A stretch of DNA of 64,000 nt, from IMG/VR virus record IMGVR_UViG_3300028596_000001; one strand, written 5' to 3'. Of this stretch, positions 1 through 64,000 are shown one piece after another. How positions within the stretch are numbered: position 1 is the first letter of the stretch; each line of letters opens with the position of its first letter. The translations under genes were made by a program, and so were the position numbers. The DNA is from a virus (lineage: Duplodnaviria; Caudoviricetes). Below the pieces are notes generated by a model, which made no database searches, was not told the DNA's origin, and saw only the letters and a program-made list of their open reading frames with translations.

Positions 1-600
1 ATGAGTCAAGAGGTTTATGTATTCGACCCTGCGACGGTAGCCTGGACTAAACTGGCAAACACACCGAATGCGGTTGCGTTGCATACGGCAGTACCCATTA
101 AAGGCAAGATCTACATATTCGCTGGGTTCAATGGAGGAGCTCCGGTAAACGATCTGTACGAGTATGATCCTGTCGCGAATACCTATCGAACCATTGCTAA
201 CAGCCAGCCTGTCCAACACGGCCACAAGGCAGTAGCGATCGGCGACCGTATGTTTGTTGTGGGCGGGGTGTCTAGCTCGACATTGCTCAACCGTTGTGTT
301 GCTTACGACCCTGTAAACAACACCTGGCAACACTACGCGGCTTCTCCTGTTGGTAACACCTACACCTTCGTTGGTGCATTAGGTAACTACATCTACATGT
401 TTGGGGGTAGCCTTAACAACATCACGACAACCAACAACCGTTTGTTCAAGTTTAGTCTGGAGACTAACAGTTGGGCTGAACTTCCGTCTGGTGCTAGTCC
501 CGCTTACCTTGGCTGGATGGCCGTCTCGGATAAAGCACTTTATTTGCACGGCGGTTATAACAACACTGCGGTACTTGCCGAGCTTTGGGAAGTCAAGTAA
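1..600 (+). CDS. Kelch-repeat beta-propeller protein (probably 5'-truncated by the window edge)
   Basis: Four ~47-aa repeats with the hydrophobic-GG...W kelch signature (KIYIFAG, RMFVVGG, YIYMFGG, ALYLHGG). Confidence 0.85.
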   Translation: MSQEVYVFDPATVAWTKLANTPNAVALHTAVPIKGKIYIFAGFNGGAPVNDLYEYDPVANTYRTIANSQPVQHGHKAVAIGDRMFVVGGVSSSTLLNRCVAYDPVNNTWQHYAASPVGNTYTFVGALGNYIYMFGGSLNNITTTNNRLFKFSLETNSWAELPSGASPAYLGWMAVSDKALYLHGGYNNTAVLAELWEVK

Positions 601-634
601 TGCTTAATACTCTATTAACCAAAGGCTAAAGGAA

Positions 635-1336
635 ATGATCGAGCTTTTAGGATTCGTTGGTAAATCTAACGTTAGTCCTCCTGTTGGTGTGGATAATTTC
701 TTCTTCTTTGACGGACCTACTCCCCCAACACTTACCCTGACCTTAGGAGGTTCAGCGGCATTCGAATCGACGCCTACAATCGATGGAAAGACAGCGTCAT
801 TCACCACCACAGCAGATACGCTAAAAGTTACATTCGGAACCCCTCTTAACTTGAGTACATCCGACTGGACTTTGGAGTGGTCGATAATTAACCAGGCAGT
901 GCCTGCGGCGGATTACGCTGCTGAGCTGGGGCTGTTTCCAGCTAATGGTGGTGTGGCCGGTCTCCAGGCTCGTTACGGTAGTCCAGGTTTTGGTAACCGT
1001 CTACAGTTCGGTGGGAGAATGGCTGCTCTAGAAACCTGTTATAGTTCTCAATACACTAAATCCGGATTGGTCGGTGTGCTGAAACGTTTTGCCCTGGTTT
1101 CCAAGAACAAGAGCATTACGTTATACGTTAATGGCGTTAGGGAAAACTTTGCGTTGGGTACTACCAACACATACAACACCACGGCTTTTGGATTAGACAC
1201 GGACATGTCTGCCATTACCAACTTGCTGTTGGGTAGTAACCCTCTTGCAGGCGGTTCTGTATTGGCTAAGCGTGGTCCGGTGAAACTCAGCATGTTCGCT
1301 AAGTACAGTGCCAATTACACGCCGGTTCCATTTTGA
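635..1336 (+). CDS. Concanavalin A/LamG-like beta-sandwich protein, putative virion accessory protein
   Basis: DWTLEWSI and RFALVSKNKSITLYVNG match the LamG pattern; AAGGA RBS upstream. Confidence 0.6.
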   Translation: MIELLGFVGKSNVSPPVGVDNFFFFDGPTPPTLTLTLGGSAAFESTPTIDGKTASFTTTADTLKVTFGTPLNLSTSDWTLEWSIINQAVPAADYAAELGLFPANGGVAGLQARYGSPGFGNRLQFGGRMAALETCYSSQYTKSGLVGVLKRFALVSKNKSITLYVNGVRENFALGTTNTYNTTAFGLDTDMSAITNLLLGSNPLAGGSVLAKRGPVKLSMFAKYSANYTPVPF

Positions 1337-1337
1337 A

Positions 1338-1393
1338 GCAAAAAAAAGAAACATATACTACCCCTAGCCCTTAACGGGGCTAGGGGTAGTATA
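1338..1393 (-). terminator. Intrinsic terminator between convergent genes
   Basis: 17-bp stem tatactacccctagccc/gggctaggggtagtata followed on the minus strand by TTTCTTTTTTTTGC. Confidence 0.8.
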
Positions 1394-1397
1394 GTCA

Positions 1398-1958
1398 CTA
1401 TAGGTTTTTCAGGACCTTGCCCTTACGCTGATATTCAGCCAACGCTTCCCGTGGAATTTCTGGATCGATATCCGGGTGTTGGTGGACGATGCTGTCATCC
1501 AGTTGCTGGCGGATTACTTCAAGTGCTAACTTGAGTTTCTCACCGTCCATCTCGCCCAGCGAGCCATCCAGGTTTCTACCGGCCTTGTACTGTTCGTGTT
1601 GGAAAGTACCCGATTCCTTGATACCGGCTGCCCACAACTGGGTCATCACGTAGGACTCAAGGTACTTACCGTAGAACAAATCCACGTTGAGCAGTTGCCC
1701 TTTGTGGAAGTGCAGCTTCGACGCATTACCGTCGAGAATGCCGGTGAAGGTCAGAAGATCTTTTTCGTAAGCCGCTTTAGCTTCCGCCAAATACTCCAGC
1801 GGGTAATTGTGGTAAACCGCTTTGATTTGGCCATCAGCGCCAACATCGATACCACCAATACCGAGATCCCAACGAACTTGCGTATGGAAACCTTTTTCGA
1901 TCTGTACGCCATGGAAGCCAAGACCCTCCTGGAAGTTAATATCAGTTACCCAACCCAT
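1398..1958 (-). CDS. Hypothetical protein
   Basis: 186-aa ORF with AGGAG RBS, in operon. Confidence 0.7.
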   Translation of the reverse strand: MGWVTDINFQEGLGFHGVQIEKGFHTQVRWDLGIGGIDVGADGQIKAVYHNYPLEYLAEAKAAYEKDLLTFTGILDGNASKLHFHKGQLLNVDLFYGKYLESYVMTQLWAAGIKESGTFQHEQYKAGRNLDGSLGEMDGEKLKLALEVIRQQLDDSIVHQHPDIDPEIPREALAEYQRKGKVLKNL

Positions 1959-1967
1959 AACAGCTCC

Positions 1968-2645
1968 TTACATCACTTGTAGTCCATTGAGATTCAACAG
2001 AGTAAACTTACCACGACCAGGTTTCCACCCTTCAGTGTCGATGTAATAAGTGTTACCCAACTTCAACATATCCGTTACCGGGTTATGTCCCACTACCAAG
2101 GCGCGAACACCTGTAATCCTGGTAGTGTCTTTCTCTTCGAACCGTGCACGGCTGTACATGCACTTGTTCATTACCTTCTTGTGTTCCTTACGACGGCTAT
2201 CGTCACGCAGACGCGCTACAAGCTCATCCCAGCTGTCGTAAGCACAACCGGCATGCACAATACCAACTAACCCGTATTTGGTCTCTACCTCGATTGCAAT
2301 GGGCAGAGCATCAAAAGGAACAGAGAACAACTCCTGCTCTTGTGGGGTGAACGCTTTAAACCAACTACCGGCGTTTTCTAACCAACTGGGCGAGGTCAGA
2401 TAACGAGAAACATGGTCGTCATGATTACCCTTTACCGAGAACACCCAGTCTTTGTTTAACCAATTAAAAGCTTCACGGTTCTCCGGCCCACGATCAACCA
2501 GATCTCCTACAATGAACAAACGATCAATCAGTGGGTTGAACTTAATCCGGTCCAATTCCACCTGTAGGTAACTGAAGTGCCCATGCACATCACCTACAGC
2601 GATATCTCGCCCCTCGGTGTTTACTCCAAATCGCTTAACATACAT
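1968..2645 (-). CDS. Calcineurin-like metallophosphoesterase (lambda phosphatase/PrpA-like)
   Basis: Motifs GDVHG, GDLVDRG, GNHD, VHAG, VGHNP, IDT. Confidence 0.92.
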   Translation of the reverse strand: MYVKRFGVNTEGRDIAVGDVHGHFSYLQVELDRIKFNPLIDRLFIVGDLVDRGPENREAFNWLNKDWVFSVKGNHDDHVSRYLTSPSWLENAGSWFKAFTPQEQELFSVPFDALPIAIEVETKYGLVGIVHAGCAYDSWDELVARLRDDSRRKEHKKVMNKCMYSRARFEEKDTTRITGVRALVVGHNPVTDMLKLGNTYYIDTEGWKPGRGKFTLLNLNGLQVM

Positions 2646-2660
2646 AGCCCCATTCCTTTA

Positions 2661-3194
2661 TTAGGTCCGGGAAGCTAGTCCCGGTACGTACAATAACCAA
2701 TTACCGTGAATCATAATAGAAATTTGATCGCTCTCTTTGTCGTAAGCGACCTTTGGACAAACCTTAACAGCTAAGGTATCTGCCAAAGTAGGCTCCGCCA
2801 TAAAGCCTCGGTAAGCAGGATCACCAATCATGGCGGTAGGAGCTTGTGTAAGCACCTCTACCCAACGTTCTTGTTCATCCCGGAGGGTATCCATGATTAC
2901 CTGGATATCTCGTGGGGAGAACGTAGGGAAGCCGATGGCGAGTTCGTGGTACCAGTCTTTGTTGAAGTCGCCGTTGATGTTAAGCAGTGGCGTCTTCTCA
3001 ATGAATTCAACAACCCGTAACCGTAAACATTCACCGATTACTTGACCTTTATCCCAAGGGCTAGGGTCGATAGCACCTGGGTAACCGCCGTCGAAAGCGC
3101 GGTCCATGAAACTGGTCGGTACTGGTTCTTTTTCTTGTGGTTTGAAAAGAAAACTCTTAACCCGCATACTTACAGTATTTACAAGGTGGCGCAT
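2661..3194 (-). CDS. Hypothetical protein
   Basis: 177-aa ORF with AGGAG RBS. Confidence 0.7.
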   Translation of the reverse strand: MRHLVNTVSMRVKSFLFKPQEKEPVPTSFMDRAFDGGYPGAIDPSPWDKGQVIGECLRLRVVEFIEKTPLLNINGDFNKDWYHELAIGFPTFSPRDIQVIMDTLRDEQERWVEVLTQAPTAMIGDPAYRGFMAEPTLADTLAVKVCPKVAYDKESDQISIMIHGNWLLYVPGLASRT

Positions 3195-3209
3195 AATAGT
3201 TCTCCTTTA

Positions 3210-3244
3210 AGTAAAACTATCTAGCGGTGTTACCCGCTAGATAG
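3210..3244 (-). terminator. Intrinsic terminator
   Basis: 11-bp stem ctatctagcgg/ccgctagatag followed by TTTTAC on the minus strand, just after the 3257 stop. Confidence 0.6.
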
Positions 3245-3256
3245 CCACACTGCTTA

Positions 3257-3814
3257 CTACTTGATAGTAGCTTCGCGCTTGCCGGTAGCAAAGGCGTTCT
3301 GGGTTGCTTCGTCAGACACGATCCGGCACATGGTCAGTACGTCTTTCTTCGGGAAGCCTGCCATCTTCAACAGCCAGCCACGAACCAGGTAGTCACGGGT
3401 GGTTTCGTACTGGGTACACAGTTCGATCTTGCGGTCCTGGGAAATCTTGAATTCAGAACCACCGCCGTCGATGATGTCATGGACTTTCAGGAACAGCTTC
3501 GAATCCACAGTGGGGTTCTGTTCCTGGATCCATTGCATCGTAGCCTGACTACCATTCTTGCCGTAACGACCTTCCACCGCAGCCTGCACCACTTCCTTGA
3601 GGGAGTTGGTGTACTGCTTGTTCAGACCCACAGCATCCTGGATCTTGATGGTGGTGGTGCTCAACACGTTTTCACTTTTGGTGTTGAGTGCCTTGATGTC
3701 GTTTTCGAAGGTGATCGCGGTGTCGTGCATGCTCTGGTAGCCCAGGAACAATGCACCAGCCACACCGCCGATGATCAGAAACAGCACGCCAACAACAATA
3801 CCAGCTACTTTCAT
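3257..3814 (-). CDS. LemA-like membrane-anchored helical protein
   Basis: N-terminal TM helix; EQNPTVDSKLF...CTQYETTR...WLLKMAGFP resembles the LemA C-terminal half; biased codon usage. Confidence 0.7.
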   Translation of the reverse strand: MKVAGIVVGVLFLIIGGVAGALFLGYQSMHDTAITFENDIKALNTKSENVLSTTTIKIQDAVGLNKQYTNSLKEVVQAAVEGRYGKNGSQATMQWIQEQNPTVDSKLFLKVHDIIDGGGSEFKISQDRKIELCTQYETTRDYLVRGWLLKMAGFPKKDVLTMCRIVSDEATQNAFATGKREATIK

Positions 3815-3832
3815 TTTCTTGCTTTCCTTGAG

Positions 3833-4927
3833 TTATGCAACGTCTTCTTTAATTACATACACCGCGATACCGATGGCGGAAGCCAGGTTCAGCAATACCA
3901 TGGTAACAATTACCCAGGTGGGCGGTATCCACCCGTTCTTCATGTATTCGAACTTCTTGTTCGAGACACGTTTGAAGTCTTCTTTGATCAGATGGTACTG
4001 TTCTTGCACCAACTGGTCAGTGAACTTACGTTCGTAGGTCATACTCTGGAGTTGCTTGAGCATGATCTGGTTATCTTGCCCGTCAGCAAACGACATGGCC
4101 CGAGCCCACTTAATGTTCTCTTCATCGTCGATGCCATAGAACAAGATTACGTCATTCTTACGAGCACCACTCCAATACTCCATGAGAGCATAGAAATAGT
4201 CGTCAGGGTTCTGCGTTACTACCAGGATGACGTTAAGTTGCTTGGTAGGGCCATCATGACTGAGTTGCGCATTCAGCCAGATGTTGATACCATCGTAATC
4301 CGTATTAACCCCAGGATCCTGGACAACACGGTTGAAACGATAGTAGTCGTACGGTTTTGGATATGCGGGCAGTTTACCAACGTAGCGGTTATGCATGGCT
4401 GTATCCACTTTGAAGCGGTTACGGTCCAGTAGCATGAAGTTAGTAACCATCCCAACCTGTGCAACCGGGTCGGCTACCTCCACCACGCTGTAACGCTCTG
4501 GCATCTTCAAGCCGCGACGATCCGCACGATCAATGGTGTACGTCCCCAAAGTCGTGTAAACGTCCCAGTCGACGTCGTAGGAGTGCTCATCGCAGTACTT
4601 GGGCCGACATACCGTACGGGAGCGCCGCTTACCCTTGGAATCCGTGTAACTCTCCGACTTACAGGTCTCCCCGCACTTGTACTGGTGACTACAGGACACG
4701 TGTACCGAGTCCTTACCAGTAACAAATCCGTTAAAGATGCTGATGTCAGACGTTTGGGAAGAAGCGGCTGCCGCGATAACACCCATACATAGCGCGGTAC
4801 TAACAATAGCACCCAAGCCCTGCAAGGCCCATTCTTTCGGAGTGATCTTGTGCGGGAAGAAGAACTTCGCGATCAAAGCCACCAAGAAAGCCGGTATGAA
4901 AACTAAAGGGAAATAAAACCCCATCAA
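3833..4927 (-). CDS. Membrane protein with a Cys-rich loop and a TPM-like domain
   Basis: Two N-terminal and one C-terminal TM helices; CSHQYKCGETC...VCRPKYC loop; QLNVILVVT...YWSGARKNDVILFYG resembles the TPM fold. Confidence 0.6.
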   Translation of the reverse strand: MMGFYFPLVFIPAFLVALIAKFFFPHKITPKEWALQGLGAIVSTALCMGVIAAAASSQTSDISIFNGFVTGKDSVHVSCSHQYKCGETCKSESYTDSKGKRRSRTVCRPKYCDEHSYDVDWDVYTTLGTYTIDRADRRGLKMPERYSVVEVADPVAQVGMVTNFMLLDRNRFKVDTAMHNRYVGKLPAYPKPYDYYRFNRVVQDPGVNTDYDGINIWLNAQLSHDGPTKQLNVILVVTQNPDDYFYALMEYWSGARKNDVILFYGIDDEENIKWARAMSFADGQDNQIMLKQLQSMTYERKFTDQLVQEQYHLIKEDFKRVSNKKFEYMKNGWIPPTWVIVTMVLLNLASAIGIAVYVIKEDVA

Positions 4928-5328
4928 CTACTCTCCTTATACTCCTTGTAGGCTTTGGCGTTTTCCTTAGCCTTATCTTCTCGACATACGAATGTATCAT
5001 ACACACCGGTGCAATGACGATAGTTGTAGTCTTTCGCCCAGGCGTCCAGATCACCCATGGTTTTTGCATAACCTAGCGCACACAGTAAAACAAAAGTGCC
5101 TAGGAGCAGCCAACCAACGAAGTTAGTCATTGGCGGGTCTTTCACAATCTTCACTGGCGGACGACGTGGTAGCACTGGCTTGTGCTTAGGGACCAACGGT
5201 AGCTTGGCGTGTGTTTCATACTTCCGTGACGGCGGAGGTGCCGCAGGAGCAGGAGGACGTTTGTAACTATGCCCTGGATACTCCTTGCCTTCCAGATCAT
5301 CAGGCGGGGGTATGGTGTCACGAGTCAT
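4924..5328 (-). CDS. Membrane-anchored CX8C paralog 6, with a Pro-rich N-terminus
   Basis: Start reassigned to ATG 5328 (GAGGTG RBS); TM helix then CTGVYDTFVC. Confidence 0.8.
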   Translation of the reverse strand: MTRDTIPPPDDLEGKEYPGHSYKRPPAPAAPPPSRKYETHAKLPLVPKHKPVLPRRPPVKIVKDPPMTNFVGWLLLGTFVLLCALGYAKTMGDLDAWAKDYNYRHCTGVYDTFVCREDKAKENAKAYKEYKESS

Positions 5329-5330
5329 AA

Positions 5331-5540
5331 TCACCTCGGCAAACAAGAAATGAAGAAAACCCACATGCCGATAACAGCAAGGATCAGCAACCAAAACCAA
5401 AGGTCATCGTTCAACTCTTTGGGTTGGTCTGCTTTAGCTGTACCGGGTTTGCGTATGTATACAAATACACCAGTAGAAGGGTCGTCTATGACGACCTCTT
5501 CTTTGGCTATGTATTGTCCCTCAATTGGTTTTGAGGGCAT
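5331..5540 (-). CDS. Small protein with a C-terminal TM helix
   Basis: 69 aa ending LWFWLLILAVIGMWVFFISCLPR. Confidence 0.7.
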   Translation of the reverse strand: MPSKPIEGQYIAKEEVVIDDPSTGVFVYIRKPGTAKADQPKELNDDLWFWLLILAVIGMWVFFISCLPR

Positions 5541-5790
5541 TGAGTCCTTCCTCGTACTGTTGTCTGAGTTCCGCTTGTTTCAAGCGTACTTGCAGGCATT
5601 CAGGAGTGGCGTATTCTTCCGCACAGACAGTACGGTTGTGGGCGTCTTTAAGACGACGAGCATTTTCCCCGTCAACCTTGATGCCGTAGAACACCGCCCC
5701 ATAAACAAGGACTACGATAAGTGCGAATATAGCAACGACAAACCAGCACCCAGGTCCGCCCTTAATTAGGATTTCCCCCAGTCGTTTCAT
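5521..5790 (-). CDS. Membrane-anchored CX8C paralog 5
   Basis: TM helix, CAEEYATPEC, coiled coil; 4-nt overlap with the upstream gene. Confidence 0.8.
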   Translation of the reverse strand: MKRLGEILIKGGPGCWFVVAIFALIVVLVYGAVFYGIKVDGENARRLKDAHNRTVCAEEYATPECLQVRLKQAELRQQYEEGLNALKTN

Positions 5791-6017
5791 TTAAGCAACT
5801 CCTTTTGTCGACTTTCCAACAAGAGTTTCTCGATCTTGTACTGGTGGCAAGGAATGGTGTCGAAGCGACCAACACAATTGGTCTTGTTATCTTCACGGAT
5901 CTCGCCACGACGCATCTCAACCCACTTCTCTATTAGCAGTACGGAAGGCACGCCTATCACAACAATAATAGCAATGCGGCTCAAATACCACCACCACCAC
6001 GTATTACGTCCTCTCAT
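5787..6017 (-). CDS. Membrane-anchored CX8C paralog 4
   Basis: TM helix, CVGRFDTIPC, coiled coil; ATGA overlap. Confidence 0.8.
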   Translation of the reverse strand: MRGRNTWWWWYLSRIAIIVVIGVPSVLLIEKWVEMRRGEIREDNKTNCVGRFDTIPCHQYKIEKLLLESRQKELLK

Positions 6018-6247
6018 TTATTTACTTCCTTCAGCTTGCGCTGGTACTCTTCTTCGATAACCGATTTCTGAAGCTTCTTAGTGTGGCAGGCAGGGAGATC
6101 CCACTCAGCCTCACAGTTCTTCTTCTGCAAGTCTTCATTGGCCTCGTAGAAACCATAGGAAAAGCAAGTAACACACAGCAAGAACATTCCAACTAACGAA
6201 AATACAAACCGGCCGCTGGTGCCGTCTTCGTCATCATAACAACTCAT
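6014..6247 (-). CDS. Membrane-anchored CX8C paralog 3
   Basis: TM helix, CEAEWDLPAC, coiled coil; ATGA overlap. Confidence 0.8.
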   Translation of the reverse strand: MSCYDDEDGTSGRFVFSLVGMFLLCVTCFSYGFYEANEDLQKKNCEAEWDLPACHTKKLQKSVIEEEYQRKLKEVNK

Positions 6248-6480
6248 TTATTTAGTTCCTGGAGTTTTTGTTCGTAGGCTTCTTTAGCCTGTACTTTCTT
6301 TATGCGCTTTTCCAAACAGTCGACGGTTTCATATTCGACAGTACACAGATCCGCACGTTCACGCCGATCATATTCGGTAGACGCTTTGCCAATACCAATC
6401 AAGACAAGAATAATCACCGCCACCGTACTGAGGAGTTTTAATCCGTCCATAAAGGTGAAGCGGGTATCATTTCGACTCAT
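6244..6480 (-). CDS. Membrane-anchored CX8C paralog 2
   Basis: TM helix, CTVEYETVDC, coiled coil. Confidence 0.8.
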   Translation of the reverse strand: MSRNDTRFTFMDGLKLLSTVAVIILVLIGIGKASTEYDRRERADLCTVEYETVDCLEKRIKKVQAKEAYEQKLQELNK

Positions 6481-6760
6481 TGCTCTCTCCCGCTTTAAGG
6501 GTTTCTTCGAGCGCCTTAGTCAGACAAAGAGGATTGTTCATCAGTAACTTACACTCCGATTTAGTGGGTGTGTTACGAATAACCTCTTGCTGCCGTTTGG
6601 CGTCTGCCAGGAACGCTTCGGTGGTCTTTTTGTAGTCAGCACTGAGGGCCGCCAGCTGTACCAAGAAAGAAATACAGATAGTAGGAATGGCTGCCATGCA
6701 AAACAAGAACAACCAATCCCAACGGTTAAGGCTACGTACTTTCTTTACGATCTGCTTCAA
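6467..6760 (-). CDS. Membrane-anchored CX8C paralog 1
   Basis: TM helix, CKLLMNNPLC. Confidence 0.75.
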   Translation of the reverse strand: MKQIVKKVRSLNRWDWLFLFCMAAIPTICISFLVQLAALSADYKKTTEAFLADAKRQQEVIRNTPTKSECKLLMNNPLCLTKALEETLKAGESNESK

Positions 6761-7284
6761 TCGCCACAGCTCCCACCACCACTGTCGCCACCACTGCTGC
6801 CGCTATCGCCGCTATCACTACCACGGCCGTAGTCTGTCGGTGTATCGATAACGCAAGCGCTACGCTCAGGGCGACGGTAGCTGTCGTCATCACCGCTGGA
6901 CAGCACAGTATGTGCTACTGCCAGGTGCATGAGCGTATTGTCTGGTTCATGGTAACGTGGACCGGGCTGTTGGCCAGGATAATTCACACGACGCATTGGA
7001 GGAGGTGGTGGTGGTTGGCGATTCTGGCCAGTTAACGGATGTACTGGCGGAATAGAGCGCGTATAACCGGCAGGGGCTTCATGCATGCCGTAACCAGGAT
7101 TAACGCTAGATTTCCAGGTTGGGGTCTCGGGGCTTTCCATTGGCTCTTCCCCATGGTTTCTACGTAGGGCTTCAATGAACTCCTTATCCCCTGGCTTTAC
7201 CTTGATACGGCTACGGAACATCACGAAACCAACACACGCGCCACCCAGGCCAATTACACCCAGTACAATCGATCCCAAATCCAT
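6757..7284 (-). CDS. Membrane-anchored Pro-rich protein with a Gly/Ser/Asp tail
   Basis: N-terminal TM helix, PPPPPP, C-terminal SGDSGSSGGDSGGGSCGD. Confidence 0.75.
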   Translation of the reverse strand: MDLGSIVLGVIGLGGACVGFVMFRSRIKVKPGDKEFIEALRRNHGEEPMESPETPTWKSSVNPGYGMHEAPAGYTRSIPPVHPLTGQNRQPPPPPPMRRVNYPGQQPGPRYHEPDNTLMHLAVAHTVLSSGDDDSYRRPERSACVIDTPTDYGRGSDSGDSGSSGGDSGGGSCGD

Positions 7285-7347
7285 AAATAATCTCCCGTGG
7301 TTAAAGTACCTACCGGAGTCCCGAAGGACCCCGATAGGATTTCTAAA

Positions 7348-7674
7348 TTATTGTTTAGACAGTAACGAAATACGGCGCTTACCTTCCGCAAATGCTTCCG
7401 GGCCAGTACGCCCGGTTTGAGCTTTATACCAATCCATCCAACTAGCCGAAGGAGAGAAAGGATCAAAGGTGCTAAGCATGACAGGCTCTGGGGTAGGAGG
7501 CATGTTATCTGGGTGATTATTCCCGGACTTACCTTGCTGCCAATTGAGAGTACTGGTATTGGCATCTACCAGATACAACTCCTTCTCATAACCGTCCACA
7601 GTTACCTTGTAGATGATCTTCCCCTCGTGGTTGCGCCCCACTTGGTCTACCCGCGCGTTCTTTTCCAGGTTCAT
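7348..7674 (-). CDS. Hypothetical protein with a WxxWY motif
   Basis: 108-aa ORF; WMDWYKAQTGRTGPEAFAEG. Confidence 0.75.
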   Translation of the reverse strand: MNLEKNARVDQVGRNHEGKIIYKVTVDGYEKELYLVDANTSTLNWQQGKSGNNHPDNMPPTPEPVMLSTFDPFSPSASWMDWYKAQTGRTGPEAFAEGKRRISLLSKQ

Positions 7675-7677
7675 GGT

Positions 7678-8238
7678 TTACTCCGGTTTAGGCTTAGGGA
7701 AGATTCCGTCGGCAGGATCCCGGTATGCACCATAGGTCGGGTCGATAACCGCCGTCAGCGTTTTCCAGTTCTCGAGCAGCTTCTCCAGACCCTCTTGAGT
7801 TAATCCAAGGGTAGCTGGGTTGGCAACTTCGAAACAGTCAACGATAAGCTTACCGGGCAACTTAGGGAACTTCTTTAGGATCTCGGCGCCCAGATGCGCC
7901 ATATCGTTTTGATCCAAGATCCCCACGCAGTAGGCAACACGGTTAACCATGAGGCTGATTCGCGACAGGACCATCGAACGATCTTCGAAACTTTTACGTA
8001 CTTCTTTCAAAGTACGACGGAACCCTACAGCTTCCATAAACGATTCGCCAGATTTAGAAGGCAGCCAGTTGCTGAAGTAACCGTCCGGAATGACCCGAAC
8101 CTCCACACCTTTGTCAACTACTTTACCCTCGATAGCATCGATTGCAACGCCGTGAGGTATTAAAGTCCCTTGACGCAACATGCGACCGAGCGACTGCTTA
8201 TTAACTGGTTCTGGCTGAGTATCTTTATCTTTTGTCAT
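7678..8238 (-). CDS. Hypothetical protein
   Basis: 186-aa ORF tightly packed in operon. Confidence 0.7.
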   Translation of the reverse strand: MTKDKDTQPEPVNKQSLGRMLRQGTLIPHGVAIDAIEGKVVDKGVEVRVIPDGYFSNWLPSKSGESFMEAVGFRRTLKEVRKSFEDRSMVLSRISLMVNRVAYCVGILDQNDMAHLGAEILKKFPKLPGKLIVDCFEVANPATLGLTQEGLEKLLENWKTLTAVIDPTYGAYRDPADGIFPKPKPE

Positions 8239-8240
8239 TA

Positions 8241-8618
8241 TTACATTCCTCGTTTAAGAGCCAAACTGTAAGCATACGCTTCTTCTGGGGACATCTTGTC
8301 TTCACGGGCCATGTGCATCACCCAAAGCAAAGAGATATGTCCATCAGAAGTAAGCATGGTATCTGGAACAGGGATGATGTTGTCAGGAATGGTAAGAACC
8401 AAATCAGCAACAATCTTCCGTTTTATAGTTTCCCCGTAGTCCCTTACCATACGGTCACCTACGTTCTTCGCTTGTCCAAAACGAGGAATTTGTTTTACTC
8501 TACCTAACAAGTGAGGCTTCCAATACTCAATCCAGACGTCGTTCACTTCATCTGGATTGGTGGTAAATACCGAAGGTTCGTTGTCCTTCGGTAAGTACAA
8601 AACTATTCCGTCGTCCAT
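8241..8618 (-). CDS. Hypothetical protein
   Basis: 125-aa ORF; TAATG coupling to the upstream gene. Confidence 0.7.
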   Translation of the reverse strand: MDDGIVLYLPKDNEPSVFTTNPDEVNDVWIEYWKPHLLGRVKQIPRFGQAKNVGDRMVRDYGETIKRKIVADLVLTIPDNIIPVPDTMLTSDGHISLLWVMHMAREDKMSPEEAYAYSLALKRGM

Positions 8619-9031
8619 TACTCTTCCTTGGTCTCTGGGCCAACCTGAACAAGCTTATTACAATCCAGCTCACCCCAGACGCCAGCGTGATAAGCCGACC
8701 CATAACCCACGTTGTGGGTATAGCGGTACCAAATGATCCACTCCAAACGCGATACTTGTTTGGGACCATTGCCGACAGATGCCTCAATAAATTTAATCGG
8801 CTCGATGCTCGGATCCATGTAACGGAGAGGTTCTTCTTCGAGGAGCTTGATAACTTCCTCACCACGTTGATAAGCCTGCATGAGGTTCGTACGTGGGTTG
8901 TTACGAATATACCAGGCAAGCCAATGCACACTAACAGGGCGGCGATGGTTACCAGTGAAGATGCAAGGCTCGTCCAATGCTGGCTGGTAAGTGACGTTGG
9001 TGTTATTAACGTCCAGAGCTTTGTCGTTCAT
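8618..9031 (-). CDS. Hypothetical protein with two WxxWY motifs
   Basis: 137 aa; WLAWY...AYQRG and WIIWY...AYHAG. Confidence 0.75.
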   Translation of the reverse strand: MNDKALDVNNTNVTYQPALDEPCIFTGNHRRPVSVHWLAWYIRNNPRTNLMQAYQRGEEVIKLLEEEPLRYMDPSIEPIKFIEASVGNGPKQVSRLEWIIWYRYTHNVGYGSAYHAGVWGELDCNKLVQVGPETKEE

Positions 9032-9036
9032 GTTGA

Positions 9037-9621
9037 TTACTCTTTTCCTAAGAAGGTTTTACTTGCTGTAAAGTACACTTGTTTACGATCGAACACACAG
9101 AACTCGGCTTTACCTGCGGAACCATGACCACTACCGCCGTGGATGGCTCCGTCATAGCCGAGCTTACGCAATCTGTTCACTTCCATGAGGCTTTCGAAGA
9201 AACGATGGGCCTGGAAGTACAACTTGGATAAATCATCTCGCTCCGACAGGTATTCCGGAACACTCCGGAAATACATACTCAGCTTGCGCCAATTGTCGGT
9301 TTCTTCAATATACTTGGCGAAACGGAGAGCGATCCGCTTAGCTTCGCCTTTACCCAAACGTTCAGCCACGTCACTGAGTTCCAGGAACGGATCATCAGGC
9401 TGGTCGATAAAAGGTCGGTCCAGTACCAAATGAACCGGGTAGACACGTGAGGTGTAATAGTTGCCAGTGGTGCTGTCGACCTCGGAATAGATGTTGGCCG
9501 TGTCGATATCTCCGAAATACAAAGCACGGAGATTAGACTTAGGCGTATCGTAAGCGGGGTGGGTACATTCGCCCCGGAACAAACGCAAAGCCTGACCATC
9601 AGGTCCTTTATAAAACGGCAT
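9037..9621 (-). CDS. ADP-ribosyltransferase-like protein (ART-PolyVal type)
   Basis: LFRGE / LYFGDIDTANIYS / VYPVHLVLDRPF / LRKLGYDGAI / EFCVFDRKQV; ATG 9621 fits the AGGAG spacing. Confidence 0.65.
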   Translation of the reverse strand: MPFYKGPDGQALRLFRGECTHPAYDTPKSNLRALYFGDIDTANIYSEVDSTTGNYYTSRVYPVHLVLDRPFIDQPDDPFLELSDVAERLGKGEAKRIALRFAKYIEETDNWRKLSMYFRSVPEYLSERDDLSKLYFQAHRFFESLMEVNRLRKLGYDGAIHGGSGHGSAGKAEFCVFDRKQVYFTASKTFLGKE

Positions 9622-9634
9622 AACCAACTCCTTA

Positions 9635-10273
9635 TTAATAACCTTCTTGGTCGTCGATAGCGTGGTCGAAGAAATACGACATACCAGAGAAACCGAAGTG
9701 GTGGAACATCATGACCTTACCTTTGAAATGGGTAAGGCCTTTTTCACGCGCCCACTTGTAGTACGACTTCTTGATGAGGTCTTTCTCATCTTCGATAGTC
9801 CACTTATCGTGTTCACGCAGCCACTTGGCGTTGGTGGATACTTGGAAGCCCCAGACTTCTTTGTCGTTGTAGATAACCCCGTGGTTACCTTCAGCGATCA
9901 TGCGCTCAATGATCTCACCCCAGCGCACCTTTTCCGCGAAGTACTTCAGTACGTGCTTCACCGGGCACTTGGCCGACATGATGTTATCCAGCAACGAACG
10001 TTGCATGAAGCGTGGTACGTTGTGGTAGTTACGTTGGCACAGCTGGATGATCTTCTTCGGGTTATCGGTGAAGTAACGGTAGAAGTAATCGATCAACTGG
10101 TTTTCCTGTTCGATCGGATACAGCGAATCATCCAGAACGAAAGGTGGTGGGGTCTTACGGAAACTAGGCGGGGTTTTGGTATACTGCTTCCAAGCCAAGG
10201 CCAGTTCGCTCAGGGCTTCGTCAGACAGTTTAGCGTTAGCCAGCTCTTGTTTCAACTCAGTGGTAGCGTCCAA
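9635..10273 (-). CDS. Hypothetical protein
   Basis: 212-aa ORF with strong C-ending codon bias. Confidence 0.75.
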   Translation of the reverse strand: MDATTELKQELANAKLSDEALSELALAWKQYTKTPPSFRKTPPPFVLDDSLYPIEQENQLIDYFYRYFTDNPKKIIQLCQRNYHNVPRFMQRSLLDNIMSAKCPVKHVLKYFAEKVRWGEIIERMIAEGNHGVIYNDKEVWGFQVSTNAKWLREHDKWTIEDEKDLIKKSYYKWAREKGLTHFKGKVMMFHHFGFSGMSYFFDHAIDDQEGY

Positions 10274-10582
10274 TTACTTATTCCTTTCCTGTAAACGTTT
10301 ATTTTTGCTGCGGATATTACGATTAGTACGACGAAGTTGTTTAACCTCGTCTTCCAGCCACAACATACGTTGGGCTACGGCAGCTATCACATGTTCTGGG
10401 ATAGTGGTTTCTTCCAGGTGCTCGGTAGCCAATAGGTCTACCAGAATCTCTTCGGTAGACTTTTCTGGATAGATGAACTCCGCACGAGTAATGGGTTGGT
10501 TAAGTTTATATTTTGTAGCAAAATACGCCAAGTGGTCTTTAACCAGTACCCCATTGGAATCGAAGTTTAAACGATTACCCAT
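10274..10582 (-). CDS. Hypothetical protein with a C-terminal coiled coil
   Basis: 102-aa ORF in operon. Confidence 0.7.
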   Translation of the reverse strand: MGNRLNFDSNGVLVKDHLAYFATKYKLNQPITRAEFIYPEKSTEEILVDLLATEHLEETTIPEHVIAAVAQRMLWLEDEVKQLRRTNRNIRSKNKRLQERNK

Positions 10583-10591
10583 GGAACCCCC

Positions 10592-10981
10592 TTAGTGCTT
10601 GACGACTTCTTTCTTGTTCTGATACTCGTCGACGTAGGTTTTAACGCCAGTGATCAGAACATCGACGATGTCGTCATCGAGTTTATCTTCACCATGGAAC
10701 ATGACGGTCATGCGCATGTCCTTTTTGTCTTTCAGTGAGTGCGCAGTTAACAGGCCGATCTGCTGAGTACCTTTCTGCTCGGCGATTTGGATGGCGATCA
10801 TCTTCTGCTTCTTGTTGTTCTTGCCTTCGGCGCAGTTGAACAAGAAGTGGCGACCGCGGAGTACTTCTGGGATCGACTCAGCGTGATCAAAGATCAATGC
10901 CGGGATAGTCTGCTGTTCGTGGATGAACTGGAACAGTGCATCATAGGTTTTGGTGAACGGGGATTTCTTGACGATAGCCAT
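10592..10981 (-). CDS. Hypothetical protein
   Basis: 129-aa ORF, GGAG RBS, biased codons. Confidence 0.75.
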   Translation of the reverse strand: MAIVKKSPFTKTYDALFQFIHEQQTIPALIFDHAESIPEVLRGRHFLFNCAEGKNNKKQKMIAIQIAEQKGTQQIGLLTAHSLKDKKDMRMTVMFHGEDKLDDDIVDVLITGVKTYVDEYQNKKEVVKH

Positions 10982-10990
10982 TGTGGCTCC

Positions 10991-11425
10991 TTAGTGAATA
11001 GTAGTATTGCCTGGCAGAACGGTAGCTGCCATTTCTTCTTTGGTGATAAACTGCATGCTGTCGTCCTCTACTTTGAAGACATACCCGTGCAGCATGGATA
11101 CCAACTCTTGGGTTTCCCGTGGGCTGAGGTCGTCCAGCATGCTCAGAGGGGTAATACAGAAACCACCATCTTGATCTTCAAAGATCACACGCAACGGTTC
11201 GTAGTCCTTCTCTGGGTCACCTGTGTTACCGATCAGCTTGAGGATAACCAACCCCAAACCACCCATGGGATTACGGGCGATGGTAAACATGAACGACGCA
11301 CCATCCAGACGATGAACTTCGTTCTTGAAGATAGCCGTGATAACCAACCCCGGCATGTCTTCCTTTTCCAGGTATTCATCGAACGCGGTTACCAGCTTAT
11401 CAATAGCACCTTTTTCTTCTTTCAC
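10991..11425 (-). CDS. Hypothetical protein, first gene after an early promoter
   Basis: 144 aa, GTG start with AGGAG RBS. Confidence 0.75.
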   Translation of the reverse strand: MKEEKGAIDKLVTAFDEYLEKEDMPGLVITAIFKNEVHRLDGASFMFTIARNPMGGLGLVILKLIGNTGDPEKDYEPLRVIFEDQDGGFCITPLSMLDDLSPRETQELVSMLHGYVFKVEDDSMQFITKEEMAATVLPGNTTIH

Positions 11426-11465
11426 GATTACAATACTCCTTAAACAAAGTTATTGCTACACCCAG

Positions 11466-11473
11466 GTAATATA
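11466..11473 (-). promoter_or_regulatory. phiKZ-type early promoter (TATATTAC)
   Basis: Minus strand CTATATTACctGGGTGTA in an intergenic gap. Confidence 0.75.
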
Positions 11474-11501
11474 GATGCGTAATCCGGTTAAAACTAATAT
11501 A

Positions 11502-11529
11502 CCTCTATCCCTCCTAGGAGGGATAGAGG
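11502..11529. terminator. 28-bp perfect palindrome, probable terminator
   Basis: cctctatccctcct|aggagggatagagg immediately after the 11537 stop. Confidence 0.7.
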
Positions 11530-11536
11530 CTATGGG

Positions 11537-12148
11537 TCAGATGCGGATCTCTGCCAACTTCCGAACGAAGATGATTTCGAGGTTGTTGACCTCTGCCGGG
11601 TACCAGGCCCAGTCCTTCTCTTCGCGGTTGAGTTCTTTTGCTACACGCTCAGCGCCGGCTTGCCAGGCGGTGGTGGTGTCGACGGAGTAAATAGAGCGAT
11701 ACCACTCGAGCCAGTCTTTTTCCAGAGTCGGTATGGAATCACGCTTGAAGCTGCAGAGCTTCGGTTCTTTCGGGCCTTTCGCAGCATAGTTCGAAAATTC
11801 GTGGAGGAACTGCTGCATGGCGGCCAATGGGTTGAACCCCTGGATACCTTCGGGCACTTCCACTACGATCATGTTCGACTGGATGCGCCTGGCGCCCATA
11901 CGCTGTTCAATAGCGTCGCTGATTTCTTTATATACGTCTTTGGTTCTGAAGCCCCACAGGGTATTATCGGACGTCACCACACCGATTTCAACGGTTTCGC
12001 CGCCGTACCCCCAGTTGGCTAAAAGCCAGCTGGTGAACTGGCGGTCGTTCATACGACCCAGGGTGTCGACAGCCAGTTTCTTGACATGCAGCAACTCTTC
12101 TTCGGTGAGGTTGTCACGGACGTACATATTGTTAACACGAACAGACAT
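11537..12148 (-). CDS. Hypothetical protein with a WxxWY motif
   Basis: 203 aa; WLEWYRSIYSVDTTTAWQAG. Confidence 0.8.
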   Translation of the reverse strand: MSVRVNNMYVRDNLTEEELLHVKKLAVDTLGRMNDRQFTSWLLANWGYGGETVEIGVVTSDNTLWGFRTKDVYKEISDAIEQRMGARRIQSNMIVVEVPEGIQGFNPLAAMQQFLHEFSNYAAKGPKEPKLCSFKRDSIPTLEKDWLEWYRSIYSVDTTTAWQAGAERVAKELNREEKDWAWYPAEVNNLEIIFVRKLAEIRI

Positions 12149-12164
12149 GCGTAGCTCCTGCTAT

Positions 12165-13070
12165 TTAGAAAACAGTGATGGGGTTGTTGGTATAGACCGT
12201 GAAGTTACGAGTACCGTGTTCCATCTTGGCTTTATAAGTGTCGTACTGTGCCCCGTGTTCTTTTTCAAGTTCACGGCAGACCTTGTACGCACCGATCTTG
12301 ATTTCTTCGTCAACCATCTGTGCGACGAAAGCAATGTCACGATGGTTTGTTTTCGAAACGAATACATGCCACGCCAGCCAGTCTACTGGAATATAGCGAA
12401 CACCTTTGATAGCGTCAGCCCAATTCCACTTGCTAGGCTCGGACTTCGTGTATTCACTTGCCTTCCAGTGATCACCCAGGGCTTTGAGTAGGTACCGTAG
12501 GACCCCACCAACGATCTCATCGGAAACCCGATTGGAATACACCTCAAAGGTGCTCTTGGTGATAATCGCCAGGACTTCCATGTTGGACTTCTTGTGGATA
12601 ACAATAGATCCGGTATGGAAGGTTTGCACCTGGAACCAGCCGAGGTCCCATTCCTTCTGTTCTACTATGAACAAGCCCAGCAGGCCCAATGCATCATACA
12701 ACGTCTGGAATTCGTTGCAGTATGGATGCCGGTCGTACTTGACTGGGAGTCCTTTGTCACCGTACTCACCTTGGTCTTTGTCAAGATGCCGGCGCAACAA
12801 GTCAGCGAAGGCAGCATTGATGCGCTTAGGTGGGAAAGCTTCCTGCAAAGCACTACCACCGCTGTAAACAAACTTACCGGTGCCCTCAGAGTAGTAACCC
12901 ACCGCGATACCGTCCAACATAACGTGTATATTGTTGCTTACCGCAGCGGATGGTGCTCTGTGAAGAATGATCGAACCAGTCTTGTTCTTGAACAGCTCGC
13001 TTGGATTCAATCTGAACCCATAAGCGTACAGCATGTTCATTCGTTCTTTAAGGGGGATATCTTCAGCCAT
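12165..13070 (-). CDS. Hypothetical protein (internal duplication, WxxWH motif)
   Basis: 301 aa; TGSIILHR / TGSIVIHK; WLAWH. Confidence 0.75.
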   Translation of the reverse strand: MAEDIPLKERMNMLYAYGFRLNPSELFKNKTGSIILHRAPSAAVSNNIHVMLDGIAVGYYSEGTGKFVYSGGSALQEAFPPKRINAAFADLLRRHLDKDQGEYGDKGLPVKYDRHPYCNEFQTLYDALGLLGLFIVEQKEWDLGWFQVQTFHTGSIVIHKKSNMEVLAIITKSTFEVYSNRVSDEIVGGVLRYLLKALGDHWKASEYTKSEPSKWNWADAIKGVRYIPVDWLAWHVFVSKTNHRDIAFVAQMVDEEIKIGAYKVCRELEKEHGAQYDTYKAKMEHGTRNFTVYTNNPITVF

Positions 13071-13399
13071 TAATGTCGCTCCCTGCTATTGAATTCCGAC
13101 TTGGTAACTTCCTTGAGGATGAGTTGCACCCCGCCCTTTGGATGCTGGGTTTGGGAAGTCACCGTAAAGCCACGCTTGGAAACCAGGATGGCACGTTCAG
13201 CCAAAGGCTGGATACATACCGACCCAACTTTGAGCTGGCGTTTAAGCTTGCGCATCTCTGGGAGCACAGGCAAGCCAAAAACTTGAAAGCAGTAGTCGTC
13301 TATCAGCTCTTCGAAGAGACTTTTAGCCTTTTCGGCATCCAGTCCTTCGAAGAGCTTTTCGAAACGACCCTTCAATACTTCTTCAGTATTGTCGGTCAT
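13070..13399 (-). CDS. Hypothetical protein
   Basis: 109 aa, translationally coupled. Confidence 0.7.
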   Translation of the reverse strand: MTDNTEEVLKGRFEKLFEGLDAEKAKSLFEELIDDYCFQVFGLPVLPEMRKLKRQLKVGSVCIQPLAERAILVSKRGFTVTSQTQHPKGGVQLILKEVTKSEFNSRERH

Positions 13400-13701
13400 T
13401 ACTTCTCCTTAATCATTTCCACCAACGGTATGGGCGAGTAGAAGTCCTTAGCCGGAATGTATTCTTTTACGAATACTGTACATTCCTTCATCAGGTCCTC
13501 GTCGCTTTTCTCGAGCAACTCGATAGTCTGGTTTGCATTGGCCAGAAAATCTTTCATCTTCTTGGCCAGGTGTTCCATGGCCACTTCCATGGTCAGATTA
13601 TGCTGAGCCATATATTCAGCCAACCACACCTTATTAACGTCAGGGGAATCGACGTTAGTGAACAGCCATGGACGGCGAAAAGACATAGAGCTATTAGGCA
13701 T
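13399..13701 (-). CDS. Hypothetical protein
   Basis: 100 aa; WLAEY...VAM is a degenerate WxxWY-like motif. Confidence 0.7.
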   Translation of the reverse strand: MPNSSMSFRRPWLFTNVDSPDVNKVWLAEYMAQHNLTMEVAMEHLAKKMKDFLANANQTIELLEKSDEDLMKECTVFVKEYIPAKDFYSPIPLVEMIKEK

Positions 13702-13778
13702 CTGGTATTCCCTTCTTGGTTTATTTAGAGGTTAACAACAGTTACTCCCTGCAAAACTTCGTCCATAGTTCTGGTTTC

Positions 13779-14138
13779 TTATTTAGCCTCCCCCTCAGTG
13801 TATTTGGTTAGCATTCCTTCCAGAGCAGTTACAACCTCGCTTAGGTCACCGTGACCCAGCAAAGTCATTTCCTTGTCAGCAACGCGACGACGGAAGTTCA
13901 TCATACGTTGTAGGCAGGGTTTGATTTCAGAGCCGGTCCAGCCAGAGGTCTTCTTGTCCAGCATGATGACGAAATCCGGAATGCGGATCAGGTCACCACT
14001 GAACTGGACATGTAAAACATAATCGCTAGTGTGAAAATAGTGATCGTACTTCTCCCCCTCGGGAGTAGGTGCTTTGTCGAGCAGTTGGTTCACCAGTAGT
14101 TTGGATTTGTCAACCAGCTCACCGTAGACGATAGGCAT
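13779..14138 (-). CDS. Hypothetical protein
   Basis: 119 aa, coupled to the upstream gene. Confidence 0.7.
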   Translation of the reverse strand: MPIVYGELVDKSKLLVNQLLDKAPTPEGEKYDHYFHTSDYVLHVQFSGDLIRIPDFVIMLDKKTSGWTGSEIKPCLQRMMNFRRRVADKEMTLLGHGDLSEVVTALEGMLTKYTEGEAK

Positions 14139-14446
14139 TACTTCTTTCCTTCTAAGTCATTGATGGCCTTAATTACCATGGCATAGATTTCGTTAATATC
14201 GCCGTAGGTAACTGGGTCATCGTCAATTTGATAATTATCAGTAACATGGATCTTGATGGCTAGCTCTGGCTCATTGGTTGCCAGGACTACGTAGCCGATC
14301 CGCGGATTGTACTCGACGCTAAGAATAACGTCACCCGATTTAGCAAAGCCCAACCAACCGACCATATTGGGTTCTTCCGGTCGGACGTACTCGATGAGCT
14401 TCTTCAGTGGTTCAACCAGTTCTACTACAATTTGTTCGAGGTTCAT
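14138..14446 (-). CDS. Hypothetical protein
   Basis: 102 aa, GGAG RBS. Confidence 0.7.
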   Translation of the reverse strand: MNLEQIVVELVEPLKKLIEYVRPEEPNMVGWLGFAKSGDVILSVEYNPRIGYVVLATNEPELAIKIHVTDNYQIDDDPVTYGDINEIYAMVIKAINDLEGKK

Positions 14447-14457
14447 CTATGCTCCCC

Positions 14458-14664
14458 TTACGTAATTGCGTTACAGGTCACTACTAGTTTGGTCGGACCC
14501 TTCTCTGCCTTAATACTCGAATTCGACCAGCTCTTTATATAACTGGTCATCCCGTAACTTTTTACAACCTGCTCCATAGCCGGCTTACATTCGTTAGCGG
14601 GCATAGTGGTAGTAACCGGGGCACTACCTACCATGGAGAACACAGCAATAACGAGCGCTTTCAT
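14458..14664 (-). CDS. Small putative exported two-Cys protein
   Basis: MKALVIAVFSMVG signal-like start; Cys at NECK and VTCN. Confidence 0.6.
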   Translation of the reverse strand: MKALVIAVFSMVGSAPVTTTMPANECKPAMEQVVKSYGMTSYIKSWSNSSIKAEKGPTKLVVTCNAIT

Positions 14665-14678
14665 AAATCACCTATAAT

Positions 14679-14727
14679 GCAAAAAGAAAAGGTGAGCACC
14701 AGGTACCCCCGAAGGAGTACCTGGCAC
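14679..14727 (-). terminator. Intrinsic terminator
   Basis: Stem gtgccaggtac/gtacctggtgc followed by TTTTCTTTTTGC on the minus strand. Confidence 0.7.
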
Positions 14728-14734
14728 TGAACCG

Positions 14735-16036
14735 TTAGCCCATCAGGTAGCTGGCCAGACCTTGGATCATGCCGCCTTCAGAAGCTTCAGCTGCTGGGGT
14801 TTGACTGGCGATGACCTTTGGAGTCGGAGCTGCTTCGATGGCATTGTCTTCTACGTGGCTGTAGGAGCCCTCGTAGAAGTTGTCACCTGGGATTACCGCA
14901 CGACCCAGACGGGTACCACCGACACCTGCCAGCAGGCCAGCACCAGCTGCCAGCCCGCTACGCAGGATGTTGTCTTCGACGTGCTCGTCGACCAGAGTAC
15001 CCAGACCGAAGGCCGCTGCAGTACCGATGGCACCGCCTGCCAGAGAACCGATGCTCATGCCGCGCTGAGCGATGTCGATACCACCGGCAACCACTGCCAC
15101 GCCAGCTGCGATCCAGCCACCACGGATGCCGCCCTTGTTTTCACGCATGAAGCTGTACGGCGACTCGTCTTCCTTCTTCGGATTTTCCTGAGCGAAGTCA
15201 ACCAGGCTGACCACGTTCTTCAGGTTGTCTTCGGAAGTCAGCAGGTACATTGCCAGCTTGTTGTCGAACTTCTTGATCTCGTCGCCGACGAACTTGTTGA
15301 ACTTCTTGAACGACTTGGCGTGAGCCTTGTCGGACTCCAGCCAGGCGTTGAAGGTTTCTTCACGCTCTTCGGCGCTGGTCAGACCAGGAACTTCTTTCAG
15401 GCAACCGATCAGCGATTTGATGATCGGCTTCAGGTAGTCGTAGACACCCATGACCTTGCCGCTGGCCAGGTCGCCTTCCAGGAAGGACAGAACGATGTGA
15501 CGGTTGCCTTTCTTGACCTTGCCCTTCTCGATGGCAGTGGCCAGAGCTTCGGCGAAGGCTTTGGCCTCGACGTTGGCGCGACCGTTATCGTTGTCCTTGG
15601 CCTTCTTGTCCTTTTTGGTAGGAGCAGGAGCGGCGTTGGCGTGGATGTTTTCGGCGACGTTGTTTTCTGGAGCGGTAGCGGTTTGCATGGCGGATGCCTC
15701 GGTGGTGGTTGCATTAGGGTTGGTGTTGGTGATCATCTTGTTGTCAGCGGGCAATTCTGAGATACCCTTAACGCTGTCGACAATCACCGGCAGTACTTTT
15801 TCTGGCAGATTAGCTTTCAGGCCGTTCAGCAATGCTGGGTTGGCCTTCTTGATAATCGTGATCGAATACTTGGTATCGAAGCGAGTGTTGATTGCTTCGA
15901 GTACCGCTTGACGATCTTCGCGAGTTACGAAATGATCGTCCAGCAGGTAATGCTTGACTACTGCTGTTACTGCTGCATTCTCCTGAGCATCCAGAGCAAG
16001 TTGAATGGCAGCAGCAATAGTTTCAATCTGATACAT
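14735..16036 (-). CDS. Highly expressed early protein with a C-terminal glycine-zipper membrane segment
   Basis: 433 aa; own promoter and terminator; strong codon bias; GSLAGGAIGTAAAFGLG...SGLAAGAGLLAGVGG. Confidence 0.8.
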   Translation of the reverse strand: MYQIETIAAAIQLALDAQENAAVTAVVKHYLLDDHFVTREDRQAVLEAINTRFDTKYSITIIKKANPALLNGLKANLPEKVLPVIVDSVKGISELPADNKMITNTNPNATTTEASAMQTATAPENNVAENIHANAAPAPTKKDKKAKDNDNGRANVEAKAFAEALATAIEKGKVKKGNRHIVLSFLEGDLASGKVMGVYDYLKPIIKSLIGCLKEVPGLTSAEEREETFNAWLESDKAHAKSFKKFNKFVGDEIKKFDNKLAMYLLTSEDNLKNVVSLVDFAQENPKKEDESPYSFMRENKGGIRGGWIAAGVAVVAGGIDIAQRGMSIGSLAGGAIGTAAAFGLGTLVDEHVEDNILRSGLAAGAGLLAGVGGTRLGRAVIPGDNFYEGSYSHVEDNAIEAAPTPKVIASQTPAAEASEGGMIQGLASYLMG

Positions 16037-16094
16037 GATTCACTCCTAGGAATTAATTGAGTTCGATTAAAAACTCTATGTTTCATACACCCAA

Positions 16095-16102
16095 GTAATA
16101 CA
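16095..16102 (-). promoter_or_regulatory. phiKZ-type early promoter variant (TGTATTAC)
   Basis: Minus strand CTGTATTACttGGGTGTA, ~60 nt upstream of the 16036 start. Confidence 0.7.
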
Positions 16103-16145
16103 GGTCTGAACAATCCTAGAAGTTAAATTTATTGCTTATAAGTAA

Positions 16146-16586
16146 TTACTTATCTTTAATGAATCCAAAGCTCATATTGGTAAAGATAAGTTCACGACCC
16201 ATCCATTCAGCGAATACCTGCTCCAGCTCCAGATGGTTGTATGCATCCAGCTTGTAGCCCAGGGACATATGGAACAAGGGAGTACCGTACGAATGTTCGT
16301 AGCCTGCTTCTTTAAGACTACGGAACTCTTCGAGCATCTGCGGGGACGTCAGGTGGAATACGTATGCGTCGCCCAGCTTACCCATGCTGATGATCTTGGC
16401 AGCGAAGGTCTTGGTCTTGTCGAGTTCTACCAAAGGTTCCTTGTGTTCGCGCTCGTCGTACATCATGGTGACGTGCAGATCGTATTTATCGCTAGGGGCT
16501 TGACCAGCCTCCATGAGCGCGCCGAATACGTCTTCTACCATGTTGTCTTGCAGGCTTACTTGAATGTAGCTGTAATCCGGTTCCAT
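16146..16586 (-). CDS. 2H phosphoesterase, Acb1 (T4 gp57B)-like anti-CBASS nuclease candidate
   Basis: Two HxT/S motifs (LHVTMMY, FHMSLGY); LTSPQM...LKEAGYEHSYGTPLFHMSLGY parallels the Acb1 C-terminal half; 146 aa. Confidence 0.75.
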   Translation of the reverse strand: MEPDYSYIQVSLQDNMVEDVFGALMEAGQAPSDKYDLHVTMMYDEREHKEPLVELDKTKTFAAKIISMGKLGDAYVFHLTSPQMLEEFRSLKEAGYEHSYGTPLFHMSLGYKLDAYNHLELEQVFAEWMGRELIFTNMSFGFIKDK

Positions 16587-16599
16587 GATTTATCCTTGA

Positions 16600-16647
16600 G
16601 GCAAAAAAATAAGATAAGGACGGCTACTACCCCTAGGGGTAGTAGCC
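16600..16647 (-). terminator. Terminator with a 26-bp perfect palindrome
   Basis: ggctactacccct|aggggtagtagcc (16622-16647) followed by TTATTTTTTTGC on the minus strand. Confidence 0.75.
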
Positions 16648-16660
16648 TATACGATCGACC

Positions 16661-17416
16661 TTAGGCAGGCTGTACGTTTACGTACTCATAGAAAGCAGTA
16701 CACACTTCCCGCACCGACTCTGCCAGTTCGTTCATATCTAGTCCGACCACCGGGGCACCAACACTGGAAATAACATCCAGTCGGCCATGGTGCCCTTCAA
16801 TGGTCACCTGGTGTTTATGCGAACTCCCAAATTTGATTTGGACGTAAGCCAAACGCTGGTCAGTCATGTGGTGGTAGGTGACAACTGCATCACCCAGAGG
16901 ACCTCTACCAACTACCCCCTTATAACGTCCATGAGTAGCATGGATACTTTCAATCAACTTACCCAATTCCACCATGATAGCCGTGACAGGTCTTGGTTCG
17001 TTGGCAGCAGTAAGGTCAACAACCGATGGCGGCGATAGGAGGTCCTTCGCAGTACTACGCCATACATTAGAACAAAGGGCCGCGATGGTCTTGGTGTTAT
17101 CAAACTTTATCACCGCCTGCTGGACCAATGGCTTCCAGAAATGCGCATCCGCTTCTGCCAACCGGGAATGGTAGGTAGCAGGACCGAATATCAACAGTGC
17201 TCTTTCAGACATGCTGAAGTTGTACAGGCAAGCCTTGAGTTCGCCATTGCTTTGATCGGTGACAAATACCAAATGGTATCCTTCATCAACAACAGTCGAC
17301 ACCAGGTCAGGGCGTTGCAGTGCGTCTTTTGAGAGAACGGACTGGTAACTCTCTACCAGCCCTTTACCCATGGCCATGATCTGTTTGATCAACGGATCAG
17401 AAGTATTAGCATCCAT
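16661..17416 (-). CDS. Hypothetical protein
   Basis: Start reassigned to ATG 17416 (AAGGA RBS, MDANTSDPL), ~251 aa. Confidence 0.7.
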   Translation of the reverse strand: MDANTSDPLIKQIMAMGKGLVESYQSVLSKDALQRPDLVSTVVDEGYHLVFVTDQSNGELKACLYNFSMSERALLIFGPATYHSRLAEADAHFWKPLVQQAVIKFDNTKTIAALCSNVWRSTAKDLLSPPSVVDLTAANEPRPVTAIMVELGKLIESIHATHGRYKGVVGRGPLGDAVVTYHHMTDQRLAYVQIKFGSSHKHQVTIEGHHGRLDVISSVGAPVVGLDMNELAESVREVCTAFYEYVNVQPA

Positions 17417-18410
17417 GTTCACATCCTTGTTTAGGAACTTTCGCCCATTCACCGCCGACCTTCGTGTAACTGTACGACGACAGGTATTCGTGGGAATGAT
17501 GGAACTGTTCATCAGTAAGTGGGATACGGAACGCCGCGCTGTTGGCATGACCACCGCCACCGAAGCGTTTGGCGATCTCACCTACGTGCACACCGCCATC
17601 CTTCTTACTACGCAGCGAGTACTGACGACCATCACGACCATCTGCATAAGTAACCGAGAACGGTTCACCGACAGACAGAGCAGCACCCAGCTCATTGCGG
17701 AACAGGGAGTTCGCGTTAACGATAGGTACGTCGTAATCATCCAGCTTGAAGCGACGAGCGCTCCGTGACAGACCCTTAACGGTCTTATCGATATGACGCT
17801 GGATGGCAACACCTTCAGCTACCAGTTCGTCGATATCTTTGTTGATGACCGTGTCGAAGGTAGTGACGTTCATTTCATAACTAAACGCGGCAGCAACCCA
17901 ATGTTTGGTGTTGGGGTGTTTGTGCCACCACATGTCGTAGTCTTCGGCGTAAATGATCCCCAGGGGACAGGCCGACGACACGTTATCGACGTTGAACCAT
18001 TTCCAGGCCAACATGGCACCAGAGTGACGATTATCAACGACAACAACCGAACCACCATCTCCCTGTTCGCTTTTGAACCAAGCTTCCAGACCTTTCTCCC
18101 ATTCCTTCTCGGCGATGGGAGCGAGTTCTTTCAAGGCGGTATCGTGGTGATCCAGTACCAGCAACGAACAGATCGACATGAGGTGTTTGGTGGTGTGCAG
18201 ATCAAAAGCAAAGTCCACACAGATAACACGTTTACCGATCAGCTTTCCAAAACCCTGGCCGAAGATGTCTTCGAAGTCATCCCCGTACTGAACAGCCACA
18301 GTATCAGCCTGACCACCGTAATACTTCCAGACTACCCAACCAGCAGCCAGACCGTCCAGGCAGTTCTTGTGGTAAATAATCACTACATCGTGTTGCGATT
18401 CAAAAGCCAT
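17406..18410 (-). CDS. DHH/DHHA1-family phosphoesterase
   Basis: YHKNCLDG, CVDF, LDHHD, YSLRS and GGGGHANSAAF motifs. Confidence 0.9.
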   Translation of the reverse strand: MAFESQHDVVIIYHKNCLDGLAAGWVVWKYYGGQADTVAVQYGDDFEDIFGQGFGKLIGKRVICVDFAFDLHTTKHLMSICSLLVLDHHDTALKELAPIAEKEWEKGLEAWFKSEQGDGGSVVVVDNRHSGAMLAWKWFNVDNVSSACPLGIIYAEDYDMWWHKHPNTKHWVAAAFSYEMNVTTFDTVINKDIDELVAEGVAIQRHIDKTVKGLSRSARRFKLDDYDVPIVNANSLFRNELGAALSVGEPFSVTYADGRDGRQYSLRSKKDGGVHVGEIAKRFGGGGHANSAAFRIPLTDEQFHHSHEYLSSYSYTKVGGEWAKVPKQGCEHGC

Positions 18411-18413
18411 TAC

Positions 18414-18725
18414 TTAAACCCCGTTCTTAACCCAGAATTCCGTTTGCTCTTCACTGCGAGTAGCAATGTACGCACCCTGTTCATTGACTGCATCGTAGTA
18501 CGCGTTTTCTTCGTAAAGGTATTCGACCTTATCGATGAAGCCGTTCTTGATGGTCACGTAGAAAGCACGGCCGTCGGGCTGGTCCGCACGTACGCGCACT
18601 TCAGGCCCGCCGACCACACCCAATACACCTTCTAATGCAAAGGTGGTGATGTGTTCGGACTTTTCGGAACCTCGCTCGATGAAACGCCAGTCATTGCCGT
18701 GTTTAAAGAAACGATAACGAAACAT
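18414..18725 (-). CDS. Hypothetical protein
   Basis: 103 aa in operon. Confidence 0.7.
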   Translation of the reverse strand: MFRYRFFKHGNDWRFIERGSEKSEHITTFALEGVLGVVGGPEVRVRADQPDGRAFYVTIKNGFIDKVEYLYEENAYYDAVNEQGAYIATRSEEQTEFWVKNGV

Positions 18726-19105
18726 TAGACGTCCTTATTCTTTTCTTTTAAGAAACCTTCTTTACGCTTCGCCAATTTAACCGCGATGGTATCCTTGGTC
18801 GATTGCAGAAGACCTTCAATGAGTTTCCGAGGGAAGAGTGGTTCGTTGTTACCATTCTTCCGCGGATAGACGATGGACTCACGAGTGATAACGACTAATG
18901 GGTCAGGGTTTTCCACGGCACTCAAGCTGTAATGGATGACGATGGAAGGATTCCCTGTTTTGAAATCTTTACAGTGCAGGCAGAAATTATTGTTTTCCGG
19001 GATGTAGAAACCACCAACACGGAAATCGGATATGATCTCCGAAGCTGAGGCAATCAACATCTCATCAGTAACCTCTGCAACATCATCCACTTGTTTGTTT
19101 TCCAT
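18725..19105 (-). CDS. Hypothetical protein
   Basis: 126 aa in operon. Confidence 0.7.
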   Translation of the reverse strand: MENKQVDDVAEVTDEMLIASASEIISDFRVGGFYIPENNNFCLHCKDFKTGNPSIVIHYSLSAVENPDPLVVITRESIVYPRKNGNNEPLFPRKLIEGLLQSTKDTIAVKLAKRKEGFLKEKNKDV

Positions 19106-19114
19106 GAGAAGTCC

Positions 19115-19306
19115 TTAGCCTTTGTGGCGCGGGTCTTTGACGTGGATGGCAACGATGGTGCCACGAGATTTCTTAATTCGTGCGAAGGTGCGACGAGCAG
19201 CTGTGTCCGCAGGGCACGGCATCTTCATGCAGTCAGTAGTAAACTGCAAATGCCCGAGTTTAGCCAAGAACAAGTATTCCCGCTTTACTTTATATTTCTC
19301 GACCAT
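19115..19306 (-). CDS. Small basic protein, paralog A
   Basis: 63 aa ending RGTIVAIHVKDPRH. Confidence 0.75.
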   Translation of the reverse strand: MVEKYKVKREYLFLAKLGHLQFTTDCMKMPCPADTAARRTFARIKKSRGTIVAIHVKDPRHKG

Positions 19307-19310
19307 GAAC

Positions 19311-19490
19311 TTATTCCTTGTCCAGCGGGTAGCGTGGGTTCTTGATATGGACAGCCACGATGGTCCGGCCAGTACGGATGCGTTCCTGGATACGTCTTAC
19401 AGCCGCTTCTGCAAAACCCGCGTCTTGCTCACGGAAATAGCGCCAGCCGGCGGAGTCTTCGGTGATCTCTACGATGTACTTGCTTTCCAT
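19311..19490 (-). CDS. Small basic protein, paralog B (absent from the ORF track)
   Basis: Hand-translated 59 aa MESKYIVEITEDSAGWRYFREQDAGFAEAAVRRIQERIRTGRTIVAVHIKNPRYPLDKE; AAGGAATAAGAAT upstream; fills the operon gap exactly. Confidence 0.8.
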   Translation of the reverse strand: MESKYIVEITEDSAGWRYFREQDAGFAEAAVRRIQERIRTGRTIVAVHIKNPRYPLDKE

Positions 19491-19494
19491 ATTC

Positions 19495-19821
19495 TTATTC
19501 CTTTTTCAAATGGACTGAACCAACTGACTCGGTTTGAGGTGCCATGGACGTGGCATAAGGTCCAACATAATTGATAACATCAACCATAACCTTAACGTCG
19601 TCGTGTTCTTTGAGGAAGGTTGCAGTACCCTCCCCGTTACGCAAAGTTTCCAGGTAGACGTTACCGTGGCCGTGAGCGTCAGAGATACGGTTAAACAAAG
19701 TGCTACCAGCCAAGTCCTCAGACAAACGGATCTGAGGGAACTTGTGGAAATCCAGGAAGCGTTCCATGTGGATTGCGCCGTCTTGTACAGCTCTTACTCG
19801 TAGAAAAGAGAACTGTGCCAT
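19495..19821 (-). CDS. Hypothetical protein
   Basis: 108 aa, GGAG RBS. Confidence 0.7.
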   Translation of the reverse strand: MAQFSFLRVRAVQDGAIHMERFLDFHKFPQIRLSEDLAGSTLFNRISDAHGHGNVYLETLRNGEGTATFLKEHDDVKVMVDVINYVGPYATSMAPQTESVGSVHLKKE

Positions 19822-19830
19822 AACCGCTCC

Positions 19831-20148
19831 TTATTGGCTTTTGTCACAAATGGCTTGTAGGCCCTTCAGCTCAGAGCCATAACGATCACCGTAGCGGAAG
19901 TCTTCTACTACAACGTCCCATTTGCTACCGATCTTCACTTTTTCTGCTTCACTTCTTCTGCAGCCAAAGCGCTCGTCACGATAGACCTTGTTGGTGCCGA
20001 CTACTTTAAGGTCCAACGTACTACCACGTTTAGACCGGAGATCAACGTCAATCACTTCCATAGTGACACGTTCGGTCTTGGTGACTTCACGTTCTGGACA
20101 ACCGGTCAGTGCAGCCATTGCCAAAGAAACTACTAACAACTTACGCAT
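19831..20148 (-). CDS. Lipoprotein
   Basis: MRKLLVVSLAMAALTG-C lipobox. Confidence 0.8.
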   Translation of the reverse strand: MRKLLVVSLAMAALTGCPEREVTKTERVTMEVIDVDLRSKRGSTLDLKVVGTNKVYRDERFGCRRSEAEKVKIGSKWDVVVEDFRYGDRYGSELKGLQAICDKSQ

Positions 20149-20150
20149 GA

Positions 20151-20498
20151 TTACCCCGCAATAATCAAAGAGTTCATTGCTGCCTTGATGGTGTCGACAG
20201 CTTCATCCAGGACCAACAGTACTTCTGTGTTGATGTAGATTACCAGATGCTGGTCTTGTTTACAGATCATGCAGATCGGCAACAGACTTTGTTTGTAGTC
20301 GTAGATGTAAACAACCGGGCCGTTGTCACGACAGACGTTATAAAGCGCCAGCACGTTGTCACGTGAGTTGAAGTGCGTAACGCTGTTACGACTATAAGAC
20401 AACTCTTTGTGTAATTTTTCAATGGATCGGTATGTAGACCCCAGGTCACAACGACTGTTAGCCAGGGTGGTGAAGTGTTGCTCGAATCCCTTGATCAT
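20151..20498 (-). CDS. Hypothetical protein
   Basis: 115 aa, ATGA overlap. Confidence 0.7.
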   Translation of the reverse strand: MIKGFEQHFTTLANSRCDLGSTYRSIEKLHKELSYSRNSVTHFNSRDNVLALYNVCRDNGPVVYIYDYKQSLLPICMICKQDQHLVIYINTEVLLVLDEAVDTIKAAMNSLIIAG

Positions 20499-21214
20499 CG
20501 CAGATCACCTTGTGGTTTGCCAACGATATCGATACAACGGAACACAGCAAAGCCGTCATTGAACTCAGCAGCCAGTCGTCCGGCTTCACTCATAGCCAAA
20601 GCCATGGTCAAATGACGGAACGGCGCACGGTTGAACAACGCCACACCATTATTACCTACCTTGGCGATTACGTAACGGCCGAGAGTCTTGTTATAGTTCT
20701 CACGGTAGGTAATGTCGTTAGCCTTAGTGAACTTGTTGTGGTACAGTCTGAAGCCATCCCACAATGCATTCACTCGTGCATTGAGGTAGTTGTCATTGAA
20801 GTCCCTGGCCAGGTCGCTCTTTGTGAGGCCCGGCTCGATCTCAAACACGACATCTTCGAACTCAGTCCGAAGCGAGCTACGCTTGGTATTTGGATTGGGG
20901 GCGAATTGCATCTTCGGAGCATCGGCCTTGGGTTTCTTGGCGGTGCTCACATTGTGCAATGGAATTGCCAGAATGTACGGGTCTTTGGGATCCTCGGAGA
21001 TATACACGACCGGGTTGAGGCTGTCGTTGAAGTTACGGCCAGTACGTTCCAGCAAACGGTCCAGTACTTCGTTCAGCGCACCTTCGGCATCTGGCTCACT
21101 GAGACCATTCTCAACGGCCAGTTCTTTTGCGCGATTATCGATCCACTCAGGGGAAATAGCCCGCAGGGAATAACCCTGCTCGTGGAAGAAGTCTTCGCGG
21201 TCTTTGGTTTCCAT
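20495..21214 (-). CDS. Hypothetical protein
   Basis: 239 aa with C-terminal PFRHLTMALAMSEAGRLA. Confidence 0.75.
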   Translation of the reverse strand: METKDREDFFHEQGYSLRAISPEWIDNRAKELAVENGLSEPDAEGALNEVLDRLLERTGRNFNDSLNPVVYISEDPKDPYILAIPLHNVSTAKKPKADAPKMQFAPNPNTKRSSLRTEFEDVVFEIEPGLTKSDLARDFNDNYLNARVNALWDGFRLYHNKFTKANDITYRENYNKTLGRYVIAKVGNNGVALFNRAPFRHLTMALAMSEAGRLAAEFNDGFAVFRCIDIVGKPQGDLR

Positions 21215-21229
21215 TACATCTGTCCTTAA

Positions 21230-21781
21230 TTAAGCAGCGGCAACTGGGGGAGTACCCGCCAGTGGTTTATATTCTTCGTCAATAGTAGTTGGGTTAGCGG
21301 CGGCTTCAACAGCCAATTCGTCAGCCATTTCGTTAAACGGATCACCAGCATGGCCGGCTACCTTGTGGAAGGTAACCTTGTTTAGCTTGAGTAGCTCGTC
21401 CATGATCTTCCAGAGATCGGCGTTCTTAACCGGGGTTTGTGCCTGGTAGGTTACCCAATTGTTACGAATCCATCCACGCAGCCAATTGGTGGCGCCGTCG
21501 ATAACATATTGGGAATCAGTGCAGATAATGAAATGTTTACCTGGCCCGAACTCTTCCAGGGCGGCAATTACCCCCAAGATCTCTTGGCGGTTATTGGTGG
21601 TCATGTAGTAGCCCTTAGACAGCTTAACCACAATGCCATCATAGATAGCTACAATCCCATAACCTCCAGGTCCGGGGTTACCCTTACAGGCGCCGTCAGT
21701 ATAGATGATGTAAGGATTCTGTTTTAAAGCTTCCTTAACCCCCTTGTTACTGACTTTCTTTTTGAAACGATTACTAGCCAT
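21230..21781 (-). CDS. rnhA: Ribonuclease HI
   Basis: YTDGACKGNPGPGGYG, TNNRQEI, TDSQYV, NADLW, GHAGDPFNEMADELA. Confidence 0.95.
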   Translation of the reverse strand: MASNRFKKKVSNKGVKEALKQNPYIIYTDGACKGNPGPGGYGIVAIYDGIVVKLSKGYYMTTNNRQEILGVIAALEEFGPGKHFIICTDSQYVIDGATNWLRGWIRNNWVTYQAQTPVKNADLWKIMDELLKLNKVTFHKVAGHAGDPFNEMADELAVEAAANPTTIDEEYKPLAGTPPVAAA

Positions 21782-21829
21782 AAGAACCTCTGACCGAGGA
21801 GGGTGGTTAACCCTCCCCAGCTTTACAGG

Positions 21830-23233
21830 TTAAAAGTACATGTTGAAACTGTCGGTGGTATCACGCGGTTCCAACTGACGGGTCATCTCAGCGGCGGTGT
21901 CGATAGTTTTGATAACCTTGACACGCGACATGATGGTGTCGGACACGTAACGCAGGATGCTGACCATCAGTGGATCGTTGGACGGTTTAACAGCTGGCTC
22001 TTCGTAACGGCCATCGAACATTACCAGGGCCTTACCCAACCACTCGTCCAGCTCGTTGCGCAGTTCCCACTCTTCTTTGTCCAGCTTGAACTTGAACGGA
22101 TCGGAAGTACCAAAGCCACCACCGATGATCTCGATGGTGTTTTCTTCGGTACGGACCATGAGCATGTCGCGGAAACGGCCGTGCGGCAGAACAACCTCGG
22201 TAATCGCCAGCTTGTTGCGAGCATAGAGCGAGTTGGTGTTGATCGTCCGGTCTTTCACGCTCTGGTTGGCGATACCGATGAAGGTAGGGCAGTTCAACCA
22301 GCAACGCATCAGGTTAACGCCGGTGAGGGACAGGCGGCTGTTGGTACGAACGGTGGTCTCGGTGATAGTACACTCCTTGACCGCTACCCGCCCGTTACAG
22401 TCGATCTTGGAATCGGTGATCTGTGCCTGGAAGTAATCACCGCGGCTCAAACCACTGCGACGGATAGTGGAACGCTCCAGATAGACACCGTTGTAGTTGG
22501 TATCGAACTCACGCACTTTCTCGTATTCGCCCACATCCAGTTTCTTTGGAGTGTGGTCGACAGTGGTGTCACTGATCAGGCACTCGCTGTACTTGCCGCC
22601 GATCAGACTGACCGAGTTGAACAGACTGCAATCACGCACGTCGGCGTTGATCACGATAACAGACGCGCCGCGCTTGTGATCGACCTGGTTGCGGTTCATG
22701 CTCCAAGGATTGGACAGGTGCCCACCGCTATCACGCTCGATCCACACCTTGGAGTCTTTGGACATCAAGTAGGCGTGGTACTGCCCTTCCAGCTCGAAGA
22801 TGTACGCATCGAGTACGGTCTCTTTCGGAACCGGCAGTCCGTAATGGCGGTAGCAGAACCATTCGGAACTGAGGCCATCCGGGAAAGTCCGCATACCTTC
22901 CGGGTTATTGATTGCGGTGATGGAACCAAAGGTGAAGTCGCTAGCCACTGGGGCCAGCAAGTTACCCAAGACCACCAGGCCGGAGTCTAATCGGTCGAAA
23001 TCTTTAATTGAAAGGCCCGACTGCACGACCTGAGAGATCTTGGGTACTTCTTTGGGTTTGTTGCCACCACGGAAGGTCGGGAAGGTACTAACCAGCCGTT
23101 GGAATTTGGCTGGCTCCAGTACTTCTTTGGCCGTTACTGGTCCGACTACCATTGGCAGGGTGGTTTCTTTGGACGCCACTTCTACCTTGGCAGTCCGAGC
23201 TGTCTTCACTACTGCTTTTGTATCAGTCATCAC
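21830..23233 (-). CDS. Hypothetical protein with a putative beta-solenoid core
   Basis: 467 aa; central S/T/I/C-rich short repeats; biased codons. Confidence 0.7.
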   Translation of the reverse strand: MMTDTKAVVKTARTAKVEVASKETTLPMVVGPVTAKEVLEPAKFQRLVSTFPTFRGGNKPKEVPKISQVVQSGLSIKDFDRLDSGLVVLGNLLAPVASDFTFGSITAINNPEGMRTFPDGLSSEWFCYRHYGLPVPKETVLDAYIFELEGQYHAYLMSKDSKVWIERDSGGHLSNPWSMNRNQVDHKRGASVIVINADVRDCSLFNSVSLIGGKYSECLISDTTVDHTPKKLDVGEYEKVREFDTNYNGVYLERSTIRRSGLSRGDYFQAQITDSKIDCNGRVAVKECTITETTVRTNSRLSLTGVNLMRCWLNCPTFIGIANQSVKDRTINTNSLYARNKLAITEVVLPHGRFRDMLMVRTEENTIEIIGGGFGTSDPFKFKLDKEEWELRNELDEWLGKALVMFDGRYEEPAVKPSNDPLMVSILRYVSDTIMSRVKVIKTIDTAAEMTRQLEPRDTTDSFNMYF

Positions 23234-25206
23234 TTGAGTCCTTTTATCGTTTCGATCAGTTTATCGATACTACTTGCTTTGGTTCCCTCGATCGTAGGGA
23301 TACCTAGCTCAGTTGCTTTTAATATCTTACTTTTACTAGGTTTCTCCCCGACCAACAGAAACTGGCAATCCTTGGTCAAATTCTCGACCAATTCAATTCC
23401 ATGGCTTGCAAAGTAAGCGCCCAGCTCTTCCCGAGCTTGGCCCAACGAACCGGTAACGATGCCTTTGATACCAGTTACTACCGTTTCGTTTACATCCACC
23501 GACATATAACGCAGAATGTCTCGAGCGTTGTCGTAGAAGTCCTCATTGCGCAATACAGCTGCTATAGGCAAAGCCAACCCAGCACCAAAGCCAGGAACCT
23601 TCATGACCTTCTCAGGGTCTTTCAGGAAGTCCAAGGCGTCAGTATTAGGTGCTTCATCCCGACGCAGTTCAATAGGCAAAGCATCAGCCAGTTTCTTGGC
23701 TCGAGTCAGATCAATGCCCGGCAGGCCCAGTGCTTTGATAATGATGTGCCACGGTTGTTTACGTGCTGCTTGAATGCGTTCAGCGATCTTCTCCCCGACA
23801 TTGGTAGGGTCCAGCAACCAAATAACATCAGAAGTACTGCTGATGACGTCGAAGTCAATCAACTGTGCCAGCTTGACTGGTCCGAGGTCTTCGATATTCA
23901 GGCAGCGTTTATCAACCAGCGCTACACAACGCATCAGAAGCTGCCCAGGACACTCCACAACGTTGTTACAAACGAGTTCGGCGCTGTTCTTGCTCTTACG
24001 TATCTCTAGAACAGAACCACAGCTAGGGCACTCTGTAGGAGCTTCAAAGAGGGGTCCGCTTCCGCTAGAGACGACACGATGCAACCGAGGAATAACATCG
24101 CCGTTGCGGCTGACCGAAATAACACTGTCTTCACGCAGCTCCAATGCAAGGAATTGGTAAATATTGTCCAGAGACGCTCGGTCACACTGAACACCGCCCA
24201 AACGAATAGGCTGGTAATTAATGCACGGAGTTACACGCCCAGTCTTACCTACCTGCCAGTCGATACTTACCGGAGTGGTTTCCTTCTCTTCGTCAGGGAA
24301 CTTGTAAGCAATGGCCCAGTTAGGATGACGGTTAGTCACCCCCAATTCAGCCTGGCGAGCGATACTGTTGATCTTGCGCACCACGCCGTCCACTGGAATG
24401 TTGAGCAGTACCCTGTTGCGTTCGATATCCTGTTTGGTTGCTTGTGGGGCTGGCCAGAACCCTAGGCGCTCCCAAGCAAACCGCAGTTCTTCGTATTCGT
24501 CACAACCAAAGTTGGTATCGGACCAGTAGATGTTGAAGTCCAGCAGTCCGATGGCGTTCTTGTCCATGTTCTTTTCCAGAGCACGAACAAAGCCACTGGC
24601 GGCATTACGTGGAGTACTCTTCTTCTTGACTGCTACCTCGTTGTAGGAGTCGAAGCTGAAGATATCCAGATAGCCTTCACCGCGTACTGTAAGCTGTTCC
24701 ATGCCCTTTTGGCCACGCAACACTTTAGGGATGGTGCGGAACAACGGAAGGGTGTGAGTTACGTCCTCACCTTCCATACCACTACCCCGAGTGGTCATCT
24801 GCTTGAATTCCAGATAACCGTCTTGGTTCTTGAGATACAGGATCTCCAACGCCAAGCCGTCGATCTTGTATTCGTCGTAGTACTCTTCGTCGGGGAACTT
24901 CTTGGTGAACTGTTCCAGCGCGTCGTGAGTCAATGCTTTCTTGAGGCTGAGCATTGGGTTGTCGAACGTAATCAACGTCAACCCAGCACCGCTAGGCTCG
25001 TGGATAGGTACTGGCTTGTTCTGTATGTCGAACAGTTCAGCCAGTTCCGGGTGGTGTTCCCGCAGCTCTTCGAAACGCTCCACCATTTCGTCGTAAACGT
25101 GGTTGGGGATGACCGCTGTGTTCTTGTTGAAGTACAAGTCGGCGTGATAGGCGATCTCTTTACTGAGCCTTTCCATCTCACCGAATACAGAATCTTTGTT
25201 AGGCAT
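23230..25206 (-). CDS. ligA: NAD+-dependent DNA ligase
   Basis: Domain Ia, EYKIDG motif I, TTRGSG, VDGVVRK, AIAYKF, VGKTG, CPSCGS zinc finger, HhH repeats, C-terminal BRCT. Confidence 0.95.
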   Translation of the reverse strand: MPNKDSVFGEMERLSKEIAYHADLYFNKNTAVIPNHVYDEMVERFEELREHHPELAELFDIQNKPVPIHEPSGAGLTLITFDNPMLSLKKALTHDALEQFTKKFPDEEYYDEYKIDGLALEILYLKNQDGYLEFKQMTTRGSGMEGEDVTHTLPLFRTIPKVLRGQKGMEQLTVRGEGYLDIFSFDSYNEVAVKKKSTPRNAASGFVRALEKNMDKNAIGLLDFNIYWSDTNFGCDEYEELRFAWERLGFWPAPQATKQDIERNRVLLNIPVDGVVRKINSIARQAELGVTNRHPNWAIAYKFPDEEKETTPVSIDWQVGKTGRVTPCINYQPIRLGGVQCDRASLDNIYQFLALELREDSVISVSRNGDVIPRLHRVVSSGSGPLFEAPTECPSCGSVLEIRKSKNSAELVCNNVVECPGQLLMRCVALVDKRCLNIEDLGPVKLAQLIDFDVISSTSDVIWLLDPTNVGEKIAERIQAARKQPWHIIIKALGLPGIDLTRAKKLADALPIELRRDEAPNTDALDFLKDPEKVMKVPGFGAGLALPIAAVLRNEDFYDNARDILRYMSVDVNETVVTGIKGIVTGSLGQAREELGAYFASHGIELVENLTKDCQFLLVGEKPSKSKILKATELGIPTIEGTKASSIDKLIETIKGLK

Positions 25207-25277
25207 ATTAACCTCGAAATTAGACCAAGCGGCTATAAGGCTAGGTACCAGGGTGTTACCCCCAGCACCTAGTCCGT

Positions 25278-25751
25278 TTAGGCCGACTCGCGTACTTTGT
25301 TCTTTTCAGCCATCAGATCATTCAGCAAGCGGATGTCGACCAGATCTTGGTCGCGCTTAGCTTTTGAGCGTTCTGGCTGGGCATAGCCACCACGTTTCTG
25401 GATCATCAACGTCAGAACGTCAAAGATTTGGATGCCTTCTTCATTACAGATTGGGAAGTAGGTATTACGTTTACGGATCCAGATGGGGTGCTCTTCGTCC
25501 CATTCCTTGCCGTGCCCACTCTCATACTGGAAAGCGACGTCCGTCATCGGATGGCAAATCACTTTCTGGTGAACGGCCAACTTGTGGAACGATTCTTCGT
25601 TTACCCACAGGTTGATGTCCTGGGTATGCTCTCGCAATCCCATGGCAACCAATGCACCGCCGCCACCCACGACCATGTGTTCAAATGGAATACCGTGGTC
25701 TTCGAAAAGAACTCGCAAAGTTACTGCGATGTCATAAGAACTCTTGAACAT
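25278..25751 (-). CDS. Nucleotidyltransferase-fold protein (DxD appears as DIN)
   Basis: VVGGGGALVAMGLREHTQDINLWV ... KRDQDLVDIRLL. Confidence 0.7.
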   Translation of the reverse strand: MFKSSYDIAVTLRVLFEDHGIPFEHMVVGGGGALVAMGLREHTQDINLWVNEESFHKLAVHQKVICHPMTDVAFQYESGHGKEWDEEHPIWIRKRNTYFPICNEEGIQIFDVLTLMIQKRGGYAQPERSKAKRDQDLVDIRLLNDLMAEKNKVRESA

Positions 25752-25752
25752 A

Positions 25753-26238
25753 TCAAACCTTAGTTCTGTTAAGTTGGAGACCGGCAGCAGCCAGCTGGTC
25801 CCGCATTGAGTAAACGTTGTCCAGGCATTCCTTCAACGCCTGGATGTCTTTACGATCTTGCGCGGCCTTTAATGGGGGACGTTCAGGATGGTTCGCCATG
25901 ATTTCTTTTTGTTTGATGAGTTGTTCCGGATGGTAGATCCAGATACCCAAATAATCCATGACATGAACTTTGTCAATCCCCGTAGGCAGCATGTGGAGAT
26001 CCACCATGCCGTCCCATGCGATAAGCTCGCCAGTAAGACCTTGCTGAGCCCCTTTTCGTGCTTTATGTTTTTCGAAGAAGTCCACGGGCACGTCCACATC
26101 CAGGTCACTGGTATATTTACGCAAACCCAACAGAACCAAAGCAGCACCGGCGGACAGTACTACCTTTTCGTAAGGCAACCCTAGTTCAACGCAGAGTTGC
26201 TTATAACGACGAGATACAGCAGCACGATCTAGACTCAT
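25753..26238 (-). CDS. Nucleotidyltransferase-fold protein (intact DxD)
   Basis: VLSAGAALVLLGLRKYTSDLDVDV ... KAAQDRKDIQAL. Confidence 0.75.
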   Translation of the reverse strand: MSLDRAAVSRRYKQLCVELGLPYEKVVLSAGAALVLLGLRKYTSDLDVDVPVDFFEKHKARKGAQQGLTGELIAWDGMVDLHMLPTGIDKVHVMDYLGIWIYHPEQLIKQKEIMANHPERPPLKAAQDRKDIQALKECLDNVYSMRDQLAAAGLQLNRTKV

Positions 26239-26246
26239 GGCATTAC

Positions 26247-26561
26247 CTACCCTAACATGTTTTCATTCATGTGACCGATGATGTTCTCGATGCTCTGGGC
26301 GTCAATTGAGGTGTACGCCGGGTTCAGGGCGGTATAGTTGATACCTTTCATACCCATCGAATCGAAGTTCACCAACGCCTGGTTCATCCCATGGAACTCC
26401 ACAACGGCCGTCTTAGGACCACTGTTTTGTTGAATGGTGATGTACGCCACACCTTGTCCAGCAAACGAGGGGATCAGCACCCCGGTCTTGTCCTGAGTTA
26501 CGCGAACTGGAAGTTTCACTGGTGAATTCCCTTGTGTAGAAAACTGGCTATAGCCGTTCAT
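26247..26561 (-). CDS. Hypothetical early protein
   Basis: 104 aa, first ORF after the promoter at 26653. Confidence 0.7.
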   Translation of the reverse strand: MNGYSQFSTQGNSPVKLPVRVTQDKTGVLIPSFAGQGVAYITIQQNSGPKTAVVEFHGMNQALVNFDSMGMKGINYTALNPAYTSIDAQSIENIIGHMNENMLG

Positions 26562-26616
26562 ATGGTTTGATGCTTCCCAAAATATGTTCAGACATCGGCT
26601 AACCTAACAAGGGAAT

Positions 26617-26639
26617 CAGGATAAGCGAAACTTATCCTG
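26617..26639 (-). promoter_or_regulatory. 5' leader hairpin of the early transcript
   Basis: caggataag-tttcg-cttatcctg, 14 nt downstream of the promoter core. Confidence 0.55.
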
Positions 26640-26652
26640 TTCATACATCGTA

Positions 26653-26660
26653 GTAATATA
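26653..26660 (-). promoter_or_regulatory. phiKZ-type early promoter (TATATTAC)
   Basis: Minus strand CTATATTACtaCGATGTA. Confidence 0.75.
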
Positions 26661-26675
26661 GGTCCAAAATAAATC

Positions 26676-29144
26676 TTAGACTACCACGCTGTGCTTGTTA
26701 GGGGTGCCGGGTAATGTCAGTCCCTCGTACTTAAAGGCAATGATATTCGGATCCTTGAGGATACCGTATTGCCCGAAATAGTGAGAGACCATGAAGAGTT
26801 GCCGTGGGTTCTTGCCCTGCGTGTATTCCTGGATGAAGTTAAAGAAGCGGCCGCGCTTGATCTCGTCAAACGACACACCAACCTCATCCATGATCAACGG
26901 AGTAGGGAACCCTACGTATGCAGCCAATACAAAACGAAACGCCCAGTCAATCATGTCGGTTTCACCGGCAGAGCATTCCGAGATATCCGGGGTGGGGTCA
27001 GCATCACCCGTCACCACTGGGAACTTGTAATTGAGGTCCCCGTTCTCTTTGTTGCAAGGTTTCACATAAAGAGTGGTGTTCCAGATTTCTTTAATAACAG
27101 TGTTGACGTTACCGCACAACGAATTGATGAAGTCGCTCATCAACTTACCAATGATACCCTTGCTAGGGCACAGGCCATCCATCAGGATCTCGACGGTCTT
27201 GAGTCGAGCACGCATCCGGTTAATGTCAGAGGTAATGGATTCCACTACCGCTGTCAGGCTCTTGGCGTTGATGATCGAACTCATGTGTTCGTCTTTCATG
27301 CCAGTCAGTTCAGAAACCCGAGTGTCTACCAAGTCACGCAACTGAACGTTAGCACGGTTAGCCATGCCTTCCAGGAGTTCTACTTGCAAGAGACGAACTT
27401 CTTCGATCTCCCGCTCATAGTTGGCGATGCTCATCAACTCTTCGTTAAGCAAGAACACCCGGCGCTTGTAGAAAGAGATCTGGTTATTCACACCCACCAA
27501 ATCAGTCTCAAGGTTCTGGACATGTGTTGCGATATCCAAAACGTTATCTTGGCTGATAAGGTCCAAGCGAGCGTCTACAACCTTCTTCTCATCGAACAGG
27601 GTCTGTCGGTAAGCAATCACCCCAACACGGCACATAAACGCATCCAGGACGTTACAGAGGGGTCCTGCTGGCGACTTACCAATGTTGTACGAACGAATCA
27701 GTTCTGGAAGTACCCGAACGTTACCATTCTCCCGAACAAAGTTATAAAGCTGGTTCATTGTCAGATACCATTCGGCATCGTTTTCAATACGCAGATCCAA
27801 AGCTTTACTTTGAGCAGTTAGTCGTTCTACCTGGCCATATTGCGCCGCAATGGTTTCTTGCAGCGTGGCAATGTCCTTTTGGGTAATCCCTACCTTAAAT
27901 GTGCTGGTGCAATCAGGACACTCGATATTCTCAGCCGACTGGTAGTGACGGAGTTTATGCTCCATCTGTTCCAATTGCGATTTAAGGTTACGCAGCTTGT
28001 TGCCTAGTTGTTCCTGATCCAGCAGCAACTGCTTATAAGCGCCGCTGGTGAGACTTTCGTCACTCAGGGTAACAACCCTACCCAAGTACTCTTTAAACCT
28101 GCCTACGACGTACTCCAGGCCTGTAAAGACCATCTCTGGGTCATCGAACACCGGCTGGTTGTTAAGCAGGTTGTTATAACGCTCCAGATCCTTATTGGTT
28201 CGCGCCAAGTCCTCGTCGATGTGCTTGGCTTGGTCCTTGAAAGCACCAGGATCTTTCAGGAAGTCATCCAATCCTTCGAGGTAGGAGGCGTGCTCCGCGA
28301 TAACCCCTTTCAGAACGTTGGCCTTGTCCTGATACTTGCTCAGCATGCCGTCTGCTGTGTCATAGGCCGACTCAAGCTCTTCCTTAGAGAACTGAACACC
28401 GCTGAGGTTATTTACCAACAGCTTGTCCACCAAGAAAGTATAACGATCATGTTTACTACGCAGATTAGGATCCATCTTAGCCGATTCCAAACGCCCACGC
28501 ATTAACAACGAACTTTGCAGATCTTGATCGACCTGCTTAATCCGACGCTCGAGTTCCTCTACCCCACAATTACTAAGTGTGGAGAGTTTACGGTTCTCTT
28601 CGGTGTGGCGTTCGATCTGCTTCTTGATCGTTGACTTGAGGTCGTTACGTTCTTGTCGCAGTTTCGAGTAAACCCCCAACGCGTATTCCGTGTCGTTAGG
28701 GTAGACCTGGAGGATAACTTCCTTGCGACGGTTAGGTGACATGGCCGAAAGACGGTCTACCATCTTCAAGCCGTTCAGGATCCGAATCAATCCGCCGTCT
28801 GCTTTGCCGAAGTGGTTGTAGACCAATTCTTTCTGTGCACTGTAAGTACCGCCAGTGTTCAGCTCAGGACCGTCGTCAATTTTAAAGCTATGACCGTTAC
28901 CCACCCCGGTGTAACTGTCGAGTTTGTACGTCCGCTTATTGTGTATGTATTCCACATACTTCCGCCCACCACGGTAGTTACCGTTCTCTGGTGGTAGCGG
29001 ATTAAGTTCTTTTAAGCACGACGTCTTCCCCACGCCATTTGGCGCAATAAACAAATTGATCATGCTGCGCGTGTCCAACTCAATCTTGGTGATCCCACTC
29101 GACAGCAAAGGAATGTAATTTTCGAGAATCAGTTTTACAAGCAT
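26676..29144 (-). CDS. SbcC/Rad50-like SMC ATPase
   Basis: Walker A APNGVGKT, coiled coils, CPDC hook, SAGE signature, Walker B LIMDE; start reassigned to ATG 29144. Confidence 0.92.
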   Translation of the reverse strand: MLVKLILENYIPLLSSGITKIELDTRSMINLFIAPNGVGKTSCLKELNPLPPENGNYRGGRKYVEYIHNKRTYKLDSYTGVGNGHSFKIDDGPELNTGGTYSAQKELVYNHFGKADGGLIRILNGLKMVDRLSAMSPNRRKEVILQVYPNDTEYALGVYSKLRQERNDLKSTIKKQIERHTEENRKLSTLSNCGVEELERRIKQVDQDLQSSLLMRGRLESAKMDPNLRSKHDRYTFLVDKLLVNNLSGVQFSKEELESAYDTADGMLSKYQDKANVLKGVIAEHASYLEGLDDFLKDPGAFKDQAKHIDEDLARTNKDLERYNNLLNNQPVFDDPEMVFTGLEYVVGRFKEYLGRVVTLSDESLTSGAYKQLLLDQEQLGNKLRNLKSQLEQMEHKLRHYQSAENIECPDCTSTFKVGITQKDIATLQETIAAQYGQVERLTAQSKALDLRIENDAEWYLTMNQLYNFVRENGNVRVLPELIRSYNIGKSPAGPLCNVLDAFMCRVGVIAYRQTLFDEKKVVDARLDLISQDNVLDIATHVQNLETDLVGVNNQISFYKRRVFLLNEELMSIANYEREIEEVRLLQVELLEGMANRANVQLRDLVDTRVSELTGMKDEHMSSIINAKSLTAVVESITSDINRMRARLKTVEILMDGLCPSKGIIGKLMSDFINSLCGNVNTVIKEIWNTTLYVKPCNKENGDLNYKFPVVTGDADPTPDISECSAGETDMIDWAFRFVLAAYVGFPTPLIMDEVGVSFDEIKRGRFFNFIQEYTQGKNPRQLFMVSHYFGQYGILKDPNIIAFKYEGLTLPGTPNKHSVVV

Positions 29145-29199
29145 GGTATAGATTTCCTTAACGGATACCTGTCCTTTTCTAAAGTATGGAGTACGTGGT

Positions 29200-30198
29200 A
29201 TGAGTTTATTGCAGTTTCTCGGAGTGGGTACCGTTACCGCTACCAAGGACACCAATACCAACGAAGTAATGGTTTACGCTCCGTTCTTATTTCCGCAGGC
29301 TGAGGGTCGTCTGTCGGCAAACGCTGAACGGGTAGAACGGGTAAGTAAGAACGCCGCTGGTGAAGAAGTTCGTAGTACTGCTTTAAAGAGCAATAGTATT
29401 CCGGCTGTCTGGCGGAAGATGGATAACAGTAACCGTATCTCAGCTCCTGACGTTCGGGAGGGCAGTAAGGTAAGCATCTACCGCATCCCAGGTCAGAACG
29501 TTTACTACTGGTCACTGGATGGGGTGAACCCTGATACCTTCCGGATGGAGACAGTCCAGTACGGTTGGAACGCTAACCCTCACGTAGGGGAAAACGGAGA
29601 GTTCGAGGTAGACAACTTCTACCTGCTCAACTTTGACACACGTAACGGTCTTATCCAACTCCGTACCAGTGAGGCCAACGGCGAAGCTACTACCTTCGAT
29701 ATCCAGATCAATACCAAAACTGGTACGATCAACTTCGGTGGTAAGAACGGTAGCATGCTGAAGTATGACGACGTCGAGCGCTCGTTTACTTACACCAACC
29801 AAGACGGTAGTGTGTTGCGGGTGGTGAAGGAAGAGATAATCGCCCATGCCCCGAAGAGTATCTCTCTGTTCACTGACCAAACCGTTAACCTGAAAACCAA
29901 GACCCTCAAGATCCAGGCAGAAGAAGCTTTTGTCGATATTGGGGTGACCAAATGGAAGGGGCGTTTCGAACATACCGGGGATAGTACCCAGTTGGGTGAC
30001 CACGACCAGGTAGGACGGACGTCTCAAGAAGGTAACTACATCCAAGAGGGTGATTTCACTCAGGACGGTAACCAGGTTACCTTTGGTCTTATTATCGGTA
30101 CTGAGGACGTACGCACCTCTACCGTTAGTCTTAACCTCCACCCACATAGTGGCGTTGAGGGCGGTAAAGATACTTCGGGCCCGCCCGTACCAAGCTGA
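29200..30198 (+). CDS. Baseplate central spike protein
   Basis: N-terminal OB-like region, beta-helix repeats (GDSTQLGDHDQVG...EGNYIQEGDFTQDG), terminal HPH metal-binding motif. Confidence 0.8.
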   Translation: MSLLQFLGVGTVTATKDTNTNEVMVYAPFLFPQAEGRLSANAERVERVSKNAAGEEVRSTALKSNSIPAVWRKMDNSNRISAPDVREGSKVSIYRIPGQNVYYWSLDGVNPDTFRMETVQYGWNANPHVGENGEFEVDNFYLLNFDTRNGLIQLRTSEANGEATTFDIQINTKTGTINFGGKNGSMLKYDDVERSFTYTNQDGSVLRVVKEEIIAHAPKSISLFTDQTVNLKTKTLKIQAEEAFVDIGVTKWKGRFEHTGDSTQLGDHDQVGRTSQEGNYIQEGDFTQDGNQVTFGLIIGTEDVRTSTVSLNLHPHSGVEGGKDTSGPPVPS

Positions 30199-30202
30199 CA
30201 TA

Positions 30203-30248
30203 TACCTTACTACTCCTACCGGCCCTAAAGCCGGTAGGAGTAGGGGTA
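30203..30248. terminator. Terminator hairpin between convergent genes
   Basis: 14-bp stem ctactcctaccggc/gccggtaggagtag. Confidence 0.7.
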
Positions 30249-30251
30249 CGT

Positions 30252-33149
30252 TTAAATGCGGTCGCGGTTAGTGAAGAAGCGGTTCACACCGTTACCACCA
30301 TCATCGTCGAAGCACGGTACTGCCGTACCACGACGAGTAGCAGTTACCAGGTGGCGATCCAATACCAGGTATTCACGACTCACCGTAAGCACACCGTTAA
30401 CCGAGGTACCGAAGAGGATCTCAGTGTTCGATGTTTCACGGATAGTGTCGCTAGCCATGGCAACCAGAGTATCGCCGTTACGGATCAGGTAGCAGTAGCT
30501 GGTCCCGACAGTCCGGACCTTAACTGCGTAGTCCTTGTCCAGGATGTACGCTCGGCCGTTGATGAACACCTTGGCGCCAGCAGGTACACGTACCCAACCG
30601 GTTTCGTTGATGTCAAACGGATCCACTACCTGTGCCGGGTTCGCCGTGTTCTTACAGTTGGTAGTAAGAGCACCGTTAGCCGGGTCGTATTGATAGACCC
30701 CTTTACGCGGCACCACAAACGCCGGATAGACTTCATCCACCATGTCGATAGACTGACCACTTGGGTACAGGCGGGCGTTGTTAGTAACTACCGCGGTGAT
30801 CACCGGAACGGCATCGTTGATAGCAGGGATGTTGAACGACACGTCCCCGTACAAGTCACCGAATGGGCGAGTAAGAGCGATCGAATAACCAGTAGGGCTA
30901 GTTTGAATAGCCATCAGGTCATTGAAGCTCATCCGCACACCGTCACCAGAGGCAGACACGCGGTACGCACCAGGCAGGCTAGAAACAGCCGGAGTAACGA
31001 TAGTAGTCTTAACACCGCCACCAGGGACGAAGTCGAGAACGAACTGACCGTTAATGATCGACCATGGAGCAACACCTACCTCAGCGTGGCAAAGTCCATC
31101 AGACAACACGAACACAGCCTTGTTAGCCGTCAATGCAAACACTTGGATCTGCGGTTCACGGAAACGAGCGATGCCCGCAGGGATAGGACTACGCGCTGCA
31201 GCCCGGTCGAGCATGGCGCTGGCACTGGCCTGCAAGGACATCAACGAGATCGGCGAGAGACTAACCACCGATCCCAGGGTCAAGGTTCCGTTAACATAGC
31301 TAAAGGAACTGTAACCTTGGTAGTTGTTGTTCTTGGTGAAGGCCAATGGATTAACCGACACACCGTCTACCGAAGACGAGACGTAGCAGGACAACGCCGT
31401 AGGGAACGCATTCAGTTTCTCTTGACGGATATTCAGGTCAGGCAAACGAATGCCGAACTTGTTACCCGAGTCAGTGGTGATGAAACCTGCAGTGTTCCAG
31501 GTGAGTTCCTGCCAACGATAACGACCAGTGCCTACGTCCAACCCGTAAACCAGGTAAGTAGACTCAGCGCCGACGTGTTTGATCGGAATGATCCGTTCTG
31601 GCAATGCGGTGAAGCACGCGTGCCGTGCAGGAACCATCGTCTCAGTGGTGGCTTCTTTCATATCTACATAAGGACGTGGCCCGGCTACCCAGGCTTTAAT
31701 GCCCTTCAAATCGGTTGTGAAGCGTTTAACCCGCATGCAGTACTTGCCATGTCGCGCTTTAACTACTTCGCCGTTATCGAGCACACAGCCCGGCAGGTGG
31801 GTGGGGGAGTTCATGTTCCAGCGGTTGCCTTGTTCCATCCACTGCTTCCCAGCAGGAACCACCAAGTCATTCGCCAGTACATCTTTAACCCGACTACCTA
31901 CTACTCTGACGTTAGCCATACCACCAGCCCGCAAAGTACCCGGGATGATCGATTCAACGAAGCGCCAGGTCACGTACTTGGAAGTACCGTCTGGCAGGGT
32001 GATGGTCACACCAACCGAGATAAACAGGTATGCTTCGTAATCCTGGGCGTTCCAGAACAGAGCGGTAGTGATCCCGTGGGTATCAGCACCAATCGTTACT
32101 GTAGCGCCTGGGGGCAGGGTGATGAAGTCAGCCAGGTTGTAGTTGTGGGTACCCTGAGCAGGACCACTGGTAATCCCAGTCATCCCATCGAAGTTCGCCA
32201 TGTACGACGAGTCCACGATGTTAACCATCGTTGGATCGGTTTCCAGAGCGTTCACTCGATAAAAGCGATGATGCACAGTGATCTGCCCACCAGCACCAGG
32301 GACCACTGCCGCTGCGATACCCTTATAAACCACACCGCCATAACCACGGTACATCAGGAACGAACGGGATTCCGAGGCAACCAACCCAGTAGCGTTCTTG
32401 AACTCGTAGATGGACTTGTCAGCGATAGGGTGGAAGAACCCAACGGTGCCAGCGCTGGACACACCGGCAACGTTGTTCCAACCCAAACCGGTGTAGAAGT
32501 TACGGCAGTTGAGGATCTCTTCCAGCTGGGTTTTACGAGCTACGTTGGTTGGTCCGCTGAGGAACAGACTCTGGCGCTCGAAAGACGCCGGACTCTGTCT
32601 TGGCGAGAACACCATCCGATCACCGTTGAGTAGGATCGGTACCCGGCCAGCAGTAGCCCCGCTATCCAGGTAACGGGTAGGCTCAGGTCGGCTAGGTGGG
32701 GCGGTAGGGTAGTCGTCTGGCATGTAGTAGCCAGCCATTTGCAATACGTCGTTCTCCTGGTAAGCACCAGCCTCGAATGCATAGGTGTTGGAGACGATTG
32801 CCTGTTTAACCCCTTGCGGAGTCATGAAGGCGTCCACGTTAGCCAAAGCAATCTGCTCGGCCAAGGTCGCCACACGGAAGTTATCCTTCAAGCCCAAACT
32901 AATGGTGCTCTTGGTTTCCCCGTGTACAGCCCCGGTGGAGTTAATGTGGGCATCGATGGGAATGACCACTTCATTAATAAAGGCATTGAGGCTGTCGGTG
33001 AATTCGTGCAGACGGCCTTTGGTACCTTCGTTAAATTCGGTGGTCTTTTCCTGAAAGTAATAAGCCATGTCATTGAGCTTACTGATCACCACCCCAAACC
33101 TGGGATTGGGTTCCTCAATGAACGGCGAGTCACCACCATGTACAAGCAT
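30252..33149 (-). CDS. Tail fibre/baseplate-associated virion protein (paralog 3)
   Basis: 965 aa; HGETKSTISLG...NFRVAT...FMTPQG module and C-terminal domain shared with the 33200 and 36979 genes. Confidence 0.75.
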   Translation of the reverse strand: MLVHGGDSPFIEEPNPRFGVVISKLNDMAYYFQEKTTEFNEGTKGRLHEFTDSLNAFINEVVIPIDAHINSTGAVHGETKSTISLGLKDNFRVATLAEQIALANVDAFMTPQGVKQAIVSNTYAFEAGAYQENDVLQMAGYYMPDDYPTAPPSRPEPTRYLDSGATAGRVPILLNGDRMVFSPRQSPASFERQSLFLSGPTNVARKTQLEEILNCRNFYTGLGWNNVAGVSSAGTVGFFHPIADKSIYEFKNATGLVASESRSFLMYRGYGGVVYKGIAAAVVPGAGGQITVHHRFYRVNALETDPTMVNIVDSSYMANFDGMTGITSGPAQGTHNYNLADFITLPPGATVTIGADTHGITTALFWNAQDYEAYLFISVGVTITLPDGTSKYVTWRFVESIIPGTLRAGGMANVRVVGSRVKDVLANDLVVPAGKQWMEQGNRWNMNSPTHLPGCVLDNGEVVKARHGKYCMRVKRFTTDLKGIKAWVAGPRPYVDMKEATTETMVPARHACFTALPERIIPIKHVGAESTYLVYGLDVGTGRYRWQELTWNTAGFITTDSGNKFGIRLPDLNIRQEKLNAFPTALSCYVSSSVDGVSVNPLAFTKNNNYQGYSSFSYVNGTLTLGSVVSLSPISLMSLQASASAMLDRAAARSPIPAGIARFREPQIQVFALTANKAVFVLSDGLCHAEVGVAPWSIINGQFVLDFVPGGGVKTTIVTPAVSSLPGAYRVSASGDGVRMSFNDLMAIQTSPTGYSIALTRPFGDLYGDVSFNIPAINDAVPVITAVVTNNARLYPSGQSIDMVDEVYPAFVVPRKGVYQYDPANGALTTNCKNTANPAQVVDPFDINETGWVRVPAGAKVFINGRAYILDKDYAVKVRTVGTSYCYLIRNGDTLVAMASDTIRETSNTEILFGTSVNGVLTVSREYLVLDRHLVTATRRGTAVPCFDDDGGNGVNRFFTNRDRI

Positions 33150-33170
33150 GTAGTTCTCCTGTAAAGAACT

Positions 33171-33190
33171 GGGTGGGTTTTACCCCACCC
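33171..33190. terminator. Intergenic hairpin
   Basis: gggtggg-tttta-ccccaccc. Confidence 0.5.
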
Positions 33191-33199
33191 TAACAGAGT

Positions 33200-36100
33200 T
33201 TAAGGAAGCAATTCAGCAGCACGCAGGAACGTGAAGTTACCATCATCCTGAGGGAAGCCAGAGCTCACCGGGATAATGCCGCCCTTACGACTGTAGCTCA
33301 GTTCCAGGTCGCCGATCATGAATGGCTGACGCCGCTCGATGAGCAGGATCTGGTTAGGCCCAGTAGTAACGGTAGCTGCGTGGATGAGTTTGCCACTTTG
33401 CCGCAACTTGGTGTCGGAGATAATGTAATGCCCTTTCTCCCCGACGATTGTGGCGTATACCCAATACTTCTTGTTCTGTGGTGCCGGATCAAGGTCACGC
33501 AGATCTTGGATACCCGTAGGCATCCGGTGCATTGTCCCGTTGATCATCAGTTCTACTTCTTCGAGGAAGAAGATAGCCCAAGCCACTTCGGGATAAGCAG
33601 TGATCGTTGCGTAGTAGCTGGTGTCCGCCCCATTGACTACAGGGAAGATCCGACAAGCACCACCAGACGAATAGATGAGCTCAGTAATGCTAGCACGATT
33701 AGCAACCGACCGATTCACCACGTCGCCTCGGGTACGTCCTACCTTAGGGATGTTGGTAATCGCGTCACCTTCTACCCAATCGGTAACAGTTCCTCCCAAG
33801 TTGGTGATCGCCCCAGTGCCGATATCCAGATCAAAGATAGTCAGGTCCATCAGCTGCGTACCAGTAACGGAAACGAAAGCCGAATTGTAGGCTGCCTTGA
33901 AAGTATTACCGGTCCGGTACATGCTCAACATGCCACGGTTTACGAGGTAAGCCGACCAGCCAGCACGCGAAGGAACTGCGTGATCGAGCTGAACGTACTC
34001 ACCTGGATCGCTGAGTACCTGGAAATCGGTAATCAGGTAGCAACCGGGGTGGTTTGCATTAGGTGCTTCCACAATAGGACGGATGTGGAGTAGCCGGGCG
34101 TTCAAGATGGGCGATGAGGCGTCCGCACGTTCCGGATACTTCATGTGCAGAATCGCACTATTCAGACCAGCAAACATCCCACCTACGGCACCGTCCAGCA
34201 TGTTCACGGTGAAGGACCAGAAAGCTCCTTGCTTAGCCGGAGGAATCAAACTACGCACTTTAGCCTTGAACGATTCGGACAACCCGTAATAATCGTTAGG
34301 CTCGTACATCATCTTCTGGTTTGCCACGTCCAGGGTGCGACGGTAGGTTTTAGGGAAGGTGAGGAAAGCTCCTGCTGGGTTAGGTGCCTGGAATGCTTCC
34401 GAAGGCAAGGTAAGGCGAGACAGCATATACAACGATGCACTAGACCAACCACAGCAAGCCATACTCATGTTACCAGCACCAACTCCCCGTGCCGCCAACT
34501 CTGCTGCCGAACCAGTAATACTGATCACTGCTTCGAAAACAGACATGTTGGTGTCGTACACAGTGTTAACCAAAGGCCGGCTGTAAACCTGGCCATAGTT
34601 AATGTTGGAGACCTGGGGACGGATCGCATAATCACCACTCACATTCCGACAAACCACTTTGGCATGAATGCCTGCGTTGGCCGGACGGTTAATGGTGGTT
34701 GGCGTAGTTACGAAGTTCTCTCCTTCAAACTCGTAGGCCAGATATCGTGTACTCAAACCAATCGGAACTGGGGTAAGGATGTTCCGACGTCTGAGCTGGA
34801 TGTTGTGCGCCTTGATACGGTCAGTTCCAACGTGCCCCCGCAACAGCTCCTCCCTGCTGTTAATGACCTGACCACTGGAACTATACGCCCACTTAGTAGT
34901 CTGGATGAAGCTATTGAGCGGGACCATTTCCGCAGCATCGTCGGTTACGCCGCCCACGGTCTCACCCTGTGGGGTGGTAATAACCGCCTGCTTAACAAAA
35001 CGAACTGTGTAGTTATACCAGTTCATCATTTTTGTACGTTCGTTGACCCAGCCCACCGGGTCATTGTAGTCGACGTTAAACGTTGGCTGTGTGTACAGAG
35101 ACGTCATCGCACCAGTAGCGAGGTTGATCTCGTAAACTACGTTGGTGATAGCCTGAACCGGGTTAAAACCCAACCCTGGTGGGGTGTAGTCAAAGAACGT
35201 AAACAACACGACGTTCAAATAGGCTACGTTAGCCGCTCCAGTCTTCTTGGCCATCATCGGCAAGATACGGCGACTGAACTGACCGTTAGTGTTCGCTGCC
35301 AACGGGATAGGGCTAAAGGTGTAACGACCCCAACGAACAATCCCACCATTAACAATCTGACGCTGGGCGTATTCCCAGTGATTGTAATTGGAGTAAACCA
35401 CACCGTCGTAGTCTGGGTAAGTGATCTTGATCAATTCCCAGGTAGCTGGAGTAGCGTCGATCAGTGCTTGTTTAGGAATTCTCCAGAAGCTCAGACGACC
35501 TGCCGAGTGGATACCACCATCCGTGTTATATCCGTGGGATTCAACTACCAGGATCGCCCAGTCATCAATCAGGTTAACCGACATCCGCCCGTGGTATGGA
35601 TAGACATCGAGTTTACTGGTAGGGCTGATAGCCCCAATCTGCGCATAGACCGGAGCCATGTTGACTTTGATGTACCGGTGTCCCGCCGGGTCAAAGCTGT
35701 TATTGGTGAGGGCCAAATACCATTTATCGTTTACAGTCGGGTTTGACCCATAGGTCTGACCGACCATGATGATGTCGTTACCACTACCCATGATGATCGC
35801 ATCGGGTTCTACCCCAATGTTGGTCAGTACTGGCGGTTCGTACTTATAAGCGGTATAGATGAAGTCATACAACTTGTTCGGGTTGAACGGACCGTTGTAA
35901 TCACTCAGCGTGGAGAAGTACAACCCCTCGTTGCGGCCATCGAAATGGTTTTGGATGATAACGGTACGACCATCCGGCTCGATACAAATACCCATGCACT
36001 CAGAACGACTACCCAGCCCCTCGAAGGAACCAGTAATGATCGGAGGGATGTACCCGCCGTTACTGAACTTGCTTACCGGCAAGATACCAGCACGCATTGC

Positions 36101-36919
36101 CTCGCTAGTGTCCGGGATATAGTCTTTAAGCAGCTCCTGAGCGCCCTGTGGGGTGCTGAGCAGCGTAGCCGATGTACCGGCCTTCTGTTCAGCCAACGAG
36201 GCCGTACGGTAGTTAGGGTGGTTACCCATGTTTACCGAGTCCTTAGTCGGGCCGTGTGGGACGTTGTAGTTGGAGTCGTGAGCCTTGAGTCGTGCTTGCT
36301 GGGCGTCACGCACCGCATACAGCTGGTCGAATGCTGCACGAATGGCATCGTTCAGATCTTCGGATACCGCAGGGTCACGAGTACTGACGATGCCAGCCAG
36401 GTAAGTGTAGAACCAGGTCAGTTCATACCAGTCACCGATCTCGGTCTTGATGCTGTGGCCGTGCCATTCTGGGGGCAGGGTAGCCGGAACACCAAACACC
36501 TTAGACCAAGGCACTGGGATATTGCCCTTGTGCATTTCATACATCCATTCCTCGATGCTGTTACGAGGAACGAAGTAAGCACCCACACTCTGGTAGTTAA
36601 TGGTGACGTATTCGTTTTCTTCGCGGATCTCGTCACTCAGCCGTACAAAACAAACAATCGGTCGACCGGTAACTTCTACCAACGGCATGAATTCTTCTTC
36701 GAGCCAATAGTCACGATCGCGTTTCAGTTCGGTACCGCGCTGATCGTAGACTACGGTCAGAGGCAACTGCCCATTCTTGGGATAGTCGCCAAAGAAAGGA
36801 GATGCGTCAGGAATGACCCAAGGACAGGTCTTGTCCTGAATCGGCATCTTCTCCCCTACAAACTTGTTCACGGGGTTCTTACCGTGAATGTCAAATTGCA
36901 CAATACGCAACGTATCCAT
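33200..36919 (-). CDS. Tail fibre/baseplate-associated virion protein (paralog 2)
   Basis: 1239 aa; phiKZ-like N-terminal PFF and WxxxxxxPxxxPPxxHxH motifs; C-terminal DLRDLDPAPQNK...ELLP. Confidence 0.8.
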   Translation of the reverse strand: MDTLRIVQFDIHGKNPVNKFVGEKMPIQDKTCPWVIPDASPFFGDYPKNGQLPLTVVYDQRGTELKRDRDYWLEEEFMPLVEVTGRPIVCFVRLSDEIREENEYVTINYQSVGAYFVPRNSIEEWMYEMHKGNIPVPWSKVFGVPATLPPEWHGHSIKTEIGDWYELTWFYTYLAGIVSTRDPAVSEDLNDAIRAAFDQLYAVRDAQQARLKAHDSNYNVPHGPTKDSVNMGNHPNYRTASLAEQKAGTSATLLSTPQGAQELLKDYIPDTSEAMRAGILPVSKFSNGGYIPPIITGSFEGLGSRSECMGICIEPDGRTVIIQNHFDGRNEGLYFSTLSDYNGPFNPNKLYDFIYTAYKYEPPVLTNIGVEPDAIIMGSGNDIIMVGQTYGSNPTVNDKWYLALTNNSFDPAGHRYIKVNMAPVYAQIGAISPTSKLDVYPYHGRMSVNLIDDWAILVVESHGYNTDGGIHSAGRLSFWRIPKQALIDATPATWELIKITYPDYDGVVYSNYNHWEYAQRQIVNGGIVRWGRYTFSPIPLAANTNGQFSRRILPMMAKKTGAANVAYLNVVLFTFFDYTPPGLGFNPVQAITNVVYEINLATGAMTSLYTQPTFNVDYNDPVGWVNERTKMMNWYNYTVRFVKQAVITTPQGETVGGVTDDAAEMVPLNSFIQTTKWAYSSSGQVINSREELLRGHVGTDRIKAHNIQLRRRNILTPVPIGLSTRYLAYEFEGENFVTTPTTINRPANAGIHAKVVCRNVSGDYAIRPQVSNINYGQVYSRPLVNTVYDTNMSVFEAVISITGSAAELAARGVGAGNMSMACCGWSSASLYMLSRLTLPSEAFQAPNPAGAFLTFPKTYRRTLDVANQKMMYEPNDYYGLSESFKAKVRSLIPPAKQGAFWSFTVNMLDGAVGGMFAGLNSAILHMKYPERADASSPILNARLLHIRPIVEAPNANHPGCYLITDFQVLSDPGEYVQLDHAVPSRAGWSAYLVNRGMLSMYRTGNTFKAAYNSAFVSVTGTQLMDLTIFDLDIGTGAITNLGGTVTDWVEGDAITNIPKVGRTRGDVVNRSVANRASITELIYSSGGACRIFPVVNGADTSYYATITAYPEVAWAIFFLEEVELMINGTMHRMPTGIQDLRDLDPAPQNKKYWVYATIVGEKGHYIISDTKLRQSGKLIHAATVTTGPNQILLIERRQPFMIGDLELSYSRKGGIIPVSSGFPQDDGNFTFLRAAELLP

Positions 36920-36939
36920 TCTTGATGCCTTTTAAAACA

Positions 36940-36971
36940 GGGGGAGTGTGGGGCGAACCCCACACCCTCCC
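36940..36971. terminator. Intergenic hairpin
   Basis: gggagtgtgggg-cgaa-ccccacaccctccc (TTCG loop on the minus strand). Confidence 0.55.
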
Positions 36972-36978
36972 ATTTACT

Positions 36979-39900
36979 TTAAGGAAGGAGTTCATCACTC
37001 CGTAGCCAAGGCAACTGACCTTCTGTGTTAGCCAGACCAGAGCTAGCAGGAATGCTGTTACCCCGCTTGAGTTCAGAAACACGGTTACCGTTTAGTGTAA
37101 ACACGTTAAACCGTTCGATCGTAGAGATCTGCAAAGGACCGGTGACCACAGTACCTACCCACAACGAGAACGGAGACTCCAGACGTTTGTCCGCAGCAAT
37201 CTCGTATGTCGGCACACCGTTGCGCAACAGCGCATAGATGTAGAAGGTTTTGTTCTGTGGGGCAGGATCGATATCGCGCAGGTCGATAGCTCCAGGCGGG
37301 AAGTTGTAACTCTTCCCGTTGAAGACTGCCTTAATAGCAGACTTGAAGAACACAGTCCAGCCGATCTGCGGATAAGCCGAACCAAGCAGGACCGTTTTAG
37401 TAGCGCCCTGGAACATGGTACCTGCACCGCCGGTCGAGCTACTGTGTGGTAGGGCATACACTACTGCGTCATCAGGAGCAACGCACTTGTGATTACCGCC
37501 GCCACTCTGCCCAGTCATGGTAATAAGGGTTGCCGAATCATTCCAGCGACGAGTTGCTTTGTTGTCGTATTGGAACAACGAGTAAGTAACCAAACTATCT
37601 CCTGGTCCCCCCGCACTAATCCCTGGATCAAAGAATCCAATGATCTGGTTACCGTTTACATGGTAGCCAGCACGCGGAGCGCCGTGTGTCGAGTTAGGGT
37701 GGTTACCAGCCACAAAAGCGTCCCAGGTAGTAGGGGTGAGGTAAGCAGCAGCGCCTTCATACACGTAATGCTTTTTATCAAGCACCGTGTACCCAGTGAC
37801 TACCTTGTTGGCTCCCCCGGAATAAACCGGGGCGATGCTGAGCAAAGTAACACGACGATCTGTTGTACCTACCTTGGCCCAGTTGATCATCACCATGATC
37901 GGCAGCCAACCAAACTTGTTGGTGAGATCGCCAGTTGGGTCACAGATGCTGACAAAGACTCTAGGACATACGTTCATCCCTGCAACATCATCAACCTCTG
38001 TTTTAAGTTGGTTAACGATGGACTGCGGATACAAGATTGTCGAAGTGGGGACAATATTGATAGTGCCGTCAGCCTGTATTTGTCGAACGTGTCCTGTGAT
38101 CAATGGAACGTCGTCAGGGTTAGTGCCGGCGAACCAAGTACCAGGGTACTGGGCGTAATCCATGTACTTCTTCTGAACGCCTACACAGAAAGTCGACTCT
38201 CCGAGATCGGTGCCAAAGGAATCCAACTGAGCTGCAGGGACGGTAACACTAGCCCCACCAGCTTGCGGAGGTCCGTTAACTTGACGAACGTCGTTGTTCA
38301 ACGGGCGCGCCAGCATATTGGGGTACAGGATGTTGGTTACTTCAGTGCGCTTAGCCAACTTCCCCGGGCCAACACGGTAATACAACCGATTGAAGCCAAG
38401 GGTTGCAGGATCAGGAGCATTGTAGAAATCGCCACCATTGCCCAACAGGAACGATCTAGGCTTCACCGTAGACTTCAGCGGGCTTACGATCGTTTCGATT
38501 ATCCTGGTATCACTAACGTCAGCATCTACCTCCGTATTCCATACCCGCCGCATTGTTTCATAAGGGGTTTTCCAACTACGTGATTTCAACATGTGCATAC
38601 CACGTGGGAAACTTTGGTATTCACCCCTGCTGGCAACAATGGTACCATCATCAAGAATGGTCACGCCCTGCTGTCGGTCGTAAAACACCAACAGGGTCAT
38701 TACGTTATTGCCCCGGCTCGGCAGGTTGGTGTAATCCAAATTATGCCGAGGGGTCTGGTTGACCAACGTCATTATGTTGGTGGCCGGATCGAACTCATAC
38801 AACATATCGATCATGGTGTCATAGTTGACGTTAATGCCAGGGACGATGTACCTGGAATAGAACGCAGCCATGAACCGCAACAGGAATTTACCTGGCTTGT
38901 CCGGGATTGGGCAGACCAGGGTTTGCTGTCCTCGATAAGCCCCAGTGGTAATCAAATTATCCTTCTGGACAAAATCGAAGTACCATCTGTAGTAGTGGTC
39001 TGACTTACCATTCGGATGCGGGATAGGGGTACCCCAGCGCCAGTTTGGTGAGTTCATCCACTGCATGCCCTCGCCGTCTTTAAAGCTGAGGGTTACATGT
39101 ACGGCGGTGGCCGGCAACTGACTGGCTACAGTAGCCTTGGGTACCCTGAACATATACCGGAAGTTAATCCCGGTGGTGCCAAATTCCGCTACCTTGCTAG
39201 CGTTATAAGGCGTTGCCAGTACCAGATAAATCCAGTCGCCCATCAACACCACACTAAGGTTGTTAAACCAACCAACGACACTGTGGCCTGCCGGAAGCGT
39301 GTTCGCAAGTGCCGAGACGTCCAAACGGCTGTAAACGTGTTTAGCTGGATCCAGCGAACCGTTAGTCAACCCGAGATAGAACGCATTCTTGGTGCTGTCG
39401 CATACCAGGATAACTTCTTTACCGCTACCTTGGGCAATGAAGTTAGGCCTGGCACCATCCGCCTCGAACAACTGGTGGGTATAACGATAACCGGTGTAGT
39501 CCAATTTCGGTTTGTCGTATGGGGTTTGTACCACAGAGTAATACAAGCCCTGCACCCGGCCATCGAAACGGTTGGCCAGGAACACTAACGAACCGTCAGA
39601 CTCCATGCAGATGCCAGCGGTTTCGGACATACCGCCCAAACCTTCAAACGAACCGTCGATAGAAGGCGGGATGAAGTTACTGTTACCGAACTGGGCAACA
39701 GGCAACAGGTTACTACCCAGCAACTCCGCAGCGTTGAACGCGTAGGTGTCGAGGATGGTCTTCATGCCGCCTGGAGTGAGGTGACGATCACTACGCGGAG
39801 TAATCAGATCGTCACCACGAGCAGTGGGGAAGTTGTCCACCAGCCCCAGGCCAGCCTGGGTCTTGGTGAAGCCATGGCTGTCGTAAGCGTTCTTGTGGCG

Positions 39901-40530
39901 GTTCAGGCTGTCCAACAACTCAGTCTTGTAGACGTTGATGTAGTTGGTCATCAAGTTGATGTAATGATCGAACTTGACTTCCAGCGCAGTACGAGCATTC
40001 ATCTCCATCAGCGCCATCATCGATTCGATCAGGTCCACCCAATCCTTGAACGCCACCATGTCGTACAGCAGGCTGTGGCGGTGCAGCTTAGGCCGGAACG
40101 ACGTTGGCTTGTTGGTGAGGTATTCCCACCAGGCCGGACGGTTGTCGTTGGTGAGATCGATAACCATCTTGAGGAAAGTACTGTCGAACAGACTGAACTC
40201 CCCTACCACGTCGTAATCGATAAACCCGGCAGTGATATCCGGATTCAGGAACTCGATCATGCACGCTACCGGTTTAGCGGTAAGTTCGGTCAACCCACCC
40301 ATGATGCGGTAAATGCGGTAGTCACCCTTACCTTCCTTGTTAGCCGCAACAAGTGGTTCCATGTTCGCGTTGTAAACCCGCAGGCTCTTTACAAAGAACG
40401 GGGCGTTAACCGGTACTACGATCCTGGTCCAAATCCCAGGGGCCATAGCAAACGGTTCCCCCTGGATTTTGTTATCAGGATTGATATTCAGAATATCCTT
40501 GCGGTATTCCGGGACAATAGGGAAGTTCAT
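36979..40530 (-). CDS. Tail fibre/baseplate-associated virion protein (paralog 1)
   Basis: ~1183 aa from ATG 40530 (AAGGA RBS); same architecture as the 33200 gene. Confidence 0.8.
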   Translation of the reverse strand: MNFPIVPEYRKDILNINPDNKIQGEPFAMAPGIWTRIVVPVNAPFFVKSLRVYNANMEPLVAANKEGKGDYRIYRIMGGLTELTAKPVACMIEFLNPDITAGFIDYDVVGEFSLFDSTFLKMVIDLTNDNRPAWWEYLTNKPTSFRPKLHRHSLLYDMVAFKDWVDLIESMMALMEMNARTALEVKFDHYINLMTNYINVYKTELLDSLNRHKNAYDSHGFTKTQAGLGLVDNFPTARGDDLITPRSDRHLTPGGMKTILDTYAFNAAELLGSNLLPVAQFGNSNFIPPSIDGSFEGLGGMSETAGICMESDGSLVFLANRFDGRVQGLYYSVVQTPYDKPKLDYTGYRYTHQLFEADGARPNFIAQGSGKEVILVCDSTKNAFYLGLTNGSLDPAKHVYSRLDVSALANTLPAGHSVVGWFNNLSVVLMGDWIYLVLATPYNASKVAEFGTTGINFRYMFRVPKATVASQLPATAVHVTLSFKDGEGMQWMNSPNWRWGTPIPHPNGKSDHYYRWYFDFVQKDNLITTGAYRGQQTLVCPIPDKPGKFLLRFMAAFYSRYIVPGINVNYDTMIDMLYEFDPATNIMTLVNQTPRHNLDYTNLPSRGNNVMTLLVFYDRQQGVTILDDGTIVASRGEYQSFPRGMHMLKSRSWKTPYETMRRVWNTEVDADVSDTRIIETIVSPLKSTVKPRSFLLGNGGDFYNAPDPATLGFNRLYYRVGPGKLAKRTEVTNILYPNMLARPLNNDVRQVNGPPQAGGASVTVPAAQLDSFGTDLGESTFCVGVQKKYMDYAQYPGTWFAGTNPDDVPLITGHVRQIQADGTINIVPTSTILYPQSIVNQLKTEVDDVAGMNVCPRVFVSICDPTGDLTNKFGWLPIMVMINWAKVGTTDRRVTLLSIAPVYSGGANKVVTGYTVLDKKHYVYEGAAAYLTPTTWDAFVAGNHPNSTHGAPRAGYHVNGNQIIGFFDPGISAGGPGDSLVTYSLFQYDNKATRRWNDSATLITMTGQSGGGNHKCVAPDDAVVYALPHSSSTGGAGTMFQGATKTVLLGSAYPQIGWTVFFKSAIKAVFNGKSYNFPPGAIDLRDIDPAPQNKTFYIYALLRNGVPTYEIAADKRLESPFSLWVGTVVTGPLQISTIERFNVFTLNGNRVSELKRGNSIPASSGLANTEGQLPWLRSDELLP

Positions 40531-40540
40531 GGATTGTTCC

Positions 40541-41305
40541 TTAATCGAGTTTAAGGGTACCATCCCGCAGCTGACGGAGACCCTCTTTAAAGGTTTCCAT
40601 GGTCAAGGTGACGTTGGCACTGTTACCCTTAAGGTCGTTGGTAGTCGACGGGCGGTTGTTCGCCACATCTGGAATACCGAGATCGCCTTTGTCGGCCGGG
40701 TGTGCTTCTGGCAGACGTTTCTGCAAGTGCTCTTCCAGCAAGGCCAGGGCGTTGGTAGTAGCTGAGGTGTCAGTCAGTACCATGATCAGGCTTTTCAGCG
40801 CGGTGTAGTTCTCCAGCCAGTCGTAGGTCTGGGTCTCTGGGTGTTCGTGTGGATCTGGTGGGAAGTCGAACGGTACGTCTACCAGATCACCCCAGTCAAC
40901 GATACGCGGGCTGTTGGCAATGTTCGCCACCAGGGTAGCCCAAGCCACTTCATCGAGGATGAACGGACCACCGATGGTATCGTAGTCGCACAACAGTACT
41001 TCGTTGGGGAACGGCTTCAACAGTACGATCGCACCAAAACAGTTACGCTGGTAGGTCTGAATGAAACGATCGAAGCTGTGAGCGAAGGCGTAGTCTACGC
41101 CTGGAGTAAGTGGGGTGTTACTACCTTGACGACGGATTACAAACTTGCTGTTGGGCTTGGTAACTGGAGCGCCAGAAAAGAACGGACCGCAGCGAGGAAC
41201 GAAGACACGACGGTCATTATCACCGGAGGTTTTGATGACTTCTCCGATGATCCTGCAATCGATTCGCTCCTGGAATGGGTTCCATGGATAAGTGGGGTTA
41301 GCCAT
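40541..41305 (-). CDS. Baseplate wedge-type structural protein
   Basis: Shares the N-terminal module (VPRCGPFF, WGDLVDVPFDFPPDPHEH) with the large paralogs. Confidence 0.7.
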   Translation of the reverse strand: MANPTYPWNPFQERIDCRIIGEVIKTSGDNDRRVFVPRCGPFFSGAPVTKPNSKFVIRRQGSNTPLTPGVDYAFAHSFDRFIQTYQRNCFGAIVLLKPFPNEVLLCDYDTIGGPFILDEVAWATLVANIANSPRIVDWGDLVDVPFDFPPDPHEHPETQTYDWLENYTALKSLIMVLTDTSATTNALALLEEHLQKRLPEAHPADKGDLGIPDVANNRPSTTNDLKGNSANVTLTMETFKEGLRQLRDGTLKLD

Positions 41306-41433
41306 CAATAATGCTCCTGTTAAGAATTACTAGGGCTGAAGGCATTTTATGACCTGCCCCTTACAGTGAAGCTGAGGGCTATAAGCTTATAGCCTTAGCA
41401 TTTTTCATAGAATCCAAAGGAGTTGCACCCCCT

Positions 41434-42672
41434 ATGTATACTTACGACAGGGCTGTTGGCATTAGCCGACGTTCTCCTAAAGGTGAAGAACTTCTGGATA
41501 TTGCAGCTGTTCCGTGCAATACCCTGTTTACTGAATATAGTCGTTTGATTATCGTTGTGGATGACAGTATCGCCCAGCGTAAGGTCTCTGTAGACCTCCA
41601 GTACTACTACGTCGAATTGGGCTCCTACACTGGGACTATCCAGGAGTGGTTGAATACCAAGACCAACGTAGTACTGCGCACCAGCAATACCCTGCCAGGT
41701 GATCGGTATCGTTTCGTTACCACCCACGACATTCAGTATGAGAACTTTAGCCTTTTGCCTGGTAGTGTTGTCCAAGGTGACGACCGCCAAGACCTGCTGA
41801 CTACTTCCGATGCGCCCGACATCCGTATAGTCAAGACCGACGGTAGTGACGTTGATTACGACGCACTAGTCCAGCGTTGCCTGTGGGTTATCAACGGTCA
41901 CTTGACTCGCGCTATCCCTGGTAACAAATGTCTGTTCCTGCGTAACGCCGGTAAACACTTTAACGTGTATGACAACATCCACGTTAACGCGCTGAACTTT
42001 AATACGGTCAGCAAACTGAATACCTATCCCATTGATCTGGACGATATCAAGTTCGAACTGGTTAATGGTGTGCCGTATCTGCATGTCAAATCTAAAGTAC
42101 CTCTGCAGGGTAAAACCACATGGATGTCTATTGGTGGTCGATTGTACCTGGATGACGTTGTGCAGTATCGCGGTAACGACAGCTTTGCTATCCAGATCAA
42201 TAAGGTAGACTGGTTCACAGCTATCTTCGACTCCAAGCAATTGATTGACTTGAGCTCGGTTATCGACAGAGACCGCATGGTGGTTGATAAGGACTTCTTC
42301 AAAACCGAAGAGTTCTTTACCAACTTGCTTACCGATCTGTCGTCGTTCTTAATTGTACTCGACAACCCTCACCTGGATGTTAGTCTCGTCCCCATGACTA
42401 ACTATCTGTATCCATTCACCTACCATACGGAAGAAACTCGTCGTCTGCCGATCTTGACAGGCAACGGGCTACTACCGAAGTACTTTACGCGCAGGATTGT
42501 AAACAGGAGACTTCTTGATATTGATATCGGTGTGCAAAGACTGTACGTAAACAACACAACTGGAATCCGCAACGAAGGGAATCTCTTCCATGGATTCAAG
42601 AGCAAGTACGCGCCAAGTAAACTCCATCCGGGGTACTTACTTTATATCCGTGGCATCATTCAAGGGGACTAG
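41434..42672 (+). CDS. Conserved phiKZ-like protein, probably structural
   Basis: 412-aa ORF with a TATG start context, in the structural block. Confidence 0.65.
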   Translation: MYTYDRAVGISRRSPKGEELLDIAAVPCNTLFTEYSRLIIVVDDSIAQRKVSVDLQYYYVELGSYTGTIQEWLNTKTNVVLRTSNTLPGDRYRFVTTHDIQYENFSLLPGSVVQGDDRQDLLTTSDAPDIRIVKTDGSDVDYDALVQRCLWVINGHLTRAIPGNKCLFLRNAGKHFNVYDNIHVNALNFNTVSKLNTYPIDLDDIKFELVNGVPYLHVKSKVPLQGKTTWMSIGGRLYLDDVVQYRGNDSFAIQINKVDWFTAIFDSKQLIDLSSVIDRDRMVVDKDFFKTEEFFTNLLTDLSSFLIVLDNPHLDVSLVPMTNYLYPFTYHTEETRRLPILTGNGLLPKYFTRRIVNRRLLDIDIGVQRLYVNNTTGIRNEGNLFHGFKSKYAPSKLHPGYLLYIRGIIQGD

Positions 42673-42675
42673 TCC

Positions 42676-43233
42676 ATGGGACAAGCTATTAAGGCTTGGG
42701 TACTCCTAGATCGACTGAGAGCGATTGTGACATTGATCGCAGTCGTTATCGGAGCAGGCTTGATCATCTGGCAGTTCGTATCACCACGACCGGTGAAGCT
42801 GGATCCTGAAGCACTGAACTCGATCAAGGAAGCCACCGAACAGATCCGTCGTGCTGCACAGGGCACCGAACAAGTTGTCAAAGACAACGCCCTGTTCAAA
42901 TCCACGATACAGGATCAAATTAAAAACCAGACAAAGTTGCGAGACGCAAACTATGACCTACTCTTTGAGGAGTTTGGTGTCGACCCTCTACCGAAGTCTC
43001 TTGGGCTTGGTGGCTTTGGCGGCACTGATGGCATGCAGCCACAACCCGACCATCTCGGAGGGTTCCATGTACCTCCAGATCCAGGCGGACCAAGTGGCGT
43101 ACAGCGCCTACGCGACCCAATTGCAGATCAACCAAAAGCAGCTGACCGAAGTACTCCCGGAGTTCCAGGAGGTAACTCCCATCCCCCCTCAGAGCAGGGT
43201 GAACGACCTGGCGGCGTGGCTGGAGCAAAATAA
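42676..43233 (+). CDS. Putative inner-membrane spanin (i-spanin)
   Basis: N-terminal TM helix (AIVTLIAVVIGAGLIIWQFV) then coiled coil; overlapped by a lipoprotein gene. Confidence 0.65.
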   Translation: MGQAIKAWVLLDRLRAIVTLIAVVIGAGLIIWQFVSPRPVKLDPEALNSIKEATEQIRRAAQGTEQVVKDNALFKSTIQDQIKNQTKLRDANYDLLFEEFGVDPLPKSLGLGGFGGTDGMQPQPDHLGGFHVPPDPGGPSGVQRLRDPIADQPKAADRSTPGVPGGNSHPPSEQGERPGGVAGAK

Positions 43234-43438
43234 CTGCCTGCTGCCTAACCTTTCACCCACCGAAAGGGTTCATTGTTATCAAGTCACGCGGGTCTTCTTG
43301 ATTCAAACGACCAAGCAACTTGATGAACAAGACATGACGTTGTGGGCTGCGAAGAAAACTATCAAGCAGCTGATCGAAAACATGAACAAGATCATCGACA
43401 TGGCTCCGAGCCCTGCGAATGAACTTAAACCTCCCTAA
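42953..43438 (+). CDS. Putative outer-membrane spanin lipoprotein (o-spanin)
   Basis: Internal ATG 42953 gives MTYSLRSLVSTLYRSLLGLVALAALMA-C lipobox; 281-nt overlap with the upstream gene in another frame. Confidence 0.65.
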   Translation: MTYSLRSLVSTLYRSLLGLVALAALMACSHNPTISEGSMYLQIQADQVAYSAYATQLQINQKQLTEVLPEFQEVTPIPPQSRVNDLAAWLEQNNCLLPNLSPTERVHCYQVTRVFLIQTTKQLDEQDMTLWAAKKTIKQLIENMNKIIDMAPSPANELKPP

Positions 43439-43466
43439 GTTAGTCCCCCAAAGCAGCATAAAACAA

Positions 43467-43511
43467 CTATACCCTCCAGGAGCCTTTACAGGGCTCCTGG
43501 AGGGGTTATAG
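43467..43511. terminator. Terminator hairpin between convergent genes
   Basis: ctataccctccaggagcc...ggctcctggaggggttatag. Confidence 0.7.
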
Positions 43512-43531
43512 CTGCTTATTGGTGTAACGCA

Positions 43532-43948
43532 CTACTGTTGCTGCGGATCGTTACCAGGCGTATCGTTACCCCCTTTGTTGGGGGATCTGATAAAGTCTGC
43601 TGCACGGTTCCGCAAACGATCGGTGAGATCGGTACCTTGCATGATCGTGGAGATGGTCTTGTTGGCGTTAACCCAAGTCCATGCCACTACTACCAGGCCG
43701 ATGTTAGTCAGCATGATAGTGATCTCACTTGGCCAGATACCTTTATCAGATACCGACAAGTGCGTGGTATAGGCGTTGATCACCGAAGTAATGCACATGG
43801 TGATGATCGCCAACATACCGCCTAAGTTACGAAGAATGATCGTCCACTTGCCGAACAGCTCCCTTTCGATTTCTGCGCCGGCGGCGACGGGAAGATTTGA
43901 CTGGGGCTGGTCGGACGGGAGGAGCTCTTCTTGGGGCGAGTCCTTCAT
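43532..43948 (-). CDS. Two-TM membrane protein, holin candidate
   Basis: Start ATG 43948 with GAGG RBS; two TM helices and a charged C-tail; adjacent to the spanin pair. Confidence 0.5.
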   Translation of the reverse strand: MKDSPQEELLPSDQPQSNLPVAAGAEIERELFGKWTIILRNLGGMLAIITMCITSVINAYTTHLSVSDKGIWPSEITIMLTNIGLVVVAWTWVNANKTISTIMQGTDLTDRLRNRAADFIRSPNKGGNDTPGNDPQQQ

Positions 43949-44567
43949 GGAACACCTCAAATTGTTTGCCGATGATTTCGCAACGGAACAAAGCCACGGC
44001 AGTTGCGTCGATGGAGTGCTCATCAAGAAGGTTTAAATCACAATCCCCCGCATCAAGCCAAGCATATTCCAATACGCCTGCTTTTACATCTTCTTTCTGG
44101 GTGCCCTTGAAAGCCGCACCCACCACTTCCTTAGCCAGCATAGGCAGGACATAAGACAAGTGTACTTCATTATCAGTAAACTGTTCCTGCACCATTGACA
44201 CAAACTGAATCAACTGTTTAAACGTACCAGGGGAAACCCCGAGGAAGTTGTCTTCACAGATGCCAGTCATAGAACGTGAAATGATCTTTACTTCATCCCA
44301 GTCAGTCGAGTAGATACGCAGCAGGTTACCCAGTGCGCGGGCCAAAGCCCAGCTACGAGCCAATACACCAGTCTCGTGTGTGTCGTCAAACTGTACCGGG
44401 ATGTCGTACAGACACCGATCGCCTTTAATGGTGTTAGCGTACACCAACTTGAATGGGGTCTGTTGCGTCAAATCAACATCAATGATGCACACCCCCATAT
44501 TCGTGGTGGAAGGGTCGATGCCGACGACCCTTATCACATGAGGGACTTTTACGAAGTCCTTAAGCAT
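43827..44567 (-). CDS. ruvC: RuvC-like Holliday junction resolvase
   Basis: VVGIDPSTTNMG, ICEDNF, KEDVK, DEHSIDATAV acidic catalytic motifs. Confidence 0.85.
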   Translation of the reverse strand: MLKDFVKVPHVIRVVGIDPSTTNMGVCIIDVDLTQQTPFKLVYANTIKGDRCLYDIPVQFDDTHETGVLARSWALARALGNLLRIYSTDWDEVKIISRSMTGICEDNFLGVSPGTFKQLIQFVSMVQEQFTDNEVHLSYVLPMLAKEVVGAAFKGTQKEDVKAGVLEYAWLDAGDCDLNLLDEHSIDATAVALFRCEIIGKQFEVFHEGLAPRRAPPVRPAPVKSSRRRRRRNRKGAVRQVDDHSS

Positions 44568-45181
44568 ATGAATCCTTGCGTTTCACCCTCGTGCAATTTC
44601 ACGATCACTACATAGGGTGAGTAATCCAATAAAAATTCATCGGGCGCATCGATACTCCAACCCTTGAACACTACCTCGAAACCTGCCGTGGACAACAGAC
44701 CAAACGTACCGGCCATCCAGCGACCCAGGTAGTTGTAGTTGTTCAACAACGTAGCGAGGCGATAGTTGACATCGTTCACTACGTTGTAGGTTGGCACCGG
44801 GATACCAACAGGCACGTCATTGAGGAAGTCCAGCTCTTCTTTCAGATCGATCACGAGCGGTGTACCCAGGAACGGGGTGTACTCACGTGGACCGAAAGGA
44901 TTGTTAAGCGTGACCCGAGGGGCTGGCGCTACGCTGGACATCATGTTGACAAAGGTCATCAACACGTTGCCGCCTTCCTTGCTGATCAGTTCCAGTTTGA
45001 TCTTGCCATCTGGACCGACGTAAGCTTGGGAGTCAGCGTAGTTTTCAGATGCCAGAGGGGACATGGGTAGATACATGTTGTTGATCATACCCAGGGCATC
45101 TGGCATGAGCATCCCCTCGGCAAGCGGGAGGTGCACGGTGTTGGTACCGAGGTTATCGGCCAAAGCTGCTAACACATCCAT
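44549..45181 (-). CDS. Putative virion structural protein
   Basis: 210-aa ORF in the baseplate operon. Confidence 0.6.
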   Translation of the reverse strand: MDVLAALADNLGTNTVHLPLAEGMLMPDALGMINNMYLPMSPLASENYADSQAYVGPDGKIKLELISKEGGNVLMTFVNMMSSVAPAPRVTLNNPFGPREYTPFLGTPLVIDLKEELDFLNDVPVGIPVPTYNVVNDVNYRLATLLNNYNYLGRWMAGTFGLLSTAGFEVVFKGWSIDAPDEFLLDYSPYVVIVKLHEGETQGFICLRTS

Positions 45182-45184
45182 GTC

Positions 45185-46132
45185 TTAGTTCCCCTGGCTA
45201 CCTGCGCTACCGCTGGCGTTGGTGTGCAGCAGCATTGGTTCGCTGGCACCGTGATCGTAGTCCATGTTCAACGTGGTGTTGTTCAGGGCGTTACGCGCAT
45301 CACGCTCGGTGAGGAAGTGAGCAGCTACAGCACTCAGTACCTCGTTGTAACGGATCACAGCACCGCCACCAGAGGCGCCGTCGGTAACGGTGTCGATACC
45401 CCAGGCAATCATGGTTTCGTTGATTGCAGCGTAGCTGGCGTCGTTGTACAGTACACGGCAGGCGTTAGCCAGTTCCTGGAGGTCACCTTCGTGCAGGGTG
45501 CAACCCAGGATAGCCGAGGAGTTGATGTACACGTTGCTGACCGGCACGCTACCTACCGAAGTGAAATCAACGGGCTGTGGGTTGAACAGGTCGTCGCGGC
45601 TAGGCACCAGAGGCACCGGCAGCTCGTTACCATTCTCGTCACGTGTGACTTTGTTCACTTGTGGGTTGTAGTTGTCGAAGTTGATCAGCTTCAGGTAGTA
45701 GAAGGCATAGGAATTACCGTCGTAACCGTTCTGCACCACACGCATGCGGTATTTGGCACGGTTGACGTTATCCAGGTCCTCATCGATAGGACGGCAGATG
45801 AACGGGATCGCAGTGAACAGGTTCATGTCGATCGGCTGGTGCTGGTTGATCTTCATGCGGCTAACGCCCATGGAGTCAGAACCGTTGCAGTTGGCGCCAC
45901 GGATACCCACACCGAAATACTTCAGTTCGAAGTCGCCACCGTTCTTCGGACCGATCGATTCCTCAGCGAGAATGTTGTAACGCTCGTTGAGGGTGGTGTA
46001 CTTGGGAAGCGTGAAAGGCTGGCGCGTGGCGCAGCACTTCATGATAGTGTTGCCCCAACCAGTGTTCGTCGTTGTCTGGGTAGGAACTTCCGAACGGTTC
46101 TGGTCTTGGATTTCTGTTGCGGACAAAGCCAT
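45185..46132 (-). CDS. Baseplate-region structural protein
   Basis: 315 aa; TTLNERY, KYFGVG, YAFYYLK motifs typical of phiKZ-like baseplate proteins; strong codon bias. Confidence 0.7.
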   Translation of the reverse strand: MALSATEIQDQNRSEVPTQTTTNTGWGNTIMKCCATRQPFTLPKYTTLNERYNILAEESIGPKNGGDFELKYFGVGIRGANCNGSDSMGVSRMKINQHQPIDMNLFTAIPFICRPIDEDLDNVNRAKYRMRVVQNGYDGNSYAFYYLKLINFDNYNPQVNKVTRDENGNELPVPLVPSRDDLFNPQPVDFTSVGSVPVSNVYINSSAILGCTLHEGDLQELANACRVLYNDASYAAINETMIAWGIDTVTDGASGGGAVIRYNEVLSAVAAHFLTERDARNALNNTTLNMDYDHGASEPMLLHTNASGSAGSQGN

Positions 46133-46144
46133 GGGGGTAATTCC

Positions 46145-46558
46145 TTATAGACGAATAAGCTGGAAGCTTGTCGATTTAAAGCGCATAGAATCTGCGGCTA
46201 TGACTACACAAAGGTGTTCTTTTTCCGGCACCAGGTAAGCAATGTCTTCTTCTACCAGACTGTGGCCAGTGTGGCGATTAATCCAATTGGAGATCATCGC
46301 CTTACTGTGGTTCACGTCGAAGTCGTTACGATACTGCTTGGGAATAGACAAAGACTTCATCCTGCTAAACCCAGACAGATCGACTTTCTCCAGTTCGTAG
46401 TAGAGCGCTTCTTGCCCAGGGTGCTGGATTAGGAAGACCGCATTACCTTTAGCGTTGGTAGAAACGTGTTGAAAGGTGATCTCGTTGATCACCCGAGGGT
46501 CTTTAATGAACAGACCCTCACAGTACTTCTTCTTAATTAAGGCCAGGACCTTGTTCAT
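46145..46558 (-). CDS. Small virion adaptor-like protein
   Basis: 137 aa; YELEKVDL...INRHTGHSLVEEDI...IAADSMRF pattern seen in phiKZ-like virion proteins; ATGA-coupled to the 770-aa gene. Confidence 0.55.
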   Translation of the reverse strand: MNKVLALIKKKYCEGLFIKDPRVINEITFQHVSTNAKGNAVFLIQHPGQEALYYELEKVDLSGFSRMKSLSIPKQYRNDFDVNHSKAMISNWINRHTGHSLVEEDIAYLVPEKEHLCVVIAADSMRFKSTSFQLIRL

Positions 46559-48867
46559 TTAGCGTTCAGGACCTCGTAGTCAGTTGGTGGTACCTCGACC
46601 CAGTTAGGCTTTTCACCCAGCTTGCCGTAGTAGGTATCAGGTATCTCGAGCCACTTGGGCTTGGTGGTCAGATCCCCGTAGTACGTATCCGGGATAATCA
46701 GCATCTTCGGATTGCTACCGAGTTCGCCGTAGTAGGTATCTGGGATAATGAACTCGTTAGGCTCATCGTCCCCTACTTTGCGGAAGTAGGAGTTATCCGT
46801 CATCCGAACAGCGTAGTACCACGGTTTGTCCACACGGTTAACCGGCTTGATGTGACCACGATCGGCTAGCGTTTGCTTTGCCGACATATCCGCCACGATA
46901 GCCGGTCTGTTAGGCGTGTAGACCTTGAGCACTGACTCCAAGTTACGAATGCCGTCCATGTTGCTTTGGACGTTGAGCATCACGTTCTCGAAGTTACCCA
47001 CCAGCTTGTTACCAGGACCAGTCCACCTGCTATCTCCTACAAACGTCTCGTTGAGCATTTCGGTAACCGACACGTCATCGTCCATTTCTTTAATGACGTG
47101 AATGGTGTACGAACTCAGACGGGTCATGATCTCGATCAGATCGTTTTGCTTAACCCGCATGTTAGGTTGGATATTGGTATCCCAGCCAGTTACTCGTTTG
47201 AAGATGTCCCAGGCAAAAGACTTACACTCAGCGGCAGTATAGTCGGAGAAGTCGAAGTTGTAGTCTTTCAACAACTGTTGGTAATTGGTGTATTCACCAA
47301 CCTTGACGATCCCTGACTCGTACACTACCTTAGTCGCGTTCTTTACCCGAGCCCGTTTGTTGAGGTCGTAGAACTGACTGTAGAGTTTCTTGTGCTTCCA
47401 CATCGCCTCGTAAACTTCGAAGGCGTATTGGATCAGGTAATCAGGGGCCACAAAGTTAGCCACTGGGAACCAGATATCCCGGATGTCGAAAGCCAAGTAC
47501 GATGGATAAATGAAGTCCTTACCGCCTACATGAACGATCTCAGCAACTGTAGGTGGCTTGATGCGCATCACGTTCTGGTAATAGACCGGGCAGATGTCTA
47601 CCGGGCTCTTACCGTTACTGTAATCGACCAGGTACTTCCAGATGTGGTAAGCATCCGTAACAGGCAGACGTACTTGTCGGCCGGTCTTAGGGTCGTTAAC
47701 GATTACACGACCTTGGAACTTGTTGTTACTCGCCAGGTAGATCCACTCGTTGTACACCACCGACATCAGGGTATCTGCGTGACGGTTGGTGTAGTCGCGC
47801 ATACTCGACTCGAGGGCTTTGGTAGGCAGCTCCGAGTGGATACTGTTCTTACCGCGCTCTAGGGCGTCTTCCTGGTAGATCGACGTCTGCTTGTAGTTGT
47901 CCTTCGCCAGCGGCTGCTGCTTCATGATCAACTGTTCGGTGTTGATATACGCTGGTTCCCGCCCGTAGTCCTCGATGAGGTTCAGGTGGAGCTTGCGGTA
48001 CAACGGGGTAGGGGTCAGGTCGTCGAGCTGAGTAGCTGTACCTTCTACCATGTCATACTTAGCCAATGGGATATTCGCTACGGTGAGCAAGTTCTCCATC
48101 AGCTTATCAAAGGTGAACATCTGGCCTGGGTTGTTCTTAATCCAAGCGATGTTCCGGAACAGCCACATTACCTGATGACGATTCAGGCTGTTCTTGTACT
48201 TGGAGAAATCCCCGTAGGAATCAATGTGGCTCCAAATATAGAAATCGTGGCTATGGCGGGTGTACATGTGTTCTATGCGGATGGTGTGGATCGCCTTGAT
48301 GATATCCGCGTACAGCAGGCGCACCATTGTAGGTAGGAACAGGTCATCAGTGTAGATGTACTCACTGGTGAGGATCTGGTCCACTTCCGCTTTGATAAAG
48401 TTCTGCAACTGAGGGATCAGCTGCGTCTCGTTCCACATAACCAAATCTTGGTTATAGCGAAGGATCTTATAGTCCTCGGCCTCAATGGTCTCGGTATATG
48501 GGATCGGAGAAAGAATGCCACGAATCAAAGTAGGCTGTGACGGGTACTGCTGGATCAGCCTGCTAAACCAGTAACCCCCCCGAGAATACTCCCGGAAGGT
48601 GGCTAAGTGGTAACGAAGGTTTTCTTTGTTGAAAACAATCTCTTCATCAGTATCCAGTGAGCGGATAACCATCGGGACGTCGGTCTCGTGGTAATCACCG
48701 TTCAAGTTCATGTAGTAGCGCCAGGTACGCTTGTCTTCACTGACAGGAAGTCCGGCGCGCACTAATGCCTGGTTATATCGCTTAGCCAAGGGCTCAATTT
48801 TGATAACCATAGTTCTTGCCAGGGCGAATATGTCCCGGAAGAACTTATCTTTATCGGCATTATTCAT
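46555..48867 (-). CDS. Large baseplate-region structural protein with C-terminal 17-aa repeats
   Basis: 770 aa; WRYYMNLNGDYH N-terminal motif of phiKZ-like baseplate proteins; divergent from portal. Confidence 0.75.
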   Translation of the reverse strand: MNNADKDKFFRDIFALARTMVIKIEPLAKRYNQALVRAGLPVSEDKRTWRYYMNLNGDYHETDVPMVIRSLDTDEEIVFNKENLRYHLATFREYSRGGYWFSRLIQQYPSQPTLIRGILSPIPYTETIEAEDYKILRYNQDLVMWNETQLIPQLQNFIKAEVDQILTSEYIYTDDLFLPTMVRLLYADIIKAIHTIRIEHMYTRHSHDFYIWSHIDSYGDFSKYKNSLNRHQVMWLFRNIAWIKNNPGQMFTFDKLMENLLTVANIPLAKYDMVEGTATQLDDLTPTPLYRKLHLNLIEDYGREPAYINTEQLIMKQQPLAKDNYKQTSIYQEDALERGKNSIHSELPTKALESSMRDYTNRHADTLMSVVYNEWIYLASNNKFQGRVIVNDPKTGRQVRLPVTDAYHIWKYLVDYSNGKSPVDICPVYYQNVMRIKPPTVAEIVHVGGKDFIYPSYLAFDIRDIWFPVANFVAPDYLIQYAFEVYEAMWKHKKLYSQFYDLNKRARVKNATKVVYESGIVKVGEYTNYQQLLKDYNFDFSDYTAAECKSFAWDIFKRVTGWDTNIQPNMRVKQNDLIEIMTRLSSYTIHVIKEMDDDVSVTEMLNETFVGDSRWTGPGNKLVGNFENVMLNVQSNMDGIRNLESVLKVYTPNRPAIVADMSAKQTLADRGHIKPVNRVDKPWYYAVRMTDNSYFRKVGDDEPNEFIIPDTYYGELGSNPKMLIIPDTYYGDLTTKPKWLEIPDTYYGKLGEKPNWVEVPPTDYEVLNAK
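46558..46761 (-). repeat. Four tandem 51-nt (17-aa) repeats
   Basis: PNEFIIPDTYYGELGSN / PKMLIIPDTYYGDLTTK / PKWLEIPDTYYGKLGEK / PNWVEVPPTDYEVLNAK. Confidence 0.95.
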
Positions 48868-48892
48868 AAGTTAACTCGCTAAAGGATTTCGT

Positions 48893-51800
48893 ATGTCTTA
48901 CAAAACACGGGCCGTTACGGTGGGTAATACTCCAGTGGACTTTACCAAGGTCAAGAAAAGCTTTTCTAACCTGCCACCGGCTATTCAATCTACACTGCGC
49001 AACGCGGTTCCGCGTAACGGACTTACCCCAGATCGAGGAGACGTTGGCGGCACGGAGACAGTCAACCAGGCGAAGCTGCAACGCCTGAGCGACGTTATCA
49101 GTAACAACATCAATGCCGTGACTGACCTGCGTACCATCACTCCGTATGTTGATAAAGCGGAACTGATTTGGAACACGATCCTGCTTTACCCTAACGGTAA
49201 GCAGGACAAGATTTTGACGTACGACACGGTGTCTTCGCAGTTCAAGAACAATGCGCTACACCTTGAATTGCTTAAGGTTTGGGAAGAATACTTCACCAAC
49301 GACTATAAGATCGAGGAAGATCTCAGCAAGATTATCAACGATATCTTGTGGAATACCGGCAGCTACGTACTCTTCAACTTGAGCCGTCCTGGTCTGGATT
49401 ATTTGATCAACGGCAGCGAGTACGATCCAAAGAAAGCTCGGGAAGGTAACGAGGCGCACGACATGTACCGTCGTCGCTCTCTGGACGAGCTGAAGAAGGA
49501 GTTCGTTGAAGTCAATGGCAAGGTCAAGGTGAAGAACCTTGGCAAGTTCGTCAGAGACCCAAGCGGTAGTAACAAGAGCAGTGTTAGTGGTCTGGAGGCT
49601 ATCCTCAGCAACAACATCTCTGACGCAGGTGTAGAGTTCAACCTGTTCGGTAATGACGTCGACCCTAATGGCGACTTCTGCGTTACTATTACCGACAACC
49701 CGGCGTGCCTGTACTTCCAGAAGTTCCGTGACAACAACCGCCTGTCCAACGCTAACGCGGTGATGGGTGTTGAAAGCATGGACTTGATGGTAGACCAGGT
49801 ACTCAATGAACCTGAGAAGCTGCGGGATCCGATCGAGGATAGCGACACCCGGGTCAAGAAGTCGAAGAAGGCTGACAAGTCTGAAGCTACTACCCAGAAC
49901 CTGGATGAGCATCAGATCGCTGCTGCTGCTCGGGAGATCTACAAGGCCCGGAACATCCACAGTCAGCAAATGCAGTTCGTTAAGCCGATTGACACCCTGT
50001 CCGTTGCTCCTTACGGTCGTGGTCTCACGTGGCACATTCCAAGTGAAGCGGTAATCCCAATTCACTACAACGGTCAGAACAAACGCCAGGGCGACTTCAT
50101 CTTCCTGCTCGATCCTGAGGAAGGTACTTTCCTCAAGAACACCGCTGACCCGGAATACTACCAGTCGGTTAACAAGAACAAGTCTGGTATCACCAACAAG
50201 AACAAGTCGGGTAGCGAGAACTCCCTGATCAGTTCCTTGCGCGTGATCCAGGAAGGTAAGGAATGTGAATTCGACATGTCCGAATTCGTAGACCTAGCCA
50301 AAGCTAGTATCATCAAGCAGTTCACTTCCTCTGTGCTGAGCGACAAAGCTGAGAACATCAGTATCACCATTGACGAAGAGACCAACAAGATCTTCTTGTC
50401 CCGTCTGTTCCGTCGTCAGGGTGTACGTTGCCTGTATGTTCCTGGTGAAGCTGTTACCTACATGGCTTTGAAGTATAGCCGTTTGGGTACCGGTCAGTCC
50501 CTCACTCAATTGGCCAAGATGCACATCGCACGTCTGGCAGCATATGACGTAGCGGATGCTCTGGCTAACCTGGAAGCTGCTCAGCCACATACACTGATGA
50601 CGCTTACCCACGGTAAGGAAGACGGGGATCCGAACAACACTGTCGCTATTGCACGGGCAGCGTTCTACGATCAGAACCCTAAGCTGCACAGTATGCTGTC
50701 CAGTGCTCAGTTGTCGGTACCGATGATTGTAGACTCCCTGCGGGACTCCTCGTTGACCGTTAAGATCAACGCCGGGGATAACCCACTGGTAGCTGCACCA
50801 GAGATCGACATGCAACAGATGCAGAAGAACTTCTTCCGCCCTGTGGACGATCAGTCTCGTCAGAAGGTAATGAATGACATCGCCAACTACTTCTTCACTC
50901 CTCGGAGCTGGCTGGACGTTAGTGATGACACGAACAACTTCAAGATCGAGGCGATCACTGAACACGAGATGGTGACCAACCAGGCGGTTAACTGGCAGGC
51001 TAGTCTCAGTAACTTCATCGTGGACTTCGAGAAGAAACATGCTCGGGTAAACGGTCCTTTGATGACTCGGTTGATCAAAACGATCGCTGATAACAAGAAG
51101 TACTGGAAACCTGACAACAGTAAGGAAAAGATCGAGGGTGATGACTCTTCCGTGATCAAGATCTTGCTGGCTGACTTCTTTACTGGCATCAACGTTAGCT
51201 TCCCACAACCGTCCAACATTGAGACCACTGATAAGCTGAAGAACCAGCTCGACGCGATCGATTCGTTGGTACAGAAGTGGATGGAGATCGCCAGTAGTTC
51301 TGAAGTGCTTAAATCGGTTGCTACTTCGTTGGGTCTGTCTAGCGACGTTGCCAACGGTGAAGAAGTTATCAAGCACGTCAAGGCGTTCTTCTACGCTGAA
51401 GCCTTCAAACGCTACAACGTTCCTATGCCATTCGACGAGATCGTCAATGATGGTAAAGGTGGTGGTATTGCTTCTCTGGTACACGGTATCGTGCATCAAC
51501 AGATCAACGCACAAGAGTTCTACGTGCAGTACGTCACTGAGAAGCATAAAGCTACTCAGGCATTCCTCAAGTCCAACAAGAGCAAGCTGGAGAAGCTCCT
51601 ACAAGAAGTACAGGAAGCTGCTCCGGGTGCTGAGTTGGGTGACGACGGTCTGCCAGTCGGTGGGGTTGATGACGGCACTGGTGTAGACGCTGGTGCGGAA
51701 GGCGGCGATGAGGGTGGTGGTTACAACCCATTCGGTGGTGACGCAGACGCCGGTACCGATGACGGTACTACTGGTCCTGACGACACCCCGGCTCCTGATG

Positions 51801-51961
51801 AGGACACGGCTCCTACAGAAGACGCTGGTACTGAACCGGCTGCTACTGAAGAAACCGAAGAATCAGAAGAAACTGAACCGGACGCAACGGAAGATAGCAC
51901 TAAAGGTAGCAAAGATCCAAGCTCTCCTAACTACGATCCGTTCACTGGCGGTAAGGCGTAA
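48893..51961 (+). CDS. Portal protein (phiKZ gp129-like) with an acidic C-tail
   Basis: 1022 aa; synteny with the baseplate, RNAP and MCP genes; TGSYV and HIPSEAVIP motifs; TATG start context. Confidence 0.7.
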   Translation: MSYKTRAVTVGNTPVDFTKVKKSFSNLPPAIQSTLRNAVPRNGLTPDRGDVGGTETVNQAKLQRLSDVISNNINAVTDLRTITPYVDKAELIWNTILLYPNGKQDKILTYDTVSSQFKNNALHLELLKVWEEYFTNDYKIEEDLSKIINDILWNTGSYVLFNLSRPGLDYLINGSEYDPKKAREGNEAHDMYRRRSLDELKKEFVEVNGKVKVKNLGKFVRDPSGSNKSSVSGLEAILSNNISDAGVEFNLFGNDVDPNGDFCVTITDNPACLYFQKFRDNNRLSNANAVMGVESMDLMVDQVLNEPEKLRDPIEDSDTRVKKSKKADKSEATTQNLDEHQIAAAAREIYKARNIHSQQMQFVKPIDTLSVAPYGRGLTWHIPSEAVIPIHYNGQNKRQGDFIFLLDPEEGTFLKNTADPEYYQSVNKNKSGITNKNKSGSENSLISSLRVIQEGKECEFDMSEFVDLAKASIIKQFTSSVLSDKAENISITIDEETNKIFLSRLFRRQGVRCLYVPGEAVTYMALKYSRLGTGQSLTQLAKMHIARLAAYDVADALANLEAAQPHTLMTLTHGKEDGDPNNTVAIARAAFYDQNPKLHSMLSSAQLSVPMIVDSLRDSSLTVKINAGDNPLVAAPEIDMQQMQKNFFRPVDDQSRQKVMNDIANYFFTPRSWLDVSDDTNNFKIEAITEHEMVTNQAVNWQASLSNFIVDFEKKHARVNGPLMTRLIKTIADNKKYWKPDNSKEKIEGDDSSVIKILLADFFTGINVSFPQPSNIETTDKLKNQLDAIDSLVQKWMEIASSSEVLKSVATSLGLSSDVANGEEVIKHVKAFFYAEAFKRYNVPMPFDEIVNDGKGGGIASLVHGIVHQQINAQEFYVQYVTEKHKATQAFLKSNKSKLEKLLQEVQEAAPGAELGDDGLPVGGVDDGTGVDAGAEGGDEGGGYNPFGGDADAGTDDGTTGPDDTPAPDEDTAPTEDAGTEPAATEETEESEETEPDATEDSTKGSKDPSSPNYDPFTGGKA

Positions 51962-51962
51962 A

Positions 51963-52019
51963 GCAAAAAAAAGAAACAAGACTACTAACCCCTACCCACC
52001 ATTGGTGGGTAGGGGTTAT
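51963..52019 (-). terminator. Intrinsic terminator between convergent genes
   Basis: Stem aacccctacccacc/ggtgggtaggggtt plus TTTCTTTTTTTTGC on the minus strand. Confidence 0.8.
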
Positions 52020-52025
52020 GTCTGC

Positions 52026-52403
52026 TTAGGCTTTAGGTTTGAAGAAACTCACGCTATCGATAACTTTTTCCTGCCTGTCGTTGACAAGAGTTACCATGAC
52101 CTGGAACTTGTCGCACATGATCCGCTCACCTACCAGATCATTGCTCATCTCCAAGCGAATGAACACTTTGTCAGAGAAGACTTTATCACTATCATGGGCC
52201 AGTACTTCCAGCAGCATGGTCGTGATACGGTGGATCAGGTTAGGCATGCGCAGCAGTGGCTTTGGCCAATTACCGCTACGGCGGATCTTGGCGAACAGAT
52301 CAATGATCGCTTGTGGATCTACGTGGGCTGGTACGTCATCAACCGGTCCGCGAAATACTTCAGAGGCTTTTAGTACCGCGGGAAACTGATTAGCTGTAGT
52401 CAT
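52026..52403 (-). CDS. Hypothetical protein
   Basis: 125 aa, AAGGAAG RBS. Confidence 0.7.
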   Translation of the reverse strand: MTTANQFPAVLKASEVFRGPVDDVPAHVDPQAIIDLFAKIRRSGNWPKPLLRMPNLIHRITTMLLEVLAHDSDKVFSDKVFIRLEMSNDLVGERIMCDKFQVMVTLVNDRQEKVIDSVSFFKPKA

Positions 52404-52418
52404 AGCTTTCTTCCTTTA

Positions 52419-52922
52419 TTAGTAAGCGACATGTTGATTGTAATAAACCATCCAGTCCACACCACGTACCTGGACGCACATACCTTCTTTAACTCCGTAA
52501 GGACCTTCATGGAGTAGTAGGAGGAGTTCATACTGGAAGCGACCAGAAATATAAAGGTCACGTTCCATCAAAGCTAACACTACTTCTCGAGCTATCTCCA
52601 TAGGTTTACGCCTGAGTGCTTTATTACCTCTGTGCAAGAACGGCTCAAGCTCGCGTTCAATCGAGTTAAGAAGACTCACCCCACCTTCGAACCGGCCGAG
52701 CGCATTCAGATCCAGTATGATGTGATGCGGGAGTTCTGGTTTAAGCGCAGGACCAGCAATAGGGGTGGTGCGTAGGCGGTGTTGCAAGTACTTCTTGAGA
52801 TGTCCGCCAGAAGGCCTTGGTTTGTCTTTAGAGGTCGTTGTGTCGTAGACGTTGTAGTACGTCAACAGATTAGCCAACTCTGGCAGGGAGAGCTTATCGA
52901 GGTCTTTATCGGTAACTGACAT
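52419..52922 (-). CDS. Hypothetical protein
   Basis: 167 aa, AAGGAG RBS. Confidence 0.7.
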   Translation of the reverse strand: MSVTDKDLDKLSLPELANLLTYYNVYDTTTSKDKPRPSGGHLKKYLQHRLRTTPIAGPALKPELPHHIILDLNALGRFEGGVSLLNSIERELEPFLHRGNKALRRKPMEIAREVVLALMERDLYISGRFQYELLLLLHEGPYGVKEGMCVQVRGVDWMVYYNQHVAY

Positions 52923-52937
52923 TACAACTCCTTCTTC

Positions 52938-52965
52938 GACAAAAAAGAAAGGCCCACGAGGGGCC
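52938..52965 (-). terminator. Intrinsic terminator/attenuator
   Basis: ggccc-ctcgt-gggcc followed by TTTCTTTTTTG on the minus strand. Confidence 0.55.
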
Positions 52966-52994
52966 TAAAGGGGAAACAGCAGTCAGCTGTTAGG

Positions 52995-53456
52995 TTAAGC
53001 TTGTTTACGCGCTTGGTATTCAGCGTTCCAGGCGTCGTGCTTTTCTTTAGCAGTAGCTTGCATCTCGGCTACCTTCTCCATCGAAACCAGATCGGTTTCT
53101 TTCAGCTGGCTATCAACCAGGTAATGGACGTTAGCCAGGAAGGAGCTGCAGAACAGATTGCCGGTTTGAGATTCGTTGTAGTTCAGGATGGCTTGGTCCA
53201 TGGTGTTATCGAATACTTCGACGCAACCACCGACGCTGTCACGGGAGATGTGAGCTTTGCCGTCTTTACCGAGGTACAGCAGGTTCAGCGAGAAGTACTT
53301 AGCTTGAACCAGAGCTACTGGAACCAGGTGATCACCTTTTACCAGAGTGGCGATGCCGTACACAGCGCGCTCGCCAGCGCCACGGTGATCATCTACTACT
53401 ACACCGTTGTTAGCGTTAACAGCAGCAACAACAGCAGCGAAAGTTTGCATAGTCAT
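52995..53456 (-). CDS. Highly expressed early hypothetical protein
   Basis: Start ATG 53456 (AAGGA RBS), ~153 aa, strong codon bias. Confidence 0.75.
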   Translation of the reverse strand: MTMQTFAAVVAAVNANNGVVVDDHRGAGERAVYGIATLVKGDHLVPVALVQAKYFSLNLLYLGKDGKAHISRDSVGGCVEVFDNTMDQAILNYNESQTGNLFCSSFLANVHYLVDSQLKETDLVSMEKVAEMQATAKEKHDAWNAEYQARKQA

Positions 53457-53524
53457 GGTGAGATCCTTTTTACTATAAAGAGAATATAGCAATTCAAATG
53501 AATTACTGTTCTTGATTCACCCTA

Positions 53525-53532
53525 GTTATATA
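53525..53532 (-). promoter_or_regulatory. phiKZ-type early promoter variant (TATATAAC)
   Basis: Minus strand CTATATAACtaGGGTGAA. Confidence 0.6.
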
Positions 53533-53572
53533 GACCTGAGATCCCGTAGAAATTAAAAATACAGCATAGCTA

Positions 53573-53600
53573 CCCTACCTACCCGAAAGGGTAGGTAGGG
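53573..53600 (-). terminator. Intrinsic terminator
   Basis: 12-bp stem ccctacctaccc/gggtaggtaggg downstream of the 53636 stop. Confidence 0.75.
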
Positions 53601-53635
53601 ACTATAACTAAACTAATTGCGCAATTAACTCAGCC

Positions 53636-56014
53636 TCAATTGAGACCCAGCAGCACCAGCGCTTTCTGAGTGTCAACATGACGCAACGTGGCCACGTTAC
53701 GATCACCGAGGGTATAGCTGAACAGCCAGACGTTGTTCGAACCACTGAAGCGGATCAGCTTATCACGGTAGATCTCATCTTGCAGAACATCTTGGTCCTG
53801 GTCTTCCACGACGATTTCCATCAGACGGAAGATTTCAGGGAAGGTGCTGCGCTTGATGTATTGCGGTACGTTGACTTCTTCGTAGTACGGACCTTTGTTG
53901 CCTACGACGTTAGCCATGTAGAAGCTACGGATGACGTACAGGTTGACGTCGTCTTTCAGCTTGTCCAGAGCGCCCATCTCTTCACGAGGAACCAGATGCG
54001 GGTTGGCCTTGTGGAAGAGTTGCAGATGGCGGTTCAGGTAGCTGTCAGGTTTGATACCGACGAAGACGTTGAACGCGGTCTCGTCATTCTTGTGCAGCTC
54101 GTTGTACAGGTCGTCGATGTCAGCAGCCAGGTTATCGATCTGGAGCTTACCACCACCGCCTTTACCGTCTACCACGTTGTAGCCGCACTCGTTGGCCAGC
54201 CACTGGTTGCAGATCTCGGTCAGGCGACCGTTGATGAAAGTGCACAGGCCGTTGTCCAGGACACCTTCGCGGAACAGATTTTTCAACTTCTTGGCAGCTT
54301 CATAGAAGCTTGGACGGTCAGCTACGGTCAGCTGGCTGTCGGCGAAGACGAACGGAGCGTCCAGGAACAGACGTTCTTTATCTTCGGCAGAGGCACACTC
54401 GTAAGTGTTCCACTCGGTTAGGTTGTCGAAGACTGCGGCGGAGGTATCTTTGAACTTGCTGGTGACACGGCTGGTGATCAGATTAACGTTGTTGATGATG
54501 GCAACCGATTCTTTCTCAACGATTGGCTCGTCGATAACAATCGCAGGGATGCCTTCACCGAGGGCCTTGACGCTTTCAACTGGAACTTCCAGCTTGTCAT
54601 CTTTGGCCACTTCAGCGAGTGGAGCAGCGATGACCATGTAGGCGTCGTTGTCGTTATCTGGCTTGTCCAGCAGCGGCAGCAGCAGAGCTGGGTTGGTAAG
54701 TACTCTTGTCACATCGAGATTCTCAGCACGAACTACATGACTGAACCACCCGTTGTCTGCCTGCAGATCGATTACCACGATACGGAAGCAGCCGTGCATC
54801 AGAGCTTCCTCTTGACGCATTTCCGGGTGACGTTGGAAGACGCGTTGGATTTGACGCCAATCGCTTTCTGGAATGAAGTAGTGGTTCGGACGACCGGTCG
54901 GACGGAAGTAGCGAGGAAGATCGAACTCCCGCATGTTGTTCCGGTCTAGGTTTTGCAAATCGTTACGGATAGTACCCCAAGTCATACCCACCTCGTTAGA
55001 AACATTATGGTTAGCGGCCGGTTTACGCGGCGGCTCCTGGTTAACTTTGTAACCATGATAAGCTGCAGCGTTACGTTTGATCATCGCCGTAAGACTGTTA
55101 TGGTCTTCGGTTTGGTAGACTTCAGTCCGCGCCTGCTGCGGAACAAAGCCCAGGTATTCCGCATAGTTGTTCGGGTCATAGACTCGAGCATACTCCACGG
55201 GTGTGCTGATGTGGCTTACAAAGTTCAAGTTGGCATAAGGGAATGGTGCGTCGAAGGTTTCCCACATCTTCGAGAACTGTTCCTTAATGCCGTCAAGGTT
55301 TGCCAACTGCTGTTCTAGCGTTTTCGGGAGTCGATGGTTAAACGACAAACCCTTCTTCGTGTTGAACAACCAGTTAAGCAATTCCAGGAACAACACGTGA
55401 TAGCAAGCGAGTTGAACTGCGTTGTTGAAATCCTGCTCAGTCCACTGCTCTTTATTACTGCGGCGCATTTCTTCGATCAGCAGATAACCGAAGATCACAG
55501 TACCCTGCATAGCGATAGTGTGATGGAACGTCGCGATCTTGTTAACGTCAGCAATGAACTCTTTCTTCAGCGGGCAGGGATACCCAGTTTGCTGATCCAG
55601 TACGAACTGTTCTTTAACTTGCTGATAGTTCTTGTAGAACACTGCAGTCTCGCGACGGCTCATGTAGTACAGGAACTTTACCATGGGCTCTTCGACCTTA
55701 CCGATATAGTACTCGATAGTGTCGGAGTCAACAGCCCCGCTACCTTCTAGCATCCCTGCTAGTACATCGTTATGCTCCACGCCACCGTTGTGGGTCTTCC
55801 AGTTGAAGCCGGTGGGTGATGCGCCGGTAGTACTCATACCACCAGCGAGCAAACCTTTAATAGTGTTGCCTGGGATCAGCGCTGCCGCGTTACCCATTTG
55901 AGGACTTAAGTTAACACCGCCCACACCGCGGTGCTGCATTCCTGCTGGCGGGGCTACGTCCAGATTGATACTGCCAGGACGCATGCCACTTGTCGGGCGT
56001 AGGGAATCACTCAT
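53636..56014 (-). CDS. Conserved phiKZ-like core protein of unknown function
   Basis: 792 aa, biased codons, ATGA-coupled to the RNAP subunit gene. Confidence 0.75.
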   Translation of the reverse strand: MSDSLRPTSGMRPGSINLDVAPPAGMQHRGVGGVNLSPQMGNAAALIPGNTIKGLLAGGMSTTGASPTGFNWKTHNGGVEHNDVLAGMLEGSGAVDSDTIEYYIGKVEEPMVKFLYYMSRRETAVFYKNYQQVKEQFVLDQQTGYPCPLKKEFIADVNKIATFHHTIAMQGTVIFGYLLIEEMRRSNKEQWTEQDFNNAVQLACYHVLFLELLNWLFNTKKGLSFNHRLPKTLEQQLANLDGIKEQFSKMWETFDAPFPYANLNFVSHISTPVEYARVYDPNNYAEYLGFVPQQARTEVYQTEDHNSLTAMIKRNAAAYHGYKVNQEPPRKPAANHNVSNEVGMTWGTIRNDLQNLDRNNMREFDLPRYFRPTGRPNHYFIPESDWRQIQRVFQRHPEMRQEEALMHGCFRIVVIDLQADNGWFSHVVRAENLDVTRVLTNPALLLPLLDKPDNDNDAYMVIAAPLAEVAKDDKLEVPVESVKALGEGIPAIVIDEPIVEKESVAIINNVNLITSRVTSKFKDTSAAVFDNLTEWNTYECASAEDKERLFLDAPFVFADSQLTVADRPSFYEAAKKLKNLFREGVLDNGLCTFINGRLTEICNQWLANECGYNVVDGKGGGGKLQIDNLAADIDDLYNELHKNDETAFNVFVGIKPDSYLNRHLQLFHKANPHLVPREEMGALDKLKDDVNLYVIRSFYMANVVGNKGPYYEEVNVPQYIKRSTFPEIFRLMEIVVEDQDQDVLQDEIYRDKLIRFSGSNNVWLFSYTLGDRNVATLRHVDTQKALVLLGLN

Positions 56015-57669
56015 ACTTTACTTTCTCTAAATCTGAGTCGTCGTTCTGATTTTTCGTACAGCTCCTTGAATTGAGGGTCCAGGGCTGTTACTTTGTCGTT
56101 GATCAGATAGACACATGGTAGTAGGTAAGCACGTCCGTCAGGTCCCGGAGAGGACACTCGAAGATGGCTGTTAACAAACAGCTGCGAAGTGTGGATGTGA
56201 GTTGAACTGTCGTTCGCGTCAAAGTCACCCTTCTTCTTATTCTTGGACGAACTGGTGAACACTTTATCCTGCGGCATACATCCCAACATGTAATCGACGA
56301 AGGGTACGTCAGTCGGGGTGGCTTCCTGGATCAGGTTAGTGGTTCGTGCGTTGTCGATTTCTTTTACATGGAAACGACTATTAAGGAAACGCGATACCTT
56401 TTTCTGACTCAGTTCCGAGTTATTCTTGATATCGTGCTTGAAGTTGTTCGCCGCGGTGATGAGTTTATCCATCGTGAATTCGAGGCTAGCAAGTTCTTTG
56501 TGGAACATAGTCGCACGGTCTGTCGTCTGAACGATCTCACTACGATTGGTGATAATGTAGTTAAAGAGATCGAAGATGTCGGACGCTACGATGTTCTGGG
56601 CTGCGAACTTCTTAATGGAGTCCTCATCCAGGTAATCGTTGATGGAATCGAAGTGATCGTACATCAAACGCATGATGTACTCATTGGAGTCACCACTCTT
56701 AACCGAAGTACGTCCGATTAAAAGCTTCCAATAATCAGGATCGTCGATCCGATCGATGTCAAAGTAGCTCGACATGCAATCAATTACAAACTGCAAAGAT
56801 GCAGCATACTGCAAACCCAAAGTGTTCAGGGTCTTACGCTTACTCGATTTGTTTCGAATAGCGATACCCAGATCTTGGTTTACATATTCACCCAGGAATT
56901 TCGGGTTAGGGGATTTCGACCGCGTAATGATTTCCCAACGGTCCTCGGCTTTGCACTCATCAATGAGCACGTCAACCGGACCCAGTTCATACTCACATTC
57001 CCCGAACTTCTCCATGGCCTTGGTAAAGCCCATGTTGGCAAACACGTACCAAGCCAGCAGCGGAATAGGAACGTTCTTGCTGGTGATTTTCCGGGAGTCT
57101 GTGGGGCTGTAGAACCGGTTACTGGCCAAGTTGATACTGGCCGTACTCGTCATTACCTGTCCACCGTGGTTGAACACGTAATCGTAGTTGTAATGTTCAA
57201 TACCAATCTTGAACTTAAACCCGAGCACTTTCACGAACAGAGAGTTTTCTTTGGTAACTGGTAACCCTCGTTCGGCTAGGACGATTTGCAAACTGTAGTG
57301 CACACCACGCAACCAAATGTCCCCATACTTGTCACAGTACGGCAACATGGTGTAAGCATGCATCTTGATCATCTGGCCAGATTTGTCCCGATACTCAAAA
57401 TTCAGCTTCACCGGATAAATGGTTTCCTTATGGATATCATAAATCTTGGTGCTGGAGTTGATCAAATACTCGATGTACTCACGGGGAGACACACGCTTTA
57501 CATCTATGAAAAATACGCCTCTCTTCTCAATACTCTTGAAGATAATCCTGAGCGCATTATCGTAGTAGCGCAGGGCTCCCTCAAACTCCTTGAGGTGAAA
57601 ACCCTCCGTGATAGTTTGATTGAACTTAGGCTGCCTTTCTTTAATACGCTCGGCGAGTAGGTGAAACAT
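56011..57669 (-). CDS. Non-virion RNA polymerase beta-type subunit (phiKZ gp123-like)
   Basis: 552 aa; LPYCDKYGDIWLRGVHYSLQIVLAERG resembles the beta N-terminal region; synteny downstream of MCP. Confidence 0.7.
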   Translation of the reverse strand: MFHLLAERIKERQPKFNQTITEGFHLKEFEGALRYYDNALRIIFKSIEKRGVFFIDVKRVSPREYIEYLINSSTKIYDIHKETIYPVKLNFEYRDKSGQMIKMHAYTMLPYCDKYGDIWLRGVHYSLQIVLAERGLPVTKENSLFVKVLGFKFKIGIEHYNYDYVFNHGGQVMTSTASINLASNRFYSPTDSRKITSKNVPIPLLAWYVFANMGFTKAMEKFGECEYELGPVDVLIDECKAEDRWEIITRSKSPNPKFLGEYVNQDLGIAIRNKSSKRKTLNTLGLQYAASLQFVIDCMSSYFDIDRIDDPDYWKLLIGRTSVKSGDSNEYIMRLMYDHFDSINDYLDEDSIKKFAAQNIVASDIFDLFNYIITNRSEIVQTTDRATMFHKELASLEFTMDKLITAANNFKHDIKNNSELSQKKVSRFLNSRFHVKEIDNARTTNLIQEATPTDVPFVDYMLGCMPQDKVFTSSSKNKKKGDFDANDSSTHIHTSQLFVNSHLRVSSPGPDGRAYLLPCVYLINDKVTALDPQFKELYEKSERRLRFRESKV

Positions 57670-57695
57670 CCTGGTATCCCCAAAAGTGTTGTGCT

Positions 57696-58841
57696 TTATG
57701 ACCAGAAGAATCTAAATCCTGCTAGACAAATGCCGACAGTTGCTCCGACTGTTTTCAGCGCGTCTGATACCCAGGACAAAATACTTCTTTGCTTTGCTTG
57801 CTCCAGCGCGTGTTTGTCACGCGTTTCTTTCCTACGCATTTCCGCCTTTACACGGGCGATTTCTTCTTTGTTGCTATGGTCAGATCGGGCATGCTTGTCT
57901 TCAGCTGCCTTTATATCTTGTTTTAACCGAGCTAGATCCATCGCATGAGATTGCTTCATATGAGTAATCTGTAGTGATAAATCGCTTACCTGGTCTTCCG
58001 CTTTCTCTAGTCGGATAGTAGAATCCCTCAGCAGTTTCTTTTTATCATCCAGCTCTTTGGAGATATCTTTGACCCTGCTCTCAGCTTCGAGATACCTTTC
58101 GGTATTACCATATTTCATGGCGTCCGCTTTCGAGGTGAAGATTCCGAGACTATCTAACAAGTCATCAGTCATGTTATCAAAACTGTAGAATAGCAGTTCA
58201 GGTAGCTTTTCACCAATGGAAATGCCTATATACAATCCGGCACTATCCTGCTCGTTTTGCACCACTGGCACTTCAGTGGCACGACCGGCAACGTTTACGT
58301 AGAAGGGTTTTTGCGTCCGACGGGGATCAACCACATAAGCACAATAGTGGATGGCGAACCGTGGATTATTGCGTTGGAGTTGAGCAATTGAATCCGCAAG
58401 GTTAGTAGTAGGGACGTTGAGCGCGTCCTTGTTCTTGTGGCCAGAACCAGGATAAATAGTCAGGCCGAGCATCTCACTGTGGATGGCTGTGGTGTCATCT
58501 GCGAACCTAGCCCCCAAAGTAATCTTTACCGACACCGTGTCATTGAGTGTCCGGAAATAAGTTGCTTCACTATTCTTGAGACGTTCTACTTCCTCCTTTA
58601 ACCGATCCATGATTTCCCTGTCCAGTTTGGTCAAGGCGTGGCTTGGATCGATGTGGATAGTTTCGAGATTGATGTTAACCAGTTTGACTACTAGGTACTT
58701 GTCTTTCTCGAAGGTGGGCTCATCACGTTTACGAACAATGCAACGCAACCCACCTTTATGTACTACAACGAGGTCACAGTCAGTGCCCCCGTTAATAATC
58801 TCGCGTTCCAGCTTGAAAGAATTCATATTCCAAACCACCAT
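57696..58841 (-). CDS. Conserved hypothetical protein with a coiled coil and hydrophobic C-terminus
   Basis: 381 aa; syntenic between MCP and the RNAP subunit. Confidence 0.7.
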   Translation of the reverse strand: MVVWNMNSFKLEREIINGGTDCDLVVVHKGGLRCIVRKRDEPTFEKDKYLVVKLVNINLETIHIDPSHALTKLDREIMDRLKEEVERLKNSEATYFRTLNDTVSVKITLGARFADDTTAIHSEMLGLTIYPGSGHKNKDALNVPTTNLADSIAQLQRNNPRFAIHYCAYVVDPRRTQKPFYVNVAGRATEVPVVQNEQDSAGLYIGISIGEKLPELLFYSFDNMTDDLLDSLGIFTSKADAMKYGNTERYLEAESRVKDISKELDDKKKLLRDSTIRLEKAEDQVSDLSLQITHMKQSHAMDLARLKQDIKAAEDKHARSDHSNKEEIARVKAEMRRKETRDKHALEQAKQRSILSWVSDALKTVGATVGICLAGFRFFWS

Positions 58842-58886
58842 AATTAGTTTCTCTAACCTAATAATTTAGGTTTGAAATATTCCATT

Positions 58887-58945
58887 GCGAAAAAAAAAAC
58901 CTCCCCCTACCCTATCCCCGGTTAGGAGGATAGGGTAGGGAGAAG
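58887..58945 (-). terminator. MCP transcript terminator
   Basis: ccctaccctatcc/ggatagggtaggg stem followed by T10 on the minus strand. Confidence 0.85.
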
Positions 58946-58974
58946 TCTTCACAATGCCAAACGGGTTAAGCCAG

Positions 58975-59054
58975 CCTCTCCACACCATAGGGTCCTGTTA
59001 AGTAAAACTCTTCAGGACCCCGTAGTACGTGTCGGGGAGGCTTACGGGTTTGGG
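58975..59054 (-). other. Putative -1 programmed ribosomal frameshift signal of the MCP gene, with extension ORF
   Basis: Slippery C CCA AAC (59054-59048) in MCP frame, 7-nt spacer, ~66-nt hairpin (59040-58975); -1 frame reads PVSLPDTYYGVLKSFT-stop (TAA 59000-58998). Confidence 0.8.
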
Positions 59055-61252
59055 ACTGGGTTGTTGCCTTCGGTAGCGGTGATCAGCTCGTCCATCTTGG
59101 CAGCGAGACCAACCACTTCCACGCGCTGCTTGGCCAGCTTGGTCAGCAGACCTTCGTCGCCCAGGAACTTGCGAGCGTCGGTGATGGTCAGGGAACCGAT
59201 GATCGGGTTCAGAGCCCAGTGCTTGTAGGTCGGCAGGGTCATCACGACACCGAAGTCCTGCTGATCACGAGTCACGTTACCTTGAACAACGATGTTCTCT
59301 TTCGAGACCACGACACCGACACCGCCCAGAGGGTTGATGAAGTCGGAAGTCGAGTTGTTCTTGGTGACGATCAGGATCTGACCGATCTGGCTGTCGAAGT
59401 TGGTTTCGATAGCGGTCATGTTGACCATCGAGCCCAGAGTACGAGCATCGCCAGTCTTCATCAGGAAGCGACGCAGGTTCTGGTGGACGATGATGTTCCA
59501 CTCAGGAGCGGTGGTACCGCCGTACTCAGCGATGGCAGCCAGGCCGGACTTGGTGGTCAGAGCCGAGGTGATGTCGCTCAGTTCGTTGGTGAACACAGCC
59601 GATACTGCATCGAACACGCCGGTGGAGTCAACCACGGACACCACGTCTTCCAGGGTGATCGAACGGTTGACAGCCGAAGCAGTCACGTAGTGCATGCCAG
59701 GCAGCACGTTCGAACCTTGGTTGTTCGACACGACAGGGTGACCGTCGATCGAGGTGATGTACTTCAGGTGTTCCTGAGCCATGTCGAAGGCTTTCTTCGA
59801 GCACTGGTTGTTGATCGCGACCGACATCTGCTGGATGGCGTAGTCCAGGGAGTCCTGGTTCACGTCTTCCTTGCTGATTGGGTACTTGACCGACACAGGC
59901 GAACCGCGGCGAACCGACAGGTGCTTGTCAGCGTCGAACACTTCGATACGGTAGCCGAAGTTACCGCGCGACAGGTTGTTGACGTTGGCGCGGGTTTTGA
60001 TACCCGATACCGAGCCCTTGGTCAGCAGCTTGATCAGCGCCTTCTGGGTGTCGTCACCACGACCACGGTCAATAACGTTGCCGGTGGCGATGTGGGTCAG
60101 AGCCGAGATGGTCACGTGACCGCCGTTGAGGCGCATGGTGTTCTTCTGGCGCTGGAAGCTGCCCTGCATCGACACTTCGAGCATCGGCTGGTAGCCAGCG
60201 TCTTTGAACGCCTTGAACAGGGTTTCGCCGACACGGTTGCCGTCTTTGTCCAGTACGGCGAAGCCGTTGAACTGGTTCAGCAGCATGCCCAGCTGGCGGT
60301 CGTCCGAGGACTGGCCGTTGGTGGTCGGGTTGAAGGTGTTGTTCGACATCGCTTTGGTATCGATGAAGAAGATCTTCTCGACGCCGTCGATGGTCGCGGT
60401 CAGCTGCAGAGCTTCACCGGTGATCGAGTTGGACTCGATTTCGTCGGTGCTGGTCCAGGCGCGCTGGCCAGGAGCTTGGCAGAGGCCCAGGAAGTTCGGG
60501 ATGACGCTCGGAACTTTCAGGTAGCCAGTCAGGTGGTTCTCGCGGCCGTAGGCGTCAGCTTCCGGGTAGGTAGCAGGCCATGGGGCGATGGTAGCGGCGT
60601 CAACGAACAGCTCGCGAACGTCATCACCGGCGTCTTCCGGGTAAACCGGGTAGATGGCCAGGACTTCGTCTTTGAACATTTCGCCGGTACGCAGCAGGCC
60701 GAAGATTGGCTTCAGCTCGGAAGCTTGCTGCCAGGCGTTGTTGCCGTAGGCATAGTTGCCCAGGCCGGCAGCGCGGACCTTCAGCAGAGCGCCTTCGTCT
60801 TCGTAGCGAACGGTGATGGTCGAGAACAGAGCTTCGGCCGCAGGGGTCTGCAGGTGGCTCTGGGCGTTCAGGGTCATGTTCGCAGCTTTGATGTCTGCTT
60901 CAGAACCGCGGAAGTTCTGCATGGAGAAGCCTTCCAGACCACCAACGGTGGAGTAGAAGTCTTCGGTCTTCTCGACGATCTCACGCAGGTCGCTGGCAGC
61001 GACTTTGTCGGTACGAGCCATGGAGCTCTGGAACGCGGCGTAGGTCTTGTCGTTCAGACGACTGTGCAGCATGCCCATCAGGTTTTGGCTTTCGACGCCT
61101 TGCACCTGGGCGAGACCGACTTTGTCGGCGAACTCGCTGAAGCTTTCGACACCGGCGTGAGCCGACAGTGTCTGGTTTTGTACAGCCGAACGGATCAGGT
61201 GAAAGAGGTTGCCCTCGTTCTTCAATCCGGTTTTGATCTCTTTGTAGGCCAT
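59042..61252 (-). CDS. Major capsid protein (phiKZ gp120-like)
   Basis: 736 aa; strongest codon bias in the window; QTPAAEALF, DQIGQI, HWALNPIIG; G-x-E protease sites; divergent from DnaB as in phiKZ-like genomes. Confidence 0.88.
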   Translation of the reverse strand: MAYKEIKTGLKNEGNLFHLIRSAVQNQTLSAHAGVESFSEFADKVGLAQVQGVESQNLMGMLHSRLNDKTYAAFQSSMARTDKVAASDLREIVEKTEDFYSTVGGLEGFSMQNFRGSEADIKAANMTLNAQSHLQTPAAEALFSTITVRYEDEGALLKVRAAGLGNYAYGNNAWQQASELKPIFGLLRTGEMFKDEVLAIYPVYPEDAGDDVRELFVDAATIAPWPATYPEADAYGRENHLTGYLKVPSVIPNFLGLCQAPGQRAWTSTDEIESNSITGEALQLTATIDGVEKIFFIDTKAMSNNTFNPTTNGQSSDDRQLGMLLNQFNGFAVLDKDGNRVGETLFKAFKDAGYQPMLEVSMQGSFQRQKNTMRLNGGHVTISALTHIATGNVIDRGRGDDTQKALIKLLTKGSVSGIKTRANVNNLSRGNFGYRIEVFDADKHLSVRRGSPVSVKYPISKEDVNQDSLDYAIQQMSVAINNQCSKKAFDMAQEHLKYITSIDGHPVVSNNQGSNVLPGMHYVTASAVNRSITLEDVVSVVDSTGVFDAVSAVFTNELSDITSALTTKSGLAAIAEYGGTTAPEWNIIVHQNLRRFLMKTGDARTLGSMVNMTAIETNFDSQIGQILIVTKNNSTSDFINPLGGVGVVVSKENIVVQGNVTRDQQDFGVVMTLPTYKHWALNPIIGSLTITDARKFLGDEGLLTKLAKQRVEVVGLAAKMDELITATEGNNPVPNP

Positions 61253-61339
61253 GGAAGGAATTCCTTACAGACTGAGGACAGACAGACAAATATATTTGTT
61301 TGTGTATACAGTGCTACACATAACATATATTCGCGTGGG

Positions 61340-61888
61340 TTACGGGTTTTGCAAACCGAGCAGCTTATAAACCACAGCCAGAGAGAATTCTCCCAAAGCT
61401 GGTTCGACGATTTTCCCGAAGTGGGACTCCAGGTAACCGCAAGAGTTGAAAATGCATTCGAGCAACGCTCCAGAGAATGTTGCCGATTCAAGCTCAGTCC
61501 AACCTGCGAGCTTATCATCATTTTCAGTGTTGAACGCAAAGACCAAGACATTGGCCCCAGAGTTCAGGTAAGAGAAGGAGGCCGACGAGTTGATGAATTC
61601 CGATAAGCTTTCACCATCCACACTATTAAATGCTTCTTTCAGCATACCTCCTTCATAGTCTTTCTTGAAAAGCATTTCCGGATCGAGCATGGGGACTCCA
61701 AGCTCTTGTGCGATCCGATGCTGGAATTTGAGGATCTGACCGATCTCGTTGTAGGTGAGCTTTTGATGATATGTCTCAATAGCTGCCAGATCTCGCAACG
61801 GAATCGATACCCGGTCCAATAGGCGAGCCATCGCGTTGGTCAGGAAGAACACATGAACCGAAGGCCCATTGGGGGTCCTGAGTATCAT
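61340..61888 (-). CDS. Conserved protein upstream of MCP, possibly virion
   Basis: 182 aa, AGGAG RBS, syntenic position. Confidence 0.7.
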   Translation of the reverse strand: MILRTPNGPSVHVFFLTNAMARLLDRVSIPLRDLAAIETYHQKLTYNEIGQILKFQHRIAQELGVPMLDPEMLFKKDYEGGMLKEAFNSVDGESLSEFINSSASFSYLNSGANVLVFAFNTENDDKLAGWTELESATFSGALLECIFNSCGYLESHFGKIVEPALGEFSLAVVYKLLGLQNP

Positions 61889-61915
61889 CTTTTTTGCTCC
61901 TAGGAGTTAGTCTGA

Positions 61916-63448
61916 ATGAATGACTTGCTGGTGTTGGTCAAAGTGTTGTCGGCAATTTACCAAGCCAAGAAAATTAATGACGCCAATTTGCTTAAAGAGT
62001 TGGAAGAACTCTTCGAAGAACTTCCATCTCCTCCACCAGAAGTTTTTGTTCAGAACAAAGACGTCAGGGAAGGCATTAAAGCGACTATCCACTGGCTGTT
62101 TAAACAGCCAGATGATGAACCAATCATAAAATCAGTATTGATGCAGCGTGTACGTATCTTTGCTGCTGGTAATGATGACATTAAACTGTCCATCGAAGAC
62201 GGTCTGGAAGACTTCGATGACGAAGGTATGGTTCGTAAGGTTATCTACAAACAGATCACCGAGATCCGTCTATCGTTAGAAGACAAAGGTTTCGCCGATA
62301 AGTGGAAGAAGGCGATCAAGAACTACTTCTACAAAGACCACACCGAAATCTCCAAGGAAGACTGGGTTGCTCTGTCGGATATCATTAACGACCGGATGGC
62401 TACGCTCTATGAAGAGAAGCAGTCAGAGGTTATTAGTGAAGTAAGCACTGAAGACCCTACCAGCTTCCACAGCATCATTCAGCTGGCTAAGCAAGAGAAC
62501 AGTAACGAAGGTATTCTCAAGACTGGTATCCAGGCGCTTAACCTGGCTCTTAGTCCTGATGGTGGTTTCCGTCGTAGTAAGTTCTATTTGCTCAACGCCC
62601 TGACCAACCGTGGTAAGTCCCTCACTGTAGCGCACCTGACAGCCTCTGTGGGCCTTTACAACAAACCGATGCTGCGTAACAAGTCCAAGATTCCAACGAT
62701 CCTCCTGGAGTCCGCAGAAGACACCATGGACCTGATCATCCAGCGTATGTACAAGTTGGCCATCAGTGTTACTACTGACGCAGAGCCAGACTTCAACATC
62801 GCTGACCAAGATGACATCGTTGAAGCGATCGTGAACTGCTTCAAGAAGAACGGTTGGGTCTTGATCATGAAAGTGATCGACTCGAACAAAGACACAGCTG
62901 CTGCAATGTTCGACCGTGTTCGTCGTCTGCAACTCAAAGGCCACGAAATCATCTTCTTCGCTTACGACTACTGCGCGCTGCAGAACTACGATAAGCTGCC
63001 AGGAGAAACCAAGTCGGATAAACTCCAATTGCACGTCCGCAAGATCCGTGCCTTCATGATCAGTCATGGTATCTGCTTTGCTACTCCTCACCAGTTGAGC
63101 CCAGATGCGAAGAAGCGTCTGCAAGAGTCTGATGAAGAGTCCGAAGTTTACTTTGCTCGTGAAGTAGCTGGTAAGTCGTATACCGAAACTTCCACCAAGA
63201 TTACCAACGAAGTGGACGTTGAGATTACCTTCCACGTTGCCAAGACCTCGTTCAAGAACTACTGGACGTTCTGTGTTGGTAAACAGCGTGGTGAAGGTTG
63301 CTTACCAGAACACCGTTTCGCTATCTATGACATCGACCCAGTAATGGGCTTGAAGCATGATATCAACGGTAAACCCGCGTTCCGTCGCAGTTTGCAGACG
63401 AGACTGAACGACATGGGTGAGATTGAGAATGACTTTGATGCTCTCTAA
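61916..63448 (+). CDS. dnaB: DnaB-like replicative helicase
   Basis: Walker A ALTNRGKS, LLESAED, YDY Walker B, TPHQLS, GKQRG arginine finger. Confidence 0.88.
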   Translation: MNDLLVLVKVLSAIYQAKKINDANLLKELEELFEELPSPPPEVFVQNKDVREGIKATIHWLFKQPDDEPIIKSVLMQRVRIFAAGNDDIKLSIEDGLEDFDDEGMVRKVIYKQITEIRLSLEDKGFADKWKKAIKNYFYKDHTEISKEDWVALSDIINDRMATLYEEKQSEVISEVSTEDPTSFHSIIQLAKQENSNEGILKTGIQALNLALSPDGGFRRSKFYLLNALTNRGKSLTVAHLTASVGLYNKPMLRNKSKIPTILLESAEDTMDLIIQRMYKLAISVTTDAEPDFNIADQDDIVEAIVNCFKKNGWVLIMKVIDSNKDTAAAMFDRVRRLQLKGHEIIFFAYDYCALQNYDKLPGETKSDKLQLHVRKIRAFMISHGICFATPHQLSPDAKKRLQESDEESEVYFAREVAGKSYTETSTKITNEVDVEITFHVAKTSFKNYWTFCVGKQRGEGCLPEHRFAIYDIDPVMGLKHDINGKPAFRRSLQTRLNDMGEIENDFDAL

Positions 63449-63481
63449 CGTGATCTAAAGCGTATATAAGCAGACATAACC

Positions 63482-63516
63482 CTATACCCCTAACCCGCTG
63501 AGGGTTAGGGGTATAG
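63482..63516. terminator. Terminator hairpin between convergent genes
   Basis: 15-bp stem ctatacccctaaccc/gggttaggggtatag. Confidence 0.75.
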
Positions 63517-63542
63517 TAGGCTTTATTTCGCGTTTTAGGAGC

Positions 63543-63986
63543 TTATGACCCCAGCTGACCGATACCTACAGTGGGGAACAAAGTTTCCGCTGCCGCACCC
63601 TGGGGTGTTCTAATGCTTTCGGCAAAACTGACCATTTTGTCAATGGTTCCCTGTTTATGCTCTTCAGCGAGACGCATGAAGTTTTCAGTATTACCGAGCA
63701 TGTTGATATACGCCATCAGTTCACCAATTACAAACAATCTCCATCCGATGTCTTCATAGGCGTCGTTTTGACTGACAGCGTCAAGCAAAGCAACCGCACC
63801 GCCAACAATCCCTTTAGGGTGCTGATCGAACTCGCGAACACCAATCAGCTTCTCCATCTCGTCTTTAAAACGACGACGGCGTTCAATTTGATCCACCATT
63901 TCCTTGCTGGCCTGTTCGACGCTTACCCCTGGTTCAGCCCCTTCCAGTTTCTCGGCGTAGCCTTTCAAGATGTCGTTCACGCTCAT
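63543..63986 (-). CDS. Hypothetical protein
   Basis: 147 aa, GGAGAAGGGA upstream. Confidence 0.7.
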   Translation of the reverse strand: MSVNDILKGYAEKLEGAEPGVSVEQASKEMVDQIERRRRFKDEMEKLIGVREFDQHPKGIVGGAVALLDAVSQNDAYEDIGWRLFVIGELMAYINMLGNTENFMRLAEEHKQGTIDKMVSFAESIRTPQGAAAETLFPTVGIGQLGS

Positions 63987-64000
63987 GTCCCTTCTCCAAT

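Follow-up and report, generated by a model that had tools for sequence, protein, structure and literature searches.

In lambda Rz, cysteines are used for disulfides, and T4 RI carries a short intrachain cysteine loop ahead of a helix. Cysteine pairs with a fixed spacing are also found in metal sites. MgrB is a membrane protein of 47 aa, in which the periplasmic residues C28 and C39 and the intervening G, D and F residues are required to inhibit PhoQ (PMC8404706). T4 RI (about 97 aa) acts in the periplasm via a helical domain (PMC8385771, PMC11413866). The lysis cassette of phage phiKZ has been described as containing one holin, one endolysin, one i-spanin, one o-spanin and one cytoplasmic regulator (PMC12894885).

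We have studied an array of small genes at positions 4924-6760 of the window, i.e. the whole analysed stretch of 64,000 nucleotides from a Caudoviricetes virus (IMG/VR record IMGVR_UViG_3300028596_000001). The original prediction described the array as six paralogs; this holds for five of them (B, C, D, E and F) and not for A, which fails the family profile. The proteins resemble MgrB in that they are predicted to be small single-pass inner-membrane proteins with a short periplasmic ectodomain and two conserved cysteines (functionally essential in MgrB), with glycine, acidic and aromatic residues between them. MgrB acts by binding another membrane protein, and by analogy the same is proposed here for the array proteins. 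They differ from MgrB in that a sequence or profile relation was not found and the spacing is C-x8-C instead of C-x10-C, and also in being encoded by a phage, in measuring 70-130 aa with the loop between two long helices, and in occurring in arrays of 2-5. The analogy with T4 RI made in the original prediction is apt as far as RI is a small phage protein of like size. Otherwise it is looser, as RI is reported to have a cleavable signal peptide and not a tether (PMC8385771), and no profile links the two; furthermore, RI is the product of a single-copy gene and partners the holin T, whereas the array is multi-copy, belongs to an early-type operon and has no lysis genes in its vicinity. The N-terminal transmembrane (TM) anchor and the putative periplasmic helices are also reminiscent of Rz-type i-spanins, but the array proteins have half the size, occur in five copies, lack an o-spanin partner and are encoded in an early-type operon.

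Results

Six minus-strand ORFs were confirmed at 4924-6760, each coding for one TM helix, a C-x8-C string and a charged helix, and the six strings reported earlier were all correct, with the ORFs at the positions given for them. Conservation across phages rules out chance or non-coding ORFs as an explanation. A Shine-Dalgarno-like motif is present in front of every array gene, and all genes described below are on the minus strand. The array is headed by a gene at 6757..7284 coding for a 175-aa protein with an N-terminal TM segment, a Pro-rich stretch (PPPPPPMR) and an acidic, Ser/Gly-rich tail; it overlaps gene A by ATTGA. Gene A (6467..6760, 97 aa) encodes a TM helix and CKLLMNNPLC. Copy B (6244..6480, 78 aa) has a TM helix, CTVEYETVDC and a charged helix, belongs to the B/C-type lineage and matches the family profile at 5.7e-17, and copy C (6014..6247, 77 aa) carries CEAEWDLPAC and has the first copy of locus L005 as its closest relative in the tree. 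Copy D (5787..6017, 76 aa), with CVGRFDTIPC followed by HQYKIEKLLLESR, represents the most conserved lineage. Copy E (5521..5790, 89 aa) carries CAEEYATPEC and is 41% identical to its L003 ortholog. Copy F (4924..5328, 134 aa; the mechanical ORF extends to 5400) consists of a Pro-rich basic N-terminal tail, a TM helix, WAKDYNYRH-CTGVYDTFVC and a charged helix, and its Pro-rich N-terminal extension of 66 residues is kept in F orthologs.

The genes had been described as mostly joined by 4-nt stop/start overlaps. Such overlaps (ATGA) are present between B and C, C and D, and D and E, but A and B overlap by 14 nt, and E and F are not adjacent. Between the latter two lies a seventh gene, X (5331..5540), which the earlier gene list had missed. 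It codes for 69 aa with a soluble N-terminal part (IEGxYIxK motif) and a C-terminal TM anchor, without the Cys pair. Its ribosome site is GAGGAAGG; it shares 20 nt with copy E, and 2 nt separate its end from the start of F. A homolog search with X returned the window's own protein only. Across loci, X is located directly upstream of the F-type copy in five, and one gene lies between them in L005.

Pairwise blastp comparison of the copies gave E values of 1e-7 (B-E), 6e-7 (B-C), 7e-6 (C-D), 1e-3 (D-E) and 0.03 (E-F). A family was defined from 60 sequences (alignment A6), and on the phage record its profile matched exactly B, C, D, E and F, with E values from 2e-23 to 9e-17 for sequences which had themselves helped to build it. 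Independent support comes from the external matches, namely 46 further clusters and copies in the records G001 and G002. In a search of 1.84e9 proteins the profile found 51 clusters, all of 68-172 aa and all with C-x8-C. The sequence evidence for homology of B to F is decisive, and by this measure the family is genuine, previously undescribed and conserved in related phages.

The architecture of the family is well supported. The Cys pair is found in 60/60 members and an ectodomain with exactly two cysteines in 59/60; the TM segment has a mean Kyte-Doolittle score of 2.39. The exact C-x8-C spacing given originally was confirmed, while the residues between the cysteines are better described as C-x-G-x-[YF]-x-T-x-x-C than by the earlier consensus CxxE[YFW][DE]TxxC, with G at +2 in 41, Y/F/W at +4 in 58 and T at +6 in 57 of the 60 members. 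Among the window copies, G at +2 is present in D and F only, and C has W as the aromatic residue and L in place of T. His follows the second Cys in 27/60 members. For the D-type proteins, conservation was 0.82 in the motif and 0.76 in the following helix, compared to 0.47 for the TM segment and N-terminus, and T-I-P-C-H-Q and L-L-L-E-S-R are invariant over 10 clusters.

It is doubtful that gene A is a sixth copy, as its likeness to the family is limited to architecture and Cys spacing. It was missing from the profile matches in the phage record (hmmsearch E=0.59), and hhalign placed its Cys pair in register with the family at only 26% probability and gave 3% for A against the D-type. An attempt to connect A with the D-type N-terminus gave no link. 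The gene A homolog in L003 is without the Cys pair, and a homolog search with A returned the window's own protein only. Since C-x8-C occurs in about 10% of the mechanical ORFs in the window, the motif by itself is weak evidence for membership of A.

In Pfam-A, the six window proteins gave nothing at E<=1 beyond chance-level rows. The 60 members gave sporadic weak single-member matches in Pfam and PHROGs, including the unrelated PspB in 1/60, and the holin/antiholin PHROG was matched by 0/60. Copy E, alone among the 60, matched phrog_1152 (Rz-like spanin), at E=0.005. In the PDB profile search no chain was below E=0.01, the best being a designed TM protein (E=0.017). The AF2 model of D had a pLDDT of 84.7, with helices at 5-47 and 55-75 and a turn at the Cys pair, where pLDDT was 91-94. 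Foldseek with this model found no match in PDB or AFDB clusters, and no informative look-alikes were found in the ESM Atlas.

The original prediction had proposed a profile search for copy-number variation among phages, and this search showed 2-5 copies per locus. Syntenic arrays were found in loci L003, L005, L009, L010 and L012, and every copy found sits in such an array of a related, uncultured jumbo phage; in three phage records the number of copies is exactly five. The five well-sampled loci share a core of one B/C-type, one D-type and one F-type copy with an X-like gene upstream of F, whereas lineages outside the core have been gained or lost between loci. In the tree the D and F clades are present in 5/5 well-sampled loci, and thus the paralogs are old and conserved. 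The proposal that the copies had diversified against several targets lost ground here: fast divergence as in an arms race was not seen, the lineages are older than the separation of the related phages, and each has a conserved ectodomain.

As found, the family is confined to a clade of uncultured phiKZ/EL-like jumbo phages. In tblastn, B, E and external D- and F-type members gave no match in 50,697 cultured phage genomes, or chance matches to Bacillus phage structural genes. Blastn of the locus against cultured phage genomes gave no match, no copy came up when 185,579 species genomes were searched with the D-type pattern, and the IMG/VR search gave two contigs only. The phage, an uncultured soil jumbo phage, is known from metagenomes alone: the sequencing runs with its DNA are soil metagenomes and one wastewater metagenome, and no RNA run was among the listed runs containing it.

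Downstream of F, and outside the family, are a gene for a 364-aa polytopic membrane protein (3833..4927, phrog_2087), the start of which overlaps the F stop, and a gene for a 185-aa protein with a TM segment and helices (3257..3814, phrog_1383, 'virion structural protein'). They had been named TPM and LemA (the 185-aa protein being "LemA-like"), which was not borne out, as neither Pfam family matched the window proteins at E<=1. In Pfam searches with eight homologs of the neighbours, one protein gave a lone TPM_phosphatase match at E=0.16. A remote similarity is possible. The AF2 model of the 364-aa protein, from an alignment of four sequences, had a pLDDT of 47.7 and was too poor for a fold search. 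The idea that this pair and the array form one envelope system was weakened by two observations: a complete related genome has kept five copies and lacks the 364-aa gene (positive controls were run), and the pair, present in 482 cultured phage records, had no adjoining array in the two loci examined. Judging from these occurrences, the pair is a separable module.

An early-promoter-like motif, TATATTACCTGGGTGTA (TATATTAC-N4-GTG), is located on the minus strand at 11457..11473, directly after a strong terminator. Its 15-nt core, TATTACYTGGGTGTA, has a second exact copy at 16100-16086, and the motif agrees with the early consensus of phiKZ and 201phi2-1 (PMC7058600 Table 2; PMC7598289). The first strong intrinsic terminator downstream of the array on the same strand is at 1354..1393 (minus strand, 17-bp stem, T run), and none was found between the motif at 11457..11473 and 1393-1354. 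The motif is likely to start an operon of ~10 kb which holds the array, and from its two copies and their likeness to the consensus of other phages we infer that the array is expressed early. No holin, endolysin or lipoprotein o-spanin gene was found near the array, and no lipobox ORF was embedded in or following the array genes.

The net charge at the TM flanks of the 60 members was about +1.8 N-terminally and about -0.1 C-terminally. Counts of K/R at the flanks favoured N-in in 33/60 members and the opposite in 20, with 7 tied, which is a modest signal. The F-type N-termini are long, basic and Pro-rich, without a signal peptide. These features and the two-Cys ectodomains suggest that the periplasmic Cys loop originally proposed is the likelier topology, and the proteins would most likely display a disulfide-stapled loop in the host periplasm.

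Discussion

The explanation which we prefer, and hold tentatively, is that the array encodes early-made, MgrB-like small inner-membrane proteins, which would bind and modulate envelope proteins from the periplasm. In each protein, a single TM helix follows an N-terminus which is short, except for the long and Pro-rich one of the F lineage, and precedes a C-terminal part of ~45 residues, modelled as a helix, a 10-residue C-x-G-x-[YF]-x-T-x-x-C turn and an amphipathic charged helix. The N-terminus would be cytoplasmic and the Cys turn periplasmic, and the host Dsb system would join the two cysteines to give a stapled loop that displays the conserved glycine, aromatic residue and threonine. The virion RNA polymerase would transcribe the genes early, within the ~10-kb host-takeover operon. 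By analogy with MgrB, SafA and MzrA-type regulators, each lineage may, through its loop, helix and TM segment, bind and modulate a protein of its own in the inner membrane or periplasm. As candidates we see sensors or machines of the host envelope, or else the entry apparatus of superinfecting phages, and the envelope would thereby be reprogrammed or guarded early in infection. As the searches connected the family neither by sequence nor by fold with MgrB or any other characterised protein, the functional analogy is one of architecture only. The hydrophobic segment could in principle also be cleaved, as reported for T4 RI, releasing soluble peptides.

It is possible, though we find it somewhat doubtful, that the copies do not bind different targets independently but are joined with X, the Pro-rich 175-aa protein and perhaps also the protein of 364 aa in one phage-built hetero-oligomeric inner-membrane assembly, with the ectodomain helices bundled and the stapled loops capping the bundle. 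The core set of B/C-type copy, D, F, X and the 175-aa gene is constant in the five well-sampled loci, apart from the 175-aa-like gene, which precedes the array in four (L003, L005, L010 and L012), and would suit a single multi-subunit complex equally well. The genes are packed tightly or overlap, as those of stoichiometric partners typically do; every paralog lineage is both old and conserved, the loop is followed by an amphipathic helix, and a PPPPPPMR-type motif is common to the F-type tails and the 175-aa family. On the other hand, the copy number varies from 2 to 5 among loci with variable non-core lineages, the 364-aa gene is not needed for retention of the array, and no interaction evidence was obtained. 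Complex prediction of B, E, F(60-134) and D gave a score of 0.01 in a run without controls, which speaks neither for nor against binding.

A further reading, which we consider unlikely, is a 'multi-warhead' set of membrane-tethered, disulfide-stapled mini-binders, in which each conserved lineage would have its own target, be it a sensor of the host envelope or a defence or entry component bound to the membrane, and would neutralise it from the periplasmic side early in infection.

Clearly improbable is the reverse topology (N-out, C-in), in which a reduced cytoplasmic Cys pair would bind metal, e.g. as Cys4 across a dimer, and the charged helix would act on a cytoplasmic target. The K/R-rich C-terminal helix and the 20/60 members with a C-terminal flank richer in K/R would fit this, but the flank net charge favours N-in, and for the F-type members it would demand export of 45-100 basic, Pro-rich residues with no signal peptide. 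Except for the His after the second Cys, the pattern of His or extra Cys expected of a metal site is not seen, and the strict two-Cys ectodomain suits exported proteins better.

Lysis control by membrane proteins of i-spanin or antiholin type, with helices in the periplasm, appears very improbable, for although the resemblance to Rz-type i-spanins, the weak match of copy E to phrog_1152 and the earlier T4 RI analogy point that way, phrog_1152 is touched by one member and the holin/antiholin families by none, the proteins are half as long as Rz-type spanins, a spanin role does not sit easily with five copies, the operon has an early-type promoter, genes for o-spanin, holin and endolysin are absent nearby, and the phiKZ lysis cassette, as described, is without such an array (PMC12894885).

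The family has no Pfam or PHROG entry, and the profile built here permits its recognition in metagenomic jumbo phages. Because the proteins are short and have a defined stapled-loop design, their synthesis and testing should be simple. Should the copies have distinct envelope proteins as binding partners, they would serve as natural probes or inhibitors of these, and if the mini-binder reading were true, they would represent a new class of host-takeover or anti-defence proteins which act in the periplasm. Compared to the phage nucleus, little is understood of what happens at the membrane and in the periplasm during jumbo-phage infection. If the preferred MgrB-like reading is true, a conserved early-operon set facing the periplasm would provide a handle on how jumbo phages manipulate or protect the host envelope.

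Results

The array genes are all encoded on the minus strand and run in the order 175-aa gene, A, B, C, D, E, X, F, 364-aa gene and 185-aa gene. The array is headed by the 175-aa gene (6757-7284), whose product has an N-terminal TM, a PPPPPPMR stretch and an acidic Ser/Gly tail. It is followed by five small genes encoding a TM and a Cys pair: A (6467-6760, 97 aa, CKLLMNNPLC), B (6244-6480, 78 aa, CTVEYETVDC), C (6014-6247, 77 aa, CEAEWDLPAC), D (5787-6017, 76 aa, CVGRFDTIPC) and E (5521-5790, 89 aa, CAEEYATPEC). X (5331-5540, 69 aa) has a C-terminal TM anchor, an N-terminal IEGxYIxK motif and no Cys pair, and F (4924-5328, 134 aa) has a Pro-rich N-tail, a TM and CTGVYDTFVC. The last two genes encode a polytopic membrane protein (364 aa, 3833-4927) and a TM plus helical protein (185 aa, 3257-3814). 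The original prediction quoted all six C-x8-C strings correctly and recognised the six Cys-pair genes, but overlooked X and the extended N-terminus of F. ATGA overlaps occur at the B/C, C/D and D/E junctions, the other junctions being overlaps of 14 or 20 nt or a 2-nt gap, and a Shine-Dalgarno-like motif is present for all array genes. The 3' ends of B and C are near-identical DNA (…AAATAAATGAG; 6244-6250 and 6014-6020, minus strand), as are the protein tails ELNK and EVNK; this likeness is consistent with a tandem duplication retaining the stop/start junction.

The six genes had been taken as paralogs that one profile would align, which held for B-F and failed for A. In pairwise blastp B, C, D and E were linked, F more weakly, and A was unlinked to B-F. 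A B-F profile matched 51 clusters at E<=1e-3 among 1.84 billion representative proteins, all of 68-172 aa with one TM segment followed by C-x8-C. A search with the 60-sequence family alignment found exactly five copies in the phage record of the window, and five apiece in the complete genomes of two related phages. A was missing from the family profile matches (E=0.59), and hhalign placed its Cys pair in register with the family at only 26% probability. The A homolog in L003, the locus of a related 243-kb phage (4453-4644, plus strand), has only 63 aa without C-x8-C, and sits on the upstream rather than the downstream side of the 175-aa-type gene. By itself, C-x8-C is present in some 10% of the mechanical ORFs of the window. 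Judged on these sequence comparisons, B-F are five proven paralogs and A is a look-alike.

The 60 members share the motif [KR]-x-[NH]-C-[VLT]-G-[KE]-[YF]-[DNA]-T-[IPV]-x-C-[HL]-[QE]-x-[KR], with both Cys in 60/60, Thr in 57/60 and the aromatic residue in 58/60; the C-terminal part has exactly two Cys in 59/60. Conservation is far higher in the motif and the next helix than in the TM and N-terminus (for the D-type lineage 0.82 and 0.76, respectively, compared to 0.47). From the family alignment, AF2 modelled D (pLDDT 84.7) as two helices, at 5-47 and 55-75, with a turn at the Cys pair between them; the confidence of this model peaks around the turn and second helix.

A similar array surrounded every family member whose contig was readable. 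Copy number varied from 2 to 5 per locus: five in L003, L009 and L010, four in L012, three in L005, and two each in L011 and L013 (short contigs). In a tree of 23 copies from the window, L003, L005, L009 and L010, the F clade (support 92/98) and the D clade (93-95) had a single member per locus, except in L010, which had one more of each; the tree also contained E, C and unresolved B-type groups. The extra L010 copies, F-like without Pro-rich tail and D-like (6326-6595 and 7138-7479, plus strand), reveal lineage-specific duplication within the array. Because the F and D clades have members at each locus, the tree places the paralogs before the divergence of these phages, each having been retained. 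These old, individually kept lineages are unlike a recently expanding, fast-diversifying array, which speaks against the diversification originally proposed.

In L003, L009, L010 and L012 the F-type copy is immediately preceded by an X-like tail-anchored gene; in L005 one gene separates the two. In four other loci a 175-aa-like gene heads the array. A PPPPPPMR-type motif is common to F-type N-tails (L005, L010, L012) and the 175-aa family, and may serve both as a short linear binding motif. Window regions noted for polyproline are 6757-7284 and 5130-5328 (minus strand).

The 17-mer TATATTACCTGGGTGTA (11473-11457, minus strand) lies between a strong terminator (11530-11501), which it directly follows, and the next gene. 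Its 15-nt core TATTACYTGGGTGTA recurs exactly at 16100-16086 within 16086-16102 (minus strand), likewise after a strong terminator and before a gene. The window form, TATATTAC-N4-GTG, resembles the early-promoter consensus reported for phiKZ and 201phi2-1 (PMC7058600 Table 2); such motifs mark genes transcribed early by the virion polymerase (PMC7598289). On the same strand no strong terminator was found from 11473-11457 until 1393-1354, and from these two features the array probably belongs to an early operon of about 10 kb. The predicted operon also carries a Metallophos phosphatase (Pfam family from an ortholog) and other small genes.

Discussion

The source of the window is an uncultured jumbo phage (record 184 kb, longer assemblies up to 233 kb), whose DNA was present in soil metagenome runs and one wastewater run. 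Its structural genes match phiKZ/EL-type families, e.g. major head protein phrog_3231, and nucleotide similarity, only distant, was to Pseudomonas phage EL and Erwinia phages Joad and RisingSun. With such relatives, the host is probably diderm and proteobacterial.

The 364-aa and 185-aa genes, which adjoin the array in the window, L003, L010 and L012, had been named a LemA/TPM pair forming one envelope system with it. Neither part was borne out. The complete genome G001 (L009) has five array copies, and no 364-aa homolog was found there with a query that recovered homologs in the positive controls G000 and G002. Homologs of the 364-aa protein (phrog_2087) occur in 482 cultured phage records, among them T5-like phages and jumbo phages of Erwinia and Salmonella. 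Two cultured-phage loci were examined, and in both a 185-aa-type gene (phrog_1383, annotated virion structural) came after the 364-aa gene, with no C-x8-C array upstream. The pair is therefore a separable module. The two window proteins had no LemA or TPM match and no significant Pfam family; one homolog had a faint TPM match (E=0.16), and AF2 gave a model of the 364-aa protein too poor for use.

The original observation was largely right. Its interpretation gives a plausible topology and an unproven function, and is partly mistaken about how many copies there are, how they diversified and how they relate to the neighbouring pair. Among characterised proteins the nearest in design is MgrB, a 47-aa membrane protein whose inhibition of the kinase PhoQ depends on its two periplasmic Cys and on the intervening Gly, Asp and Phe (PMC8404706). 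By this analogy we tentatively regard the array proteins as early-made, membrane-tethered periplasmic binders, with an envelope target for each conserved lineage, a reading that falls somewhat short of an even chance. The main rival, a single phage membrane complex built from the constant core set, is appreciably less probable.

The periplasmic Cys loop of the original prediction is plausible. The N-flank of the TM helix averages 3.0 K/R and 1.2 D/E, against 2.6 K/R and 2.7 D/E for the C-flank, and in F-type members the TM is preceded by 45-100 basic, Pro-rich residues that lack a signal peptide. These features and the strict two-Cys rule favour an N-in/C-out topology with a DsbA-formed disulfide; a cytoplasmic, metal-binding topology seems unlikely. 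A role in lysis is very improbable, since the array is in a probable early operon and the phiKZ lysis cassette is described as comprising the conventional holin, endolysin and spanin genes and a single cytoplasmic regulator (PMC12894885).

Neither Pfam nor PHROGs assigned a family to the window array proteins or the 60 members, a PDB profile search with the family gave no meaningful match and Foldseek gave none. No family copy was found by tblastn in 50,697 cultured phage genomes, nor a D-type copy among 185,579 species genomes. The C-x8-C small proteins are a real, conserved and previously undescribed family of clear architecture, restricted to a narrow clade of uncultured jumbo phages. In the binder reading, its members would be made early, tethered in the membrane and act periplasmically, each conserved lineage addressing its own envelope target.

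Follow-up and report, generated by a model that had tools for sequence, protein, structure and literature searches.

Repeated C-terminal peptides of a giant phage baseplate wedge protein as candidate docking sites for virion surface filaments

Why does a structural protein of a phage baseplate end in a row of similar short peptides, and why is the same peptide encoded a second time, out of frame, at the end of the capsid gene? These questions are raised by a 64,000-nucleotide stretch of DNA (the window; Table 1) from an uncultured giant phage that is known here from its sequence. The protein that carries the repeats, described in a first-pass annotation of the window as a baseplate-region protein, can be placed more precisely. 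By homology, it is the baseplate wedge protein, a counterpart of T4 gp7 and the orthologue of phiKZ gp128 and Goslar gp35: it matches phrog_3222 over aa 2–706 (E 3e-216), is 31% identical to phiKZ gp128 (E 1e-85), and matches PDB chains 9xqs_C, 11lx_Bh, and 36za_sR over aa 1–601 (E about 1e-83). As in phiKZ, its gene and the portal gene are transcribed divergently, and a gp8-like spoke gene lies downstream of it. In the cryo-EM structures of phiKZ and Goslar, each wedge contains one copy of the wedge protein, in a heterotrimer with two gp6-like subunits, and the wedge protein reaches outward to a spoke dimer (PMC13250141; PMC13742148).

Table 1. Positions of the features discussed, numbered within the window unless indicated
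Feature	Position	Strand	Basis
DUF7208 spoke protein gene, 315 aa	45185..46132	(-)	PF23838 E 3e-97; phiKZ gp139 and Goslar gp32 positions
137-aa protein gene, start overlaps wedge stop (ATGA)	46145..46558	(-)	Position kept in relatives; fold
Baseplate wedge protein gene, 770 aa	46555..48867	(-)	phrog_3222; phiKZ gp128 and PDB chain homology
Repeat 4, PNWVEVPPTDYEVLNAK, aa 754-770	46558..46608	(-)	Read from sequence
Repeat 3, PKWLEIPDTYYGKLGEK, aa 737-753	46609..46659	(-)	Read from sequence
Repeat 2, PKMLIIPDTYYGDLTTK, aa 720-736	46660..46710	(-)	Read from sequence
Repeat 1, PNEFIIPDTYYGELGSN, aa 703-719	46711..46761	(-)	Read from sequence
Portal protein gene, 1022 aa, phiKZ gp129 position, divergent from wedge gene	48893..51961	(+)	phrog_3004; phiKZ gp128/gp129 synteny
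-1 frame extension PVSLPDTYYGVLKSFT and stop, fifth motif copy	58998..59048	(-)	Kept in 28/28 related loci and phage EL
Slippery stretch C_CCA_AAC_CCG in last capsid codons, two overlapping X_XXY_YYZ heptamers	59045..59054	(-)	Sequence
Major capsid protein gene, phiKZ gp120 type	59042..61252	(-)	PF25620 E 2.9e-139; phrog_3231
194-aa virion-type protein gene	G000 27359..27943, outside window		Same genome

The wedge reading frame ends exactly as the first-pass annotation had quoted it, with residues 703–770 forming four 17-aa units (window 46558–46761, minus strand) that have the core consensus [ILV]P[DP]T[YD]Y[GE]xL. PDTYYG occurs in three of the units; the fourth is degenerate and reads PPTDYE. 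Units 1–3 are 59–71% identical in protein but only 63–69% identical in DNA when compared in pairs, with 4–6 identical residues per pair encoded by different codons, and Tandem Repeats Finder reported no DNA-level repeat between 46000 and 47500, since the units are too diverged in DNA. This synonymous divergence, together with the lack of a DNA-level repeat, argues that the units are old copies kept by selection on the peptide rather than the result of recent DNA duplication. The repeats lie beyond the conserved family core covered by the phrog_3222 profile, and the unbound tail is predicted with low fold confidence.

Among 48 wedge homologues, the number of repeats varies from none (5 homologues) through one (6), two (11), three (15), and four (8) to five (3), while the core motif is kept at overall identities of 36–77%. 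EL gp104 has three copies in EL's own flavor of the peptide, and in phiKZ gp128 we looked for C-terminal repeats and found none. The homologues without repeats include one from a complete genome (G015), and two relatives have lost the wedge repeats but retain the capsid copy described below.

The first-pass annotation had also noticed that the motif is encoded in the -1 frame at the capsid stop and shares 13 identical nucleotides with the wedge repeats. Both statements were borne out. The gene is a phiKZ-type capsid gene, and the window contains exactly two occurrences of the 13-mer ACGTACTACGGGG (46674–46686 and 59018–59030), where 0.07 are expected after shuffling. The -1 frame motif runs across the capsid stop in all 28 related loci and in EL, with stops of the -1 frame shortly upstream; thus, the capsid copy is not lost where wedge repeats are kept. 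With the heptamers C_CCA_AAC and A_AAC_CCG at the capsid end, a short open -1 frame, and a conserved peptide, the site has the sequence features of a programmed -1 frameshift. Equivalent slippery sites are present in the relatives, four loci having a C_CCG-stop context only. Frameshifting here would append the motif to a fraction of capsid subunits, giving a putative extended product. Among the titles and abstracts searched, we found no paper on capsid frameshifting or readthrough in phiKZ-like phages.

Where else does the motif occur? In a six-frame translation of the whole 184-kb genome, a loose form of the pattern matched 7 times, compared with 0.03 matches in shuffled genomes, and all seven are protein C termini or the capsid -1 extension. 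It is hardly credible, then, that the repeats are a neutral low-complexity expansion without function and that the capsid copy is a coincidence. Variable copy number, and the complete lack of repeats in some relatives, would suit such a reading. However, the conserved peptide with diverged synonymous codons, its persistence across distant wedge homologues, the paired 13-nt match, the strictly C-terminal genome matches, and the capsid copy in every related locus effectively refute it.

The motif also forms the tail of a 194-aa virion-type protein, and in a genome search the tail of its family profile matches the wedge repeats. Members of this family combine a globular N-terminal domain with a tail ending in IP[DEP]T[DY]YGQL, in which P182, T184, Y186, G187, and L189 are invariant across 23 sequences. 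All 11 related genomes of 90% or greater completeness encode the family, each with 2–5 paralogues. The gene for the EL orthologue is tagged PPEV_gp147; no mention of EL gp147 was found in the literature searched. In an AF2 model (pLDDT 93.9), the globular part ends near residue 177, with the conserved tail after it. A fold search with this model returned chimallivirus proteins only, with weak matches to RAY and PhiPA3 virion proteins (probability 0.89–0.90, TM 0.35–0.39), and a search of the ESM Atlas gave no meaningful match (TM below 0.33). Pfam has no family for the wedge, 137-aa, 210-aa, 194-aa, or 352-aa proteins. In EL, the wedge protein, gp147, and the capsid extension all carry YGRL.[FY].E[LI], and other relatives likewise show matching flavors.

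A further copy of the motif lies at the C terminus of a 352-aa protein of the fiber cluster. Since homologues of this protein stop 17 residues earlier, one motif unit has been appended to it in this phage, and the plug-like peptide thus appears to be portable between proteins. The globular domain of the 194-aa family and a 352-aa-type domain are also found fused in one protein (phrog_21620).

Does the wedge tail bind the 194-aa protein? For the globular part of the 194-aa protein paired with wedge aa 696–770, the predicted complex had a median score of 0.91, against 0.09 for the best of 3 controls. The score mark passed here was attained by 58 of 80 solved complexes and by 2 of 110 mismatched pairs; these counts serve only as a rough guide because our own alignment was used. 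As the 194-aa family is without a solved relative (a PDB sequence search with it gave no match), the high score does not reproduce a known structure. The prediction comes from a single structure-prediction job, with a partner pLDDT of at least 47 but below 50, and contact agreement between runs was 0% (1 versus 2), 92% (1 versus 3), and 1% (2 versus 3); we take the discordant run to reflect, presumably, docking of another repeat. In the best predicted complex, repeat 4 (interface residues 755–770) sits on 194-aa residues 64–76, a surface that includes the invariant F65, W72, and T73 and the near-invariant N69, P74, and A75. The 194-aa family (EL gp147) is therefore newly named here as the likely partner, or socket, of the wedge repeats in the EL-like clade, at the strength of a structural model. 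The first-pass annotation had imagined a multivalent docking tail, a proposal that gains support from the position of the repeats outside the core, their presence in 0–5 copies, the low confidence of the unbound tail, the same peptide at the end of the 194-aa family, and the difference between the docking score and its controls.

We consider it probable that the wedge repeats are short linear docking peptides on a flexible tail that anchor surface filaments built head to tail. Each repeat would copy the plug with which the 194-aa protein ends, and the globular N-terminal domain of that protein would act as a socket for the plug of the preceding element, so that 194-aa subunits could chain head to tail. 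Any protein with a plug but without a socket would then be an anchor. The wedge tail would supply four anchors per wedge, or 24 per baseplate, the frameshifted capsid protein would place anchors on the head, and the 352-aa protein would provide one more. Since 5 of 48 homologues lack the repeats, one of them from a complete genome, anchoring through the wedge would be dispensable.

Could the repeats instead dock another component of the baseplate, such as the gp8-like spoke dimers or the 137-aa protein, and serve the spoke as a ruler or clamp? The 315-aa DUF7208 protein is the orthologue of Goslar gp32 and phiKZ gp139, a dimer like T4 gp8 from which the baseplate spoke is built and which touches the wedge protein (PMC13742148). 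(Assignment of this protein as a gp127 orthologue was considered and rejected, as it matches the gp139/gp32 spoke protein.) In both phiKZ and Goslar, the wedge protein is in contact with the first dimer of the spoke (PMC13250141; PMC13742148), and four to five repeats come near the five dimers per spoke in these phages. The 137-aa gene overlaps the wedge stop and is conserved at that place; its product is gp126-like by gene position and predicted fold, which matches small chimallivirus virion proteins and N-terminal modules, apparently of the DUF7941 kind. However, the peptide is also present on the capsid extension and the 194-aa tail, neither of which is expected to bind the spoke, phiKZ has five-dimer spokes and a gp128 without repeats, and relatives with no repeats still have the 137-aa and spoke genes. 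Docking within the spoke is thus unlikely.

The 194-aa gene lies directly downstream of a chaperonin gene (L002 8253–9920, phrog_5725), an arrangement also found in EL (gp146/gp147). This order would fit a role in which the peptide is a client tag and the 194-aa protein, instead of being a filament subunit, is an adaptor that passes tagged proteins to the phage GroEL-like chaperonin during assembly, the clients being the wedge protein, the 194-aa protein itself, and some capsid subunits. The predicted docking is compatible with any role in peptide recognition. Nonetheless, we regard such a role as quite improbable: a low-frequency frameshift product would be an odd chaperone client, socket-domain paralogues form the N termini of 568–583-aa RisingSun proteins, one of which is named “putative virion structural protein,” PHROG relatives of the family are annotated as virion structural, and the analogous proteins of Goslar and phiKZ are plentiful in virions (PMC13742148).

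Docking to a phage partner, as we propose, also has to be weighed against binding to the host. Tyrosine-rich repeats, exposed at the periphery, multivalent, and with an aromatic core, could act, on the head as well as around the rim of the baseplate, as a low-affinity adhesin for the host surface. This is very improbable, as an invariant copy on a small protein that is assembled inside the cell and has a conserved complementary surface points to a partner encoded by the phage. Moreover, the peptide differs wholly between clades yet matches each clade's own small protein, so co-evolution with a phage partner fits better than co-evolution with host glycans.

The arrangement that we envision resembles one proposed for other members of the group. 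In Goslar, DUF7941 proteins (gp22 and gp23; gp126, gp127, and gp143 in phiKZ) are proposed to form head-to-tail filaments, a “fibre cloud” thought to help in encountering the host (Basu et al., Sci Adv 2026; PMC13742148). That study does not identify the wedge tail or a recoded capsid protein as an anchoring point, and its text contains neither “readthrough” nor “frameshift”; in the literature searched, it and one paper on an unrelated matter were the only ones to mention DUF7941. [quoted passage not shown] Both are restricted to chimalliviruses, have several paralogues per genome, some of them as N-terminal modules of long proteins, and share a proposed association with the baseplate periphery.

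The likeness does not extend to sequence, as the docking peptides are unrelated. PF25613 (DUF7941) had no match at E≤1 in the 194-aa, 137-aa, 210-aa, and 352-aa proteins or elsewhere in this phage's genome, and its one match in EL (E 0.06) falls below the family cut-off. By hhalign, the 194-aa family showed no relation to DUF7941 (probability 0.65%), nor did the 137-aa protein to either. The 137-aa model matches the same fold targets as the 194-aa model more strongly, and the 14 targets common to both lists are only likely DUF7941 proteins.

In Goslar and phiKZ, the tail peptide of the DUF7941 subunit is also encoded after the capsid stop, as here. The Goslar gp23 tail and an in-frame capsid extension after the TGA share DNVADGF[IV]xP; the phiKZ gp143 tail and post-TGA capsid extension share RYLENGxIRYLE, and PA1C, Phabio, and 201phi2-1 retain the phiKZ-type extension. 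Our motif was not found in the -1 frame after the phiKZ capsid gene, where the extension is in frame instead. The wedge proteins, which are homologous over aa 1–601 and have the same portal and gp8-like spoke neighbors, differ in their tails: about four copies of another peptide occur in Goslar gp35, the protein described here has four PDTYYG-type units, and phiKZ gp128 has none. Goslar and phiKZ thus appear to follow the same logic with different peptides and putative UGA readthrough.

Recoding at the end of a capsid gene has precedents. In T7 and T3, a shift to the -1 frame close to the 3′ end of the capsid gene yields 10B in addition to 10A, and UGA readthrough of the Q-beta coat gene yields A1. 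Each gives a minor, C-terminally extended capsid subunit, as the putative frameshift would here. Unlike these cases, the peptide added here copies a motif of the wedge tail and the filament-subunit tail, and because this motif is used elsewhere in the virion, a defined docking role is suggested. In its working, the wedge tail also recalls the scaffoldin of cellulosomes, with tandem cohesins and dockerins, where one scaffold likewise offers a row of equivalent docking elements to several copies or kinds of partner. However, cohesins are folded domains, while the repeat here is a linear peptide of roughly 9 residues, and no homology is implied.

How general might this be? A reading that we rate somewhat short of probable is that virion filaments are anchored by peptide copying throughout the Chimalliviridae, the wedge tail and a recoded capsid C terminus copying the subunit tail. 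Each of three clades would then have its own, unrelated peptide, added by one of two recoding mechanisms: PxTYYGxL with -1 frameshifting in EL-like phages, DNVADGF with UGA readthrough in Goslar, and RYLENGxIRYLE with UGA readthrough in phiKZ-like phages. If so, the filament cloud would cover the head as well as the baseplate, and the thousands of gp23-type copies per Goslar virion would sit on many short filaments rather than on six filaments about 3 micrometers long. In the 2026 cryo-EM atlases of phiKZ and Goslar, most of the baseplate periphery and of the proposed filament cloud is left without a model. Our result bears on where the filament proteins anchor and offers a concrete, testable answer, a peptide plug copied from the subunit tail; if it holds, the model phages phiKZ, Goslar, and EL should make capsid protein isoforms missing from current annotation. 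It also suggests that repeat number tunes the number of filaments per baseplate and that, as the 352-aa protein illustrates, phages may rewire the decoration of their virions by moving a module of roughly 17 residues.

The window derives from an IMG/VR contig, 184 kb long, that belongs to a nucleus-forming jumbo phage of the Chimalliviridae type. Among cultured phages, Pseudomonas phage EL (wedge protein 57.7% identical over aa 1–716) and Erwinia phage RisingSun are its nearest relatives. The first-pass annotation was correct in calling the repeat-bearing product a baseplate-region protein: it matches phrog_3222 (aa 2–706), phiKZ gp128 (E 1e-85) and, over aa 1–601, PDB chains 9xqs_C (PHIKZ128), 11lx_Bh (803 aa, the same length as Goslar gp35) and 36za_sR. 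In the phiKZ and Goslar virions this protein is the T4 gp7-like wedge subunit, present once per wedge, which extends outward to meet the first gp8-like dimer of the spoke (PMC13250141, PMC13742148). The neighboring genes (portal, DUF7208 spoke protein and 137-aa protein) fit this identification. Since the phrog_3222 match ends at aa 706, the repeats lie outside the family core.

The C terminus consists of four 17-residue units, exactly as first quoted; three contain PDTYYG and the final unit reads PPTDYE. Units 1–3 are pairwise 59–71% identical in protein and 63–69% in DNA, with 4–6 identical residues per pair encoded by different codons. Given these synonymous differences and the failure of Tandem Repeats Finder to detect a DNA-level repeat in the region, the copies are old and maintained by selection on the peptide. 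Repeat number varies among relatives, a check that the annotation had proposed. In 48 wedge homologues (36–100% identical over the C-terminal part), the pattern [ILV]P[DEPG]T[YD]YGxL occurs between zero and five times per protein (0 copies in 5, 1 in 6, 2 in 11, 3 in 15, 4 in 8 and 5 in 3). EL gp104 carries three copies of an EL flavor (LPETNYGRL, GPADYGRL, DPANYGRL), and phiKZ gp128 carries none.

Where else does the motif occur? The suggested six-frame scan of the whole genome, using a loose pattern, gave seven matches versus 0.03 in shuffled genomes, all at C termini (see table). One of these is the −1 frame copy already noticed where the major capsid gene (PF25620, E 2.9e-139) stops, along with the 13-nt identity to the wedge repeats, for which the window has two sites versus 0.07 expected by shuffling. 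The final capsid codons, GTC CCA AAC CCG TAA, form two overlapping X_XXY_YYZ heptamers, after which the −1 frame encodes PVSLPDTYYGVLKSFT and then a stop. A motif peptide of 14–22 residues is encoded across the capsid stop in this frame in 28 of 28 related IMG/VR loci (capsid identity 54–83%) and in EL, all with stops shortly upstream in the −1 frame. The capsid gene seems to have its intrinsic terminator about 60 nt past the end of the extension, where ten consecutive T follow a G+C-rich hairpin. The two remaining matches end a 194-aa and a 352-aa protein. Since homologues of the latter stop 17 residues sooner, one motif unit has been appended to it in this phage.

Features of the phage genome (window or whole-genome G000 coordinates) and matching loci in relatives
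Feature	Location	Strand	Remark
Wedge gene, 770 aa	window 46555..48867	-	
Motif copies 1–4	window 46558-46761	-	wedge units, aa 703–770
13-mer ACGTACTACGGGG	window 46674-46686, 59018-59030		
Portal, 1022 aa	window 48893..51961	+	neighbor of wedge gene
Spoke protein, 315 aa, DUF7208	window 45185..46132	-	orthologue of Goslar gp32 / phiKZ gp139
137-aa protein gene	window 46145..46558	-	overlaps wedge stop; position conserved in relatives
Major capsid gene	window 59042..61252	-	motif copy in −1 frame over stop; six-frame scan
Hairpin and T run	window 58885-58945	-	
Large-gene series	window 26676-41308	-	861, 965, 1239, 1194, 255 aa
194-aa protein	G000 27359..27943		motif copy at end; six-frame scan
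352-aa protein	G000 9576..10634		motif copy at end; six-frame scan
Five tandem paralogues	L001:9576-15506 (G000)		352, 315, 323, 305, 666 aa
192-aa protein	L001:5242-5820 (G000 5242..5820)		tail ...WNGEYVYDGTLTY
GroEL-like chaperonin gene	L002:8253-9920 (G000 28253..29920)		194-aa gene directly downstream
EL gp146, gp147	L104:2159-4627		chaperonin, then 194-aa counterpart
Goslar gp41 continuation	L035:43355-43441	-	
Goslar gp23	L035:16862-17404		
phiKZ gp120 continuation	L034:2510-2600		
phiKZ gp143	L105:5694-6227		

The 352-aa gene and four paralogues lie together in a fibre gene cluster. These five tandem genes, which share a phrog_1062/3589 domain, adjoin a 979-aa tail-fibre gene, and only the 352-aa product carries the appended unit; in phrog_21620, from other phages, this type of domain is fused to the socket domain of the 194-aa family. 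A separate series of large genes in the window resembles the phiKZ gp131–135 fibre paralogues, which attach via their N-domains; the three products scanned (1239, 1194 and 255 aa) have a common N-terminal domain of ~250 aa (phrog_2163).

The 194-aa protein probably provides the socket, that is, a globular N-domain that would bind the short C-terminal peptide, or plug. Its AlphaFold2 model shows a confident globular domain followed by a tail (pLDDT 93.9), and 22 close homologues share invariant tail residues P182, T184, Y186, G187 and L189. All 11 related genomes of at least 90% completeness encode the family, with 2–5 paralogues each, some of which in RisingSun form the N-terminal module of 568–583-aa proteins. 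Searching the genome with the family profile also retrieved the wedge repeats, through the profile's tail positions. A second paralogue class, represented by a 192-aa protein, has a different conserved tail, YDGTY.YDGT[IL]TY in relatives (L089, L092, L094–L096, L098–L100). No further copy of this tail is present in this genome, and it may define another plug type, orthogonal to the first.

We predicted one complex, between the globular part of the 194-aa protein (aa 1–175) and wedge residues 696–770, in three runs with three controls. The runs scored 0.93, 0.87 and 0.91 (median 0.91; best control 0.09), with partner pLDDT of at least 47. In the calibration, which is rough because we supplied our own alignment, 58 of 80 solved complexes reached the score mark, as did 2 of 110 mismatched pairs. 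The best run places repeat 4 (aa 755–770) along receptor residues 64–76 and the first two helices, a site that includes invariant F65, W72 and T73 and near-invariant N69, P74 and A75 of the family. Contacts agreed by 92% between runs 1 and 3, 0% between 1 and 2 and 1% between 2 and 3; we read run 2 as probable docking of a different repeat. The model supports, rather than shows, binding of the wedge tail, and with the peptide common to the 194-aa tail it supports the docking-tail proposal of the first-pass annotation.

The 194-aa family shares its architecture with the chimallivirus-specific DUF7941 proteins described by Basu et al. (Goslar gp22 and gp23; phiKZ gp126, gp127 and gp143), for which docking is predicted between the flexible tail of a protomer and the N-domain of the one that follows (PMC13742148). 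Goslar virions contain about 580 copies of gp22 and 2140 of gp23; purified gp22 forms filaments, and the peripheral baseplate has been proposed as the place from which such filaments hang (PMC13742148). The 194-aa family is likewise confined to chimalliviruses: Foldseek matches among viral models are limited to their proteins, and ESM Atlas and PDB searches gave none. However, since it lacks a PF25613 match and any profile similarity to DUF7941, and resembles virion proteins of RAY and PhiPA3 only weakly in fold, we liken it to the DUF7941 system by analogy and do not class it as a member. The 137-aa protein matches the same RAY and PhiPA3 targets more strongly, with 14 targets common to both lists. 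There is also a small chance that the 194-aa protein is an assembly adaptor rather than a structural subunit, as its gene adjoins a phage chaperonin gene both here and in EL.

A similar arrangement is seen in Goslar and phiKZ. In Goslar, capsid gene gp41 has a TGA stop, and the in-frame sequence beyond it includes LDDNVADGFIAP; the abundant DUF7941 protein gp23 has the matching sequence LADNVADGFVKP in its tail. At the end of the Goslar wedge protein, gp35, there are about four repeats of the form L.GLW/T..P (LDGLWLAP, LRGLTVTP, LQGLWIEP, LNRLIVKP). The phiKZ capsid gene, gp120, also ends in TGA, and its in-frame continuation of 26 codons contains YRYLENGTIRYLED, a near copy of the C-terminal tail of DUF7941 gp143, ARYLENGQIRYLES. 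PA1C, Phabio and 201phi2-1 (L106, L107, L108) have an open, similar extension after TGA, with ~75% DNA identity, which looks like conserved UGA readthrough yielding an extended capsid subunit. Neither structure paper mentions frameshifting or readthrough (PMC13250141, PMC13742148), and titles and abstracts yielded no report of either for the capsid of phiKZ-like phages. Together with the EL-like case, these matches show one arrangement in three clades, each using an unrelated peptide, and two routes of putative recoding.

Is the wedge copy essential to such an arrangement? Two relatives, G002 (L059) and G015 (L071), have repeat-free wedge proteins of 704–709 aa yet retain the capsid −1 extension; thus, wedge anchoring is optional and copy number an evolvable dial. 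The complete G015 genome keeps the motif tail on its 194-aa orthologue; the family was not found in G002, which is 60% complete.

A protein with both socket and plug would chain head to tail. A plug-only protein would be confined to the beginning of a chain and so act as an anchor, and the wedge tail, the extended capsid protein and the 352-aa protein would all be of this kind; as this genome is ~78% complete, it may lack other genes that encode plugs or sockets. Four plugs per wedge would provide 24 anchor points per baseplate, and the 17-residue spacing, ~6 nm when extended, may let neighboring units be occupied together. We infer polymerization, virion location and function of the 194-aa protein by analogy. 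The DUF7941 filament idea is already published; our analysis adds a probable socket for EL-like phages, the finding that the proposed anchors copy the subunit's own tail, and the observation that the putative pattern of capsid recoding also extends to Goslar and to phiKZ-like phages.

Follow-up and report, generated by a model that had tools for sequence, protein, structure and literature searches.

Recoding at the 3' end of genes for structural proteins has been described in several phages. In gene 10 of T7 and T3 a -1 frameshift near the 3' end gives the capsid proteins 10A and 10B; the T7 extension is about 50 residues long and contains no known partner motif. The gp5A and gp5B proteins of the Lactobacillus phage A2 represent a further case, and in the Listeria phages PSA and A118 both the capsid and the tail protein are extended by recoding (Cps-L and Tsh-L). 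Ig-like modules added by frameshifting have also been published. The signals of the lambda G/GT and dnaX type consist of an X XXY YYZ heptamer and a structure downstream of it, with a short spacer in between.

The locus analysed here is the 3' end of a major capsid protein (MCP) gene, located in a stretch of viral DNA of 64,000 nucleotides which is referred to as the window in its full length. Similarly to T7/T3 gene 10, a -1 shift in the last MCP codons would give a minor, C-terminally extended capsid protein, the extension of which would lie outside. The capsid family is unrelated in sequence to that of T7, however, and the extension is here a motif of about 15 residues common to baseplate proteins. 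The locus shares with A2 and the Listeria phages the probable recoding at the 3' end of a structural gene, and with PSA and A118 also the presence of an added module on both head and tail. It differs from them in that only the MCP would be recoded, the motif of the baseplate proteins being encoded without any shift and in tandem copies, as well as in host range and phage type, since it belongs to a jumbo, nucleus-forming lineage. The putative slip signal has the heptamer, short spacer and downstream structure of lambda G/GT and dnaX, except that the A-site codon is AAC or AAT (Asn) in place of AAG (Lys), that the site abuts the stop codon, and that the product would be a tag and not a new domain or a truncated protein. 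Unlike the Ig-like modules, this tag is a linear motif of 9 residues, which is also found in tandem arrays. Capsid frameshifts as such have been described before, as outlined above; the novelty lies in the predicted product, the short linear motif of which is reused on baseplate proteins.

The MCP open reading frame of the window (736 aa) matched PF25620 (PhiKZ_MCP) with an E-value of 2.9e-139 over residues 85-699 and phrog_3231 with 3.3e-172, in agreement with a full-length profile match, and its final approx. 37 residues form a variable linker outside the Pfam model. The gene ends with GTC CCA AAC CCG TAA, the stop codon being at 59044-59042 of the minus strand. As the earlier note had read from these letters, C CCA AAC (59054-59048) is in frame and has the X XXY YYZ register; it overlaps with another heptamer that is likewise in register, A AAC CCG at 59051-59045. 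A slip at C CCA AAC, at A AAC CCG or at C CCG followed by the stop would lead to the identical product. After such a slip the MCP of the window would read PVSLPDTYYGVLKSFT-stop (the longer -1 frame readout is ...PNPVSLPDTYYGVLKSFT), and the fusion would end in ...NNPVPNP-VSLPDTYYGVLKSFT, with a gain of the 15 residues VSLPDTYYGVLKSFT beyond the normal C-terminus and with the -1 frame stop at 59000-58998. When all six frames of the 64-kb window were scanned, the hexapeptide PDTYYG was found in the MCP extension and in the three repeat copies of a baseplate-type protein only, so every element of what the earlier note had observed, the match between the -1 peptide and the baseplate repeats included, proved to be correct. 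The features are collected in Table 1.

Table 1. Positions of the capsid and baseplate features in the window.
Feature	Position	Strand	Remarks
phiKZ gp139 homologue, DUF7208, 315 aa	45185..46132	-	candidate receptor for the tag
137-aa protein directly after the wedge gene	46145..46558	-	AF2 pLDDT 90.4; match to the N-terminal half of gp127
Baseplate wedge protein, 770 aa	46555..48867	-	phrog_3222, 3e-216; phiKZ gp128 homologue
C-terminal add-on of the wedge protein	46561..46761	-	three 17-aa tandem repeats, each with IPDTYYGxL; beyond the family profile
Intrinsic terminator of the MCP transcript	58890..58945	-	20-bp stem and T10; distinct from the hairpin
Long hairpin, putative frameshift stimulator	58967..59044	-	predicted fold; encloses the extension ORF and its stop
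-1 frame extension	58998..59048	-	CCC GTA AGC ... ACT TAA
Overlapping second candidate slip site	59042..59051	-	A AAC CCG; C CCG then TAA stop (P-site Pro slip)
Major capsid protein gene, zero frame	59042..61252	-	736 aa, phiKZ gp120 type
Slippery heptamer C CCA AAC	59048..59054	-	X XXY YYZ register; P site CCA, A site AAC

The region behind the stop codon is predicted to fold into a hairpin of 78 nt with a free energy of -38.5 kcal/mol (z = -3.1 against dinucleotide shuffles), the stable stem of which starts from 59041, 6 nt past the first heptamer. The layout of heptamer, spacer and hairpin suggested beforehand is in agreement with this predicted stem, and so is the claim that the hairpin is separate from the terminator, which was located at 58945-58890. 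In a search of Rfam no family matched the hairpin.

In order to follow the -1 frame peptide in related MCP genes, as had been proposed as a check, a set of 26 distinct sequences was compared, consisting of the window, EL, RisingSun, FishSpeaker and 22 metagenomic sequences, the latter obtained from 29 IMG/VR loci; the whole set represents about 15 lineages. The C-terminal halves of the MCPs of the IMG/VR relatives were 61-88% identical. RisingSun/Joad and EL are the closest public phages to the window, and their -1 extensions read RLIPSTNYGRLG-stop and RRSVSPANYGRLEYPELP-stop, respectively. In all 26 sequences the -1 frame has stayed open for 10-16 codons beyond the stop and encodes Y-G-x-L there, usually in the form [I/L]-P-x-T-[Y/D/N]-Y-G-x-L. 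The Pseudomonas phage vB_PQ1 (PQ516283.1, L091) was kept out of the counts because of its fragmented MCP, which is annotated as six pieces, most likely as a result of assembly or indel errors; it still carries an EL-type -1 extension, SVSPANYGRLEYPELP. The claim of a programmed -1 frameshift that adds a peptide shared with the baseplate is thus strongly supported by the comparative evidence, and some ribosomes very probably slip by -1 at the end of the MCP gene in the EL/RisingSun clade, adding about 15 residues.

The slip site itself was found to be more variable than the extension. An X XXA AAY heptamer is present in frame in 18 of the 26 distinct sequences, in the form of C CCA AAC in most of them, A AAA AAC in L004-L006, G GGA AAC in L008-L010 and C CCA AAT in L023 and FishSpeaker. 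RisingSun/Joad and EL have C CCA AAC in frame just 5' of the MCP stop. The codon in front of the heptamer varies in the residue encoded (V, D, N, P, A) and keeps C in its third position; one lineage has there CCC, which makes up 1 of 244 Pro codons. The Pro codon of the C CCA AAY heptamer is always CCA, a codon that accounts for 28% of the Pro codons in these genes. The remaining 8 sequences end in GTA AAC CCG TAA or GTA ACC CCG TAA; the former fits A AAC CCG and the latter, found in 4 sequences, fits no canonical tandem site. The canonical heptamer to which the earlier note had pointed is thus present in 18/26 sequences and lacking in 8/26, and it is not universal. Every sequence has either X XXA AAY or C CCN followed by a stop, that is, at least one plausible slip site. 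X XXA AAC is not known as a high-efficiency frameshift site in bacteria.

The subgroup lacking X XXA AAY (L011, L013-L016, L020, L021 and L030) has tandem zero-frame stops, TAA TAA in general and TAA TGA in L030. Its hairpin is shifted 3 nt downstream, which agrees with a slip site moved to AAC/ACC CCG.

Since 8 of the 26 sequences are without X XXA AAY, the Pro codon next to the stop may serve as the slip site instead of, or besides, the canonical heptamer. Taken to its end, this would mean that the same product is made by a single-tRNA slip of the P-site Pro tRNA on C CCN at a slow stop codon (a 'shifty stop'), and that X XXA AAY is secondary or is used only where C CCN-stop is missing. C CCN is indeed followed by TAA or TAG in 17 of 25 sequences, among them all 8 without X XXA AAY; the four GTA ACC CCG TAA sequences, having no canonical tandem site, keep the extension under purifying selection, and their hairpin begins 6 nt past CCG. 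On the other hand, a slippery Pro codon next to the stop is missing from RisingSun, EL, L022-L024, L026, L028 and L029, thus these eight sequences must use C CCA AAY, and in RisingSun the -1 frame opens exactly at C CCA AAC. We regard a general slip at the stop codon as possible and on the whole unlikely; the preferred reading keeps both routes, tandem slippage on the heptamer and the P-site slip.

Since EL, RisingSun and G002 are without a phage-encoded tRNA-Asn(GUU), frameshifting does not depend on it, and a shifty tRNA of this kind as a requirement was rejected. This tRNA, the reader of the A-site codon of the heptamer, is encoded in G000 (G000:C1:166849-166924) and in G001.

A long hairpin enclosing the extension is predicted in every lineage, and it begins 0-5 nt past the stop codon and 5-9 nt past the relevant slip site. 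Of 25 sequences in which the 3' region was folded, 24 gave z values between -2.4 and -8.1, L026 being the one that folds no better than its shuffles. The outer stems differ strongly between the lineages, yet they pair in each of them, e.g. UCCCUUCAACC/GGUUGAAGGGA in RisingSun and GCCUCAUCC/GGAUGGGGC in L004. An ungapped shuffle test of the outer stems, which is a crude one, was weak for many single sequences, and the stems of the lineages could not be aligned by MAFFT for counting pairs.

The protein with the PDTYYG repeats had been called a baseplate protein. Its open reading frame of 770 aa is similar to PHIKZ128 (tblastn, 30% identity, 8e-77), and in the cryo-EM atlas of phiKZ (2026) gp128 makes up the baseplate wedge together with two gp87 subunits, as a heterotrimer (PMC13250141). 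Since phiKZ gp128 is a wedge protein by cryo-EM, the baseplate label holds on the basis of homology, and the 770-aa protein would be located in the wedge of the virion of this phage too. Besides its three full repeats, the C-terminal add-on contains a degenerate fourth one, VPPTDYEVL.

The distribution of the motif was surveyed in ten genomes, by six-frame regular expression scans in G000, G001, G002, EL and RisingSun and by targeted searches in G003-G007. The MCP extension was found in all ten. The wedge protein carries the tag in 9/10 genomes, with a single copy in RisingSun and an array of three or four in each of the remaining eight. In 10/10 genomes the motif is also found at the C-terminus of a conserved protein of 194-219 aa, with two paralogues in RisingSun, and one more copy is present on gp197 of RisingSun, a virion protein of 583 aa. 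The motif family is therefore wider than that of the earlier note, to which the 194-aa protein, RisingSun gp197 and the wedge copies across the genomes have to be added. When 23 homologues of the 194-aa protein were aligned, no other part proved to be as well conserved as the motif, and P182, T184, Y186, G187 and L189 are invariant. The wedge protein of G003 (L037, G003:C1:199521-201638) ends at 709 aa without a tag repeat; this genome retains the MCP extension and the tagged 194-aa protein.

The variants of the motif tend to be common to the proteins of a genome. In EL both the MCP extension and the wedge protein have NYGRL, in G006 the form YG[RQ]L-x-YP[ED]L occurs across the MCP extension, the wedge and the 194-aa protein, and YYG is found in both the MCP and the wedge of G000, G001, G002 and G007. 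In these four genomes the YYG of the MCP agrees with the wedge rather than with the 194-aa protein. An identity of 13 nt (ACGTACTACGGGG) could be observed between the MCP extension (59019-59031) and the second wedge repeat (46672-46684); together with the YYG match of MCP and wedge it could be due either to an exchange of sequence or to a constraint acting on both.

The AF2 model of the 194-aa protein has a pLDDT of 93.9, and about 88 in the tag region. Its best match by VIA-align was 9xqd chain 0 (Z 6.3, 126 residues). This chain is PHIKZ127, encoded directly after gp128 in phiKZ. The 137-aa protein, the gene of which directly follows the wedge gene in the window, matched the same chain with Z 7.8, the next best match being 5.4. 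The models of both proteins thus appear to share the fold of the N-terminal half of gp127, with Z values that are modest. The gp127 match came from VIA-align alone, as Foldseek found no match for the 194-aa protein in the PDB, and when the profiles of the 194-aa and 137-aa families were compared, both against one another and against phiKZ gp139 and gp26, no sequence relation emerged. In the 137-aa protein an internal SIPKQYRNDFD is invariant (IPATYRNDFD in G003), the start of which resembles the tag (I-P-x-x-Y).

The periphery of the phiKZ baseplate offers a counterpart for most of these components. There, gp139 dimers tie the outer, fibre-bearing periphery to the gp128/gp87 wedge, and gp127 caps the gp139 band of the outer baseplate (PMC13250141). 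Homologues of phiKZ gp139, gp130, gp157, gp26 and gp27 are present in the clade; for phiKZ gp126 no PDB structure was found. The tagged wedge protein and the predicted folds of the 137-aa and 194-aa proteins resemble the phiKZ periphery, in contrast to which phiKZ gp128, gp26 and MCP are without the motif. The motif and the putative recoding are specific to the EL/RisingSun clade, as far as can be judged from the genomes compared.

One paralogue of the 194-aa protein per genome ends differently, in ...P[RK][FYW][ND]G-x-[FYH]-x-[YA]DG[TS][LIV]-x-Y-stop. It was found at G000:C1:5242-5820 (+), in EL at 163313-163906 (-), as gp201 in RisingSun, and at 84720-85361 in G001 and 66819-67409 in G002. 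This different, likewise conserved C-terminal motif suggests a second type of plug.

On the basis of these data the following mechanism is proposed. A fraction of the ribosomes finishing the MCP gene would slip back by one base; this could be a tandem slip on X XXA AAY, which is C CCA AAC in the window, or a slip of the P-site Pro tRNA on C CCN with the stop codon in the A site, and the long hairpin 5-9 nt downstream would probably promote the slip. The shifted ribosomes would read about 15 further codons, giving a C-terminus with [I/L]-P-x-T-[Y/D/N]-Y-G-x-L, and the tag, attached through a flexible linker, would hang from the centre of the capsomer. In phiKZ the C-terminal MCP arm is external and touches the outer vertex protein gp244 (PMC11297242), and since this arm lies outside, the MCP extension would, by analogy, be displayed on the capsid surface. 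The motif would act as a plug for one receptor protein of the virion periphery, so that the baseplate would hold this receptor and its cargo in a fixed stoichiometry, and the head in a number set by the efficiency of frameshifting. In phiKZ, gp26 cross-links the periphery via its inserted C-terminus (PMC13250141), so the use of peptides as plugs is well established for baseplates of this type. That baseplate proteins bear the short motif as well, there without a shift of frame and in tandem copies, speaks for a receptor common to head and baseplate. The sequences themselves show the layout of the signal, the selection for coding in the -1 frame, the census of the motif and its confinement to one clade; the slip itself, its frequency and the docking function are what we infer from them. 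The proposal as a whole, i.e. the -1 slip, the tagged MCP and the plug for a shared receptor, is given a probability of about 0.8. The earlier suggestion that a minority of the MCP subunits is tagged, for docking of accessory fibres or decorations, is consistent with these observations.

A more elaborate form of the proposal can be put forward as a tentative one, falling somewhat short of even chances. It would be a plug-and-socket system in which the 9-residue plug is used in tandem on the wedge, once on the small proteins with the gp127 fold and, by recoding, on the capsid, so that proteins of the baseplate periphery or fibres would also be placed on the head, in numbers set by the frameshift efficiency. 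When the complex of the 194-aa protein (residues 1-176) with the -1 peptide of the MCP was predicted, the protein itself reached a pLDDT of only 33, a value too low for the model to bear on binding in either direction. A split-domain catcher was also considered and found no support: the 137-aa neighbour of the wedge and the 194-aa protein are modelled as complete two-domain folds (pLDDT 90-94), and no incomplete domain lacking strands to be supplied by the tag was seen among these models.

The 194-aa gene (G000:C1:27359-27943) is situated immediately downstream of a gene for a GroEL-like chaperonin of the EL gp146 type, the pair (G000:C1:27359-29920) being 11-14 kb ahead of the start of the window. 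This synteny was observed in G000, G001, G002 and EL and not in RisingSun (4/5 genomes).

The tag might be real and have no part in virion docking, serving instead as a signal for assembly or quality control, recognised by the chaperonin or an assembly factor, or as a self-associating peptide. Such a role would be in line with the chaperonin gene adjoining that of the tagged protein in G000, G001, G002 and EL and with the presence of the chaperonin in all five genomes checked (these four and RisingSun), and the AF2 monomer, with the tag at a pLDDT of about 88, leaves room for the tag to pack on its own protein. However, a folding signal on a mere fraction of the capsid subunits makes little sense, the tandem copies on the wedge suit multivalent docking better, and OBP, which has a chaperonin, has no MCP extension. 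Therefore we consider a role in assembly improbable and rate it below docking, the function assumed in the preferred reading.

It had also to be asked whether there is recoding at all. The match of the motif might be due to chance or to a repeat at the DNA level, and the hairpin might be a stabiliser of the mRNA 3' end or a part of termination. The window alone gives one hexapeptide match together with the 13-nt identity; by our own estimate the chance of a shared hexapeptide between about 15 codons and the 64-kb window is, taken alone, approx. 0.03-0.05, and hairpins are common after highly expressed genes. The relatives of the window tell a different story. The entropy at the Tyr, Gly and Leu codons of the extension is 0.30, 0.00 and 1.44 bits in codon positions 1, 2 and 3, respectively; Gly is encoded by GGG, GGA, GGT and GGC, and Leu by six codons. 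In a close subgroup of 7 sequences, only 2 of 13 codon variants (15%) changed the residue in the -1 frame; the proportion was 86-92% in the other frames, with 12 of 14 variants for the zero frame and 12 of 13 for the +1 frame. The motif is thus conserved at the protein level and not at the DNA level. This codon-periodic conservation over about 15 lineages, with many synonymous changes, speaks against the absence of recoding, and because of these comparative data a chance match is no longer an explanation.

The outgroups point in the same direction, as they possess the terminator without hairpin or extension. In the MCP genes of Miami, pTD1, PS1, OBP and LAh10 no heptamer, hairpin, extension or motif was found in any frame, and the stop codon runs directly into the terminator. 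The tagged 194-aa protein is absent from the same five phages, and the wedge proteins of pTD1, PS1 and LAh10, the three that were checked, bear no tags. Since these outgroups lack the parts, the extension, the hairpin and the tag system arose together, on this comparison of sequences, in the EL/RisingSun/FishSpeaker clade. That the locus involves no recoding is accordingly very improbable, and the preferred reading remains a -1 slip with an added tag.

The MCPs of the outgroups end in the zero frame in ...G[KQ]LP-stop or ...VP-stop (DDGQLP in Miami, EAGKLP in pTD1, GKELPIVKVP in LAh10), and in EL and L028 the last residues of the -1 extension are YPELP. The resemblance may indicate an older C-terminal motif, or it may be a coincidence.

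In RisingSun, L023, L024, L029 and L011 the -1 frame is open from no more than 3-5 codons ahead of the stop and contains no start codon; in RisingSun, L023 and L024 the distance is three codons, and the opening coincides with the heptamer. Because of this late opening without a start codon the extension is no separate gene, and because the same offset was found in three isolate genomes and many independent metagenomes, sequencing error is excluded. The chance that the extension is reached by another route, i.e. an independent small ORF, transcriptional slippage, for which the A6 run of L004-L006 could give an opportunity, or an artefact hiding an in-frame C-terminus, is thus negligible, as the late opening is seen in several lineages, the homopolymers are mostly no longer than 3-4 bases and the frame offset is the same in the three isolates and in the 22 independent metagenome sequences.

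The literature searched contained no description of capsid frameshifting for jumbo or phiKZ-like phages, nor for EL or RisingSun, in accordance with what the earlier note had stated for the phiKZ-like ones. The public records of EL, RisingSun and the Shewanella phage FishSpeaker contain plain MCP genes with no recoding annotated, and the mass spectrometry of RisingSun lists peptides for annotated gene products only (PMC6034870). EL, RisingSun/Joad and FishSpeaker are cultured phages, EL being especially well studied. Since their capsid genes are annotated without recoding, a component of their virions has probably been missed so far. A receptor shared by head and baseplate would be a simple way for a virion of very large size to place one accessory protein at two sites in different copy numbers. 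If the plug-and-socket system is true, the giant capsid would gain adhesion or tethering sites of its own, and the tag may represent a natural display or anchoring peptide on the capsids of jumbo phages.
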